The notes beneath the pieces were generated by a model. That model was not told where the DNA came from. It searched no databases and was given only the letters and a program-made list of their open reading frames with translations. 64,000 bases of DNA, taken from the NCBI RefSeq assembly GCF_964204645.1, contig NC_134031.1, forward strand, positions 9,486,001 through 9,550,000, given 5' to 3'. Numbering within the stretch: the first letter of the stretch is position 1; each line of letters starts with the position of its first letter. Of the stretch, positions 1 to 64,000 are shown piece by piece. The position numbers and the translations under genes are program-made. The stretch comes from Tubulanus polymorphus. Its lineage: Eukaryota > Animalia > Nemertea.

Positions 1-1
1 A

Positions 2-1252
2 AGGGGTCATGGAGAGGTTTTGAAAAAGATTTTAAATCTAATTTTTTTTGTATAAAACATTCACCGTATGCATCTATGGTAGTCTCGTGAAAAAATTTTT
101 TTAATATCTTTATCCAAACTCGAGAAAAGCCCGTAGCAACGGCCCTAGCAACAGGACGCACTCGCTTGCACGGTGATGTTGATGACATTCTGAGAACACA
201 TCGCCTGCAGCACCCTCAGAAGCGTTATTATACAATGCTCATTTTCATTGAATATCGCGCTAATTTTACAGTCTTTCGAAATGCCTTGGCTGTGAATAGC
301 TATGAACTGTTCCCACAAAGGCAGCGACAAATTTTAGTGGCCAAAACCAAAAGATTTGGCCCTAAGTTGATGGACCAACAAGAGCGAAAACACCCGGCCT
401 ATGGTGTTAACTAGCTTCACACTTCAGAGAAGGATTCTCGCAAATATTACGGCACACATAAACTTGGATACACAAAACTTATGTTTTTATTATCTTAGAG
501 CCTTTTATCCTGCCCAGTGATGCTATTTTCGAGAATTAAATACGTAGTAAGAGATACGCGCTTTCCACTGCATATAGTACTGGCTTTCCCCAGTGACCCA
601 CATCGCTGTAGTATATACAACATACCGACTGTATGTATGCAGCACACATTACTATTACACGGCCGGGATGGCGCAGGCTTGTCTGGGATTCACGAACAAG
701 TTTACGGTTTCAGGACGCTTTTATGGTCCAGTACTGGATAAAAATATCTCTACCCACAGAAATATCTGCGATGTCTTTATCAGTCATCCCCTCCGCGTGG
801 ATTTTACAGAGGGAATGACTTAATGACGATGAATGCTCGCTGCTCCAGACGTAGAAATATGCTGTACTTTATAGTCACAAATTCCTTCGTTCTAAGGCAT
901 CAGGTCTAAATTAAATGGAATAATTTTGACTGTCTATTAATAACTACTGTTGGCTTCGTAAACATCAGACGTTTGATTGGAATCTGATGTATTTTAGTCA
1001 CTATTTTGCACTTTAATCGCTGTTAGTATCACCTGTTTCTATACACTTACACCATGTTGTTTTGGTTTGGGTTCTCAGAAAGACGTCACACTTCCGGGTT
1101 GGGAAGGAATCAGCGCGGCCGATCAAAAGTCTCATTTTAACACTAATTGAAGAATTAGAAATTAATTTCTTGACCACTGAATCAATAAATAGGGTATAAT
1201 TGATGATAAAAAATACTTTTAGCCATATCTCAAAAACCTCTTCATGACCCCT
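2..1252. mobile_element. Non-autonomous DNA transposon, Kolobok-like
   Basis: TIRs aggggtcatggagaggttttga (2-) and tcaaaaacctcttcatgacccct (-1252); TTAA follows the right end; left TSD is cut by the window edge; no transposase ORF. Confidence 0.6.
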
Positions 1253-2780
1253 TTAATACAATTTAAGATCCATAAATATATTATTATACTCGTAATTTAA
1301 ACATTTATAAGTTATAATACACGCGACTCATCTCTGCTGTGTTACGATACAGCACGCGTGTAAAATATCAGTATGGTAGCATATAATAGCCGTATGTGCC
1401 TATTGATCACAGGATTCCCTGCTGCAATGTGTCTATGTGTAGACTATTTATATCAATTACTTAAGAACACTGCTTGTTCCCACTAATAAACCGGTGTTGA
1501 AAGATAAAACAATACTGACAGAACATAACGCCGTACACAATAAGCCACGGGCCTTAAGAAAATACGGTGAAACCATATGGGTTTTTGTTTGAGAGGATTT
1601 ATCTTTATAACAACAAAGATAAATTCTCTCAAAAAAGAAAAGACGCAAGCCATAAGTTTTTATTATCTCAAACCAGTAGCTCAAATTTCCGGATAATCCA
1701 TAACATTTCATAACAAATAATTGCTCTACTTTTAAAACATTGCTCCCCGTTATCGCAACTCCTCGATCTTAAGTTTTGGCGTTCCTGTAGATAACTACGG
1801 CCACCGCCTCTTCTTTCGATATTTTGGTGTACCGCTTTATCGCTTTTTCGACGGATTTCCATGCTTTGAGGCTGGCAGAATTCATTTTGTTGGTATTTCT
1901 CGTTGTTTTATCTCAATAATGTTTAAGTAGGTAGTAATGTTCTGGTAGTAGGCTATTTATATACATGTATAAGGGCGCAGGGACAATACGTACGGCAGGC
2001 GAACTAGGGGTAATTTACATACTAGGCTACATGCATGACAAACTAGGGGTTACTACAACTATTCAACGTAGACACATTTTTACTCAACACTCTTCCTTCA
2101 AACATCATAACTAAGAAGGGGTAAATTTTATATCTCGTGAAACATATGAACAATAACTTTAGTGCATGTTATTAATGATTTTAGAAAAAGAAACAAACTT
2201 TAATGTAATATTCGTTTTGTAATAATCGTTCGTTATCTAATACAAATTGTGATGATGCAACAATTTGCTACGTACATGGACCGGATAATTGAATAAAAGG
2301 CCACGCAAAATAAGAAGCTTAATATTTATACGACCCTTTCTTTAGAAAAGATAGAAATGATTAAAAGCCGTATTCCATTTATTAGAACTGAACTGCTCGT
2401 AGCTGCTATTCACGAGAGGGTCACGATTGTATGAAAATAAAGTTTTAAAAACGTTGCGTCAGTAGACCTATTTTGTGGCTGTCTGTTATCAAAACCGATA
2501 CTGTCTCGCCGTAAGCACTGCGTTTTCTTAAAAGGTTTTCGGAATTAATACTAGGAGTCTCGTTTTGCTCATGTTAAAACGGCAGATATAGGTCACGTCA
2601 AAAAGTTAAAAAACCCAAACGTAGTACATCGCAACCTACATAATGTATCGTATCATTGATTTTGTCACGAAATATATGGGTTTTTCTCATGTACCGTATA
2701 TAGCGCATAACAAATTCTAACTCTTGGTGAGTAGATTTCAAATACTCGGTCAAGTGCGATTGCAAAATTGGATCAAATTT

Positions 2781-2970
2781 TGGCCGAGTAAACAACTTTT
2801 TAAAATGATGCTCGGCCGAGTGGACCGCCGAATTCTATCGTTTACTCGGCCGAGTAAAGGAATTACTATACTGTACTATTAGCTCGGCTGAGTAAACCGC
2901 CGAATTTAACCACTCACTTGGCCGAGCAAATACCTTCTTCAATTATGCTCGGCAGTGCAAATGCCCGAGT
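2781..2970. repeat. Degenerate tandem repeat with palindromic ctcggccgag core
   Basis: Recurring (ct)cggccgagtaaa variants about every 30-40 bp. Confidence 0.5.
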
Positions 2971-5900
2971 AACTTGATTCTGAATCGGAGTGTTATCAAT
3001 GGTATTAATGATAATTCAACTTAATTTTTCCTTAATTTGCTTTCATAAAACAGTTATAAATCATTGAATTTGGTGAAAAAATTCGAATTTGGTGATTTAA
3101 TTTGAAATTTCTCTTCCCGGATAGAAAGCAGTCAATATCACATATTGAATGAGAGTTCTTTACATTCATGTCAGTATTGGAAATGAACATAACACAGGAT
3201 TTGAAATAAGGCTCAGTATTAGGGGAGACAAGGTGGTGACAAGAATCTTCTTGAACCTTGATAATTAAGCCACTAATGTTCCTCTCGAGTTTACTTCAAG
3301 AGCATGATATATGACTGGCCATCTTAAATTCAATACTGTGCATGATGATAATAAAATTCAAATCTGTGCATGATGATATTAAATTTAAATCTTCTACCTA
3401 GATTAAAGACATCGAATGAGTTCATAATCGCTCAAAATTGAATATTTATCATTGAATATTTAATCGATAGCGCACTCAACAGTATTATTTCGCATAGAAA
3501 TGTAACCTCGGTTTCTAACCAGCTTAGAACCCGGTCAATTGTCCGAGACATATATCATATTGACACACGCATGTGAAAGGCCCCATTTCATCTTAGTGTC
3601 CTGCTAGATGTCCCAAGAAAGGACCATTTCATTAAACTGTCCCTTGAGAAGACCTGATTCATCTTCACACCTCCAGTCTAAGGACCTGATATGGTTAACT
3701 GTTGTTTTGTACAGTTGGAATGTAAAGGATGCTGCTAGGAAGAAAACCTGTTATGTCTAATTTTGTTGCTATATTTCTTTTTCACTTTTGTTTCAGTTCG
3801 ATTATTTAGTCTGTTCCATGGAATATTAGCTGATAAAGTCACAAGTCCTCGTACTGGTTTTGTAATCAATTTTATCAAGGAAGCCATACGATGTGGAGGA
3901 AAATACAGTGCATTTATGTTACAGTTCATGCCGGCCAATATGGTATGTTGTTTTGATTTTTTCAGGATCAAAGGGATATGGGACTTATGTAGTTCGTATC
4001 TATCTCAAAACCAATTAATGGATCCATTGGATTTTCTTGCAAAATGTAAACGGTTCGGACTTAAGTTGAGAAGAATTGTGGGTCCCAATATTTCTGTCAC
4101 ACTAACGGTTGTGTTGACACCAGGTGGAAATTATATTTCATTGTCCCGCTGTTCCGGAAAGCATTGAAATGTCGTGGATTTTTAAACAATTAGCTTTTGT
4201 CACGTGAAATGTCATGGTTTTTGGTTTACCTTTGTTAGCGATATTGAAGTTGGCATTGAGCCAATCATATAAAATCGCGGTACATTTTTTTATGTGAGCA
4301 TTTGTTTCATTGGTTCTTGGCTTAAATATGTATAATCGATGTGATCGAAGACATGGTGAACCTCCGTCGATGACATGGTCAACTTTATTAAAATTCTACC
4401 AAAAACTGTTTTTGGCGGAAAAATTCTTAGCTCTTGCTTATAAAGTTGCAATGACCACGATTGGGGGCGTCGTCTCTACGAGCGAATGTGATTGGCTGTT
4501 TTTTGGATATACGGGGCATTCCGGCGCTACTAAAATATAAATGGGAAAGCCATTAATAGCGAACGTTTCATTGGACTAGGTGCCATATATATGCAAATTT
4601 TTAATGCTCATTGTTGGTGAGAATATAATTATTTCACATAGATATTGTTTCATTTTGATACCCGGTGATTGTGTTGATTGAGATTGAAGTGAAGCGAACG
4701 TTCACTACACAAGGCCTCTACGTGCGTGGGAGTGCTAAACATTTAGACTGTTGCACACACTAACACACGCTCATACAGACTACTATATGGTGATAATGTA
4801 ACGCTGCTTGGCGCATGCACGTTTGGTATGATAACAGGCTGAATAATCGTCGTAGCAGAAGATGAGCGCTGTGTTTTCTGTTTGTAATAAATTGTAATTT
4901 CTTGTGACCTGAAAATACTAAGCAGCAAACTATAGGTATAGGCCGAGGTCTGAATATTGTAGTGGTAAATTCCAGGATTTAAATCTAATACTACGCTCCG
5001 GTGTATTGGAAAAGGTTTCGTTCCCCAGACTCAATATTCAGCCACCCTCTGATGTGTGACATCATATGAATTTTATTTTTCATATTGTGAAAAATGTTTT
5101 TTTGAAAATCTGGAATAGTTTCCCTGCCGCGCCTACCTGTACCCTACGAAACCATAAACAAATGTTTATCTTTGGTCTTAATTGACTAAAAAATTATTCT
5201 TTAAGAAAGATAAAATACAATATAAACTTCTATAACTTTGAAGGCACGAATTAAAAAGATTTTTCAAGCAATGCCCTTACTCCAAACAACCTCCAACTTT
5301 CACGGTAAACCACAATTTGCCCATGGGCAATTTATTTGAACTATAGTGCTGCTTAATTGGTGGAATTATCCTGATTGTATCCATACAAAGTTTATTAAAG
5401 GTTAGTGTCAACGAATGGTCCATTACAGTCCCTCTATTTAATATGGTGAGAGACGCTCTTAACCGGGAAAATCATTGTCTGTTTCATGTCATATGGCCTA
5501 TGTGACTGACCTTGCTTGAGCGTGCGCCGCTGGCGCGCCGCTTCAAAGTTATGAATAAAGTATTTTATAACTGATTGTTAATGGCATACAACAAATAAAC
5601 CTTTAAAGAAAGATACCTAGTGTCTGATATACTGGTGAAAAATTCCGGGTTGATTCACCGCATAGTTTTTTCATAGTGAGCATTTTAGTATATGAATCAA
5701 TTAAGATGATTGACAGGCGCCGGTGCGGCTGTATCAGCTGTTGAAGACGTTCAATGTAAACAATAATATAAACCACGTGCGAGGCAATCAGGGACAACAA
5801 ACTGAGAAACACTGAATTTTTTAATTACATGTGATTTGAATAGGCATCTATGCTGGTTTTTCAAAAAGTCTTAATTGACTTAAAAGTCTTAAAAGAATCT

Positions 5901-6488
5901 TAATTGACTCCTATTGCATAGGCCTAAGCCAGGCCCTCAGATGTGTATGGAATTAAAAAAGGTCATTGGTTCTTGAATTTCTTGTTTGCACGATGCAGCC
6001 CGCAATTCTTGATGGATTTCTGCAGAATTTGGTGTGATGATCAGGGTAGGTAAGCTATCCAAGCCATTTGCATATGGAGGTCATCGGCTTTCAAATATGG
6101 CCACCAGGGCAGCCATCTTGAATTTTTGCACGAAACGGCCTGCAATTCTTGATGCATTTTCATGATACTTAGTGTAAGAATTTTGGTAGGTGAAATGTCT
6201 ACCCCTTTTTGAAAATTGAGGTCAAGTGTGGCCGCCAGAGTTGCCATACATCTTGGATATGCATTTTTTCATGAAGTGTGATGTTTGGGGCAGCTTAAAT
6301 GGGCTCGTCTTTTCATGTTAGTATATATGAACAGAAAATGAACAATATCGCCACATAGCCTATACCATCTTAACTATTTTAACACTTTAGTTGTCGAATA
6401 AACACTATAATCCGTGTAAACTGTAGATAAATGAAGAAATCCCACACTTTGAATTTGAAATTATACGATCAAATTTATTATTACGAAA

Positions 6489-6530
6489 CCACAACGTTTC
6501 GGCTGTTGACTAACAGCCATCATCAGGTGG
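6489..6530 (-). ncRNA. Minimal type I hammerhead ribozyme in PLE pseudo-LTR
   Basis: ccac-CUGAUGA-u-ggcuguu/aacagcc stem II-GAAA-CG-UU-gugg on the minus strand. Confidence 0.8.
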
Positions 6531-6745
6531 AATGACCAGAAAAACAACTAACAAAGCATATAAACTCACAGGATCTAAAATAGAAGCAGTGTGTCAAAAC
6601 TAAAGATAAACAGACCAAGCAATAAACCATCAAGGGGTACCATGGAAACCACAGCAATTCTAAACAGTTCAGAGTAAAATCAAATTATGTAACTATGTGA
6701 AGTGGACCGAAGAGGGTGGCGATAACAGAGTGACACATAGTGACA

Positions 6746-8065
6746 TCAACCCAAATCTAATAAAGAGTTGATGTGTCTGGATAATAATTGGTTATGTGGA
6801 AAAAAACCAGTATTTAAATTAGTAGATAAATTGGATTTCGAAAGTTTACATATAAGGGCTGATTCCACTATGTGTCTCTTATGAATATCTTTACATGGAT
6901 AAATAAGTTTCGAATTCTGAAAGTCAAATTGGTGATTGGTTGTAAAGACATGATTCGCTATTCCACTCTCAGGCTTTTGGTTGCGGATATCTATTTTGTG
7001 TTCTTTAATACGCTGACTGAGATTACGTCCCGTTTCGCCGATGTACATCATATTACAGTCTTTACATGGTATCTTATAGACCCCGGACTCAATTAGCTCA
7101 CTGTTGGGTTTATTTTTGGTTAAAACATTAGTGAGTTTGTTATTATACTGAAAGACTAATCTAGTGTCGATGGTGCTTAATGTGGATTTAAAGCGTTCCA
7201 AAGTAGGTGAATACGGGATTATAATATTCTTTTGAGCTCTGCGTTTTGTGGTCAGGTCGTTATGTCCAAAGTGAGAAATTCGGGCTTTGAAATAAGCTTT
7301 GTTCAAAATTTTGTCTGGATAGGCTAGTTTCTTGAGAGCAGTTCTTATATGTTTGATTTCTTTATCTAAAAACATTTGATCACAAATACGTAGAGCTCGA
7401 AGAAATAATCCTTGGGCTATTCCAATTTTGATGTTCAAAGGAGTAAATGAGAAAAAATGAAGATAAGCTTCAGCGTTAGTCTGTTTTCTATATACAGAGA
7501 ATTTCAAATTTGTTTTGAAATTATGAATGAGTACATCGAGAAACGGGATGCATTTATTTTATTCCCACTCAAAAGTGAAATTCAAAGTAGGATATAAGGA
7601 GTTCAAATAATGTAAGAATCCATTCACATTAAAATCGGGGGAAACTAAACAAAGAATATCATCAACGTAACGTCGCCAAATTTTGGGTCTACTTTCATTG
7701 TAAAGAGGAAGAATTTCACTTTCGACATGTTTCAAAAATAAACCAGCAAGAACAGGGGAAAGTGGATTCCCCATAGCCATACCAAAAATCTGTTCAAAAA
7801 AGTTAGAACCAAATTGAAAATATAAGTTTTTTGTACAAAGTTCAATTAAATCCAAAAGACAATCAACCAGTATATCAAAATGAAAATCTAAAGTAGGTAA
7901 CTTTCTCCTAAGAAAGTCCAAAGTAGGTTCTAAAGGAACATTAGTGAATAAGCTAGCAACATCAAAAGATATAAATTTATCATGCCCAGGAATAACATTT
8001 TTTAAACATTCCAATAAGTCCTGGTTATGGCGTAAATGGGCATTCGAAAATGAGCCACAAATATT
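6746..8065 (-). pseudogene. PLE reverse transcriptase-GIY-YIG endonuclease (in-frame stop at 7559-7561)
   Basis: SFDVASLFTNVP, QIFGMAMGNPLSP, WRRYVDD, (stop)NKCIPFLDV, GVYKIPCKDC..YIGETGRNLSQRIKEH. Confidence 0.92.
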
Positions 8066-8808
8066 TAGATAGTCTAATAAAGAGTTGGTGTGTCTGGATA
8101 ATAATTGGTTATGTGGAGAAAAACCAGTATTTAAATTAGTAGATAAATTGGATTTCGAAAGTTTACATATAAGGGCTGATTCCACTATGTGTCTCTTATG
8201 AATATCTTTACAAGGATAAATAAGTTTCGAATTCTGAAAGTCAAATTGGTGATTGGTTGTAAAGACATGATTCGCTATTCCACTCTCAGGCTTTTGGTTG
8301 CGGATATCTAGTTTGTGTTCTTTAATACGCTGACTGAGATAACGTCCCGTTTCGCCGATTTACATCATATTACAGTCTTTACATGGTATCTTATAGACCC
8401 CGGACTCAATTAGCTCACTGTTGTGTTTATTTTTGGTTAAAACATTAGTATGATGTACATCGGCGAAACGGGACGTAATCTCAGTCAGCGTATTAAACAA
8501 CACAAAATAGATCATATCATATCATATCATGTCTTTACAACCAATCACCAATTTGACTTTCAGAATTCGAACTCTTTATTAGATTTGGGTTGATGTCACT
8601 ATGTGTCACTCTGTTATCGCCACCCTCTTCGGTCCACTTCACATAGTTACATAATTTGATTTTACTCTGAACTGTTTAGAATTGCTGTGGTTTCCATGGT
8701 ACCCCTTGATGGTTTATTGCTTGGTCTGTTTATCTTTAGTTTTGACACACTGCTTCTATTTTAGATCCTTTGAGTTTATATGCTTTGTTACTTGTTTTTC
8801 TGGTCATT

Positions 8809-8850
8809 CCACCTGATGATGGCTGTTAGTCAACAGCCGAAACGTTGTGG
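8809..8850 (+). ncRNA. Minimal type I hammerhead ribozyme in inverted PLE pseudo-LTR
   Basis: ccacCTGATGAtggctgttagtcaacagccGAAAcgttgtgg. Confidence 0.8.
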
Positions 8851-8939
8851 TTTCGTAATAATAAATTTGATCGCATAATTTCAAATTCGAACGTTGGGAT
8901 TTCTTCATTTATTTTAACACTTGTTGCATCGTTACAATG

Positions 8940-11900
8940 TGTCGTATTTCGCCTTGATCAGACCGGATTAAACCATACACCAAGTCAACACATAGAATTA
9001 CGGATCAGCCATGCTTTATTCTCCTTAAAACCTCTTCTGGTCGAATGTAACTGACAAACTTGAATAACACACAGAACAAAACGTACATCAATACATAAAC
9101 ACTACAATCCCTCCCCTTCTAGATAAAAACTGCCCTATCAAACTTTTAAGATTGGAGTGAAACATATTAATGTTATATTAGTTCAAAGAATTATAAGAAT
9201 CCTTTCCAAAAGACTGAAACACAAAATTCAACAACTAAATCTCCTAGTACTTTAAACAAATCCTTCAAGGTGACTAAAATTCCCAAAAAAATGTTTACCT
9301 AAGGAAATGAACATAAATTTTAGTACACGTCAAGAAAGATTAACACCAAATGAGTTCAGAGTAAACACGAATAACAAATCAAAAACCTTGCACGAATCAA
9401 TGGGGTAGACTACCCAGAGACTCTGGCCCTAGACCAGGAGTTATTTTGCCCTTTTAAGATCTAGGTCCATTTGAATAATTAACCACTACAGAAATTCAGT
9501 TCGTAATCTTTGAAACGTTCGGGAACAAACTTAACTCTACCAGAGCGCCTTGGCGGAGTAGACTCTTGCGGCACTGAGTCTTTGTTACCGTTAGAATTTG
9601 AGTCGATTTCCAATTCAACGTCAACGAACGGATCCGGTACATTATCCAGTTCAATATCTGGCTCCGGCTGTTTTGTCGTATCCTGATACTGTTCTAGCGG
9701 AACAGTGGGTTCTACGAATTTACGAAGATGCCCAGTGTTACGCTTATAACGGTTTCCATCTAACGAATCGACGGTAACTTCACTACCAGTCTTATCAACA
9801 ACTCTGAATGGTTTCTCGACAAATTTCGTTGAAAGTTTGTTTTGTTTCGGACCTTTCATCAAAACCACGTCACCGACTGACATGTCGTTAGTGCGCGCAT
9901 TTCTGCGGATATCAGCGTAATCTTTTCCTTTCTGTTTCAATTCCACATCTCGATCACGAACTGCGAGTTCTCTTTGACGTTTTTCATCAGTATATTGAGG
10001 CAGTTTCGATCGAATTTCACGACCGAACATAAGTCTCGCTGGCGTAGCACAGGTGATTGAGTGTGCAGTCGTTCTGTACGCCAACAAGAACTTATACAAT
10101 TCACGCTTCCAGTCTTTCCTTTTGGCCTGTGCAATACGCTTTGCTTTCAACATGGAACGATTTTGCCTTTCAAATTCACCGTTGGCCTGTGGCCACAACG
10201 GAGTGCTTAAACGATGTTCGATTCTGTTTATGTGCAAAAACGATTCGAATTCCTTGGAGACAAACTGTCTCCCATTATCGGTTTTCAACAAGAGCGGAAG
10301 CCCAAATACGGCAAACATTTCTTCCAGCTCTTTGATAACCTTCTCGGACATTATTTCGGTCATTATTGCAACTTCGAAATATCTACTAAAATAATCTACA
10401 ACCGCTAGTACATCTTCACCTCCGGGCATCGGACCCAGTAAATCAGCGGCAGTATCTTGCCACGCGGCTGTGGGCAATTCGATTCGTTTTAACGGCTCGG
10501 GTGTGATGGCTAGCTCACAAGTTGACACCCCTGACAGGAACGGCAACACGATTTGGCGTCTCTGTCAAGCCCTGGCCACCACACCTTAGACCTCAACCTT
10601 TCTTTCGTTTTGACCAAGCCTTGGTGTCTCTCGTGGGCCAAATCGACTTCTTGCTTATGCAAAGTCTCGGGTACGACTAATCGCCATCCACGTAAAAGTA
10701 ACTTTCCTACGACGCACAGTTCATTTCTCACTGATTTTAAATCCGAGGGGCAGTTTCTCCAATCCCCAGATTGAACACAATTTCGAACAACGCACAGTTT
10801 TTCATCTACAGCAGATTCTCGTTCAATTTCACGGATTTTTAACGCATGCGGTGTCGCCTCTTGAGCGATAAAACGCACAAAATCCTCAGTTTCGCTATCT
10901 TCCGCTTCGCATTCCTTCGGCCTATCCAGTAACCTCGACAGCGCATCCGCAGTCATCTGTTTTCCAGGGATATGTCGAACGGCAAAATCAAATTGTTGTA
11001 AACGCAACACCCAACGCTCTATACGGGCAGACGGTTTTGACCTCTCGAAGTAAATAAACACCAGAGGCTTGTGATCTGTAGCAATAGTAAAATGAGTCCC
11101 GTAAAGGTAGGCATGGAAACGTTCGCACGCCTACACATTTCCGAGAGCCTCTTTTTCAGTCTGCGAATATCTGCATTCACGAGTCAGACTGCGACTAGCA
11201 TATGCTATTACGCGTTTCACGCTATCTTGGATTTGAACCAATATGGCTCCCAAACCGACCGGGCTAACGTCCACAATTATTTCAGTGTCAGCACCTCTTT
11301 GAAAATAGGCTAAAGTATCGGTATTACTTAGTGCGTCTTTAAGATCATTGAACCACTCTCCCTGTTCGTCACGCCACTTGAACTTTTCATCCTGACGTGT
11401 TAACCTACGTAATGGTTCAGCGCGTGTTGCAAGATTCGGAATGAAACGGTGACAAAAGTTCACGAGACCCAAGAAGCTTTGAACTTCTTGAACTGATTCT
11501 GGTCTGCGAGCCTGTCTAATGGCCTGTACACGTTCTTCGGTTGGGGAAATCCTGTGTCTCCAAAATAAATGCCCCATAAACTCCAATTCGGGCAATCTAA
11601 ATAGACACTTGTCATTTACTGTAAGTCCCTTTTCCTCCAATTTTAGAAGAACGAACATCAACCTACGATCGTGTTGTTCTTGACCTTGACGGTGGACGAT
11701 CAAATCATCGGAGATATTCTCACAACCTTCGCACGTAGCAACAAACTGCTGAACTACCCTCTGAAATTTCTCCGGAGCGGAGCTTATTCCGAACATCAAG
11801 CGTTTATAACGAAACAGTCCAAGTTGTGTCGAAAATGTTGTAATTACGCGTGATGGTTCATCCAACTCAATTTGATGAAACCCTGATTTTAAATCCAACT

Positions 11901-13793
11901 TACTGAAAACTGTACATCCATTCATACGCTCCAAAAGTTCATCCACTGTCGGAATAGGGTGCCTTTCGCGAACTACAGCCTTATTAGCCTGCCTCATGTC
12001 GACACATAGGCGTATATCGCTGTTCTTTTTCGGAATGATAACAATGGGGCTTACCCAGGGGGTAGGACCCTCGACTGGCTCAATAATATCGTCGCGTAGA
12101 AGTTCATTAATTTTCACCTCTAGTTTATCTCGCATACTGAACGGAATACGATGCGTAGGTTGCGCAACTGGCTCAACCGAAGTATCTATAGAATCGACGC
12201 CTGGTAATCTTTTAATTTCCCAATCCTTTGGAACACGGAGGGAAAACGTTTCTTCATTTCGTCGATGTCCGCTGACATCTTCACTTGATTGACGTCCTAC
12301 TCTGAAGCTACGGTGCCTACTTTGAGCACTCATAATTTTTCGGCTGTCTCCTTTCCGAGCAAGGAACGACCAATTAGATTAACTACGGTAAAATTGGTGT
12401 TTATTTTCCTCCTACCAATTTGAACGTCAGCCGAAAATGTTCCCATTGTCGTGAGAGGATCTTTTGATCCATACGGATACAGTAGTTTTGTTGTTTTTTC
12501 GGAAACACATACTACACGCTGCTTCTTTAAATAACGCCACGTTTCTCTGCCGATTATATTTGTTGTGGAACCCGAGTCAATGAGCATTTTTATCATAACT
12601 CCTCCAATGTTTACGTGTAGTGTTCCACTCTCTAGGTTATCGCAACCATGAATCACGGAAAAAGCATAATCATCGGTTTCCTCATGGACCTGGTTCACTT
12701 TTGCCGATTTACCAGTTTTTACACGGAAATCTTTCTGTGATTTTTTTTTTAGTTTTTAGTTCACAGCGAAATGTCCTTTCAGGTGACACATATTACAAGT
12801 TTTGTCCCTAGCTGGACAGATTGGATCTTTCGACTCGTGCCCTTCACGACCACAGCGAAAACATTTATGTTTCTGACCCCCTTGCTTGTCCGGTATCACG
12901 TCTAGGTTTCTCACCTATCTCCGATCTGTTGCCATGCATACGAATCCGATTAACTTCGCCAACAGCTACTTTTCCTTCCATCTGGCGGGATGATGGTCCA
13001 CTGCTTCGAGACTCCTGGCTAATTAGAGCAACTGATTCAACGTTAAGGGGGCTTGCCCTTGACCTCTTTGAAGAGCTTTCCCCCGAAGCACCGTTGAGAC
13101 ACAACAGTCAATGACTTGATCGCGGATCTGCTCATCGCAGACATCACCAAACTCGCAATTCTGGGCCTGTCGCCTCAGTCTCGTTACGGAAGTATCAACG
13201 GTTTCATCCTGTTTCTGTTTTAGCTGTCTGAAGACGTGTCGTTCATAGGAAATATTCATTTTTTGGTGCAAAGTAAATATGTAATGCACGCAAAGCCTTC
13301 TGGTAACAATCGTCTTCAACGCCCTCTTGCTGGGTTAGCGGTAATGCAGGAACTTCTGGCAAAGTTCTGAAAACAACCTGGACGTCCATACCGGCACAAT
13401 GGAGCAATAAGGCTTTTTTCTGTTCATTATTGAAAACACCTTTCGCTACGACAAAATATTGTATGGCAGAGCGCCATCTTTTCCAGCGAGAACCAGCACT
13501 GGCCGACTCACCATGGCAATCAAATGGCTGCAGCGGCGCCAATTCAACAGGAATGAGCGCCATTTCAGATTTAACTTGCAGTTCGTACTTTCTTCTTTCC
13601 CGATTGATTTAACTCGTCGCCAAAATTGTTGTATTTCGCCTTGATCAGACCGGATTAAACCATACACCAAGTCAACACATAGAATTAAGGATCAGCCATG
13701 CTTTATTCTCCTTAAAACCTCTTCCGGTCGAATGTAACTGACAAACTTGAATAACACACGGAACGAAACGTACATCAATACATAAACACTACA
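8940..13793 (-). mobile_element. Full-length Ty3/Gypsy LTR retrotransposon (Mag-like), decayed
   Basis: 167-bp TG..CA LTRs at 8940-9106 and 13627-13793 (5 mismatches); 5-bp TSD caatg at 8935-8939 and 13794-13798; PBS TGGCGACGAG at 13622-13613; PPT at 9120-9107. Confidence 0.95.
9479..13563 (-). pseudogene. Gypsy gag-pol (Gag, protease, RT, RNase H, integrase), multiply frameshifted
   Basis: LLLHCAG Gag, LIDSGS protease, RLCVDMR/SKLDLKSGFHQ/ISDD RT, YSQTEKEAL RNase H, VDYFSRY..TDNG..NGEFER integrase. Confidence 0.93.
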
Positions 13794-13994
13794 CAATGTA
13801 AATCTTTCTGTAAAACTTTGAATACTGAATGATTCTACTTCTACTGCGTCATGAAGGTACAAGGCCCATGGGCCTCTTGTTAGGATCAACTGTACAATGT
13901 AAATCTTTCTGTAAAACTTTGAATACTGAATGATTCTACTTCTACTGCGTCATGAAGGTATAAGTCCCATGGACCTCTTGTTAGGATCAACTGT
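13794..13994. repeat. 101-bp direct tandem duplication next to the LTR
   Basis: caatgtaaatctttctg...ttaggatcaactgt present twice. Confidence 0.85.
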
Positions 13995-15399
13995 GTTGAT
14001 CCTTATATGATGGTTCTGAGAGTAACTTTCTGTTAGCTTTTGGTGGCACAAATTGTAACCACTGGATATAAACAGCTGATATTTTGTCATTAGGAGGGAA
14101 ATAGGTGGTGGAATTGATATGGCAAGTTTCGTCCATCAGCTCTAAGCAATTTGGATGTGCTGGGAGAGAATGTGCAAAATTTCAATGAATTTTTCCCTCA
14201 TTCTACTAATCAATGCTTGACCTAGTTTCATGACATCGCAGGGAAAGCCCTTCACAAGGGCATCACTTGGAAATCCCTCTAGGAGGGCTTTCCCACTGAC
14301 ATTATCAAAACTGTGCTCTGCTATGTTCCTGTGACTCATAGGGAAAACCAATTACCATGTATATCATCAAAGCTGAACATGCTTGCTACAAAGTGCATCA
14401 TGATTTCATCTTTATCAGCTGTTTATACGTTATTGCAAATCCAAGAACAAATCGATTTTTGGCTCGAAACCAAAATGTACTCAGTTGATCCTACTGGACC
14501 CATGGTCCTTTATTGATTTCGATGTTTTCAATGGAAAATTGGCTCTTTCTCGCTAGCAGTAGGGGAATAAGTAATCGATATATGTGGCGGGTTTGTATAA
14601 TAAGGCAAGTGTTCACTGTAGCACTTTGACTGTGCAACTGAGCATATATTCATACAAATCATTCATTGAAGCTTTATCCATTCTCAAAACTCACAAAAAT
14701 ATCTGTTTTAAAAAGCCAATCAGAAAGCAAAGACTCCTCTATGATTGGCTTAGAGATCAGCAGGTGTTCACGTGAACCCGTGGTATCGTCTACTGTTTTA
14801 CTTCCGGGTTTGATTTTAAGATCTAAAATTGTATTTCAGTATCCATTTCTGTGAAATCTTTAGTTGATTTGGTTTTTGGGACGAATATTTTTATTTGCAC
14901 TACAGAAAATATCATTGACATTTGTGCAAAGTCTGGGAAATTCAATTTTACTTTATTGAACAAGCTTAAACAGCAAATCTAATTCAATTTTGTTTTATTG
15001 AGCAAATTTCAGAAAATTCAATTCTATTCCGCATTCAAATCACTAAGACCAAGGAAAAAGATTTATCTGAGGTATTTGTTCCTCCCAGCTCCAGTCGCTG
15101 TCTGTCCTACTTATGAAAGCACGATTGAATTGTGTAAGTTATTTGTCTGGGATTGACTAGTCTATTGAGCTGGGAGTGTATTTGGAAAAATTTAACCAAC
15201 AGAATGCATCATTTGCTATTTTATGGAAAGCTGACAGGCCGGCCATAGTGCCCCTTGGGGCTTTTGTTATTATTACTTGATCGTCATACATAATTCACAA
15301 TTACACAGTATATGGATATTCGTAGAGTAGCCGTGTTAACCAGGTTTAAAATAAGTAACGAGACGAGGAGTACTGTATAGGTTAACTATTCATTTGATG

Positions 15400-15440
15400 C
15401 ACAAGCTTTCGCTTCTAATGAATAGAAGCTTCATCAGGTG
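15400..15440 (-). ncRNA. Minimal hammerhead ribozyme
   Basis: cac-CUGAUGA-a-gcuucua/uagaagc-GAAA-GC-UU-gug on the minus strand. Confidence 0.72.
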
Positions 15441-15459
15441 AATGATCAATTGATTCATT

Positions 15460-15500
15460 CACCTGATGAAGCTTCTATTCATTAGAAGCGAAAGCTCGTG
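15460..15500 (+). ncRNA. Minimal hammerhead ribozyme
   Basis: cacCTGATGAagcttctattcattagaagcGAAAgctcgtg. Confidence 0.75.
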
Positions 15501-17032
15501 CGTCAAGTAAATAGTTAACCCATACAGTACTACTCGTCTCATTACTTACAGTATATGGAATAGGCCTGCAATAGGCCTGCAATGGCCCTTAATTCCAGAA
15601 AGAAAAAACAAACATGAAATTTCCAGATATACTTTGGCTGACACCACCCGTCAGCTCCCCCTATACAAAATACAACTCGTCAGCTCCCCCTATACAAAAT
15701 ACAGAAGACATCTATTGTAGTATTGTCAGGCGCTTAAAACTCAAAAAACAAAATTTGCCAAATTTGAAAATTTCAGACTTTTTGTTAGTGTTGAGGAGTT
15801 GCATATATTTAAAAACTTATGAATGCCGTATGTAAAGTTTGATATACTGCTTTCTAATATTGTCAAAATGGGGACATTTGATTGCATGAAATTATTAACA
15901 AGAGCCCCATGGGGCTTGACACGGTAGCTTCAATCATTAATGACCTGTCCATCAATCAATTTCATATTTTATATATGCTAGAAGCAGGGATGAAAATCTT
16001 CCACGGATCCGCGGATTTCCGTGGTTGGAGGTCCATTTTTATCATTCTTGAGATCGATGTAGATCCGTTGAGAAAATGATAGGGGGGTTAGGATCTTGGG
16101 GAAAGGTTGAAAAGAACAGACCGTAAAAGCGTCTCATAAGACCCCGCTACGATCTCTGAAATCTTTTTTTACAACATTGTCTAGAACCACTGTACAGATC
16201 AATAATATATATACATGCAAAAGCGCTGCACGGGAAATCTATATATAGAATCTGCGGTCACACGCTTCAATTCATCCAACAAAACATAACCTACGTGCTC
16301 AATAAAAGTAGTCATTGTTTTACTTCAGGCACAATACGCTTGGCTTGAGTGATAGATTTGAAAGTTATAGATAGGGGCTCCTCTTACGACTCTCTTTTAT
16401 TGACAAGTTCATTTAAGTATGAACATGGTCTAGTGGTTTGGATATCGTCGGAGCCATCCTTTTCGTGTACTCAACAACGAACGATCAACCGCGTGGCAGC
16501 AGTCATATTTTGTCATTGGAAAATGGGACTCAGATGCACCAAAACTCCTTGAATTTTCAAAATTTTCTTGGGGGGGCTCCCGCACGCCTCTATAGGGGCT
16601 TCGCACCTCTCGGTGCTTGCGGCTGCTAGGTAGCCATTAATACTTTATTTCAAATTTTTCCGTGTTTTTTAAACGAAGGCATATCTATGTTTTTGAAGGG
16701 CATATCTATGAACGGATCCACGGATCCATGAACATGAAAAAGGGCAAGTATCCATGCAGACAAAACAAGGGTTTAAAAATATGAAATTTCAGTCCAATTT
16801 TATACAATTTCTAGGTACTGAGACATATAGCTGTCTTATTAGTTGCTGGTGGAAAAAATGTGCCCTGAAAAATATTGCCGTTGTATTGTTCAAAACGGCA
16901 TAGGAAAATATATTGCGACAGGAGCACGCCCATGTGCTTGTTGTGTTCCCGTCTGAATCTGCCATCAAGGTCTTTATTAGATCATTTCCATGACTTTTTG
17001 CAGAAATTTCAGAAAGATAGGAATTATATTAA

Positions 17033-17647
17033 CCTCTTCGCTACCATGCGTGACGCATATTTACGTCGCAAATAATGACCTCTCACCATGCGCGACGTAT
17101 ATTTACGTCGCAAATATATTCATTTACTACAATGCTGGTGTGGTGAGTCACTAAGCCGCTGGTGTATAGACGTACTAAATGATCGTCTGCTTCAATTTAA
17201 TTACACTATCTTGAGTGACAACATGCACCACTTTGCGCGCGAAACAAGGAGGCACGTGCATGAGTTTTTTTGTCTGTATTTTTAGCTGTTTCTTTTATAA
17301 AATGTCATCCTGGCCCAAATTTAGTAGACAGTCAATCACTACACGATAAGAATACAAAAAACATGCTGGAAATGGATCATTACAAGTTATTTGATCAAAA
17401 TCCATTGATCGATTCACAAATCGTTAAAAAAATCGATCAATAATTATTGGTGATCAATTTCTGATTTAATCGTTTTGATTTTAAACAATACCATCTAATA
17501 GCTGATGACCTTAGCTTTACAAATATATATGGTCTGTAGGGGTGATAATTATTATTTTCTGAGATCTAAATAAAAACACGAAAATATGTCAAAATATGGG
17601 AAAATGCTCTGGTGAGGGGCGTTACATTACCTATGGTAGCAAAGAGG
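17033..17647. mobile_element. piggyBac-like MITE
   Basis: TTAA on both sides (17029-17032, 17648-17651); TIR cctcttcgctaccat / atggtagcaaagagg. Confidence 0.75.
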
Positions 17648-18725
17648 TTAAGGGGGATGGAAACACATGTTTAGGGGGGGGGGTGTCGGGCTACGTTTCC
17701 ATACCTCAGAATAATACGGTGTCACTATGCCATCAAGGCGTGTCTATAGAATGACATCATCCATGTATATGACGTCACTGGCAGCGGATGAAGAACTTTA
17801 CCGAAAAGTACTATATTAGGATAGTCAAAGCGTCGAATAAACTACGGCTCAAGGAAACATTATTAATATATAACGGACTTAATATTTCCCTTATAATTGT
17901 GGGATTCTCTTTATATTATTAGCTGATAAAATGTCTGCGAGCTCGTCGGAAATGCCGATTGAGCCGGAGAAGATTAATTCAAATTTTGCAGAATCAGCTA
18001 TATTTCGGATTGTGATAGGCAATATTATTTAGCGGTTTTGTACAATACAATAAGAGTACATAAAATACATGAAAAATTCAGTTTTCTCTTTCTCAATCAT
18101 TATAATTTCCTACACAAAAGAAATTTTATCCGATCCTCCCCTAATGGGCTCTGTATAAAATTTTGAAAACATTACAGCACCGATGTACAATTAACATCCT
18201 GCAATGTGGGATTGAAGGATGTTTTTCATTAAATTCAGAGTACATATTTGGATTATTTTTTGAAAAGCATATGGCGAGACTTCAACGCGTTTCAGGAGAC
18301 TAGCCGAAGCCGGTTGAAATTTTGAAGCCCTCGAAGTGTGAATTTTTTAGAGGATCATCTACCTCGGGCATGACCCGTCGAAGTTGACCGCAGTTAAGGA
18401 TTGGCTGGTGCCAGCTACAGTGACGGATGCTCGGAAGTTCCTCGGTTTTTCAGGTTACTATTGGTCGTTATATTCGGAACTATGCGCGAATCGCTGCTCC
18501 TCTGACCAAGCTGCTTACTAGTGTTTCAGTCGGAAAGGGGAAACATTAGACAGCAGAAAGGAGAACGATGATCAACTGAGGTAAGACAGGAACAGGATAA
18601 GTTCACGGCCTTGAAGGAAGCCCTGATAACGGCGCCGGTACTAGTTTTTGCCGATTATCGATTATCTGTTTGGGAACACGGTACTTGTAAAGACTGACAA
18701 CAACCCGCTTACATACGTAAGCTTA

Positions 18726-19315
18726 CCGTAAAAACCGGCGTATAAGTCTACGCGGTGTATAAGTCGAGGTCGATTTTTAGACCTACATTTCATGATTTTA
18801 ACATATATCCGGCTTGTGAGTCGAGTCCCTTCTCTTAGACGAATAATTACTAGTATCATTGTATTGAATAGTTTGTTTTGATAACGATGTGTGCCTTCAC
18901 GCACGCCGCCACGCGTCAGCCTGATTGCTGCTGTGTGTTAATCAATAGACTGTTACACACACTCCGGTATAATACACTACCATACAGTGATACAGTAGTG
19001 TGAGTCACACGCTATATATAGCCTAATGTATTAAGCGCTGCTATGAGCGCGCATATATGAATACATCGTTTTAAATGAAGCTGTGTCAAAATGAAAGAAG
19101 TTTTTTTCATTAAATAACTTTATTTATCATGAATAATTATTCAAACTATTATAGCAGTAAGAAGATGAACACTGTCTTTTTTGTCTGGTAGAATCAATAT
19201 TTCTTGTGACCTGAAAATACTTCGTAGAAAACTGAACTTGGCGTATAAGTCGAGGTCAATAATTTAGTGGTAAAATCAAGGGTTAAAAACTCGACTTATA
19301 CGCCGGTTTTTACGG
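18726..19315. mobile_element. pogo/Tigger-like MITE inserted in the Gypsy RNase H region
   Basis: TIR ccgtaaaaaccggcgtataagtc / gacttatacgccggtttttacgg with TA TSD. Confidence 0.85.
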
Positions 19316-20914
19316 TACATACTACGTTTGAAGAATGCTAAACTCGGTGCAGTTGAACACGATGGTTACGGGCTCTGTCTGTGTACAACATTGACCTGGA
19401 GTATCTTAGTGGAACCAGGAACACCGATGCTGATGCTTTGTCCCGTAGCCGGTTAAGTTAACTCACATCAGAGGTGTTTCAAGCGGTGTGCCATGTACAC
19501 AGAGTGGTCCCGACTGAGCCATGGACGTTTGAAGCCGGAACTAACCACGTGAAGCAACTTCTGCGTTTGGACCCAGTAATCAATCGTGTGATAAGTTGTA
19601 TTCAGGAGAGACGAAAGTTAAGACCCTTGTGCCCAGCCAAGTACGCCGTGAGTAGAACATTCAAATCGTTCGTACTATGTGAGGGTGTCCTGCATTGGAA
19701 GATGCCCAGCAGCAACAGTGTCGAATACAAGGTATGGCAGCCTGTTTTGGAAAAACAAACAGTTCTCTGATCCATACACGATGACATGGGCCATCCTGGA
19801 TGGGACAAGACCCTAGCAATGTTACTGGCAAGGAGCTATTGGCCAGGGATGCGGTCGTCGGTTGAGGCTGTCAAAAGCTGTAAGCGTTGTGTCTGTACTG
19901 TGTATGGACTACCTTACGTTAGAACCGTCTTCCTGGTATGAAAAGGTACTTGTCCTCACAGACCATTTTACAAAGTTTTCTTGGGCAGTACCTACCAGGA
20001 ATGAGAGTGCGAAAACAACCGCAAGAATTCTCTTCAAGGAGATTGAGACGAAGTTTGGAGCACCAACCCAGTTGCGCTCGGATCAGGGACCTGCATTCGA
20101 GAGTAGAGTCATTAAGGAATTATGCCAGCTTACGGGGATGAAATAGACTCAAACTACTCCTTATCATCCAGCTGAGAACGGTGCTGTGGAACGTTTTAAT
20201 CAAACTCTGATCCGCCTCTTATCAAGTCTCCCCTCCAGAGAAGAAGAATAAATGGCGCGAATATATCAACCCGCTGGTATACGCCTATAATTGCATCCCC
20301 TAGAATCCACAGGGTATGAACCTTTCCACCTTATGTTCGGACGAAGACCCACTCTTATCAGTTGGTCTGCAATACGGATGAAATCAACCTGAGACAGAGG
20401 CCAGTACCACCACCTACATCAAGCAGCTGGAAGAACTTCTAGACGATTCCTGGAGGTTAGCAACAGATCAGTTATGCAAGAAAGGGCGTAAAATTCAAAG
20501 AAAGACATAAGTTAGCTGACAAGTGGGAATCGGATTCGTTCTGCGTTGAGCAGAAGATGTCGGAGGATGTTCCTGTCTTCAGAATATGACGGTTGGATGG
20601 AACCGGTAAAGAGAGAATCTTACACCGTTACAAGCTCTTTCCATTAGCTGCTCCATTCCGGGAGGATAGTGAACTGAGGTCAACTCCAACGGTTCGTAGA
20701 AATCCTTTTCCTTCTCCTAGAACCTTCAAGGCAAGACGATTACCAGTAAAAGGACTACACGATACGCAGAAAGAGGACAGTGAATATGAAGATTGTGAGG
20801 AAGAGTTGCTAGTTGTACGGGTGTTGCGAAGGGCCAGTGATGATAGAGCTGTTCCTTTTCGAGAGGATGTTCCTCCGGATGCAGCCGATCTGAGCAGTGA
20901 ATCTACAGCGATCA

Positions 20915-21163
20915 TGAATTTTCAATATGCTGTAGCAAAAGTTACATCTTCACTAGACTAGAATATTCGAGTGGAGATTCGAGATCTTGATGTTACTGAA
21001 TTTTCAAGATGCTGTAGCAAAAGTTACATCTTCACCAGACTAGAATATTCGAGTGGAGATTCGAGATCTTGATGTTACTGAATTTTCAAGATGCTGTAGC
21101 AAAAGTTACATCTTCACCAGACTAGAATATTCGAGTGGAGATTCGAGATCTTGATGTTACTGA
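20915..21163. repeat. 82-bp tandem repeat, 3 copies
   Basis: tgaattttcaa..gctgtagcaaaagttacatcttcac..gatgttac at 20915, 20997 and 21079. Confidence 0.9.
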
Positions 21164-24100
21164 TGGAGTTGGTACAATAGCTGAAGCAGCAGCAGAGGCT
21201 TCAAGTAATGCATCAGTGGATACTGTCGAGTCAAACGAGGAGCCTGTCATTCGTCAAAGAACTAGTGCTCGCGTTAGGAAAAGTCCAGCCTGGCAACGTT
21301 CAGAAGATTGTGTTGTTACTGATTCCACAGACAGAATTCTACAAAATTCATTAATTTCATGATTTTCAACGAAAAAGATTTTTTTGTTATGCCCGTCTTA
21401 ATCTAATCTAATTAGTAACGTTTATTGGTCTCGATGCAAATGAATTATAATTCCCACTCCTTTCTGCAGTTCTTCAGAGGTTTATGTTGATATCAAATAA
21501 TAAGAAAATCTTGTTCTTCCAATTTTAAATTCTTTTTGAAATTTTTCATTACATTTCCCTTCGCCTCCAATATTTATTTCATGAGAAAGTCCATGCTCCA
21601 CGGGGCAAATAGGCTAATTAAAGAGGCTTTAGGTGAGAGTAATTAAATAATTCTTTATAATTGATGCAGTAAACCTTGTCTAATTTGAAAGACAAAATAA
21701 AGTTTTGTATCAAAATTGTTGTATGACTTTAATAATGAATCTATGAAGCACAATCAATATTCGTAAGGAATCTTATGGAGCATAATTAAATCCATTTTGA
21801 GGGAAGGAATTTCTAGAAAACAGGCATTTATCTTTTTCGATAAAAAGAAATTATTATAACATTGAGACTCGCAATAACATAACAGAAACAGATGTGGATG
21901 AAATGTTATGATAAAATGTTGTATTGGCAATAAAAAGTGATAGGTCTTGTGGGATTCGAACCCATCACAAAGCACCTAGGTGACGTCACGTTATGAACTG
22001 GGAAATCCGCCATAATACATAACCCACCTACCTAATTCTGAGGTATGGAAACGTAGCTCGACCTTCAGGGGGTCCGTGCAATAAATAGTTAAGAAAGTAA
22101 ACTTTTATCGTTTAACCAAGTAAACTGAAAATTTGTCAAATAAAGCCATCTCAGCATTATACGCATGTAATAATCACACACAGCTGCTCGACTAATCATG
22201 GATATAAAAGTGACAGTGGGTTTTCCCCAGTGACTCAAATAGCTAGACATGCTCCGTACAACATAAACCGCTGATGCTGAATGATTTCATTTACGTGTAA
22301 CATACACTGTGTATGAAATTAAAATGAAGTTTTAGACAATTTATTATCAAAAATTGAACAATTATCCAGATTCACTGCCCTTTTTAGATTTCAACACATT
22401 TTGTTTATTTAGCCAATCAGTGCACATTAAAAGATATTCAGCCCGGGCGCTTACTTGGCAGAGGCTTTCTCTAACAGCTTCTCTAACACACTCCACGGAG
22501 GTTCCTACGTGGAGAAAATAGGCCGCCAAAATATTTCCTCAATCGACGAATTTTTTTCAATTTTACGTGTGGAGTTAGTGCCATTTTACCATAAGTAGTC
22601 ATGTCTGGGCCAACCTAACCAATGTTTTCTTCCAATGGGCCCGTTAGACACCTGTTCATTGATCACATGTGTGTCGACCTGTAGCACATGTACATGTTAT
22701 GACATGCACATGTTACAGGATAAAAACCACTCGTGGCGAAAAGACTGCTATTTTTGCTAATTTTGAAAATTGCATAAAAATGGCTAATTAATCGACGTTA
22801 TCGACTTCGGGCAAAACTTTTGTTCGAAGATTTAAAGGACCGCAAGTTAAAGATGAAAATGTGTGTTTGAAATTAAACTCCTTTCAGCTGTTTGAACAAC
22901 AGATTAGCGAAATTTCACTGATAGCATTTTATTTTGGTGCAAAGCCATTGAAATAGACAGCCCCACTGTTGGCAGCCCTGCTGCCGCTAAAAACCATGTC
23001 AGTCGATAAACTTTATTGTGTCAGTAACCGGCACTGGCCTCAAATTTGCATAGACTTGGGAGCTTCTGTCCTAATTGGGCCATTTGATAATAAAAAACCT
23101 TTGATGATACCCAGGCTCTCGCTTTGCCGGGTCACAGTTGTTTTATATGTCATTCTATGAATGTGCGTGTACTAGAATTATGAATATTAATTTGTTGAGA
23201 CAAAAATTCCAAAAATCAATTTTTCAAAAATTTCATTGTCATTAAAAAGTCAGTTATCGCTTTTGATAGTGTATATTTTTTCTTTTTAAATTTTCAATGA
23301 AGTGAATTTTGCGTACTAGTAGCCTATACATGGCAAATTTTTTACTTCACACTAATTTTGGCTTGCCACTGGACCATTGGTCCTTTATTTCAAGATTAAG
23401 AATTGCATTTCAAGATCAATTTCTGTTACATCATAAATTGATTTGGTTTTGGGAGGAATTTTTATTTGCACTACTGAAAATTCATATTTGAAAATTTTGC
23501 AAGGGTCAGGCGCTTTCTCAAATCATATAGTCGACCTTGATACGCAAATAAGCCATGTGCTCGAATTGCAAATTCTATCAAATTTATTGTGCACAAAATG
23601 TCAAATCCAAGTCAATTTTACTATATTAAAAAAGATAATACCAAATCTAATTTGATTTTATTCTGCATTCGAAATTTATATGTAGAATGGAAAAGATTGC
23701 TCTGGGGTGTTTGTTCCTGTCATCTATCTCCCTGTCTATGTTAGTGCTGTTACATGTGTAAATGATATTAAGAGGGGGAGAGAAATATAACCCATAGATT
23801 GCATCATGAAAAGCGAATGTGACAGTCTGTCCATAGAGCACCTTCGGGCCCTTGGGCTCTTGTTCTACAACCAATATTATAACACATATTTGGTCTTTTT
23901 GTGAACCTGAGCGCTTAAGATCATTAAAGACAACGAAGTGTAAATGGTATATAATGAATCTTGATGTGAGAGTAAAGACAGGTTTATCTATGGTTGACTT
24001 AAATTCCTACTAAGTGGGGGGAGAGTATTGCGGGTGGGGGGGTTAGGCCGCGAGGCGTAATTCTAGTTGATCTCTTGTTTATTGTTTCAGGTATCACAGT

Positions 24101-24827
24101 TATTAAAGAGTTTACCTGGATCATTTACAACTGACCTATTACTGTCTGCATGCGATTTGAAAGCATACCGTGGAAGGTGCATTGCTGCAAAAGCTGTTTG
24201 CCAAAATTCCAAGTTAGAATATCAGCAACTGAATTCACACCAAATAGAACAACTGCCAAAAGACGATAACAAATTATTGCAAGTCAAAAATATGTAAATT
24301 CATAACGGGTCAATAAAGTTTTGATTTGATTTGAAAAAATTCATTAATTTAGATTGGCATAACGTTGGTAAAACTTAATGCTATGTGTATACAATGTTGT
24401 AAGGTTTTTATACAAATATTTCAAGCACAGAAAAAATACATCACTGTCACGTACACAGCATTACATGGTTTTTAGCCCGCTCGGGACTATTGCGGTCACT
24501 TTTCGTCCATCCATCCGTTCCTCCCTAGACGGAATCCAGTTATTTTTGGAAGTGTTGAAGACACTTCAATGGATTGTCTCCATGTTAGTTTTATACATGT
24601 ATCTACCCCAGATATATCTTTCTGCCCAAAAAAATTGCATGATCAGAACCAAGATGGCCGACTAGCAGCCATTGTTGCTCGCCAAAATCAGCACTTTTTA
24701 CACATTTTTGAAGTTTTCAAGGGAAATATTTAGATTGCTTCGATCAATTATCTTGATCTCTCAGATATGTTTGCATCTCCCCATGGTGCATGAGCATAAC
24801 AAAACTTGGGTCAATCAGACACAGATA

Positions 24828-25675
24828 AAGTCTGTCTCAGTCCAGTTTGCCGCGGCATATCAAAGCTTTTCTATCATAACATTGCCTGATTCCCGTGGTT
24901 ACTGCATGGTAACTGCGCACTCCACAGCATGATGTCTGGCCACTGTATCCAAGAGTGCATATATAGGTTTCTGACTGACCAGAGCCTTCATAAGCAGTCT
25001 TCGAAAAGTTATAAAAATGTTGTCATTCTATTCTTGCGCATTTGTGTTTTTTATGTTTTTATTCTACGTGATGCATGCGACACCATCTGGCCTCAGTCTT
25101 ATGAATTGAAAAAAACATTCTTAAGGGCCTCAGAATAGGTCTTAAGCATAAACAATAGTTTTGAAAGTTTGGAACCATTTTCGCGAGAAATACAAGAAAT
25201 TAACGGTTGAAAAAGTAGATATTGAAACTGGAAAGGCGACTGGGATAAGTGAGCGATCAGTTCGTAATATACGGAAACAGATGAAAGACACTGGACGATT
25301 TTTACATTTTACTTATTGCCCCTACAGCTGTGTTGTATGTTCTAAATCTAACAGATTCCAGGAAATTGGTCCATCAAAACACCCCTGACAACTTCAAAGC
25401 AAACCTATGAAAACTATTTATAAAAGTTATGCACTCTTGGATATCTCAAGAGTTCAGAAATGCAACAAGGTAGCAAAGCAAATCTGAATTCATTTGTAAC
25501 TCTTGCTCTTGTTACCACTCTTCGCCGTGACTATAGCAACAGCCAGCTGATTTTGCTGACTCACTAAATCTTTGCGCGAGGTCCAGCCACTTCAGCTGTC
25601 AGTACCAATTAAAATGTGTACATTTGATATCCTTTGCCTAACAAATGCTGTGGCAAACTGGGCTGAGACAGACTT
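24828..25675 (+). mobile_element. Tc1/mariner-like transposon remnant
   Basis: ~30-bp inverted repeats (aagtctgtctcagtccagtttgcc / ggcaaactgggctgagacagactt) around an HTH-like fragment TGKATGISERSVRNIRKQ (25161-25388). Confidence 0.5.
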
Positions 25676-26579
25676 AAGCAGTAATGTGACCTTTGTGCTC
25701 AATAAGGTCATTTTTACCTGTAGCTCCCGAATTGTTGGCCTATTTTAGAAGGTCGTGATGGTTACACTTTGAGAAGGGCTCTTAAACATATTAGACATAT
25801 TCTTTGATCAGTCAAGCGTGCACCGGTATCCAAGATAGTCTTAACTTGGTCAAAATTTATAAGTTACGTTTGAAAAATGATTTCACATTAATACATTTCT
25901 TCAGCCAGAAGTCATCCTGTGCCTTATACTTTTCTACTTAAATCAATTGCTTTACTTTACTAAGTTACCTTAATCTGGTTTCATATTACTTAGTAGCTCC
26001 TACCTACGTGTTGATACCTAGGAACTATGTAATAAAAATGTTTCTATTAAAAATAATTTCGGTGAACTATATTGTGTATAAATACTGGATTCGAACTCTG
26101 GTACATTGATTGGTCCAGTGTCTTTACCATAGCGTGTATCCCTGCAGGAAGACCCCCCAATACTATTTATAGTGAAAATTGAGGAGTGACAGATTTAACA
26201 ACACTAAATGTCCATGATAATTGTTGTATATATCATCTATATTCTATATTCCTTTAATGTTTAAATGTCTACGTGTAATAGCTCATTGTTTCTTGAGAAT
26301 GCGTTAATTGTTGTTTGTCTCGCTGTCAGTTTACTACTCGTTACCTTTGTTTTGATACCATTTTAATGTCTCCACCTGTCTCGTATCTCAATGTTTATAA
26401 ATCGTTTGTGTGTGAAATAAATTTAGTCCAATTTTGGTATTCCAAGCTGTTAGTTAAGTCTCACTCTCTTGGCTCTGTTCCGGATCCGACGTCGACCATC
26501 TTCACAAATAGGACCGAAAATATATAATATTTATTTAAATATAATATAATAATTTTTTTATGAAAGATTTGTATAATAA

Positions 26580-26927
26580 ATGGAGAGTAAACAATCACAA
26601 AACAATATAAACTTCATCAAAAGAATTAGAGATACTACAAATGTAAAATCAGTAGATTATAAATTTAAAAAGTTAACAGAATTAATAATTTATAAGAAAT
26701 ATTTAATTACAAATATTGAAACAATTACTACTAAATATGAAGATAAATAAGTAATTCATTTAGAATATGAAGGATTAAAAGGAAATAAATATGAATTCCG
26801 AACGTACTTACCAGATAGATTTCATAGATTATCTAGAAAAGATATTGATGAATTATGATCTGGTGATTTCTTTTTCATATATAAAGGTAAGAATGAAAAA
26901 GGACACCATGATATAGATTTCGAATAA
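26580..26927 (+). pseudogene. Isolated Polinton-like virus fragment, paralog of 41201-41554
   Basis: Colinear with 41201-41554 (NVKSVDYKFKKL..RTYLPDRFHRLS..GHHDIDFE); premature stops; TAAATG start. Confidence 0.85.
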
Positions 26928-27630
26928 AAATATAGCTGCAAAGCAGTGATAACGGGTTTTCTGCACATCCTCATTCATATTCTTGATCTTGTCTGAATAT
27001 CGTGTCGACGATCGCGTGTAAGCTGATGCAGCCGCAACATGCCATAAAAATCAAAGGGAAGTTAGAATCCTGTTCAACTGTCAAAACATTTTTATAAAAA
27101 GACGGTTGACAAACAGTCAATGAGGCCTACTTTGAAACCATGGATGACTGAACCAGATGGTTATTTGACTCTGGAAAATGGACTGTTAGGCCTCAATTAA
27201 TCTTTATGGATTTCAAAAAAGCATTTGATAAGGTCCAACATCTGCGATTACTAAATAAGCTATTCGGTAACGTTATCAATGATGGGTCGCTTGAATGGCT
27301 CAGCATATTTCTCTGAACGAAAACAGGTGGCCGAATTCAACGAAACTGTCTCATCTTGGAATAAATCGGTCTAACTAGTAGAGTCACGCAAGGTAGTATC
27401 CTCAGTCGTCTTCTTGTCGCTCTCCTGATAGATGATATACAGAATACAGTAATTCAAAATGTACCGGACAGAGTATATTTCCAAAACAACCTAATTTAAA
27501 ATGTACCCGACAGAGTATATTTCCAAAACTACCTAAACAAGCGGTGTTCCATTCATGGTCAGAAACATGGAAGATGGGCTTCGACCTGAAAGTTAATACC
27601 GATATGGGATACAAGGTAAACCCAGGTTCA
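26928..27630 (+). mobile_element. Composite repeat module with a CR1/L2-type LINE RT remnant
   Basis: Starts aaatatagctgcaaagcag; DFKKAFDKV.HLRLL.K and (S/G)VTQGSIL remnants; recurs at 47378-47725, 52311-52660 and inverted at ~61170-61305. Confidence 0.65.
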
Positions 27631-27639
27631 GATTATACC

Positions 27640-28305
27640 TTTGTGTTCGAATGAGAAGATTATTTTGTTCGAATAAAATTACTCATTGTAACGAAAAGAC
27701 TATTTAGTTCCACCAGAATTTTGCTCTTTGGAACAAAAAACGCTTCGATCGAACAATATATCTGTTCGAACAAAAAACTTAATGTTCCGACAAGAAAATC
27801 TTGTTCGAATGAAAACAATTCTGTTTGATTGAACAATACGCTTTTTGTTTGAACCAAAACCTTTCTTCATTCTGACAAAAGAATGTGTTCGAATAAAAAG
27901 CTATATTATTGTTGAAATGAAAAACTTTTTGTCCCGGCAAAAAAATTTGGTTCAGTGAAAACAATTTTTTTCGAACGAATGTTTGAATGAAAACAATTCT
28001 GTTCGATTGAACGAAATATTTAATACTTTAGATTCGGAAAAAAAATTTTCTACAATATACTTGTTTGAACGAAAAACTTAACGTTCTGACAAGAAAATTC
28101 TGTTCAAATTAAAACGATTCTGTTCGAACGAAAGACCTTTCGTTTGGACAAAAAAAGTTTATTCAACTTTGTTCTAACGATTTTCCAAATTGGTTCAATC
28201 GAACCCAATATTATTGGTTCGAACGAAATAAACTTTGTTCTGACGAAAGAATTGTCCAGCGAAAGGTCTTTTGAACCAAAAAAAGATATTACTTGGGCTC
28301 CGCAG
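27640..28305. repeat. gttcgaac-rich minisatellite element
   Basis: Repeated ttgttcgaa(c/t) cores; further copies at ~52660-53205 and inverted at ~60605-61165. Confidence 0.7.
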
Positions 28306-28313
28306 AACCTTAA

Positions 28314-28611
28314 AACCGGACGTAGGTCAGCCTTGCGACGCGATGCGATCCTCGCGTAGCATCGCAAGTTTTGGTGCAAGTCGGTTGCGATACGACTTGT
28401 TTCTGCCAGTCACAAGAGTGCGTAGGTTGGTAGTGACAGTTGTGTCGCGTCGCAGAAAGTAGAACACGTGCGGCTCCTTGAGACTGGTGTTGCTGACAGT
28501 CGCAAGGGAGCGTAGGTCGATGAGTCGTTGCAACACAATCGTCGCTGGCGGTCGCAGTGAGTCGCGTCGCAGTGAGTCACAAGCTGTCGCAAGGCCGACC
28601 TACGCCCGGCT
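28314..28611. mobile_element. PIF/Harbinger-like MITE
   Basis: TIR aaccggacgtaggtcagccttgcgac / gtcgcaaggccgacctacgcccggct flanked by TAA and TTA; partial copies at ~53212-53408 and ~60400-60598. Confidence 0.55.
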
Positions 28612-28839
28612 TTAGTCATTAGGAATTAATGAAATACCAGTTTCATTTATGATGAAAAAACACAAATGAGAAGTCTGGCTTATAAACTGTCTGCTCAGAC
28701 GAAATTTTCCAAAAAATCTTCATTTTTGCCAATAAAATTGATAATTGTGATTGATCGTGGCAAGTCAGAACCAGTTAATCACTAATTAACATGCATTTAA
28801 ATAAATCTGATTCCTCCTTTACAGTGAACTTAGCCTCAA

Positions 28840-29070
28840 CCTAGTAGAGGCTACTAGCCTATGTAGGCCTATGTATATGCGTAGGCCTAACATCCGGACA
28901 GATTGGTCGTAGGCCTATTGAATAACCACCCTCCTAAATATCGTAAATTTTGTTTTGAAGTTCAATCCAATGAGTCGTTAATAAACGCAACAATTATACT
29001 GTGTTTGAGACAGTAAAGGTCAGTTCCGGTAGACCTAAGCCTTAAGGTCGCGTAAAACTCGATAAACACT
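28840..29070. repeat. Dispersed repeat (ctagtagaggctactagcctatgtaggcc / aaggtcgcgtaaaactcgat)
   Basis: Also at 49665-49776 continuing 51187-51435, at 59605-59860 and at 61413-61587. Confidence 0.75.
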
Positions 29071-29258
29071 ATATAGTTTTGTCTCTTTTCTCTTCATTCT
29101 TCTGCTGCTTTATTATATTTCTCTAATGCTAAGTTATGTCTTCTTTGTTCTCCTAATGAACTATTTTAATCAATATGCATAAATAAATAACCACCACCAG
29201 TAAATGCTTAAGCGTTAACAATTGCCGATCCTATAATAGTTATAATTGCAGAAGCCAT
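29071..29258 (-). pseudogene. Small viral protein with hydrophobic Gly/Ala N-terminus (truncated, stops)
   Basis: MASAIITIIGSAIVNA*AFTGGGYLF..KRHNLALEKYNKAAEE; matches 42488-42821. Confidence 0.65.
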
Positions 29259-29282
29259 TTATTTAGTAAAATAATTACGCAT

Positions 29283-29504
29283 TTATATGGGAGGAATATA
29301 TTTTTGTTTTTCCAAATAATCAATAGTTAAATTAGATAAAGTAACTGCTAATGTTAATTTTAAAATATCATTTATATCAAATCTATCAACATTAACACTT
29401 CCCATTTTGAATACATTTTTTAATACCATTGAATAACCAACAGTTCCAACTGATAGTAATGCTCCATTATATAATCCAGTTATTATCCACTTATTATCAC
29501 TCAT
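29283..29504 (-). CDS. 73-aa viral hydrophobic/membrane protein
   Basis: Intact ORF with TAAATG start and two hydrophobic segments. Confidence 0.7.
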   Translation of the reverse strand: MSDNKWIITGLYNGALLSVGTVGYSMVLKNVFKMGSVNVDRFDINDILKLTLAVTLSNLTIDYLEKQKYIPPI

Positions 29505-29507
29505 TTA

Positions 29508-29861
29508 TTAATCAAAAAAATTACTATCTTCAAAATGTTTAGTTAACTTATTTATGATTAATTCAACATTTATTTCATTACTAGTTTCATTTGTATATAT
29601 TTCAATTATTATGTTTTTAATATCATCGATGATAAAATCTTCATCTAATCCATAAAATCTTAAAGATTCTCTAATTAAATTAGTAATCTTTTCTACATTT
29701 AAAGTTTCTTTATCTATTGTTGTTTCATACTCAAATGTTGTTTCATTAGAAAATGCAATATTTTTAATATGTATAATTACATCATTAATGTTAAATTTCA
29801 TTTCTTTCTCACGTTTAAAATCAAAACCAAAACATATACTCGGTCCAACAGTTATATCCAT
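29508..29861 (-). CDS. 117-aa viral hypothetical protein
   Basis: Intact ORF, TAAATG start; 5' part conserved in copy B at 42343-42487. Confidence 0.75.
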   Translation of the reverse strand: MDITVGPSICFGFDFKREKEMKFNINDVIIHIKNIAFSNETTFEYETTIDKETLNVEKITNLIRESLRFYGLDEDFIIDDIKNIIIEIYTNETSNEINVELIINKLTKHFEDSNFFD

Positions 29862-29877
29862 TTATATAATGAAAAAA

Positions 29878-30636
29878 TTACTCTCTACATCTTATAACTA
29901 ATTCATAAATTACAGGAAAGTTATTCAAATCAATTAAGTATCCATTGTGATTTCTTACTTCTAATCTAAAATTATTAAAATGTGGAATACAAGGTTTGAA
30001 ATCACATTCAGTTAAATTATGATTTATTTGAGTTCCAAATTGTTTAACATTTTTTAATGGTAAAATATTTAGTATACTAGAATTACATGTTGTATCTTTA
30101 GTTGCTTCAAATGTTTTTGTAGGATCAATTAAATTACAATAAATATAGAAATGTGTGTAAGGTATTAAGTTTGATCTACCTTCTGCGTTTACTGTAACAA
30201 TATCTGGGTTAATTCCTAACAGTTTAGCTAAAGGTTTTCTTACTGTAAATTTAAATTGTTCTTCATGAGCTAACCTAATCTTTATTTTATTAGAACTATC
30301 ACTTTTTGAAAATCTAATACTTAATCCGGAATCACTTCCTAATTTAGCTCGAGCTTTTCTATTAATTTCTTGTGCTAATGTATCTAAATTATATAATCCT
30401 GGTTTTAAATATATAAAAAACCATTTATTCCTTTTTTTGTAAAAGATTGAAAAAATTAAATGTTCTAGACTTTTATCCGATATATTGTAAAATGAGTTAC
30501 ATAAACTTATATTTACTAATTTTAAATCAACACAATTCTTAAATTCTCTATCTAATTGTATTAGTAAATTATGTGATTTATAATTTGTAAGTTTTCTAGA
30601 ATCAACAAATATTCTGTATTCTTTTAATTCTACCAT
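29878..30636 (-). CDS. Minor capsid protein (penton, single jelly-roll)
   Basis: Penton-like pattern FVDSR..NSFYNI..PGLY..LAKLLGI..FYIYCNLID..ILNILP..EVRNHNGYLIDLNNFPVIYEL. Confidence 0.8.
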   Translation of the reverse strand: MVELKEYRIFVDSRKLTNYKSHNLLIQLDREFKNCVDLKLVNISLCNSFYNISDKSLEHLIFSIFYKKRNKWFFIYLKPGLYNLDTLAQEINRKARAKLGSDSGLSIRFSKSDSSNKIKIRLAHEEQFKFTVRKPLAKLLGINPDIVTVNAEGRSNLIPYTHFYIYCNLIDPTKTFEATKDTTCNSSILNILPLKNVKQFGTQINHNLTECDFKPCIPHFNNFRLEVRNHNGYLIDLNNFPVIYELVIRCRE

Positions 30637-30704
30637 TATTTATAACATAAAAAAATTACCGCTCATCACTAAAAATTAATTTTAACAAAATTTTTCCTAA
30701 ATAA

Positions 30705-31961
30705 ATGGATGAGAAGGTACCATGCGAAATTTGTGGTGAACTTCTAAGAAAAAGTAATATGGCTCGACATATGAAAAAACATGATGAAAATTATAAACCC
30801 CCTAAAATAAACTGCCCAAAATGTAAAAAATTATTCTCAAGAAATTATGTTAAAAAACATTCAGAGAAGTGTAAAATTAATGGCGCAACGGCTAATGTTG
30901 ATAGTAACGAAAGTAATAGTAATTCTGTTGAAGTTGAACCTGAAATTATTTGGAAAAGACCTTTCTTATTATATGACAAGGATAATATAAAAGATCATTT
31001 CTGCGAGCCTTGTCGAATGAAATTTAGTCCTGAAAATATAGAAGCTTGGGAGAATCATCAATTTCGTAAAATATATATAGATAAAATTTCTAATAAATTT
31101 GAAACTGAATTCAATGAAAGAAAAAATAGTTTATTAGAAAAAATAAAATATGAGAAAACGTTACCAGATAATAAAGAAACAGTTGAAAAGTTAGAAAAAC
31201 AATATAATGAATTAACAAGAAAAACATATTATTGTAAATATTGTAAATTGATTATTACAACAAGTAATTCAAATCTACATAATAGAACAATAAAACATAA
31301 AGAAAACGTAAGAAAATACCAGGAGCTTAATGAAGATCTATTACCAATAAATTATAAACAAAAATGCCCACAATGTAATTATGCGACCTTAAGGCAAGAA
31401 GGTACTGTGTTATTTTGTAATGAATGTGGATGGCAAAAGAATTTATGGGGTGAAGAAAAAACTAGAGATTTTCTCATTGAACCAAAATTAAATTATCTAA
31501 CAGAAATTTTTAAAATATTTTCTATAGAAGATCATACACCAGAAACAATTATTCCATCAACATTTAACACAAAAGAAAAGAAAATGTATTTATATTTATT
31601 ATTTGATGATTATTATGAAAAACCTAAATTAACAGAAGAAGATATGGAAAATATAAAAAAAACATTCAAACAAATATTTATGTATCATTTGGAAAATAGA
31701 ATAACAGATTCAATTAATTATGAATTCTTTTTAAATAAGATTGTAAATTATTTAAACATCGATATTATAATTCCATTTGACGAATTAACAAACAAAAAGA
31801 AACAAAGAGAGCGAGATGAAATGTGGTACAAGATAGAACTTTATTTAAATGAGAAAAATGAAATGGAAGAAGAACCTAAACAAATTATACAGGAACAATT
31901 AAATGAAAATGAAGAAGCCAATAGTGATTTTGAGTATGATGATATTGATTTTCAGTTTTAA
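30705..31961 (+). CDS. Multi-zinc-finger protein with C-terminal poxvirus VLTF3/A2-like domain
   Basis: C2H2/C2HC fingers, then CPQC-x13-CNEC ribbon, PKLNYL, EKPKLTEEDMENIKKTFKQI..INYEFFLNKI..DEMWYKI; intact 418 aa. Confidence 0.72.
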   Translation: MDEKVPCEICGELLRKSNMARHMKKHDENYKPPKINCPKCKKLFSRNYVKKHSEKCKINGATANVDSNESNSNSVEVEPEIIWKRPFLLYDKDNIKDHFCEPCRMKFSPENIEAWENHQFRKIYIDKISNKFETEFNERKNSLLEKIKYEKTLPDNKETVEKLEKQYNELTRKTYYCKYCKLIITTSNSNLHNRTIKHKENVRKYQELNEDLLPINYKQKCPQCNYATLRQEGTVLFCNECGWQKNLWGEEKTRDFLIEPKLNYLTEIFKIFSIEDHTPETIIPSTFNTKEKKMYLYLLFDDYYEKPKLTEEDMENIKKTFKQIFMYHLENRITDSINYEFFLNKIVNYLNIDIIIPFDELTNKKKQRERDEMWYKIELYLNEKNEMEEEPKQIIQEQLNENEEANSDFEYDDIDFQF

Positions 31962-34900
31962 TGGCCATAAGGTAATGGTTTTATACCATCATCTAAAGTA
32001 TGCCTTTTATCATCAAATGGATTGAAACTAGTTTTTTCAACTTTATTAATGTACATCTCGTGATCTTCTGATCTTAAACAATTCATTTTGTGTTTCATTA
32101 CAATTGAGTTATATAAACACTTTATATAATCTTGAAATTCTATATGTTTATCAACCACATGTTTTTTTATTCCTTTTAACTTTTTAGCTTCTTGATCTTT
32201 TGTTCTATAACTATACATTTTACTTCTTATCCCAACAAATTCAATCATTTCATCACCCCCTAATTCATCTTTAAATTTACCAGGAATCTTTTCATTATCA
32301 TTGCTAAATAGTTCATGATCTTTGGGATAATTGCTAAAATCAAAATGATGTTTTAATGTTTTTAAGTCTTTTGTTATGTCATTTGTCTTGATTTTTAGTA
32401 TGTAACTGTCAGTATTTTTGGCAATTAATGGAAATCCACAGTTAAATGTACCATCTTCAGTTGATAAATCATAAACATAATCTGATGGGTTATATATTTC
32501 AAATAAATCTTTAACTTCTTCTGTTAATTCTTTTTCTACATGCCTTAAATTAAAACAATTTGGTTTAGATTTAATTAATTCTATATTCATATTAAATCCT
32601 AATGAACTGCATAATATATTTAATCCTGATATAGCATTTTTTCCTTTCTGTGCAAAGGTTATCTTTTTATCATTTGTAAATTTTTTAGTGCCATCTGCGG
32701 CATAGAATCCAATGAAGAACCACTTTCTTAAATTATTTTTTGCATTTAATACATAATCTGGAACTATCTTTTTTTTTGTTGAAGTATTACTTTTCACTAT
32801 TGCATGAATATAGAATTCATCATTATATTTTATAGCAAAATCTTTAGGATTATTTACAAGTATTCTATAAACTGCTGATGATTTCATAACATCCATGATT
32901 CTAAATGTTTTATGTGAATAAACTTCTTCACAGAATTTCTTTATTCTTTCTAATAATTTTAAGTCTTGATTGCATAAATACCAACAATATTTATTACCCC
33001 AAACATAATTATACACACCTGCTGAACCATCTCCCATAAAAAATCCTTTGATAAAATATTCTTTTTCTTCTAATGTTTCAGGTTCTATATTATAAATATA
33101 ATCAATTATTTCATCAAATGACATATGATTCATTCTTTGGAAAAATCTTTTATGTAATAATTCATCTCCAATTTTTATATCAGTTGGTTTTATTTCATCA
33201 CCATTTCGTTTAATTAAACTATGATCTTCTGTAACATCTACAAACCCTAATTTAGTTCTAACTCTATAGATTTACTTATTTGTTTTATGCCTAATAATAT
33301 TCTTTAATTTTTTTCATCCATTAAACCATTTATTTGTATTAATTCTTTTTCACCATATGAAATATAACATTCATTTTGTTTTGGAATTATTTCTGAAATT
33401 CTTCTCATCAATATTTTATCATTACATTTTAATAACATTGGGGTGTCAGCTTTTGCAGAATCAAAACATAATATTTCAATATGCTTTTCCCCAAAAAGTG
33501 GTTGTTAAACATTATAATAAAAATCATACATTAATAATTTTGATACTTCTAAAACAGTTGAACCAATGAATATAGGTTTATTAAATTTCATTGACGTTCT
33601 TTTTAATTTAACTGCTGTTAAATAATCTTCAAATCTTTTATTTCCTAAATGTCTAGGACTTGATTGTAAATGTCTTAATCTTTCAGAATTATTTACTAAT
33701 TCAATATCATTTCTATTTCTAATATTTTCGCATGTTTTACCATAAAAACTATTATTCATTAATTTGAAGAAATCTTTTTCAAAATCTGTTTTTGATATTT
33801 GATTTGTACTTTCTTTAATTTCATTCCTTGTTTAAGATAAAATTTTAACATTCTATAATGAACAATATAATTGTATTTATTATTTTGAGTAAGTATTAAT
33901 TTTTCTGTAAAAACATGATCTTTCGGTTTTATTTTCTTCTGGTATTCACTTAAATAACTATCATCTACGGTTAAATGTTCTGGGCAATAAGGTAAGTTTC
34001 TTGTTTTAAACTTTATATTTTCAGGATATTCTAAATCAACTACAAAGAAATAACCAATTGGTGCTTCATCTTTTAAACTCGCAATTGTGCTTTCCCAATC
34101 AGTTTTATCCTCATTTTCAACTTCTGTTAATATAAAATTTTTGTATGGTTGAGGTTGCATCATTGCCCAACCATATAAACTATTGGCGTCAATATATAAT
34201 AATTTATATTCATCATTTGCTTTAAGATATCTATCACCCATAACACCACTAATTCCACCTCTAATTGATTTTTCAAATAATAAAACCATGTCTGGTTCTT
34301 TTAATAAATCTAATTCTACATTTGTATATTTTAAACCACATTGCCAGGTTAAACCAGGACTAGAGTAGCAATAACAAGGATCAACATTAAAATGATTCAA
34401 ATTAACTTCTCTAATTTTTTCAAATATGTCAGCCAATATCATAACATCTGATTTTAAATATAAATCAACTAATTCACCATGATTTTTCATCTTAAAATGG
34501 TTCCAAATATTTAATGTTCTATTAAACACTTCGTCTTTCACGTACTCCTCATTTAATTGATCGTAAAATTTATCTTTTAATTATTCTGTTACATTAAAAT
34601 CATTGTGTGTTTTATAAAATGAATAAGGAATTGCACCTTTATATCTCAATAATTTAAAATCTTGTTCATTTGGATAATAATATCGAGTTATTATAAAATC
34701 ATTATCAACTAAACTTTTTGATAAATTATCTAATGAACTTGCTAGAAATCTATAAGAATCTAAAAATCTAATGCAACCAAATTGAAATGAAATATAATTT
34801 TCAGATGTTTTAGCTAATAGTTTAAAATCATATTTTCTTACATTCATACCATTCATAGCATTATATTCTTCTATTTCTTGATTAATTGCGCCCAATTTTC

Positions 34901-36886
34901 CCGATAATTGTTTTATAAATAGATGGGTATCATAGCCGGATAAATTATGAAATAATATTGGAACGAAATTTACTTTTTTAGCTTGTAAATTACAATCTTC
35001 ATGAGCAGCTCGACGATATTTTGAATTTAAATGATCATGATCTCTAACTTTTTTATCAAATGAATAAAAACGTTTTTCACAATAACAACAATGAGTTGCA
35101 TAATTAAAATTAATTTCATCTTTTGTCATAACTATTCTTTTATTTTTGTTTAATAATTCTGCAAAATCACTTTCCAATTCAATTATTTTGTTACAAAAAT
35201 CATTAACTACATTTTCACCTCTAAAAGAAATATATTGACTTTCATATAATTCAGGATAATTTGATTTTATGTAAATTCCATAAGCAGCAGCTCTTTGATG
35301 AATTTTTTTAATTGTATTAATAATTGGTGGGTCTTGAATTATATCTTCATTTACTTCATTTCCTTTATCCATTGATTTTAATAATTGCTTTTTGTTATAT
35401 ATTTCTTTTCTATCTTGATCAGTTAATTCTTTATTCAACGATTCAAAATCCCCATAAATTACTAATGGAACAATATTTTTAAATATATGATTAGTAAATT
35501 TCAATTTATAATCTTTTTCTGTTGGCATTATTAGTTTACAAAAATCTTTATTATCACATAATTCTTTATGTTTTAGTAACGCATTCTCAGTTCTAAATTT
35601 AGATAAACATTTTCTACATAGATAAATTTATTATGGTGATCACTTTCTGTTCTAAAGAATAAATCAATTTGTTTTAACCACATATAATGTTCATTTTCAT
35701 CTTTTTTGTAATATAACAAATCTATAGCATTTTCATCATCATAATATTCTATTAAATATAAAGCTTCCAATGTATAATCTTTAATATTTTCACCTTTTGT
35801 CTTTGGTAATTGCATTAATTCTAATACATTTATTTTTAAATTATTAATTTTTTCTATTTTGGGTATCATTTTTATAGTTACTGGATATTGATCAATTTTA
35901 TATAATGTTTCATATTTCCGATAATTTGTTATCCTAAAACTATGCGTAATATCTTCTGTTGGGTGGAAGCGACTAATAATTGACCATAGAAAACATTATC
36001 TTCATTTTGAATATTTATTACTCCTTTTCTGTTGTAAAGTTTGAATCATTTTTAAACATTTTATTACTTTTTGATGTTTTATTTCTTTTTGTACTATAAA
36101 CATTTAAATCTAAAAATATAATTTCATTCAATGTTAAGCCAGTACCCTCAAAATATCTTTCTTCAATATGACGTTTAAATTCATTAAATATTTTTTCTAA
36201 TTTCTCTTTTATTTGTGTTTTTGAAATTATTTCTTCAGAGAGTGTTTGAATATTATAATCCATTTTATCTTCTGACTTTAAAAACTTATTTTCCCAGAGA
36301 TACTAATTTTTTGATATTCAACATCTGTTATCAAATCTAGTATTTTTTCTATTATTTCATTAAATTTACTATAATCTTCTATTGTTGTACCTTTAGAAAA
36401 TTTAAATATAATAGCTGCAGGACCAATTTTACTACGTAATGTTTCTAATATTTCAATTGTATCTTTTATTTCTAGTGAATCAATATAATTTCTAACATTT
36501 TCCATGTTAGGTTTATTTGAAATGGATTTAGTTTTTGAAGTTGTTTTTTTTACTTTTTGAGGTTTATCATCGAAATAATCTTTTCATAAAACATTATTAC
36601 TCAAATTTTGATGGTGTTTTTGTGATTCGAGATGTCTATTATAATTCCTTTTTGTTATAAATTCATCACAAACTTCACATTTTATTTCATCCACATTCAT
36701 ATCATCTAATCGTTCTTTTCTTTCATTTGTATTATCTAGTGTTTCAAAATCTATTACATTTTATATGATTTGCAGTTTTTTCATGTCGTGATTTTTGGGA
36801 TTTATCGATGTATTTTTTACAATATTGGCAATAATAGTGATTTTATTAACATTATTATTTTCTGGCTGGTGTTCATTCTCCCCCAT
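31958..36886 (-). pseudogene. polB: Protein-primed family B DNA polymerase (ZnF, OTU-like, exonuclease with HNH/EndoVII insert, polymerase), intein-containing
   Basis: VIYGDFES, KVRDHDH..AAHEDCN, FHNLSGYD, YIDANSLYGWAM, MNNSFYGKT, CFD|intein|TDS, IRSKMY; frameshifts, stops and small deletions. Confidence 0.92.
32414..33459 (-). mobile_element. Intein with LAGLIDADG homing endonuclease at the PolB pol-c site
   Basis: Block A SAKADTPMLL after D; block B VDVTEDHSLI; blocks C/E FIKGFFMGDGS and FFIGFYAADGT; blocks F/G YVYDLSTEDGTFNCGFPLIAKN followed by T+1; absent from copy B (YFDTDS). Confidence 0.92.
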
Positions 36887-37217
36887 TTATTAGGAAAAAA
36901 AATTACTTGTGGTGATGAGTGGTGTCTCGACCTTCGACCTCTGGTATGAAACAACACATTTCCTATTACTAATACAGATGGCTCAATAATGGGCGTAGGT
37001 TATTCCCACGAAATGGAGTTAATGCATGCTGGAAGACAATTTTTCTTCTGAATATTGAAAGTGGGAAAACAAGAGAATTTATGAAGCATGCATTTGAATA
37101 TGAAGACATGGTGGTTATTCATTATATTGGTAACCATGACCTGGCAAAGTTTTCTTTGCGTCCATAAATAGTAAAAAAGTACACATCCGCACCGCACCAT
37201 CGGTATTAGAGAACATC

Positions 37218-37300
37218 AAAAGTGAACACGGAGAGCCTACAAATATCTATATATCTATATCTAATATGTAGATATTTGTAGGCTCTCCGTGTTCACTTTT
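37218..37300. repeat. Perfect 32-bp-arm hairpin (foldback mini-element)
   Basis: aaaagtgaacacggagagcctacaaatatcta / tagatatttgtaggctctccgtgttcactttt. Confidence 0.85.
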
Positions 37301-37302
37301 AT

Positions 37303-37576
37303 GAGTAATAGGGGTAATGGGCTTTCAAGCCAAAGGTCGAACGGTCGAGTTCATTAAAAACAAAACATTAATGTCACTCCGCGACCAATTGATTTATTTA
37401 CAATACACAAATTCATATAATCAAATATATTTTAATAATAATAATTATTCTATTATTCAACTGAAATACACACGGTTATGAAAATATATTATAGTTTTAA
37501 ATTACTTTTAATGTTTTGTTTTTAATGAACTCGACCATTCAACCTTTAACCTGAAAGCCCATTACCCCTATTACTC
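37303..37576. mobile_element. MITE with ~70-bp TIRs and GAG..CTC termini
   Basis: gagtaataggggtaatgggctttca...aaaacattaa mirrored at 37508-37576. Confidence 0.7.
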
Positions 37577-37781
37577 CTAAAATAATCATATAAATGAATA
37601 ACATTTAAATTGACAGATTATTCAATATAAAAGTATATATTTACAACATTATTTCAATATTCATATTTGTGTGAGTTAGATTATTAAACATTAAAAGTGT
37701 TAGTAAAGTGTGATTGAAATAATACATGATATAAATCATTGAACTTCTAAAATCAATTTTAATAAAAAATTTAGTATTAAA

Positions 37782-40700
37782 ATGGAAGCAAATAAGTACT
37801 ACTGCCCAACATGTAATATCAATTTAGATAAATCCCAAAAAGCAAGACACAATAAAACTAAAACACATTTAGAGGATAAATTGAAACTAGAATATGAAGA
37901 TGATATATTAGAAACTAAATTAGAAGAATTAAAGAATGAAAAAGAAACATTCAAATGTGATACATGTAATCAATCATTCAGTGATAAAAGATATTATAAT
38001 AAACATTTAAAATCTAAAAGCCATATTAGAAATAAGAATAATGATATTTTAGTTGAAGATTATTTTGATAATGATAATGATAAGAAACAGAAGACAATTA
38101 AAAGCATAAAAAATAAATTAAACAATAAAAGACCATACATGGAAGATGTAAGAAAATATATTAATTTATTGGATAATAAAAAAGATATAGAGAGGATAAT
38201 AAAGAAGATATTGAGATAACCGAAGCATTTAAAAGTGATATTGGCCCAGCAGCTATCGAGTTTAAATTTCATAAAGGAAAAACGTTAGAAGAAAATAAAA
38301 AACATTTAGAAAATATGGAAGAAATAATAAAAATAATAACTGATGTTGAATATCCCAAAATAAGTATTTCATCAAAACTTAAATTCATAAAATCTGAAGA
38401 TAAACCAATATATAATATAAATTATCATTCACAACATATTATATATAAACAACATATAGATGATAAATTAGATACATGTTATAATGAAGTAAAAACTAAA
38501 ATAGAAGAGAAATATTTTGAAGGATCTGGTTTAATATTTGATGAAATAATATTTATGACTTTACATGTGTATAACACAAAATATAATAAGTTAACTAAAT
38601 CAAAACCAATTGATGAAAATAATGTATCATATTATAAAGAACCAGATATTGAAGAATCGAGTTATATTAAACTACCATTTAAAACTAATGCTGTTATAAA
38701 TGTACAAAATGAAGATGATAAATGTTTTCTATGGGCTATAATAAGTTGTTTACACCCAGTTGAAGATTATAAACAACATAGTTTTAGATTAACTCATTAT
38801 AAACAATTTGAAAATAATAATAAGATAGATAAGTATCCTGTTATAATTAAAAACATCCCAAAAATAGATAGAGATAATAATATAATGATAAATGTATTTG
38901 ATTTAATCAAATTACCAAATACAAAAGGTAACAATATAAAACATTATACATTAGAACCTTTATATCTATCAAAAGATTATGATTCAAATGATCTTATAGA
39001 TATACTATATTATGAGAATCATTATATGTGGATTAAACAAATCGATTTATTTTTTAAATCAGAAAATGATCACCATAAAATATATCTTTGTAGAAAATGT
39101 TTACATAGATTCAGTAATGAAAGTACATTATTAAATCATAAACAATTATGTGAAAATCATGATTATTGTAAATTAGTTTTACCAAATGAAAAGGATAAAA
39201 TATTAGAATTCAAAAAATATGATAACAAAAATAAAGTACCATTTGTAATATATGGAGATTTTGAATCATTAAATAAAGAATTAACTGATCAAGATAGAAA
39301 AGAAATATATTATAAAAGAAAGAAATTAAATTCTAATGAAAATGCTTTTTCAGATGAACCACCAAAAACAAATACTATTAAAAAGATTCATGAATCAGCT
39401 GCTGCTTTCGGGTTATATATTAAATCTGATTATCCAGAACTAATTGAAAGTGAATATTACAATTACAGAAATGAAAATGTTATCAATCATTTTTGTGACT
39501 TAGAAAATGTGAATAGAAAATCATGGGCAATTAGTAGATTTATATTTAAAATCAGATGTATTATTATTAACTGATATATTCGAAAGGTTTAGAGATGTAA
39601 ACCTAAAATATTTTAACATTGATCCTTGTCATTGTTATTCATCGCCAGGATTAACATGGGATTGTGGATTAAAATTTACAAATATAAAAATGGATTTGTT
39701 AACAAATATAGATCAATTATAAAAAAAATATATTGAATATATTTGAAAAATCTATAAGAGGAGGAGTTTTAGGTGTATTAGGTGATAGATATTTCAATGT
39801 AAATGATAACCCCGGATATAAGTTATTATATATAGATGCAAATAATTTGTATGGTTGGGCAATGATGGAACCACAACCTTATGGAGTATTTGAATTAACT
39901 GAAGTTTTACAGAATGAAAATAATGATAAATTTGATTGGAAGAAAAGAATTCTAGATATTGCAGATGATTCAGATACTGGTTACTTCTTTGTTGTAGATT
40001 TAGAATATCCTGAACATATTAAATTTAAATCTAGAAATCTAGCATACTGTCCAGAACATAAAACTGTAACTCATGAAGAATTATCAAATTACCAAAAAAG
40101 AATTGAACCCGAAAATCATATTCATACAGAAAAGTTAATGGTAACTCAAGAAGATAAATATAATTATGTAGTACATTATAGAATGTTAAAGTTTTATCTA
40201 AAACAAGGAATGATCCTAAAAAAAGTACATAGTTATATTTCATTTAGTCAATCTAAGTGGTTAGAAAAATATATAGATTTTAACACCAAACAGAGAACTG
40301 AAGCTAAAACTGATTTCAAGAAAGATTTTTTCAAGTTAATGAATAATGCATTCTATGGTACGACTTGTGAAAATATTAGAAATAGAAATGATATTGAGTT
40401 AGTTAGTAATGGTAAAAGGATAAGGCATTTACAATCATATCCTAAGTTCATTGGTAACAGAATATTTGATGAAAATTTAGCTGCAGTTAAGATGAGAAGA
40501 ACATCAATGAAATTTAATAAACCAATCTATGTTGGCGCTTCAGTTTTAGAATTATCAAAATTACTAATGTATGAATTCTATTATAATGTATTACAACCAC
40601 TTTTTGGAGAAAAACATATAGAAATATTATATTTTGATACAGATTCTTACATATTAAAGATAAAAACTGATAACATAACTGATGATTTAAAAACATTAAA

Positions 40701-41169
40701 ACATCATTTTGATTTCAGTAACTATCCTAAAAATCATGAATTGTTTAGCAATGATAATAAAAAAGTTCCAGGGAAGTTTGAGGATGAATTAGGTGATGAA
40801 GAAATGATAGAGTTCATCGGTATCAGATCTAAAATGTATTCATATAAAACTAAAGAACATGAAGCTAAAAAGTTAAAAGGAATAACCAAAAGTGTAGTAG
40901 AAAAGAATATTCATTTCAAAGATTACATCAATTGTATATTCAATGAAGAAGTAAGAAAACATAAGATGAGATGTTTAAGATCTGAAGATCATGAAATGTT
41001 TATTGAAGAAATTGAAAAGATAAGTCTAAACCCATTTGATGATAAAAGATATATTTTAGATGATGGAATTCATACAGTTGCTTATGGTTGTAATTTAGAT
41101 GAATACTTAAAATTTAAAAGAGAAGAAACAAAACAGAACGAGATAATGAAAGGAATTCTAACGTGTTAA
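37782..41169 (+). pseudogene. polB: Protein-primed PolB, intein-free, with internal deletion and frameshifts
   Basis: Two C2H2 fingers, NEDDKCFLWAI, YGDFES, YIDANNLYGWAM, KLMNNAFYG, YFDTDS; HNH/ExoII region missing at ~39500. Confidence 0.92.
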
Positions 41170-41200
41170 TCAAATTTTAATAAAAATATATATATTATAA

Positions 41201-41554
41201 ATGGAGGGTAAACAAGCGCACAGTGAGAACAACAAATCATTTCTAGATAGAATAAAAGATACTTCAAATGTCAAATCAGTAGATTATAAATTTAAGAAGT
41301 TAAAAGAATCAATAATCCATAAGAAATATCTAATTACAAATATTGATATAGTTACTAACAAATATGGAGATAAATTAGTTATACACTTAGAATATGAAGG
41401 ATTAAAAGGAAATACACATAAATTCAGAACATATTTACCGGATAGATTTCATAGATTATCAAGTGAAGATTTAGAAGAATTATGTTCTGGTGATTTCTAT
41501 TTCGTATACAAAGGTAAGAATGAAAAAGGGCACCATGAAATAGATTTCGAATAA
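41201..41554 (+). CDS. 117-aa viral protein, possibly OB-fold/ssDNA-binding
   Basis: Intact; beta-rich pattern FKKL..KKYLITNIDIVTNKYGDKLVIHLE..TYLPDRF; fold call is inference. Confidence 0.6.
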   Translation: MEGKQAHSENNKSFLDRIKDTSNVKSVDYKFKKLKESIIHKKYLITNIDIVTNKYGDKLVIHLEYEGLKGNTHKFRTYLPDRFHRLSSEDLEELCSGDFYFVYKGKNEKGHHEIDFE

Positions 41555-41571
41555 GAAAATATGTAAAATAA

Positions 41572-42327
41572 ATGGTAGAATTAAAAGAATACAGAATATT
41601 TGTTGATTCTAGAAAACTTACAAATTATAAATCTCATAATTTACTAGTTCAATTAGATAGAGAATTCAAGAATTGTGTAGATTTAAAATTAGTAAATATA
41701 AGTTTATGTAATTCTTTTTATAATATATCGGATAAAACTATTGAAGATAATACTGTTTTAATTCATATTAGAAATGTAGATAAATGGTTTCATCTAATTT
41801 TAAAACCAGGATTATATAATTTAGAAACATTAGCTCAAGAAATTAATCGTAGAGCACGGTTGAAAATTAGAAGAGATGATAAATTTTTAATAAGATTTAT
41901 AAAAAGTGATAGCACAAATAAAATTGAAATAAAGGTATATGATGAAAGTCAACATGCATTTATGGTAAAAAAACCTATAGCTAAACTGTTAGGAATTGTA
42001 CCAGATACTGTTACAGGAAACGTAGATGGTAATTCAAATATAATACATTTTACACACTTTTATATTCATTGCAATTTAATCGATCCTACAAAAACTTTCG
42101 AAGCAACTAAAGAAACAATTTTGTAGTTCTAGTATACTAAATATTTTACCGCTAAAAATGTTAAACAATTTGGAACTCAAATAAATTATAATTTAACAGA
42201 ATGTGATTTTAAACCTTGCATTCCTAAATTTAATAATTTTCAATTGGAAATAAATCATAATGGATATTTAATTGATTTGAATAACTTTCCTGTGATATAT
42301 GAATTAGTTATAAGATTTAGAAAGTAA
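41572..42327 (+). pseudogene. Minor capsid protein (penton), frameshifted
   Basis: N- and C-terminal parts nearly identical to 29878-30636, middle divergent; frameshifts after ~42115. Confidence 0.8.
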
Positions 42328-42487
42328 TTTTTCACTATATAAATGAATATAACTGTTGGACCGAGTATATGTTTTGGGTTTGATTTTAAACATGAGAAAG
42401 AAATGAAATTTAACATTAATGATGTAATTATACATATTAAAAATATTGCATTTTCTAATGAAACAACATTTGAGTATGAAACAACAA

Positions 42488-42821
42488 GCATATTGATAAA
42501 AATGGATCATTAACAGAACAAAAAAGACATAACTTAGCATTAGAGAAATACAATAAAGCAGCGGAAGAATATAGAGAAAAGAGGCAAAACTATATGGATT
42601 ATATTAACAAGGATCAGAAGATTTCACATAGAGATTTTCAATCAGTTGATGATGCAATGAGTTTATATAATGCGGTAACAAATAAAGAAAAATTACATCT
42701 ATACAAACCTAAATTATCAGATTATTATACACCAAGTAATGAACAGAAGAAATATGAAATAATATGGATTTTAGGCGGAACTGTTATTGTTATATTTGTT
42801 GCTTATAAATTTACTAATTAG
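42488..42821 (+). pseudogene. 3' part of a small viral protein with C-terminal TM helix
   Basis: EQKRHNLALEKYNKAAEE..KPKLSDYYTPSNEQKKYEIIWILGGTVIVIFVAYKF; joined by deletion to the 42343 gene. Confidence 0.65.
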
Positions 42822-42840
42822 TAATTTTTTTTCTAAATAA

Positions 42841-44420
42841 ATGGAAGATAAAGTTGACAGTATTGTTAATATTCCTCATGATATAAATAAAACTAAATTA
42901 AAAATATATTTAGAAAAACAAATATTAGAATTTGAAAGTGACTTAAAGATAAACAAGAAAATTAACTTTAATAAATTATTTGACGCCTGCGAAAAAATGT
43001 AGAATTTCTGGGATAAGCTAATGTGGAATTGCAAATTTGAAATCGAAGTTATAAGAAATTTGGGGAATTATGAGATTTGGCGATTGGGTAGATGATACAG
43101 TCTTCGACTGGTCTAATTTAAAAAAAAATTGTCAACTTGTGACCGACTTCGATTCACTTTTGCCTCTAAGCTGGTCTGCAACTTCATTGCCTCCATGGTT
43201 GAAGAAAGAGCTCTTCTGATGTCTGCTTCATCATGACTTCGAGCATATCGTGTAGCCAGCCGGCCCGGTCCCGGGGCCCGGTTTGGCTGTCACTCGATAT
43301 CCTAGACTTGAGTCTGGGTTGAAGTAGACATTGTCATTTAAATAACTTATACATGTTATTCTGTATGAATTACCCGTGTGTCTTGTATTTTGTATTTTCT
43401 TAGTTTAAAATTTGTAACTTTATTGAATTTTGGAATTTAATCCCGGAATTTCAATGTAGTAGGGATCAATAAAGTATTGAATTGAATTGTCACCTTATAC
43501 ACATGCCATCAGGGGACGCAGAGCCGTATATGACAGCTATGCTATTATAAATTGCTAATCTCATGAAACCTGCATACCCCTAATATCGAACATATTTTCT
43601 AAAACATTTGAATATTGAAATTATATGTTTACACGTTTTTATATAGACTGCTTGTAGCCACCGATGAAATTCAAGCCGGCCCAACTCAGATCGTAGATAG
43701 CTTCGTCATTCCACTAGCATCCCCATGACAGGGTCTGAATTTTATATCAGACTTCCAAATCGTGTATACATCCGCCATTTAACCGAATAATCCGATTTAC
43801 TTATCATTTCTATTTATGCCTGCCGCTCCTGATATAATCATACATCCTTTACTATTACAATACGTCTTCTCATGATATTCAATGCAATATAACATTCCGA
43901 CGTTCAAATAGAGGTCATTATATAATCACAGGGAGCCATTCTACATCTTTATCAATAATATTTTGCCAAATAGCTTGTATGTGTACACATAAACCTGTGA
44001 CGTTTTGCACATCGATTTCCGGTTGTCGTTTGTAAAATGACGCTGAATGGTTAGCATTGTTTAGGTTTCATAATGGTAACGTTTTATAAGGCGTCAAAAA
44101 AGAAACAATATTTAAACAGTAAAATTATATATTATTTGATTATAAGTGGTTCGGTTACAATTAGTTCTGTAATAACATTTCTAGCAATATTCAGTCCATT
44201 AACACCTTTAGCTATATCAATTGGCGTGTAAGGATTAAGTTCAAGTGTTTTAACTGGTATAAGTTCAAAATTAAATATAAAAAGTAATAAAGAAAAAATT
44301 AAAACTAATATAAAAGAAATTAATAAATTAAAGAACACACTAGATTATATAATAAGTTTAAATGGTCATATAACAGTTGAAGAACAAGATAAATTATTAA
44401 AAGAATTAATAAATTATTAA
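42841..44420 (+). pseudogene. Probable two-TM viral gene split by a ~1.1-kb non-viral insertion
   Basis: TAAATG start at 42841 (MEDKVDSIV..); AT-rich hydrophobic remainder YYYLIISGSVTISSVITFLAIFSPLTPLAISIGV resumes at ~44090. Confidence 0.45.
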
Positions 44421-44436
44421 TTTTTTAATTATATAA

Positions 44437-45205
44437 ATGGCAGATAGTTTTCCAAAAGCTTTCCAATATAATAAATCAATTAAATATAATATTCCAGCAA
44501 TAGATTTTAATAAAGATATTACATATAGAAATGAAGTTTTAAATTCATTAATTGATTTATATATTTATGTCACTGAAAGTAATAATTTTCATGTAAAGAT
44601 GGAAAATATATTTCATGTGTATACAATTAATTTCAAAAATTTAAATGAGGCAAAACAATCGTTATTAAAATCTAATATGAAGTATTGGCAGAACCAATTA
44701 AATTTTGCGGTTTATTGCGCAACAACAGGATGTGGTATTAGTTGGAATGATCATTTAAACAAACCAAGTTTACCATTGATGTTATCACTTTTTAGATTTC
44801 ATACTTATTTTCAAATAAAATTAATATTAGATGAATTAGAATGTCCTTTACCAGGTTCAAAATATTTTAAAGAATTGAATAATAATATTAATTTTTCTAA
44901 GTTTTATGAAATATGTAATGAATTTAATATTAATTCAAATAAAGATTTTAGAGCAAAAATTGGAACAATGGGTGGATTAGGAATATTATATACTATAGAA
45001 TTTGGAAACATAATGACAAATTCAGATATAAGAATACTAAATTGGAATGAATTACCAAAATATTATAATGATATACAACAACAAAACAATAATGGTTGAG
45101 TTAATTTCATTTTAGAAAATAGTGAAGGTTTTACTAAAGCTGGAATACAAAGAATAAATCAATCTATTAGAACTTATTTGATATGTATTTTAGGTGCGCA
45201 AGTTG
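44437..45205 (+). pseudogene. Viral hypothetical protein (stop at 45097-45099, 3' end probably deleted)
   Basis: TAAATG start; WQNQLNFAVYCATTGCGIS..FRFHTYF; reading continues past TGA to RTYLICILGAQ. Confidence 0.6.
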
Positions 45206-46072
45206 TAACAAATAAGTTAAGATTAAGAGATTCAGAAGAAGAAATGAATAGTACTAGAATAAATCGAATACAACATCTATTAGAAAAAGGAATACTTGAT
45301 TTAACTGATGATGAATTAGAAGCATATCCTGAACAAACACGTAGAGAAATTAAAGGTATGCAAGAATCGGCTGATAAAATTGCGAATGAAAAAAGTATAA
45401 GAGATATTAAAATTAACAATTTAGAAAAAGAATTAACTGATAAAAATAAAGAAATAGAACAATTAAAGTCTGATCTTGATCGTCAAGTAATTGATGAAAT
45501 GGAATATAGACAAAAAGAATTACGTTTAGAAAAAGAAATTAATGATTTAAAAGATAACTTAGAAGTACAAAAAGGTGAAAGAGATATATTATTAAAAGAA
45601 TTTGGTAATAATTTTAAAAGATTAAAAGTTGTTGTTAAAGATTTGTTGATTAAACCAAATTCTGAAATATCATTGAAAGATAGAATAAAAATTATCATTT
45701 AAATTAGAAGGAATAACAATTCTTTCAATTCTAACAGCTGTAACTATGTTATTTACAACAATTGGTTTAGCAATATCAAATGCTTTAAAATCTACTCCTA
45801 CTCCAAATAAACCAGATAAGCCCCCAGATAATAATTCTATACAAGATAAAGTTAAAGATGGTTTAAAGAAATTAGCAAAATATTTATGGGAACTATCTAA
45901 AAAATCTGCTGCAGCATTACCAGGAATTATTGCATCAATTGTTGGTTTTATATTGAAATCTGCAGGAAACATTATTAACTTTGCTGCTGAACATATTATT
46001 TTATTTTTAATTACAGTTGTAAGTGCAATTATTTTTGGGCTAGTAAACATGATATCAAAAAATATCAAGTAA
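45206..46072 (+). pseudogene. Coiled-coil viral membrane protein (5'-truncated, frameshift ~45700)
   Basis: Heptad-rich region, then GITILSILTAVTMLF..ALPGIIASIVGFILK..IILFLITVVSAIIFGLV. Confidence 0.6.
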
Positions 46073-46111
46073 ACATGATCAAAAATAAAAATTAATTTTT
46101 TTGTTAAATAA

Positions 46112-47364
46112 ATGAGTGGGAGTTATATCAATCCTTGTAAGAATCATAGAATATCTAATGCTATTAAAGCAGAAAGATCACATCATATAATTACTCATAA
46201 CCCTTCTAATATTAATCCTGATGAAACTTTATATGTTAGAATTCCGAGATTAACACAAAATACTTTTTATGTTCAAAATAGTATTTATTTATCAGCCGAT
46301 GTAAAAGTAATCGGTAATAATAATAATTATGTTGTCGATAATGTTGGAAGGTATTTGATTAAAAAATTAACTATAAAGATTGGCCCAGAAACAGTTTTCT
46401 CATTAGATGATTATAATTTATTTATGCATTATAAAGATTTATGGTTAACTAAAGAAAATAGAAATAATATGATATTTCAAGGCATCCAATCAGAAAACCA
46501 AAATAAATTAAGATCAGGAGCTAATGACGCAATAGTAACTAATGCTGTAGATAAATTGATAAAAAAGATTTATGGAAGCAAATATAAAATTCCATTAGAC
46601 TTTGAATTGATAAATAATAATGCACCTTTATATAAATATGTAATTCAGGAATTCAAGACATTATATTCGAAATAACATTTGCTCCTGTAAATGAAATTGT
46701 ATTATCTAGCGTTGTTAAAGATATGAGTTATAAATTATCGAATATATGTTTAGAATATGATACAGTAACTGATGAAAATATTTCAAGTATAATTCAAACT
46801 AAATACAATCAAGGATTTTCATTATTATATGATTATATTGATAAATTTAAAACCGTAACTATTAATGCAAATGATGAAATAATTAATGAGAATATTAACT
46901 TCCCAAGAAGATCTATTAAAGGTATATTAATATTTTTTACCATTGCAACATATTCTAATGGTGCAATACAGGTTGATAAGTATTATAATCCCGATATTAC
47001 AAAAGTAGAAATAACTATCGAAGGAATAGCAAATAAAACATTTTGTCAAGGAATGAGAATGATAGATCAATGGCCAGAAATTAGAAAACATTTTATGAAT
47101 GAAAAAGTAAAATCATCTGAAAATTGTAATATTAATCAAATTGATTATTATACCGGTAATAAATATGCATTATGGTTAGATTTTAGAACAACAGAGGATA
47201 ATTCATTACATGGTTCATGAAAAAAATTACAAAACACTAAAGATGGAATACAATTATTCATGACAAAGAAAAAAGGAAGCCTAAATTTCAAAATGCACAT
47301 TTATATTATATCTGACGCGCAATTAAATATTGTAAATTCTCAATTGAATAGTGTTATGTATTAA
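46112..47364 (+). pseudogene. Major capsid protein (double jelly-roll), frameshift ~46650 and stop at 47218
   Basis: ~415 codons, beta-rich; ITHNPSNINPDETLYVRIPRL..NVGRYLIKKLTIKIG..YKIPLDFEL..NICLEYD..YYNPDITKVEITIEG..KYALWLDFRT..ISDAQLNI; resembles invertebrate PLV MCPs as recalled. Confidence 0.75.
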
Positions 47365-47754
47365 AATTTTAACTTTAAATATAGCTGCAAAGCAGATATA
47401 ACGGGTTGTCTGCACAGTCTTAGAATCCTGTTCAACGGTGGATTTCAACAAAGCATTTAATAAGGCTCAACATCAGCCATTACTAAACAGGCTATTAGGA
47501 AACAGTATCAATGATAGGTCGCCCAAATGGCTCAGCAGTTATCTCTGAACGGAAACTTGTAACCGAAATCAACGGAACGCCTCATCTTGGAATGAGACGG
47601 TCTAACTAGTGGAGTCACGCAAGGTAGTATCCTAAGTCGTCTTCTGTTTAATGTCCTGACAAATGACAGACACAGTAATCCAAAATATACCAGACCGAGT
47701 AGATTTCCAAAACGACCTTAACACACTGTTCGACAAAAAAACTTAATGTTCCAA

Positions 47755-49560
47755 CAAAACCACGGGTTACAAAACCAAAATTATGAATTGTCGCGGGTGA
47801 CAAAACCAAAATATTGAATTGTCACGGGCGACAAAACAAAAATAATGAATTGTCGCGTGCGATAAAACCAAAATAATGAATTGTCAAGGGCGACAAAAAC
47901 AAAATATTGAATTGTTGCGTGCGACAAAACCAAAATAATGAATTGTCGCGGGCGACAAAACCAAACTAGGGGTCCAGGGACACCATGCTCACTTGGGAAG
48001 TGGTTTCAAATGCTCAACAATCTAACAATTTCAATACATAACGCCCTGTAGTGACCATATACAAAAACCAATGACCTTGAAATAGCAATAGCCCGCTGGG
48101 ACTAAAGTCCCAAGTGGACTGAAAAATAATTGTCGCAGGCGACAAAACCAAAGTAATGAATTGTCGCGGGTGACAAAACCAAAATAATGAATTGTCACGG
48201 GCGATAAAACCAAACTAATGAATTGTCTCGGGCGACAAAAACAAAATATAGAATCGTCGCGGGCGACAAACTCAAATAATGAATTGTCGCGGGCAACGAA
48301 ACCAAAATAATGAATTGTCGCGGGCGATAAAACCAAAATAATGAATGGTCTCGTGCGACAAAACCAAAATAATGAATTGTCGCGGGCGATAAAAACAAAA
48401 TATTGAATTGTTGCGGGCGATAAAACCAAAATAATGAATTGTCGCGGGCGACAAAACCAAAATAATGAATTGTCGCGGGCGATAAAAACAAAATATTGAA
48501 TTGTTGCGGGCGATCAAACCAAACTAATGAATTGTTGCGGTCGATAAAACCAAAATAATGAATTGTCGCTGGCGATAAAACCAAAATAATGAATTGTCAC
48601 GGGCGATAAAACCAAACTAATGAATTGTCTCGGGCGACAAAAACAAAATATAGAATCGTCGCGGGCGACAAACTCAAATAATGAATTGTCGCGGGCAACG
48701 AAACCAAAATAATGAATTGTCGCGGGCGATAAAACCAAAATAATGAATGGTCTCGTGCGACAAAACCAAAATAATGAATTGTCGCGGGCGATAAAAACAA
48801 AATATTGAATTGTTGCGGGCGATAAAACCAGAATAATGAATTGTCGCGGGCGACAAAACCAAAATAATGAATTGTCGCGGGCGATAAAAACAAAATATTG
48901 AATTGTTGCGGGCGATCAAACCAAACTAATGAATTGTTGCGGTCGATAAAACCAAAATAATGAATTGTCGCTGGCGATAAAACCAAAATATTGAATTGTC
49001 GCAGGCGATAAAACCGCGACATAAAAAAAATTGTCGCAGGAGATAAAACCAAAATAATGAATTGTCGCGGGCGATAAAACCAAAATAATGAATTGTCGCG
49101 GGCGACAAAACCAAAATAATGTATTGTTGCGGGCGATAAAACCAAAATAATGAATTGTCGCTGGTGATAAAACCAAAATATTGAAGTGTCGCAGGCGATA
49201 AAACCGCGACAAAAAAAAATTGTCGCAGGCGATAAAACCAAAATAATAAATTGTCGCGTGCTACAAAACCAAAATAATGAACTGTCGCGGGCGATAAAAC
49301 CAAAATAATGAATTGTCCCGGGCGATAAAACCAAAATAATGAATTGTCCCGGGCGACAAAACCAAAATATTGAATTGTCGCGGGCGACAAAACCAAACTA
49401 ATGAATTGTTGCGGGCGATAAAACCAAAATAATGAATTGTCGCTGGCGATAAAACCAAAATATTGAATTGTCGCAGGCTATAAAACCGCGACAAAAAAAA
49501 AATTGTCGCGGGCGATAAAACCAAAATAATGAATTGTCGGGGGCGCCAAAACCAAAATTA
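47755..49560. repeat. 31-bp satellite array 1
   Basis: Unit aaaaccaaaataatgaattgtcgcgggcgat; 402-bp higher-order duplication; interrupted at ~47966-48121. Confidence 0.95.
47966..48121 (-). mobile_element. Short insertion in the satellite, Helentron/HINE-like
   Basis: Unique 155-bp sequence between A-tracts with subterminal hairpin gggactaaagtccc and ctag end. Confidence 0.4.
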
Positions 49561-49776
49561 TTGTTTTGTCGCCTTATTTTAGTTTTGTCGTCTTGTTATA
49601 ATGTCGCCCTCATTTGCATATACTTGTTTTTTTACGCATGGCCCTTATCAGCAACCATACTATAAAGCCTTAAGGTCGCGTAAAACTCGATGAACACTTC
49701 AAGCGACACAGCGAACGATCTCCTTTCCCCCACAGCGAACGCTTAATCTAGTAGAGGCTACTAGCCTATGTAGGCC

Positions 49777-51186
<1,410 letters not shown>

Positions 51187-52521
51187 TATGTAGGCCTATG
51201 TATATGCGTAGGCCTAACATCCGGACAGATTGGTCGTAGGCCTATTGAATAACAACCCACCTAAATATCGTTAATTTTGTTTTGAAGTTCAATCCAATGA
51301 GTCCGTTAATAAAGGCAACAATTATACTGTGTTTTAGTATAGCTCAGTACCGGTAGGCCTAAAGCCGCGTAAAACTCGATAAACACTTCAAGCGACACAG
51401 CGAACGATCTCCTTTCCCCCACAGCGAACGCTTACTCCGAATGTCAAGTGTGAGTCCAGCATACGGAAAGGAGTGTGTTATATACTTGTTTTTAGTAAAT
51501 ACCTTGTGCATTTGACAATGATCGGTATGTACTGTAGGAAATATAGAGTATTGATGGTATTGGTATAGAGTTTGAAGCCCGCGGCCGAATAAAGTAATAT
51601 ATTCTTTTATTTTGATACCTCGTCGACATAACAGCTTTTCTCCACTATATCTCTTCAGCGTGTTTGGTTTAGGCCTACGATTCCCCGGTACACTAAAGAT
51701 TTATCTTAGTAAATGCACGGTTAATTTGGTAAAGAAAAATAGGTATTGTTAAACTAACTCCTTGAAACCCGCAGCCAAATCACTGGTAGTAATAAATTAA
51801 TTTGTACTCGATTTGATTCTCATGATGAGGAGAAACTCGCAGCTGATCCCCGGAACGACGATGTAGTAACACACGTCGATTCGTCGGTGTTTACGGCTCG
51901 ACAGAGCTTTTAAAATCTAAAGTAGTAAATTTCCAGTGTATCGGTAATATGATCTGATGAGGAAAATGGGCTATTGTTAAAATCACTGCTTGAAGACCGC
52001 GACTGAATGTGAAGTCTGCGGCAATAAATTAGTTCATTTATACTTGAATTGATAATCGAAGTGACAGTCGGCCTGCGGGTTGATTTCGGGATGACGACTC
52101 GAAAAACATGTCGCCCCATTGAATGGGGCTAAATTTTCGATGTTTACGGCCCGACAGCGCTTTTGTAACGATGATTCGTGAAAAAACACGCGGGCTATTT
52201 GTAGATCTCAGTGAGCTGAACGATATTATATGGATTGTATATGAAACAGCGGTAAGGTAACAAAGCCTATGTTCTTTTGGTAAAAATAGTGTGGAAGAAA
52301 ATAATAATAATAAATATAGCTGCAAAGCAGCGATAACGGGTTTTCTGCACAGTCTTAGAATCCTGATCAACGGTGGATTTTGACGAAGCATTTGATAACG
52401 AACAACATCAGCCATTACTAAACAGGCTATTAGGAAACAGTATCAATGATAGGTCGCCCAAATGGCTCAGCACTTATCTCTGAACGAAAACTTGTAGCTG
52501 AAATCAACGGAACGCCTCATC

Positions 52522-53827
52522 TTGGAATAAGTCGGTCAAACTAGTGGAGTCACGCAAGGTAGTATCCTAAGTTGTCTTCTGTTTATTGTCCTGACAAATG
52601 GCATACACAGTAATCCAACATATACCAGACCGAGTAAATTTCCAAATCGACCTTAACACGTTGTTCGACCAAAAAACTTTATGTTCCAACAAGAAAATCT
52701 TGTTCGAATGAAAATAATTCTGTTTGATCGAACAATACGCTTTTTGCTTGAACCAAAAATTTTCTTCATTCTGACAAAAAATGTGTTCGAATAAAAAGCT
52801 ATGATATTGTTGAAATGAAAAAAAATTTGGTTGAGCGAAAACAATTTTTTTCGAACGAATGTTTGAATGAAAACAATTCTGTTCGATTGAATGAAATACT
52901 TAATACTTTCGGTTCGGAGAAAAAACTTTTTTCAATATACTTGTTCGAACGAAAAACTTAATGTTCTGACAAGAAAATTCTGTTCAAATTAAAACGATTC
53001 TGTTCAATTGAACGATTGTTCGAACGAAAAACCTTTCGTTTGGACAAAAAAAAGTTTGTACAACTTTGTTCTAACGATTTTTTCAAATTGGTTCAATTGT
53101 ATAGAATATTATTGGTTCGAACGAAATAAATTTTGTTCCGATGAAAGAATTTTCAAGCGAAAGGTCTTTTGAACGAAAAAAAAAGATATTTCTGGTGCTC
53201 CGCAGTAACTTAAAGCCAGACGTAGGTTGTTCTTGTGACACGATGCGATCCTCGCGTTGCATCGCGAGTTTCGATGCAAATCGCTTGCAATACGATTGTG
53301 TGCGACTAGTTTCTGCCAGTCGCAAGACCGCGTCGGTTGGTTGTGACAGTCGTGTCGCGTCGCAGAAAGTAGAACACGTACGACTCCATTTGACCGGCGT
53401 TGCTGAAAGATGAGGACGCCAGTGATATGACGACTGAGTTTCAAGTCGTCAAAACGTCACGATATGTCGACATATTCATGTCGAATTGATGCGATATATC
53501 GACATAAATATGGCGACTTATCGAGTTGGAACGCAACAACTCGAGGCCCTTTATCGCTTCCGTAGATCTTTCATTAAGTAGGATCACTTGAATGATCGCT
53601 TTAATATCACTTTAAAAAAAAAAGAATCTGCCAAAATGACCTTAATATTCAACACTATATCTATGGAAGCGATAAGGGGCCTCGAGATGACGCGTTCCAA
53701 CTCGACAAGTCGCCATATTATTGTTGACATATCGCGATAAATCGACATATTCATGACGACTTGAAACTCAGTCGTCATATTACTGGCGTCCTCATCTTAC
53801 ATTTAGACATGTCTTCAAATGACGGCT
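52522..53827. repeat. Left arm of a large inverted duplication
   Basis: Reverse complement of 59886-61305. Confidence 0.85.
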
Positions 53828-54079
53828 TGTCCCGTGGAAAATGAGCAAATAAGCGAAATTTGTCGTGAAAACGTCACGATATGTAGACATATTCATGTGG
53901 ACTTGACGCGATATATCGCGATATATCGACATAAATATGGCGACTTGTCGAGTTTGAACGCGACAACTCGAGGCCCTTTATCGCTTCCGTACTATATCAG
54001 ATTAATCGACTTCAAAATAGGCGAAAGCATAAGTCTTTATTACGTTATTAATTGGCCTAATTATTCAAAAGCTAATAAT

Positions 54080-57000
54080 GTGGGCGACAAAAAACCAAAA
54101 AAATTAATTGTCGCGGGCGATAAAATCAAAATAATCAATTTTCGCGGGCGATAAAACCAAAATAATAAATTGTCGTAGGCGATAAAACCAAAAAAATGAA
54201 TTGTCGCGGGCGATAAAACCAAAATATTGTTTTGTCGCGGGTGACAAAACCATATAAATGAATTGTCGCAGGCGATAAAACCAAAATAATGAATTGTCGC
54301 AGGCGATAAAACCAAAATAATGAATTGTCGCGGGCGATAAAACCAAAATAATGAATTGTCGTGGGCGACAAATCCAAAAAATGAATTGTCGCGGGCGATA
54401 AAACCAAAATCTTGAATTGTCGCTATTGCGCGTGCGACAAAACCAAAATAATGAATTGTCACAGGCGATAAAACCAAAATAATGAATTGTCGCGGGCGAT
54501 AAAACCAGAATATTGAATTGTCGTGGGCGACAAAACCAAAATATTGTTTTGTCGCGGGTGACAAAACCATATAAATGAATTGTCGCAGGCGATAAAACCA
54601 AAATCACGAATTGTCGCAGGCGATAAAACCAAAATAATGAATTGTCGCTGGCGATAAAACCAAAATATTGAATTGTCGCTGGCGACAAATCCAAAGAATG
54701 AATTGTCGCGGCAGAAAAACCAAAATCTTGAATTGTCGCGGGTGACAAAACCAAATTAATGAATTGTCGCGGGCGATAAAACCAAATTAATGAATTGTCG
54801 CGGGCGATAAAACCAAAATAATGAATTTCGCGGGCGATAAAACCAAAATAATGAATTGTCGCGGGCGATAAAACCAAAATATTGAATTGTCGTGGGCGAC
54901 AAATCCAAAAAATGAATTGTCGCGGGCGATAAAACCAAAATCTTGAATTGTCGCTATTGTCGCGTGCGACAAAACCAAAATAATGAATTGTCACGGGCGA
55001 TAAAACCAAAATATTGTTTTGTCGCGGGTGACAAAACCATATAAATGAATTGTCGCAGGCGATAAAACCAAAATCATGAATTGTCGCAGGCGATAAAACC
55101 AAAATAATGAATTGTCGCTGGCGATAAAACCAAAATATTGAATTGTCGCTGGCGACAAATCCAAAGAATGAATTGTCGCGGCAGAAAAACCAAAATCTTG
55201 AATTGTCGCGGGTGACAAAACCAAATTAATGAATTGTCGCGGGCGATAAAACCAAATTAATGAATTGTCGCGGGCGATAAAACCAAAATAATGAATTTCG
55301 CGGGCGATAAAACCAAAATAATGAATTGTCGCGGGCGATAAAACCAAAATATTGAATTGTCGTGGGCGACAAATCCAAAAAATGAATTGTCGCGGGCGAT
55401 AAAACCAAAATCTTGAATTGTCGCTATTGTCGCGTGCGACAAAACCAAAATAATGAATTGTCACGGGCGATAAAACCAAAATAATGAATTGTCGCGGGCG
55501 ATAAAACCAGAATATTGAATTGTCGTGGGCGACAAAACCAAAATATTGTTTTGTCGCGGGTGACAAAACCAAATAAATGAATTGTCGCAGGCGATAAAAC
55601 CAAAATAATGAATTGTCGCAGGCGATAAAACCAAAATAATGAATTGTCGCTGGCGATAAAACCAAAATATTGAATTGTCGCGGCAGAAAAACCAAAATCT
55701 TGAATTGTCGCGGGTGACAAAACCAAATTAATGAATTGTCGCGGGCGATAAAACCAAATTAATGAATTGTCGCGGGCGATAAAACCAAAATAATGAATTT
55801 CGCGGGCGATAAAACCAAAATAATGTATTGTCGCGGGCGACAAAACCAGAAAAATGAATTGTCGCGGGCGATAAAACCAAAATAATGAATTGTCGCGGGC
55901 GACAAAACCAAAATATTCAATCGTCGCGGGCAACAAAACAAAACTAATGAATTGTTGTGGGCGATAAAACCAAAATAATAAATTGTCGTAGGCGATAAAA
56001 CCAAAAAAATGAATTGTCGCGGGCGATAAAACCAAAATCATGAATTGTCGCGGGCGACAAAACCAAAATATTCAATTGTCGCGGGCGACAAAACCAAACT
56101 AATGAATTGTCGCAGGCGATAAAACCAAATTATTGAAGTGTCCCAGGCGATAAAACCGCGACAAAAAGAAGAAAAAAATTGTCGCGGGCGATAAAACCAA
56201 AATAATGAATTGTCGCGGGCGATAAAACCAAAATATTGAATTGTCGTGGGCGACAAATCCAAAAAATGAATTGTCGCGGGCGATAAAACCAAAATCTTGA
56301 ATTGTCACTATTGTCGCGTGCGACAAAACCAAAATAATGAATTGTCGGGGGCGATAAAACCAAAATAATAAATTGTCGTAGGCGATAAAACCAAAAAAAT
56401 GAATTGTTGCGGGCGATAAAACCAAAATCATGAATTGTCGCGGGCGACAAAACCAAAATATTCAATTGTCGCGGGCGACAAAACCAAACTAATGAATTAT
56501 CGCAGGCGATGAAACCAAAATATTGAAGTGTCGTAGGCGATAAAACCGCGACAAAAAGAAAAAAAATTGTCGCGGGCGATAAAACCAAAATAATGAATTG
56601 TCGCGGGCGATAAAACCAAAATATTGAATTGTCGTGAGCGACAAATCCAAAAAATGAATTGTCGCGGGCGATAAAACCAAAATCTTGAATTGTCGCTATT
56701 GTCGCGTGCGACAAAACCAAAATAATGAATTGTCACGGGCGATAAAACCAAAATTATGAATTGTCGCGGGCGATAAAACCAGAATATTGAATTGTCGTGG
56801 GCGACAAAACCAAAATATTGTTTTGTCGCGGGTGACAAAACCAAATTAATGAATTGTCGCGGGCGATAAAACCAAAATCTTGAATTGTCGCTATTGTCGC
56901 GTGCGACAAAACCAAAATAATGAATTGTCGCGGGCGATAAAACCAAAATAATAAATTGTCGTAGGCGATAAAACCAAAAAAATGAATTGTCGCGGGCGAT

Positions 57001-59505
57001 AAAACCAAAATCATGAATTGTCGCGGGCGACAAAACCAAAATATTCAATTGTCGCGGGCGACAAAACCAAACTAATGAATTATCGCAGGCGATAAAACTA
57101 AAATATTGAAGTGTCGTAGGCGATAAAACCGCGACAAAAAGAAAAGAAAATTGTCGCGGGCGATAAAACCAAAATAATGAATTGTCGCGGGCGATAAAAC
57201 CAAAATATTGAATTGTCGTGGGCGACAAATCCAAAAAATGAATTGTCGCGGGCGATAAAACCAAAATTTTGAATTGACGCTATTGTCACGTGCGACAAAA
57301 CCAAAATAATGAATTGTCGCGGGCGATAAAACCAAAATAATGCATTGTCGCGGGCGATAAAACCAGAATATTGAATTGTCGTGGGCGACAAAACCAAAAT
57401 ATTGTTTTGTCGCGGGTGACAAAACCAAATTAATGAATTGTCGCGGGCGATAAAACCAAAATAATGAATTGTCGCGGGCGATAAAACCAAAATAATGCAT
57501 TGTCGCGGGCGATAAAACCAGAATATTGAATTGTCGTGGGCGACAAAACCAAAATATTGTTTTGTCGCGGGTGACAAAACCAAATTAATGAATTGTCGCG
57601 GGTGACAAAACCAAATTAATGAATTGTCGCTGGCGATAAAACCAAAATATTGAATTGTCGCGGGCGACAAATCCAAAGAATGAATTGTCGCGGTGACAAA
57701 ACCAAATTAATGAATTGTCGCGGGCGATAAAACCAAATTTATGAATTGTTGCGGGCGATAAAACCAAAATAATGAATTTCGCGGGCGATAAAACCAAAAT
57801 AATGAATTGTCGCGGGCGACAAAACCAAAAAAATGAATTGTCGCGGGCGACAAAACCAAAAAAATGAATTGTCGCGGGCGACAAAACCAAAATATTCAAT
57901 TGTCGCGGGCAACAAAACCAAACTAATGAATTGTTGTGGGCGATAAAACCAAAATAATAAATTGTCGTAGGCGATAAAACCAAAATAATGAATTGTCGCG
58001 GGCGATAAAACCAAAATAATGAATTGTCGCGGGCGATAAAACCAAAATCTTGAATTGTCGCTATTGTCGCGTGCGACAAAACCAAAATAATGAATTGTCG
58101 CGGGCGATAAAACCAAAATAATGAATTGTCGCGGGCGATAAAACCAAAATAATGAATTGTCGTTGGCGATAAAACCAAAATATTGAATTGTCGCGGGCGA
58201 CAAATCCAAAATCTTGAATTGTCGCTATTGTCGCGTGCGACAAAACCAAAATAATGAATTGTCGCGGGCGATAAAACCAAAATAATGAATTGTCGCGGGC
58301 GATAAAACCAAAATATTGAATTGTCGTGGGCGACAAATCCAAAAAATGAATTGTCGCGGGCGATAAAACCAAAATTTTGAATTGACGCTATTGTCACGTG
58401 CGACAAAACCAAAATAATGAATTGTCGCGGGCGATAAAACCAAAATAATGCATTGTCGCGGGCGATAAAACCAGAATATTGAATTGTTGTGGGCGACAAA
58501 ACCAAAATATTGTTTTGTCGCGGGTGACAAAACCAAATTAATGAATTGTTGCGGGCGATAAAACCAAAATAATGAATTGTCGCGGGCGATAAAACCAAAA
58601 TAATGCATTGTCGCGGGCGATAAAACCAGAATATTGAATTGTCGTGGGCGACAAAACCAAAATATTGTTTTGTCGCGGGTGACAAAACCAAATTAATGAA
58701 TTGTCGCGGGTGACAAAACCAAATTAATGAATTGTCGCTGGCGATAAAACCAAAATATTGAATTGTCGCGGGCGACAAATCCAAAGAATGAATTGTCGCG
58801 GCAGAAAAACCAAAATCTTGAATTGTCGCGGTGACAAAACCAAATTAATGAATTGTCGCGGGCGATAAAACCAAATTTATGAATTGTTGCGGGCGATAAA
58901 ACCAAAATAATGAATTTCGCGGGCGATAAAACCAAAATAATGAATTGTCGCGGGCGACAAAACCAAAAAAATGAATTGTCGCGGGCGACAAAACCAAAAT
59001 ATTCAATTGTCGCGGGCAACAAAACCAAACTAATGAATTGTTGTGGGCGATAAAACCAAAATAATAAATTGTCGTAGGCGATAAAACCAAAATAATGAAT
59101 TGTCGCGGGCGATAAAACCAAAATAATGAATTGTCGCGGGCGATAAAACCAAAATCTTGAATTGTCGCTATTGTCGCGTGCGACAAAACCAAAATAATGA
59201 ATTGTCGCGGGCGATAAAACCAAAATAATGAATTGTCGCGGGCGATAAAACCAAAATAATGAATTGTCGTTGGCGATAAAACCAAAATATTGAATTGTCG
59301 CGGGCGACAAATCCAAAGAATGAATTGTCGCGGCAGAAAAACCAAAATCTTGAATTGTCGCGGGTGACAAAACCAAATTAATGCATTGTTGCGGGCGATA
59401 AAACCAAATTAATGAATTGTCCATGCGATAAAATCAAAATAATGAATTTCGCGGGCGATAAAACCAAAATAATGAATTGTCGCGGGCGACAAAACCAAAA
59501 TTATT
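54080..59505. repeat. 31-bp satellite array 2 (~5.4 kb)
   Basis: Same unit as array 1; 470-bp and ~1.1-kb higher-order repeats; same unique terminal segment follows (to ~59603). Confidence 0.95.
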
Positions 59506-59885
59506 GTTTTGTCGCGTTATTTTAGTTTTGTCGTTTTGTCATAATGTCGCCCTCATTTGCATATACGTGTTTTTTTACGCATGGCCCTTATCAGCCACCA
59601 TACTAAAGCCTTAAGGTCGCCTACGTAAAACTCGATAAACACTTCAAGCGACACAGCGAACGATCTCCTTTCCCCCACAGCGAACGCTTAACCTAGTAGA
59701 GGCTACTAGCCTATGTAGGCCTATGTATATGCGTAGGCCTAACATCCGGACAGATTGGTCGTAGGCCTATTGAATTTAACAACCCACCTAAATATCGTAA
59801 ATTTTGTTTTGAAGTTCAATCCAATGAGTCCGTTAATAAACGCAACAATTGTACTGTGTTTGTTTGATCAGGGAAGTGTGATGAG

Positions 59886-61305
59886 AGCTGTCATTTGAAG
59901 ACATGTCTAAATGTAAGATGAGGACGCTAGTAATATGACGACTGAGTTTCAAGTCGTCATGAATATGTCGACTTATCGCGAGGAAAATGGTCGAGAAAAC
60001 GAAATATGTCGTAAAAACGTCACGATATATCGACATATTCATGTCGACTTGACGCGATATATCGCGGTATGTCGACATAAATATGGCGACTTGTCGAGTT
60101 GGAACGCGACATCTCGAGGCCCCTTATCGCTTCTGTACATATAGTGTCGAATATTAAGGTCATTTTGGCAGATTCTTTTTTTTTTAAAGTGATATTAAAG
60201 CGATCATTCAAGTGATCCTACTTAATGAAAGATCTACGGAAGCGATAAAGGGCCTCGAGTTGTCGCGTTCAAACACGACAAGTCGCCATATTTATGTCGA
60301 TATATCGCGATATATCGCATCAAGTCAACATAAATATGTTGACACAACGTGACGTTTTGACGAATTGAAACTCAGTCGTCATATCACTGGCGTCCTCATC
60401 TTTCAGCAACGCCAGTCACATGGAGTCGTACGTGTTCTACTTTCTGCGACGCGACACGACTGTCACAACCAACCGACGCGCTCTTGCGACTGGCAGAAAC
60501 TAGTCGCACACAATCGTATTGCAACCGACTTGCACTGAAACTTGCGATGCAACGCGAGGATCGCATCGTGTCACAAGACCAACCTACATCCGGCTTTAAG
60601 TTACTGCGGAGCACCAGTAATATCTTTTTTTTCGTTCAAAAGACCTTTCGCTTGAAAATTCTTTCGTCGGAACAAAATGTATTTCGTTCGAACCAATAAT
60701 ATTCTATACGATTGAACCAATTTGAAAAAATCGTAAGAACAAATATGAACAAACTTTTTTTTGTCCAAACGAAAGGTTTTTCGTTCGAACAATCGTTCAA
60801 TTGAACAGAATCTTTTTTAATTTGAACAGAATTTTCTTGTCAAAACATTAAGTTTTTCGTTCGAACAAGTATATTGAAAAAAATTTTTTCTCCAAACCGA
60901 AAGTATGAAGTATTTCGTTCAATCGAACAGAATTGTTTTCATTCAAACATTCGTTCGAAAAAATTGTTTTTGCTCGACCAAATTTTTTTGCCGGGACTTA
61001 AAATTTTTCATTTCAACAATAACATAGCTTTTTATTCGAACACATTTTTTTGTCAGAATGAAGAAAATTTTTGGTTCAAGCAAAAAGCGTATTGTTCGAT
61101 CAAACAGAATTATTTTCATTCGAACAAGATTTTCTTGTTGGAACATTAAGTTTTTTGGTCGAACAGCGTGTTAAGGTCGATTTGGAAATTTACTCGGTGT
61201 GGTATATGTTGGATTACTGTGTATGTCATTTGTCAGGACATTAAACAGAAGACAACTTAGGATACTACCTTGCGTGACTCCACTAGTTTGACCGACTTAT
61301 TCCAA
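59886..61305. repeat. Right arm of a large inverted duplication
   Basis: Reverse complement of 52522-53827 with indels. Confidence 0.85.
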
Positions 61306-61589
61306 AATTATTGTTTTGTCGCGTTATTTTAGTTTTGTCGTTTTGTCATAATGTCGCCCTCATTTGCATATACGTGTTTTTTTACGCATGGCCCTTATCA
61401 GCCACCATACTAAAGCCTTAAGGTCGCGTAAAACTCGATAAACACTTCAAGCGACACAGCGAACGATCTCCTTTCACCTTCAGCGAACGCTTAACCTAGT
61501 AGAGGCTAGAGGCTACTAGCCTATGTAGGCCTATGTATATGCGTAGGCCTAACATCCGGACAGATTGGTCGTAGGCCTATTGAATTTAT

Positions 61590-63558
61590 AATTTGATAAT
61601 TTTCAGATGTTTTAGCTTATAGTTTAAAATCATATTTTCTTACATTTACACCATTCGTAGCATTATATTCTTCTATTTTTTGATTAATTGCACCCAATTT
61701 TCCCGATAATTGTTTTATAAATATATGGGTATCATAGCCTGATAAATTATGAAATAATATTGGTACGAAATTAACTTTCTTAGCTTGTAAATTGCAATCT
61801 TCATGAGCAGCTCCACGATATTTTGAATTTAAATGATCATGATCTCTAACTTTTTTATCAAATGAATAAAAACGTTTTTCACAATAACAACAATGAGTTG
61901 CATAATTAAAATCAATTTCATCTTCTTTTGTCATAACTATTCTTTTATTTTTGTTTAATAATTTTGCAAAATCACTTTCTAATTCAATCATTTTGTCACA
62001 AAAATCATTAACTACATTTTCACCTCTAAAAGAAATATATTGACTTTCATATAATTCAGGATAATTTGATTTTATATAAATTCCATAAGCAGCAGCTCTT
62101 TGATGAACTTTTTTAATTGTATTTATAATTGGCGGGTCTTGTGTTGTGTCTTCATTTAATTCATTTCCTTTATCCATTTGATTTTAATAATTGCTTTTTG
62201 TTATATATTTCTTTTCTATCTTGATCAGTTAATTCTTTATTCAACGATTCAAAATCCCCATAAATTACAAATGGAACAATATTTTTAAATTTATGATTAG
62301 TAAATTTCAATTTATAATCTTTTTCTGTTGGCATTATTAATTTGCAAAAATCTTTATTATCACATAATTCTTTATGTTTTGATAATGTATTCTCAGTCAT
62401 AAATTTAGATAAACATTTTCTACATAGATAAATTTTACGATGATGATCACTTTCTGTTCTAAAGAATGAATCAATTTGTTTTAACCACATATAATGTTCA
62501 TTTTCATCTTTTTTGTAATATAACAAATCTATAGCATTTTCATCATCATAATATTCTGTTAAATATAAAGCTTCCAATGTATAATCTTTAATATTTTCAC
62601 CTTTTGTCTTTGGTAATTGCATTAATTCGAATACATTTATTTTTAAATCATTAACTTTTTCTATTTTAGGAATCATTTTTATAGTTACTGGATATTGATC
62701 AATTTTATATAATGTTTCGTATTTCCGGTAATTTGTTATTCTAAAACTATGTGTCATATCTTCTGTTGGGTGTAAGCAACTAATAATTGACCATAGAAAA
62801 CATTTATTATCTTCATTTTGAATATTTATTACTGCTTGTGTTGTAAATGGTAATTTAAAATAAGATGATGCTTTAGTATCCTTTTCTGTTGTAAAGTTTG
62901 AATCATTTTTAAACATTTTATTACTTTTTGATGTTTTATTTCTTTTTGGATTATAAACATTTAAATCTAAATATATAAATTCATTCAATGTTAAGCCAGA
63001 ACCCTCAAAATATCTTCCTTCAATATGACGTTTAAATTCGTTAAATATTTTTTCTAACTTAATGTAATGTTTCTAAAATTTCAATTGTATCTTTTATTTC
63101 TAGTGAATCAATATAATTTCTAACATTTTCCATGTAAGGTTTATTTGAAATGGATTTAGTTTTTGAAGTTGGTTTTTTTACTTTTTGAGGTTTATCGTCA
63201 AAATAATCTTTTCCTAAAACATTATTACTCAAATTTTGATGGTGTTTTTGTGATTCGAGATGTCTATTATAATTCCTTTTTACTATAAATTCATTACAAA
63301 CTTCACATTTTATTTCATCCACATTCATATTTTCTAATCTTTCTTTTCTTTCATTGGAATTTTCTGGAGTTTCGAAATCTATTACATTTTTTATATGATT
63401 TGCAGTTTTTTCGTGTCGTGTTTAATGAGATGTATCAACGTATTTTTTTACAATATGTGCAATAATATTGATTTTTATTAACATTATTATTTTCTGGCTG
63501 GTGTTCATTCTCCCCCATTTATTAGGGGAAAAAATTACTTGTGGTGATGAGTGGTGTC
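61590..63558 (-). pseudogene. polB: Polinton-like virus copy C: 5' half of pPolB, same lineage as copy A
   Basis: Highly similar to ~34790-36926; ATG at 63518; NKCFLWSII, YGDFES, KVRDHDH..GAAHEDCN, FHNLSGYD. Confidence 0.9.
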
Positions 63559-64000
63559 ATACTAGTTAGCGTCCGAAAATGTCAACGTCGGTGATACCTT
63601 GTTATCGTCGATATTTAACGCGGGAACGGTCCAAAGTCAGTTTATACACCACATACATTTCAAATTGGAGGTCCCTTGTACATGTACATCACATCGTGAC
63701 GCAGCGGCGATGGTAATGTCATAGAAGAACAAAGTCAGTTGAAAATACCTACCCACTGCACCGATAAAGAATGATTGCTAGCCAGAGACCAGTGACAGGC
63801 AGTAACGGGGAGTGATGACTGAAACAGTTTACACTTCTATGATAATGCGAAAACAAACGCCGCGGTTATAAACCGGCTTTCTTGAATTTTGAAACCGGAA
63901 TGCATAAATATGATACAACGCACACAAAGACTGATAAAATAGCCTTTCTCAAATTATCCTCCAAACTGTTCACAACCACGCTAATGTGAACCTACCGAAC

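Follow-up and report, generated by a model that had tools for sequence, protein, structure and literature searches.

It is an open question how gene expression works in animal Polintons and whether it requires a helper virus. VLTF3, a late factor of large DNA viruses, has been reported in stony-coral polintoviruses (PMC11131425), and VLTF3-bearing coral polintoviruses and adintoviruses are described in PMC11131425, PMC8502044 and bioRxiv 10.64898/2026.06.19.733378; the coral paper (PMC11131425) makes no mention of 'promoter', 'intein' or 'helper', and the adintovirus paper (PMC8502044) none of 'promoter' or 'intein'. Precedents for helper use exist, as virophages employ the late promoter of their helper (PMC6428243, excerpt) and polinton-like viruses (PLVs) have been found in the occlusion bodies of entomopoxviruses (PMC11296320). 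Excerpts of the latter paper describe elements with a tyrosine recombinase/primase-helicase or no integrase, and its main text does not mention 'promoter', 'TAAAT', 'intein', 'VLTF' or 'transcription'. In the narrow sense, PLVs are defined by a helicase and a tyrosine recombinase instead of pPolB and rve (PMC11131425). Vaccinia late promoters show TAAAT(G) across the start codon, and their 10th nucleotide upstream is a conserved T; further late factors, A1L and G8R, are named beside A2L (sections of PMC11980589). In mriyaviruses, VLTF3 is a core gene, there is no RNA polymerase and replication is inferred to be nuclear (PMC11253617, in part). Endonuclease insertions in protein-primed DNA polymerases (pPolBs) have been suggested, in one sentence, to derive from inteins (PMC11161782).

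The window analyzed here is a 64,000-nucleotide stretch of the nemertean Tubulanus polymorphus. Its segment 29071-47370 consists of two decayed Maverick/Polinton fragments, A and B, in head-to-head orientation, both truncated and belonging to different subfamilies (about 69-86% nucleotide identity); the VLTF3-like ORF and the intein occur in copy A only, the major capsid protein (MCP) in copy B only. Copy A opens, at a left junction with host repeats, with the truncated remnant of a small conserved gene (29071..29258, minus strand; 139 aa in the intact relative L026; 76% to L026_2014 by tblastn), which has a TAAATG start. On the same strand follow a family-conserved 73-aa protein (29283..29504; 89% to L026) and a 117-aa ORF whose N-terminus matches L026_1333 (29508..29861), both with TAAATG and a T at -12 (T-12; the A of the ATG being +1), and then the open 252-aa frame of the probable penton, or minor capsid protein (29878..30636; 43% to L026_565). 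A divergent spacer of 68 bp (30637..30704), with TAAATG and T-12 on the VLTF3 side and the variant TAAATAATG on the penton side, leads to the VLTF3-like gene (30705..31961, plus strand; 418 aa). The pPolB of copy A (31958..36886, minus strand) is broken into several frames that align by tblastn with the intact P0004 (PF03175; 31-60% by segment), has a candidate start at 36886 with TAAATG and T-12, and contains a pol-c intein with a LAGLIDADG endonuclease (32414..33459, minus strand). A near-perfect hairpin palindrome, read from the sequence, lies between the 5' ends of both pPolB genes (37219..37300), and an element of about 275 bp flanked by inverted repeats (37303..37576) may be either a MITE or the end of an element.

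Copy B, on the plus strand, starts with a broken and internally deleted pPolB without intein (37782..41169), followed by a conserved 117-aa ORF (41201..41554; 31% to L026_125) and a broken probable penton (41572..42327; 42% to L026_565), each with TAAATG and T-12. Comparison with L026 then identifies two small-gene remnants fused through a deletion (42343..42821) and a small membrane, SLATT-like gene (42841..44420), whose N- and C-terminal parts match L026_2541 (SLATT_fungal E 0.0013 for the L026 relative in Pfam) and which, by its GC profile, is interrupted by a GC-richer insertion of about 1.1 kb. A conserved core gene, which we take to be PZ-like, is fused through a deletion to the final portion of the gene that follows, one of 485 aa (44437..46072; 69-76% to L026_2996 and 42-75% to L026_4328), and copy B ends after a double-jelly-roll MCP with one frame break (46112..47364; 73-75% to L026/P0121). 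Elsewhere in the window, the 5' portion of pPolB A is present once more (61596..63558, minus strand; 92-93% nucleotide identity to A), as is, by sequence comparison, an isolated piece of the 117-aa gene that starts with TAAATG and T-12 (26580..26921, plus strand). Broken as they are, the window copies would be incapable of making particles.

The family is a bona fide Maverick/Polinton with pPolB and rve, and is integrated in tens of copies; assignment to the PLVs in the narrow sense was considered and rejected, and in that sense the label of Polinton-like virus given by a sequence-only reading of the locus does not apply. The broken window pPolB pieces have no direct Pfam match and are up to 55-72% identical in the polymerase domain to P0004, which matches PF03175 (E 5e-17). 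An rve integrase is present in the intact relatives L026 and L030 (E 1.5e-10) and absent, by tblastn, from the truncated window copies; likewise, an A32 packaging ATPase is found in L026 (Pox_A32, E 4.6e-11) and none in the window. A nucleoside kinase (dNK) is encoded in L026 and L032 (Pfam E 1.7e-31 and 8.3e-31), this gene and the divergent VLTF3 being restricted to some family members. Among the ORFs scanned in the window and its relatives there is no RNA polymerase gene, as the sequence-only reading had stated, and among the L026 ORFs, which cover 11.5 kb of probably about 17 kb, no protease, cysteine protease included, was seen. The same reading had credited the element with its own MCP and penton. 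This is borne out for the MCP: the model of its relative P0121 (22-row alignment; AF2 pLDDT 77) is a double jelly roll that matches the PBCV-1 capsid (Foldseek E 4e-14, probability 1.0) and fits PBCV-1 and iridovirus capsids at least as well as that of mavirus. The putative penton is so named for its length and its place in the gene order, with a weak DUF5901 hit (E 0.0035) and no significant Pfam or PDB sequence match. L026 unites capsid, integrase, ATPase, nucleoside kinase and VLTF3-like gene on one element; the segment 29071-47370 itself holds fragments of two subfamilies.

The VLTF3-like ORF had been called intact. It is indeed open over 418 codons (30705-31961), which is no sign of selection since the ORFs around it, between 29283 and 33271, have no breaks either. 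Its product has N-terminal C2H2-type zinc fingers, followed by a zinc ribbon and a VLTF3-like helical domain (about aa 215-385), and the homolog cluster P0001-3 shares 41% identity. Pox_VLTF3 (PF04947) is not matched in Pfam even at E≤10 by the window ORF, P0001 or P0003. In the ESM Atlas, 26 of 30 matches carry Pox_VLTF3 (score 0.91), with 191-196 shared features among the matches listed, and hhalign against 80 giant-virus VLTF3s gives a probability of 82.6 (E 9.7e-6, 166 columns) at a score of 40.9 versus at most 22 in 100 shuffles, the zinc ribbon and the C-terminal domain being colinear with VLTF3 in the profile comparison. A VLTF3 HMM scores 11.0 bits versus a shuffle maximum of 8.2. The structural model is poor (pLDDT 47.5), and eight named VLTF3s stand among its top 31 Foldseek rows at TM ≤0.16. 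The homology thus survives in hhalign and ESM Atlas, with Pfam negative, and the protein is probably a highly divergent VLTF3 homolog that passes profile and language-model tests, not Pfam.

The intein of pPolB A also withstood scrutiny as one of the NCLDV pol-c type: it is inserted at the pol-c site (xxD|TDS, 33459-32414) and matches LAGLIDADG_3 (E 6.7e-7) and, below the Pfam cut-off, Intein_splicing (E 4.7e-5); its frame is broken once, and its N-terminal splice motif is degenerate. The pPolB of copy B represents the empty allele (YFDTDS). The pPolB inteins form one clade of their own, with a C-terminal N-x-GFP motif in 9/9 versus 11/76 inteins of RNA-primed PolBs, and their nearest outsiders are inteins of RNA-primed polymerases, among them P0013, whose polymerase matches giant-virus bins. 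By these sequence relationships, the intein appears to be an older, separate gain whose source was the DNA polymerase of a large virus and which later homed among pPolBs. A canonical pol-c intein clade in protein-primed polymerases is a record of contact, at the level of DNA, of polintoviruses with large DNA viruses. As P0013 resembles giant-virus bins that rarely have TAAATG starts, the intein is no pointer to a helper. The view that TAAATG starts, VLTF3 and intein point independently to one helper therefore fails, on the intein (P0013) as on the distribution of VLTF3 (PMC11131425; PMC11253617, in part; L041).

The new observation is a gene-start signal of two parts, TAAATG and T-12. The TAAATG starts noted by the sequence-only reading are confirmed, at 12 of 37 first-ATG ORFs of at least 50 aa versus 44 of 777 other ATGs in 29071-47370, and turn out stronger than claimed, being bipartite and family-wide and standing on both sides of very short divergent gaps. 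Bare TAAATG is in mild excess (56 versus 39.3±6.4 in 200 block shuffles, about 2.6 SD); the extended motif TAATTTTT-N5-14-TAAATG, picked post hoc from the same data, occurs seven times versus 0.19 expected (maximum three in 200 shuffles). T-12 accompanies 12/12 TAAATG starts of the window versus 17/45 internal TAAATG sites, and 24/26 and 16/17 TAAATG starts in non-redundant relatives. TAAATG with T-12 predominates in 17 of 19 gene families of the clade and precedes genes for structure, replication and integration as well as VLTF3. The T maximum falls on the 9th base upstream of TAAAT, the 10th being also T-rich (19/26, 14/17), which agrees with the published vaccinia late promoter within one base, and an A peak at -18 is reminiscent of intermediate promoters.

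Among genes that are mutually related, so that binomial p-values overstate their independence, TAAATG starts are found at 29/32 genes of the closest relatives (GC 0.20-0.27), 22/26 genes of the sister group (GC 0.29-0.44) and 4/4 genes of L046-47, against a background of 1.5-5% at other ATGs. In controls, TAAATG stands at 11/216 starts of 23 other pPolB virus loci, 1/49 of distant capsid relatives, 6/69 and 11/209 of giant-virus loci and 1/8 of the AT-rich locus L015 (GC 0.22). Head-to-head gene pairs of the clade have TAAATG on both sides in 5/6 cases, four of them spaced by only 19-30 bp; it is therefore not the stop or poly(A) signal of an upstream gene, and such gaps would be too short to hold both a TATA box and an ordinary leader. 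The VLTF3 gene and the pPolB candidates share this late-type signal, so that no early class for a self-start is evident. L003, from an unrelated pPolB branch, has 7/7 TAAATG starts with T-12 at only 4/7, and in L046-47 the T-12 signal is absent (2/4 starts). L041 has a weak, sub-threshold Pox_VLTF3 match (E 6.4e-4) yet TAAATG at 0/12 starts. In related clades, TATA-type words adjoin the ATG (7/7, 7/12, 5/5), which suggests that start-proximal motifs are general here and that each element's own factor may read them. Coding-strand AATAAA is not depleted (ratio 0.93), and the presumed-nuclear control is alike (0.92), which makes this test uninformative.

For what reads this signal, we infer, with confidence evenly poised between belief and doubt, that the clade is a satellite that depends on a co-infecting helper, a cytoplasmic virus of pox type, and uses the late transcription machinery of that virus. 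An integrated copy would stay silent until the helper infects the cell; helper RNA polymerase and late factors would then initiate transcripts within the AAA of TAAATG, giving a single all-late gene class like that of mavirus and Sputnik, and the element's DNA would be copied by its own pPolB and packaged in its own capsid at the helper's factory, its VLTF3 supplementing or competing with the helper's factor. Counting against a pox-type satellite are the VLTF3 of the polymerase-less, inferred-nuclear mriyaviruses (PMC11253617, in part), the imperfect linkage of VLTF3 and TAAATG (L041, L003, L046-47) and an intein that suggests a donor of non-TAAATG type. The mriyaviruses also lend weight to a contender that we hold unlikely, though it deserves serious thought, namely an autonomous, helper-free nuclear polintovirus whose own VLTF3-like protein, which its virions may carry, steers the host's RNA polymerase II to a compact initiator that either descends from the late promoters of large viruses or has converged on them. 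The rve integrase and tens of integrated copies favor this, as do the different start words of sister clades, and a very divergent VLTF3 fused to zinc fingers is consistent with a long independent history. It has to contend with a VLTF3 gene under the identical promoter type, with a match to the vaccinia late promoter that spans two separate features, and with the 19-30-bp bidirectional spacers, which are atypical for polymerase II promoters; moreover, vaccinia uses extra late factors, and no A1L or G8R Pfam match occurs among the 65 ORFs scanned.

It is quite improbable that TAAATG is no promoter at all and only reflects translation or compaction, through the start context, a coupling of stop to start, or AT bias. 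In its favor, the window element has an AT content of 76%, its bare TAAATG excess is mild and some tandem genes lie 0-3 bp apart; against this, TAAATG is retained at GC 0.39-0.44, stands on both sides of divergent pairs without an upstream stop, is rare in the AT-rich L015 and comes with a fixed T at -12, and its T at -3 makes the Kozak context poor. Equally hard to credit is a helper outside the Poxviridae, a large DNA virus with a TAAATG-type initiator, or a wiring that is an ancestral relic, recent copies having spread purely as transposons. The giant-virus-bin polymerase type among the intein's nearest outsiders would fit, and excerpts of PMC5294985 report TAAAT-like words in ranavirus polymerase promoters and bipartite, poxvirus-like late promoters in ASFV; the giant-virus loci examined rarely show TAAATG, however, and the motif persists in open-frame contigs whose capsids share no more than 51-56% identity, which argues for long selection. 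Extending the pox-type satellite reading further is more tentative than that reading itself: although animal Mavericks/Polintons are usually regarded as self-synthesising transposons of the nucleus, this entire clade of them may consist of integrating virophages, with helpers from a pox-type virus family of aquatic animals that is still to be discovered, with all genes wired to the poxvirus late promoter and an own VLTF3 that diverts helper late transcription, the copies being a fossil record of the helper and possibly an inducible defence.

A two-part promoter common to nearly all genes of the clade makes the Polinton helper question cheaply testable. If the pox-type satellite is real, these elements would be animal counterparts of mavirus-type provirophages, and poxvirus-like viruses are predicted in hosts without any on record; should the nuclear, autonomous alternative hold, a giant-virus late factor would have been reused to steer host polymerase II, with a bearing on the role of VLTF3 in polymerase-less viruses.

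With regard to known systems, the family resembles animal Maverick/Polintons (Polintoviricetes, 'adintoviruses') in its pPolB, rve integrase with chromodomain, A32 ATPase and double-jelly-roll MCP, its probable size of about 17 kb, multi-copy integration and patchy VLTF3, and differs from those described in the clade-wide TAAATG/T-12 signal and, in some members, the pol-c intein and dNK. Entomopoxvirus-associated PLVs are likewise small double-jelly-roll animal viruses, proposed as poxvirus hyperparasites (Barth et al., 2024; PMC11296320); compared by description only, their helper link is physical, through occlusion bodies and shared mobile genes, whereas the link proposed for the present clade is through its promoter. 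Mavirus, Sputnik and Gezel-14T/PgVV would be analogous in having no RNA polymerase and helper-shared promoters and, for mavirus, rve integration (PMC6428243 and bioRxiv 10.1101/2022.07.28.501842, both in part), but their hosts are protists and their helpers and motifs of mimivirus type, PgVV using the early AAAATTGA; the virophage core also includes a maturation protease, of which none was seen in the part of L026 covered. The pol-c intein agrees with those of large-virus family-B polymerases in its xxD|TDS site, Ser start, Asn end and LAGLIDADG endonuclease, and departs from them in residing in a protein-primed polymerase and forming its own clade. The VLTF3-like protein shares with vaccinia A2/VLTF3 the zinc ribbon and C-terminal VLTF3 domain, while falling under the Pfam threshold and having extra N-terminal zinc fingers. 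The start signal, finally, is like the vaccinia late promoter in that TAAAT(G) overlaps the start codon and follows a T-rich tract with one dominant T (PMC11980589 and PMC5294985, excerpts), the T peaking at the 9th base upstream rather than the 10th of the review's wording.

The region at 29-47 kb, across which GC content falls from about 37% to 21-27% except at one insertion (43-44 kb), consists of two decayed Polinton fragments in head-to-head arrangement, both of them broken. Copy A (29071 to about 36930) carries a broken, intein-bearing gene for a DNA polymerase B of the protein-primed type (pPolB) on the minus strand, a probable penton gene and small genes, as well as a VLTF3-like ORF of 418 codons (30705-31961) that is convergent to pPolB. 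On the plus strand, copy B (37782-47364) contains a pPolB that is broken, partly deleted and free of the intein, together with a 117-aa gene, a probable penton gene, small genes, a conserved PZ-like core gene and a capsid gene, after which it ends. The two copies are about 69-86% identical in their overlapping parts, and a third fragment (61.6-63.6 kb) shares 92-93% identity with A. In a WGS run under the same species label, the depth was 194-252 over the core of A, whereas the flanking bins of lowest depth had 8.5-10; if these bins are single-copy, there are roughly 20-25 copies. Reads over the element are mostly 90-99% alike. About 170 reads join window position 26929-26934 to 30637, setting the 117-aa gene directly on an A-type penton; thus, in other copies, this gene occupies the place of the VLTF3-like gene of A. 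Four short contig records of X9 (presumed RNA) map solely to flanking repeats and were not used as evidence.

Between the two pPolB 5' ends, at 37219-37576, a hairpin with 32-bp arms precedes an element of roughly 275 bp with long inverted ends, for which element termini and a MITE are both possible readings; the read depth there is above that over copy A. Retrotransposon debris can be found in the flanks, and long arrays of a 31-bp tandem satellite adjoin the element (47769-49558, 46 copies; 54091-59516, 172 copies). Judged by eye from ORFs, a decayed RT/GIY-YIG element with 343-bp inverted arms, presumably Penelope-like, lies at 6427-8912, and an LTR retrotransposon, presumably of Gypsy type, at 9479-13612.

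With the capsid N-terminus as query, 22 proteins of 50-78% identity were retrieved, and their alignment led to 42 metagenome loci; in IMG/VR, neither the window major capsid protein (MCP) and pPolB as single queries nor the MCP alignment found relatives. The metagenome locus L026 (11.5 kb) displays the gene order of B followed by an rve integrase, an A32 ATPase and a deoxynucleoside kinase, and at its end the VLTF3-like protein P0001/P0003 begins. A contig of 16,883 bp, probably a complete element judging from equal length, is the source of both P0003 and a member of the capsid cluster. The capsid and VLTF3-like genes therefore belong to one element type, as the sequence-only reading had it, although here they lie on the separate fragments B and A. 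The capsid protein is modelled as a double jelly roll (pLDDT 77; Foldseek E 4e-14), and such a capsid together with pPolB, rve and the ATPase makes the family a Maverick/Polinton; the penton assignment is probable. PDB sequence searches with the MCP profile, the penton, the intein and the VLTF3 domain gave no significant match. Two TAAATG-clade elements carry deoxynucleoside kinase genes (L026:10340-10981 and L032:2895-3377; Pfam E about 1e-31). A Pox_Rap94 match in locus L043 (E 0.019) was treated as chance.

Within the element region of the window, TAAATG is found at 12/37 first-ATG ORFs vs 44/777 other ATGs, a contrast that is partly built in because an in-frame TAA makes the next ATG the first. 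This doubt is removed by the enrichment in relatives, where TAAATG stands at 29/32 starts of the closest group, 22/26 of a sister group of up to 44% GC and 4/4 of loci L046-47, against a background of 1.5-5% at other ATGs. Among controls, the motif is present at 11/216 starts of IMG/VR pPolB loci (n=23; L003 counted apart, L020 left out as a duplicate), 1/49 in distant capsid relatives, 0/7, 0/12 and 0/5 in three nearer clades, where TATA-type words occur, and 6/69 in giant-virus loci. In head-to-head gene pairs it stands on both sides in five of six, four spanning just 19-30 bp. A second part of the signal, which emerged from the profile of the relatives, is a T at position -12 (A of ATG being +1), seen in 12/12 window TAAATG starts vs 17/45 internal TAAATG sites, in 24/26 and 16/17 starts of non-redundant relatives, but in only 2/4 for L046-47; both features are present by majority in 17 of 19 gene families (58 genes). 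The reported feature is real, and its promoter signal is stronger than had been reported from the TAAATG starts of the window.

L003 (IMG/VR, 9 kb; GC 0.38), a pPolB element of another branch, has TAAATG at 7/7 starts without the T-12 signal (4/7), and one of its ORFs apparently fuses a protease-like N-terminus, recognized by eye, to an rve integrase. TATA-type words at most 12 nt from the ATG replace TAAATG in the related elements L040, L041, L043, L048, L049 and many of L005-L025; in L041 such a word is near the ATG in 7/12 cases despite 49% GC. Start motifs specific to each clade may be a general trait of polintoviruses.

The homology of the 418-codon ORF to VLTF3 is probable on sequence comparison, despite the silence of Pfam, and the homologues found form a single cluster of three proteins. 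In hhalign, 80 closely related VLTF3s of giant viruses, taken as a profile, matched the VLTF3-like protein across 166 columns, beginning with the zinc ribbon and ending with the C-terminal motif (P 82.6, E 9.7e-6), with a score of 40.9 vs a maximum of 22 in 100 shuffles. In an HMM search, the cut domain reached 11.0 bits, compared with no more than 8.2 among the 969 shuffles that were scored; it alone beat the shuffles, the full-length ORF giving no E<=1 against 2144 targets. In the ESM Atlas, 26/30 matches were Pox_VLTF3 clusters (score 0.91); for whole proteins, the tool states that 4-10% of shuffles also attain 0.9. The AF2 model was of too low a quality to support a statement on the fold. 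The VLTF3-like alignment found no relatives in the prokaryote genomes searched, and PF04947 was present in 0/5 pPolB virus records examined. L047:4141-4746, VLTF3-like by eye, was unsupported (hhalign P 0.5 and 4.5) and not counted.

The intein of copy A (33459-32414) does sit at the pol-c site (xxD|TDS) of pPolB, as had been claimed, and this site is empty in B. Among 115 matches the best were other pPolBs (P0004, 63%). The intein could be extracted from 107 of these 115 proteins, the host proteins being classed by motif rules and three of them Pfam-checked. In a midpoint-rooted FastTree of 88 full-length rows of at least 280 aa, the 10 pPolB inteins group together in one clade (support 1.0, and 0.99 for the endonuclease alone), which is adjoined by the inteins of the RNA-primed PolBs P0014, P0013 and P0018, the nearest outside pPolBs; with the splicing domain only, two pPolB inteins fall outside the clade. 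The P0013 polymerase is 38-47% identical to giant-virus bins, and intein-bearing and empty pPolBs are intermixed within one clade. The intein is therefore related to those of giant viruses, but its probable entry into pPolBs is old, and it has been homing among them. The intein family also occurs in type II topoisomerases (16/115 matches by motif rule; P0015, P0051, P0072-P0081 and others), some of which hold several inteins. P0010, an intein-bearing pPolB annotated in a bacterial symbiont MAG, is probably host-animal contamination of the assembly.

The family itself encodes replication, integration and capsid functions, genes of every class, VLTF3 included, share a single compact type of promoter, and no RNA polymerase gene was found among the ORFs scanned, in agreement with the sequence-only reading. 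That reading had also taken start motif, VLTF3-like gene and intein as pointing to one helper. The two-part start motif does point to a pox-type helper, but the intein gives no clue to its identity, since giant-virus loci of the P0013 kind rarely start genes with TAAATG. As an argument from three independent signals to one helper, the case is weaker than reported. It can be hypothesized that the element would be expressed from the late promoter machinery of a pox-type helper; we infer every step beyond the sequence pattern, and give such satellite use an even chance. The serious rival, less likely than satellite use, is an autonomous nuclear virus whose own VLTF3 steers host polymerase II: mriyaviruses, for which a nuclear life is inferred, keep VLTF3 while having no RNA polymerase (PMC11253617), and L041 has a weak VLTF3 match beside a different start word. 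Depletion tests for AATAAA and TTTTTNT failed to tell nuclear controls from cytoplasmic ones. Defence of the host by element copies is speculation.

VLTF3 has been reported in coral polintoviruses (PMC11131425, itself citing an earlier report). No description of a poxvirus-late promoter in animal Polintons, or of a defined pol-c intein clade in pPolB, was found in the titles, abstracts or available passages of the literature compared, whose supplementary gene maps might show these features (PMC11131425, PMC8502044, PMC11296320, PMC11161782, PMC11980589, PMC5294985, PMC3671162, PMC12220804, PMC11253617, PMC6428243; bioRxiv 10.64898/2026.06.19.733378, 10.1101/2022.07.28.501842, 10.1101/2024.03.23.586382, 10.64898/2026.10.13.758929). 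With one promoter type throughout and no RNA polymerase gene among the scanned ORFs, the element resembles the virophages mavirus and Sputnik, which, in the passages available, use the late promoter of their helper (PMC6428243). Vaccinia late promoters are described, in the portions consulted, as TAAAT(G) over the start codon with a conserved T among weaker Ts (PMC11980589); this key T is the 10th nucleotide upstream, whereas in the window clade the peak is at the 9th, with the 10th second.

Follow-up and report, generated by a model that had tools for sequence, protein, structure and literature searches.

The window, that is, the whole stretch of 64,000 nucleotides analysed here, contains no N, and no host gene was found in it. 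Its flanks differ sharply in base composition from the elements they enclose (36–39% GC in the flanks versus 24% in the elements), and the elements carry three copies of a protein-primed PolB (pPolB; Table 1). In copy A, which is decayed, motif C is split by an insert at D/TDS, where the slash marks the insertion point. The polymerase reads IEILCFD up to 33460, the insert begins with SAKADT at 33459 and terminates with IAKN at 32414, and the polymerase picks up again with TDSYILK at 32413. The empty site is represented by copy B, which reads IEILYFD/TDSYILK without interruption at 40618–40659; in a blastn self-comparison the two copies align as far as 33460 and then once more from 32405. The limits of the insert and both junctions had been given in an earlier note on this DNA, and its coordinates proved exact. 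The residues of a class 1 intein are present in the insert, namely Ser1, TEDH, a terminal Asn and Thr+1, and the penultimate residue is Lys, compared with His in 9 of the 13 pPolB inteins considered below (12 full-length inteins plus the window piece).

Table 1. Features of the window, with positions counted from its first letter.
Feature	Position	Strand	Remarks
Intein with LAGLIDADG endonuclease	32414..33459	-	1046 bases; pseudogenised in the window copy
N-terminal splicing piece, Ser1 first	33325..33459	-	53% identity (23/43) with the intact relative P0003
Broken stretch, private to the window copy	33272..33316	-	Frameshift near 33314 and stop at 33274-33272
Block B / N3 motif TEDH	33221..33232	-	Read from sequence; TxDH in 13/13 pPolB inteins
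LAGLIDADG motif 1, GFFMGDG	33026..33046	-	Sequence motif
LAGLIDADG motif 2, GFYAADG	32690..32710	-	Sequence motif
C-terminal splicing blocks, Lys-Asn end, with G-F-P-L-I signature	32414..32479	-	Sequence motif
N-extein, pPolB copy A	33460..36836	-	tblastn with intact P0171; several frameshifts and stops
C-extein, pPolB copy A, Thr-Asp-Ser first	31958..32413	-	75% identity with intein-free P0171
pPolB copy B, broken; empty site between 40638 and 40639	37743..41169	+	Sequence, self-comparison, tblastn
pPolB copy C, 5' part only, stops short of the intein site	61596..63439	-	92% identity with copy A
Element A gene	29878..30639	-	DUF5901 weak, E 0.0035, below cut-off; paralogue in element B at 41572-42327
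Zinc-finger ORF, convergent with pPolB A	30705..31961	+	zf-U1 E 9.6e-7
Candidate major capsid gene, element B, two frames	46112..47220	+	Capsid_N E 0.0016, below cut-off
Host repeats: Penelope-like RT with GIY-YIG, Gypsy-type LTR retrotransposon	6746..13608	-	Profile matches

The window intein copy is a pseudogene, because the intein carries a frameshift and a stop and the surrounding polymerase carries frame changes and stops. From 33271 onwards, and across the C-terminal part of the polymerase, the reading frame is open. The earlier note had correctly described the endonuclease and C-terminal splicing part as open, but had begun it at 33133; its tally of N-terminal damage is borne out, with one frameshift accompanied by one stop, and one further stop. 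Raw reads from X5, a DNA run of a different sample that belongs to a separate study under the same species label and of which approximately 12% was read, disagree with the window at 33274 (138 of 138 reads) and at 33314 (69 of 70). As expected of a class 1 intein, an exact empty allele exists and intact relatives of the insert are in frame; the window copy itself is frameshifted. HMM searches had been proposed as a check in the earlier note, and a Pfam search of the open frame returned LAGLIDADG_3 above the cut-off (E 6.7e-7) and Intein_splicing below it (E 4.7e-5). The profile TIGR01445 was absent from the window pieces and from P0008, scored above the cut-off in P0254 and P0006, and fell just below it in P0003 and P0007. 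No PDB sequence matched the open frame. A Hedgehog-type or BIL Hint domain was also considered and was ruled out by the endonuclease, the empty allele and the presence of both splice junctions.

The insert is not a chance arrangement: at E<=1e-3 it matches 113 long proteins, and a set of 50% representatives contains 1044 relatives. Seventeen of the 113 were inspected by eye, and the others were classed by Pfam lists and junctions. The nine best sequence matches are pPolBs with an intein at the identical site, the top match being P0003 at 63% identity; the remainder are mostly RNA-primed PolBs with YGD/TDS junctions, plus topoisomerase II. Related inteins occupy two sites in the type II topoisomerases P0014, P0051, P0071–P0079, P0385 and P0451, a few of which have both sites filled, and these inteins form one group in the intein trees. 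The 143 new 50% representatives comprise 124 RNA-primed PolBs, 2 topoisomerases II, 17 unassigned proteins and no pPolB, an absence that is no sign of rarity since such representatives hide filled alleles. A search with copy B yielded an intein in one of 119 new matches (P0254), among the best 120 of 4701. Elsewhere, a phage collection gave one distant match (27%), the Atlas search with the intein returned generic LAGLIDADG or intein clusters only, and pattern-based locus searches of viral, metagenome and genome contigs, which required near-exact peptides, returned no relatives. One further pPolB ORF, P0179, has its C-terminal part repeated at the N-terminus in a tandem or permuted-like arrangement, and its motif C is altered.

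The intact in-frame relatives of the intein are 333–354 aa long. Ser is first and Asn last in all 12 full-length pPolB inteins, and TxDH and both LAGLIDADG motifs, including their acidic residues, are kept in all 13 rows, window piece included. The earlier note had asked whether a Hint fold is present. For the intact relative P0003, 63% identical to the window insert, a Hint fold and a two-motif LAGLIDADG endonuclease fold are predicted, the prediction concerning P0003 and not the window copy. This model, built from a 49-row alignment, has a pLDDT of 93.7 and a pTM of 0.92; in the PDB it comes closest to endonuclease-bearing inteins (7qsu, E 9e-19), and among the viral models of BFVD to giant-virus PolBs. 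Motifs, Pfam matches and the YGD/TDS junctions of the relatives support the claim of the earlier note that a LAGLIDADG intein occupies the giant-virus-type motif C site of a pPolB.

The polymerases of the window group with P0171–P0173, within a set that holds the PF03175-positive P0003 and P0254, and their own pieces gave no Pfam PolB family match. By this grouping they are of pPolB type rather than RNA-primed PolBs. No integrase, packaging ATPase or protease was found among the ORFs scanned in the elements, which are fragmentary; because of this, and because the capsid candidate is weak, the elements are filed as Polinton-like only. A single-sequence model of that candidate was uninformative (pLDDT 34.7), and no relative of it was found in IMG/VR. 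The small gene of element A is possibly a minor capsid protein. Between the back-to-back elements lie a near-perfect hairpin (37218–37300) and a longer inverted repeat (37297–37582), which may be terminal structures. A lone 370-base fragment (26563–26934) is 83% identical to the small gene of element B at 41184–41561.

Phylogenetic analysis places the 13 pPolB inteins in a single clade in four trees, with support of 100/99 (54 rows), 97 (148 rows), 99 (144 rows) and 100/100 (30 rows); the trees exclude three false sub-parses, rows shorter than 320 aa and any intein that was partial or unparsed. Both the identity of the insert as an intein and the existence of this clade are solid. The clade is nested among RNA-primed PolB inteins, largely of giant-virus type, and together with the motif C site this position identifies the insert as the motif C intein allele of giant-virus PolBs, a site labelled pol-c. 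In an AU test, a placement of P0007 outside the other twelve pPolB inteins was not rejected (p 0.117). With distant PolB or topoisomerase inteins as the root, this nested position would imply a capture in the direction from a giant-virus-type PolB to a pPolB. Since the 13 form one clade, the capture was likely single and old, followed by spread between Polinton-like elements, rather than a fresh jump into the window copy.

Intein presence was further mapped onto a 57-row polymerase tree with 15 filled and 42 empty rows, the latter comprising 41 of the 43 empties chosen from the 119 matches, plus copy B. Filled and empty polymerases are interleaved in a patchy distribution, and the nearest polymerases to copy A, copy B included, are empty. 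The tree requires 10 changes, 9 of them forced by starred branches, compared with an average of 13.3 after shuffling, although such counts cannot distinguish gain from loss. One reading is that an old capture was followed by vertical inheritance and repeated precise loss, with an endonuclease that no longer drives spread. Across the main pPolB class the identities of inteins (46–66%) and exteins (42–68%) do run parallel, and the same three sub-clades occur in the polymerase and intein trees. Because of this parallel divergence, and because an empty allele in the P0006 cluster is 99% identical to the filled one with 0 of 30 site differences, much of the intein's history may have been vertical. 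P0007, from a distant pPolB class, nevertheless needs a horizontal step, because its intein is 44–49% identical to the others while its extein is only 24–32% identical (in short local matches). Purely vertical descent is also at odds with the retention of both LAGLIDADG acidic motifs in 13 of 13 inteins, and with filled and empty alleles that coexist at 97–99% identity in two clusters, with site-focused differences in one, and we regard it as unlikely.

The site-focused differences come from the P0254 cluster, of whose 136 members 40 were read and 15 listed, on contigs of 57 kb to 1.0 Mb. Among the 14 other listed members, 6 are filled, 6 are empty and 2 are too short. Filled and empty copies are 94–98% identical overall, yet differ at 8–11 of the 30 residues around the site compared with 0.7–5.7% elsewhere (Fisher p 4e-12 to 3e-4), a concentration that homing predicts; the 21 pairs in this test depend on one another, and the width of the segment compared was picked after the flanks had been viewed. 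The empties of this cluster show three different site variants. Six more distant filled/empty pairs gave p values of 0.02–1. The pattern in the P0254 cluster would fit co-conversion or escape from cutting, and homing is the likely mode of spread among pPolBs. At motif C, D-C-D-S replaces D-T-D-S in the empty alleles P0299 and P0297 (P0254 cluster), P0181 and P0185, possibly reflecting target-site escape.

The identity of the host is the weakest link of the overall case. Besides the Penelope-like and Gypsy-type repeats, the flanks contain a 31-base satellite and an (AT)93 run. The satellite forms two arrays (47769–49558 and 54091–59516) with higher-order periods, and self-complementary stretches at 15352–15548 and 60009–60363 resemble miniature inverted-repeat elements. 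Penelope-like RTs with GIY-YIG, satellites and microsatellites fit animal genomes. The nearest clusters to the Gypsy RT are eukaryotic, the best being commonest in Chordata (19 members with known phylum). From this repeat landscape and a weak cluster label, the host is very probably an animal. The phrase "animal nuclear DNA" in the earlier note accordingly stands as far as a repeat-rich eukaryotic setting goes, and its animal part is a deduction from the flanking repeats. The same biology in a protist, fungus or alga would agree with a window in which no host gene was found, with the fungal and diatom clusters that come next for the Gypsy RT, and with the occurrence of Beta-type PolBs in non-animal datasets as well, according to the accessible part of one report (PMC8502044). 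We consider a non-animal host improbable, given the best Gypsy cluster, repeat types that fit animals, and the relative P0009, whose record belongs to a symbiont MAG obtained from Ctena, a bivalve. Two pPolBs, this P0009 (Thiodiazotropha MAG) and P0186 (Sulfurimonas), are of Polinton type under bacterial names and are likely mis-binned host or virus DNA.

As for the donor, the C-terminal signature is found in 13 of 13 pPolB inteins versus 7 of 135 others, all seven of which are in RNA-primed PolBs. These seven uncultured PolBs are the closest outside relatives of the pPolB inteins. Four IMG/VR contigs are related to one signature PolB, and three of them are named giant-virus MAGs; the PolB of L001, a giant-virus MAG contig, has an intein with the same signature, and the other three loci are empty. 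The sister of the pPolB clade is the signature group in the 144-row tree (support 92) and four other rows instead in the 148-row tree, with no resolved sister in the 54-row and 30-row trees. P0013, a PolB like Pol delta with a weak C4 zinc-finger match, has an intein near the pPolB clade and possibly represents an alternative donor type. The earlier note had proposed homing from an NCLDV PolB during co-infection. Such a direct, one-off jump into this element, with the other pPolB cases as separate jumps, would account for giant-virus-type PolB inteins that are 42–45% identical and share the site, and for one giant-virus MAG with an almost identical C-terminal block. Since the closest relative of the window intein is another pPolB intein and all 13 fall in one clade in four trees, this scenario is already largely refuted, and we rate it as very improbable. 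The mimivirus likeness that the same note had perceived needs qualification. A Lys-Asn end is not diagnostic, as the pPolB inteins end in HN (9/13), KN (3/13) or SN (1/13), and the closest outside relatives are the seven signature PolBs rather than sequences identified as mimiviral. An origin specifically from a mimivirus was rejected, because KN ends are common among the relatives and the trees contain no named mimivirus sequence.

Sequencing reads provide a separate view of the elements. The stretch is present in 4 of 10 listed sequencing runs with one species label, those four coming from one study, possibly the source of the window itself. In X5, 3008 reads fall on the intein region, mostly 85–99% alike: 75 at >=99% identity, 1007 at 95–99%, 981 at 90–95% and 945 under 90%. 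Depth is 116–267 across the intein versus 36 at 26000–26400, values that cannot be converted to copy number because no single-copy stretch is established. Just inside the N-terminal junction there are 236 reads, while an exact 1046-base skip occurs in 27 reads (20 starts) and a variant empty site in 16 more; the empty reads may come from a B-type family. There is good support for a multi-copy family that is endogenous to a eukaryote. A free virus or contaminant mis-assembled onto host repeats, as the sharp GC step and the lack of any read or contig piece across the element–flank junction might suggest, is scarcely credible beside three pPolB copies with frameshifts and stops, a window without N, many divergent copies in reads of a separate study, and relatives on contigs of up to 1.0 Mb.

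Several known systems resemble the window intein in part. The Mimivirus R322 intein shares a length of ~350 aa, Ser first, Asn last, Thr at +1, the N3 Thr/His and LAGLIDADG, as described in the accessible text (PMC549080). In giant-virus-type PolB relatives, YGD/TDS is the equivalent motif C site. Unlike those inteins, the pPolB inteins form their own clade, and the window intein resides in a protein-primed PolB, the exteins of which can scarcely be aligned to giant-virus PolBs, in an element that is small, chromosomal and multi-copy. The archaeal and fungal inteins TliVMA, PhoVMA, PI-PfuI and PI-SceI share the Hint splicing fold and two-motif LAGLIDADG domain, but are 12–18% identical and lie in other host genes. 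HNH/VSR inserts are likewise endonuclease domains inside Polinton pPolBs (PMC10748475; PMC11071308), and one sentence in the accessible part of the latter report suggests that they derive from intein invasions (PMC11071308). No splicing domain is described for them in the accessible text, and the word "intein" occurs 0 times in the available text and supplement of PMC10748475; in contrast, the window insert, which interrupts a catalytic motif, has LAGLIDADG and full splicing motifs, and its empty alleles are clean. Inteins have also been reported in viral-like DNA polymerases on nuclear scaffolds of two algae and a labyrinthulomycete, a comparable entry into a nuclear genome within an endogenous viral polymerase, although "Polinton" and "animal" appear nowhere in the accessible text or supplements (PMC10710043). 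The Beta-class adintovirus/Polinton PolB shares with the window polymerases weak or no PF03175, less than ~30% identity to the strong-PF03175 class and a nearby candidate capsid; the window elements differ in that integrase, ATPase and protease were not detected among the scanned ORFs, and inteins are not mentioned in the available text and supplement (PMC8502044).

With respect to novelty, a 2018 survey of eukaryotic inteins lists 0 for Metazoa in the accessible supplement (PMC5784728), and an insect iridovirus intein is already known, so inteins in animal-infecting viruses are not new (PMC549080). The belief expressed in the earlier note that no intein had been described in a Polinton-type pPolB is upheld within the papers and supplements searched, in their accessible parts, a set that lies mostly outside subscription literature, Repbase and InBase. 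No pPolB intein is reported in the accessible text of PMC12220804, PMC3671162, PMC13768754, PMC7765530, PMC5718144 or PMC4104785. What the searched papers do not describe is an intein within a pPolB, and within a chromosomal element that is multi-copy and probably lies in an animal.

The explanation that we favor, and hold to be probable, is that the window contains a decayed copy of a pPolB motif C intein lineage, likely derived from one capture from a giant-virus-type PolB, likely spread by homing and likely housed in an animal. By established intein chemistry, an intact intein would splice itself out through the Ser1 and Thr-x-x-His start, cleavage at the terminal Asn and Thr+1 as acceptor, thereby restoring the D-T-D motif of the polymerase. 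Another copy with an empty site would be cut there by the two-motif LAGLIDADG domain, and would gain the intein when the break is repaired with the filled copy as template. The elements being multi-copy, filled and empty targets would be available in one nucleus. For the broader reading, in which an intein lineage of animal nuclear genomes rides germline Polinton-like viruses, homes within the nucleus, has crossed two pPolB classes and has driven target-site escape, the case for and against appears evenly balanced.

At the sequence level, these observations are evidence of gene transfer from giant-virus-type polymerases into Polinton-like viruses, and they supply a concrete case in favor of the proposal that the endonucleases of Polinton pPolBs come in as inteins. 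Homing and target-site escape can be tested directly in the families whose filled and empty copies are 97–99% identical. Within a multi-copy element, an intein would also not depend, as inteins usually do, on a second individual to provide the empty allele and, if the hosts are animals, the lineage described here would be an intein persisting in animal nuclear DNA.
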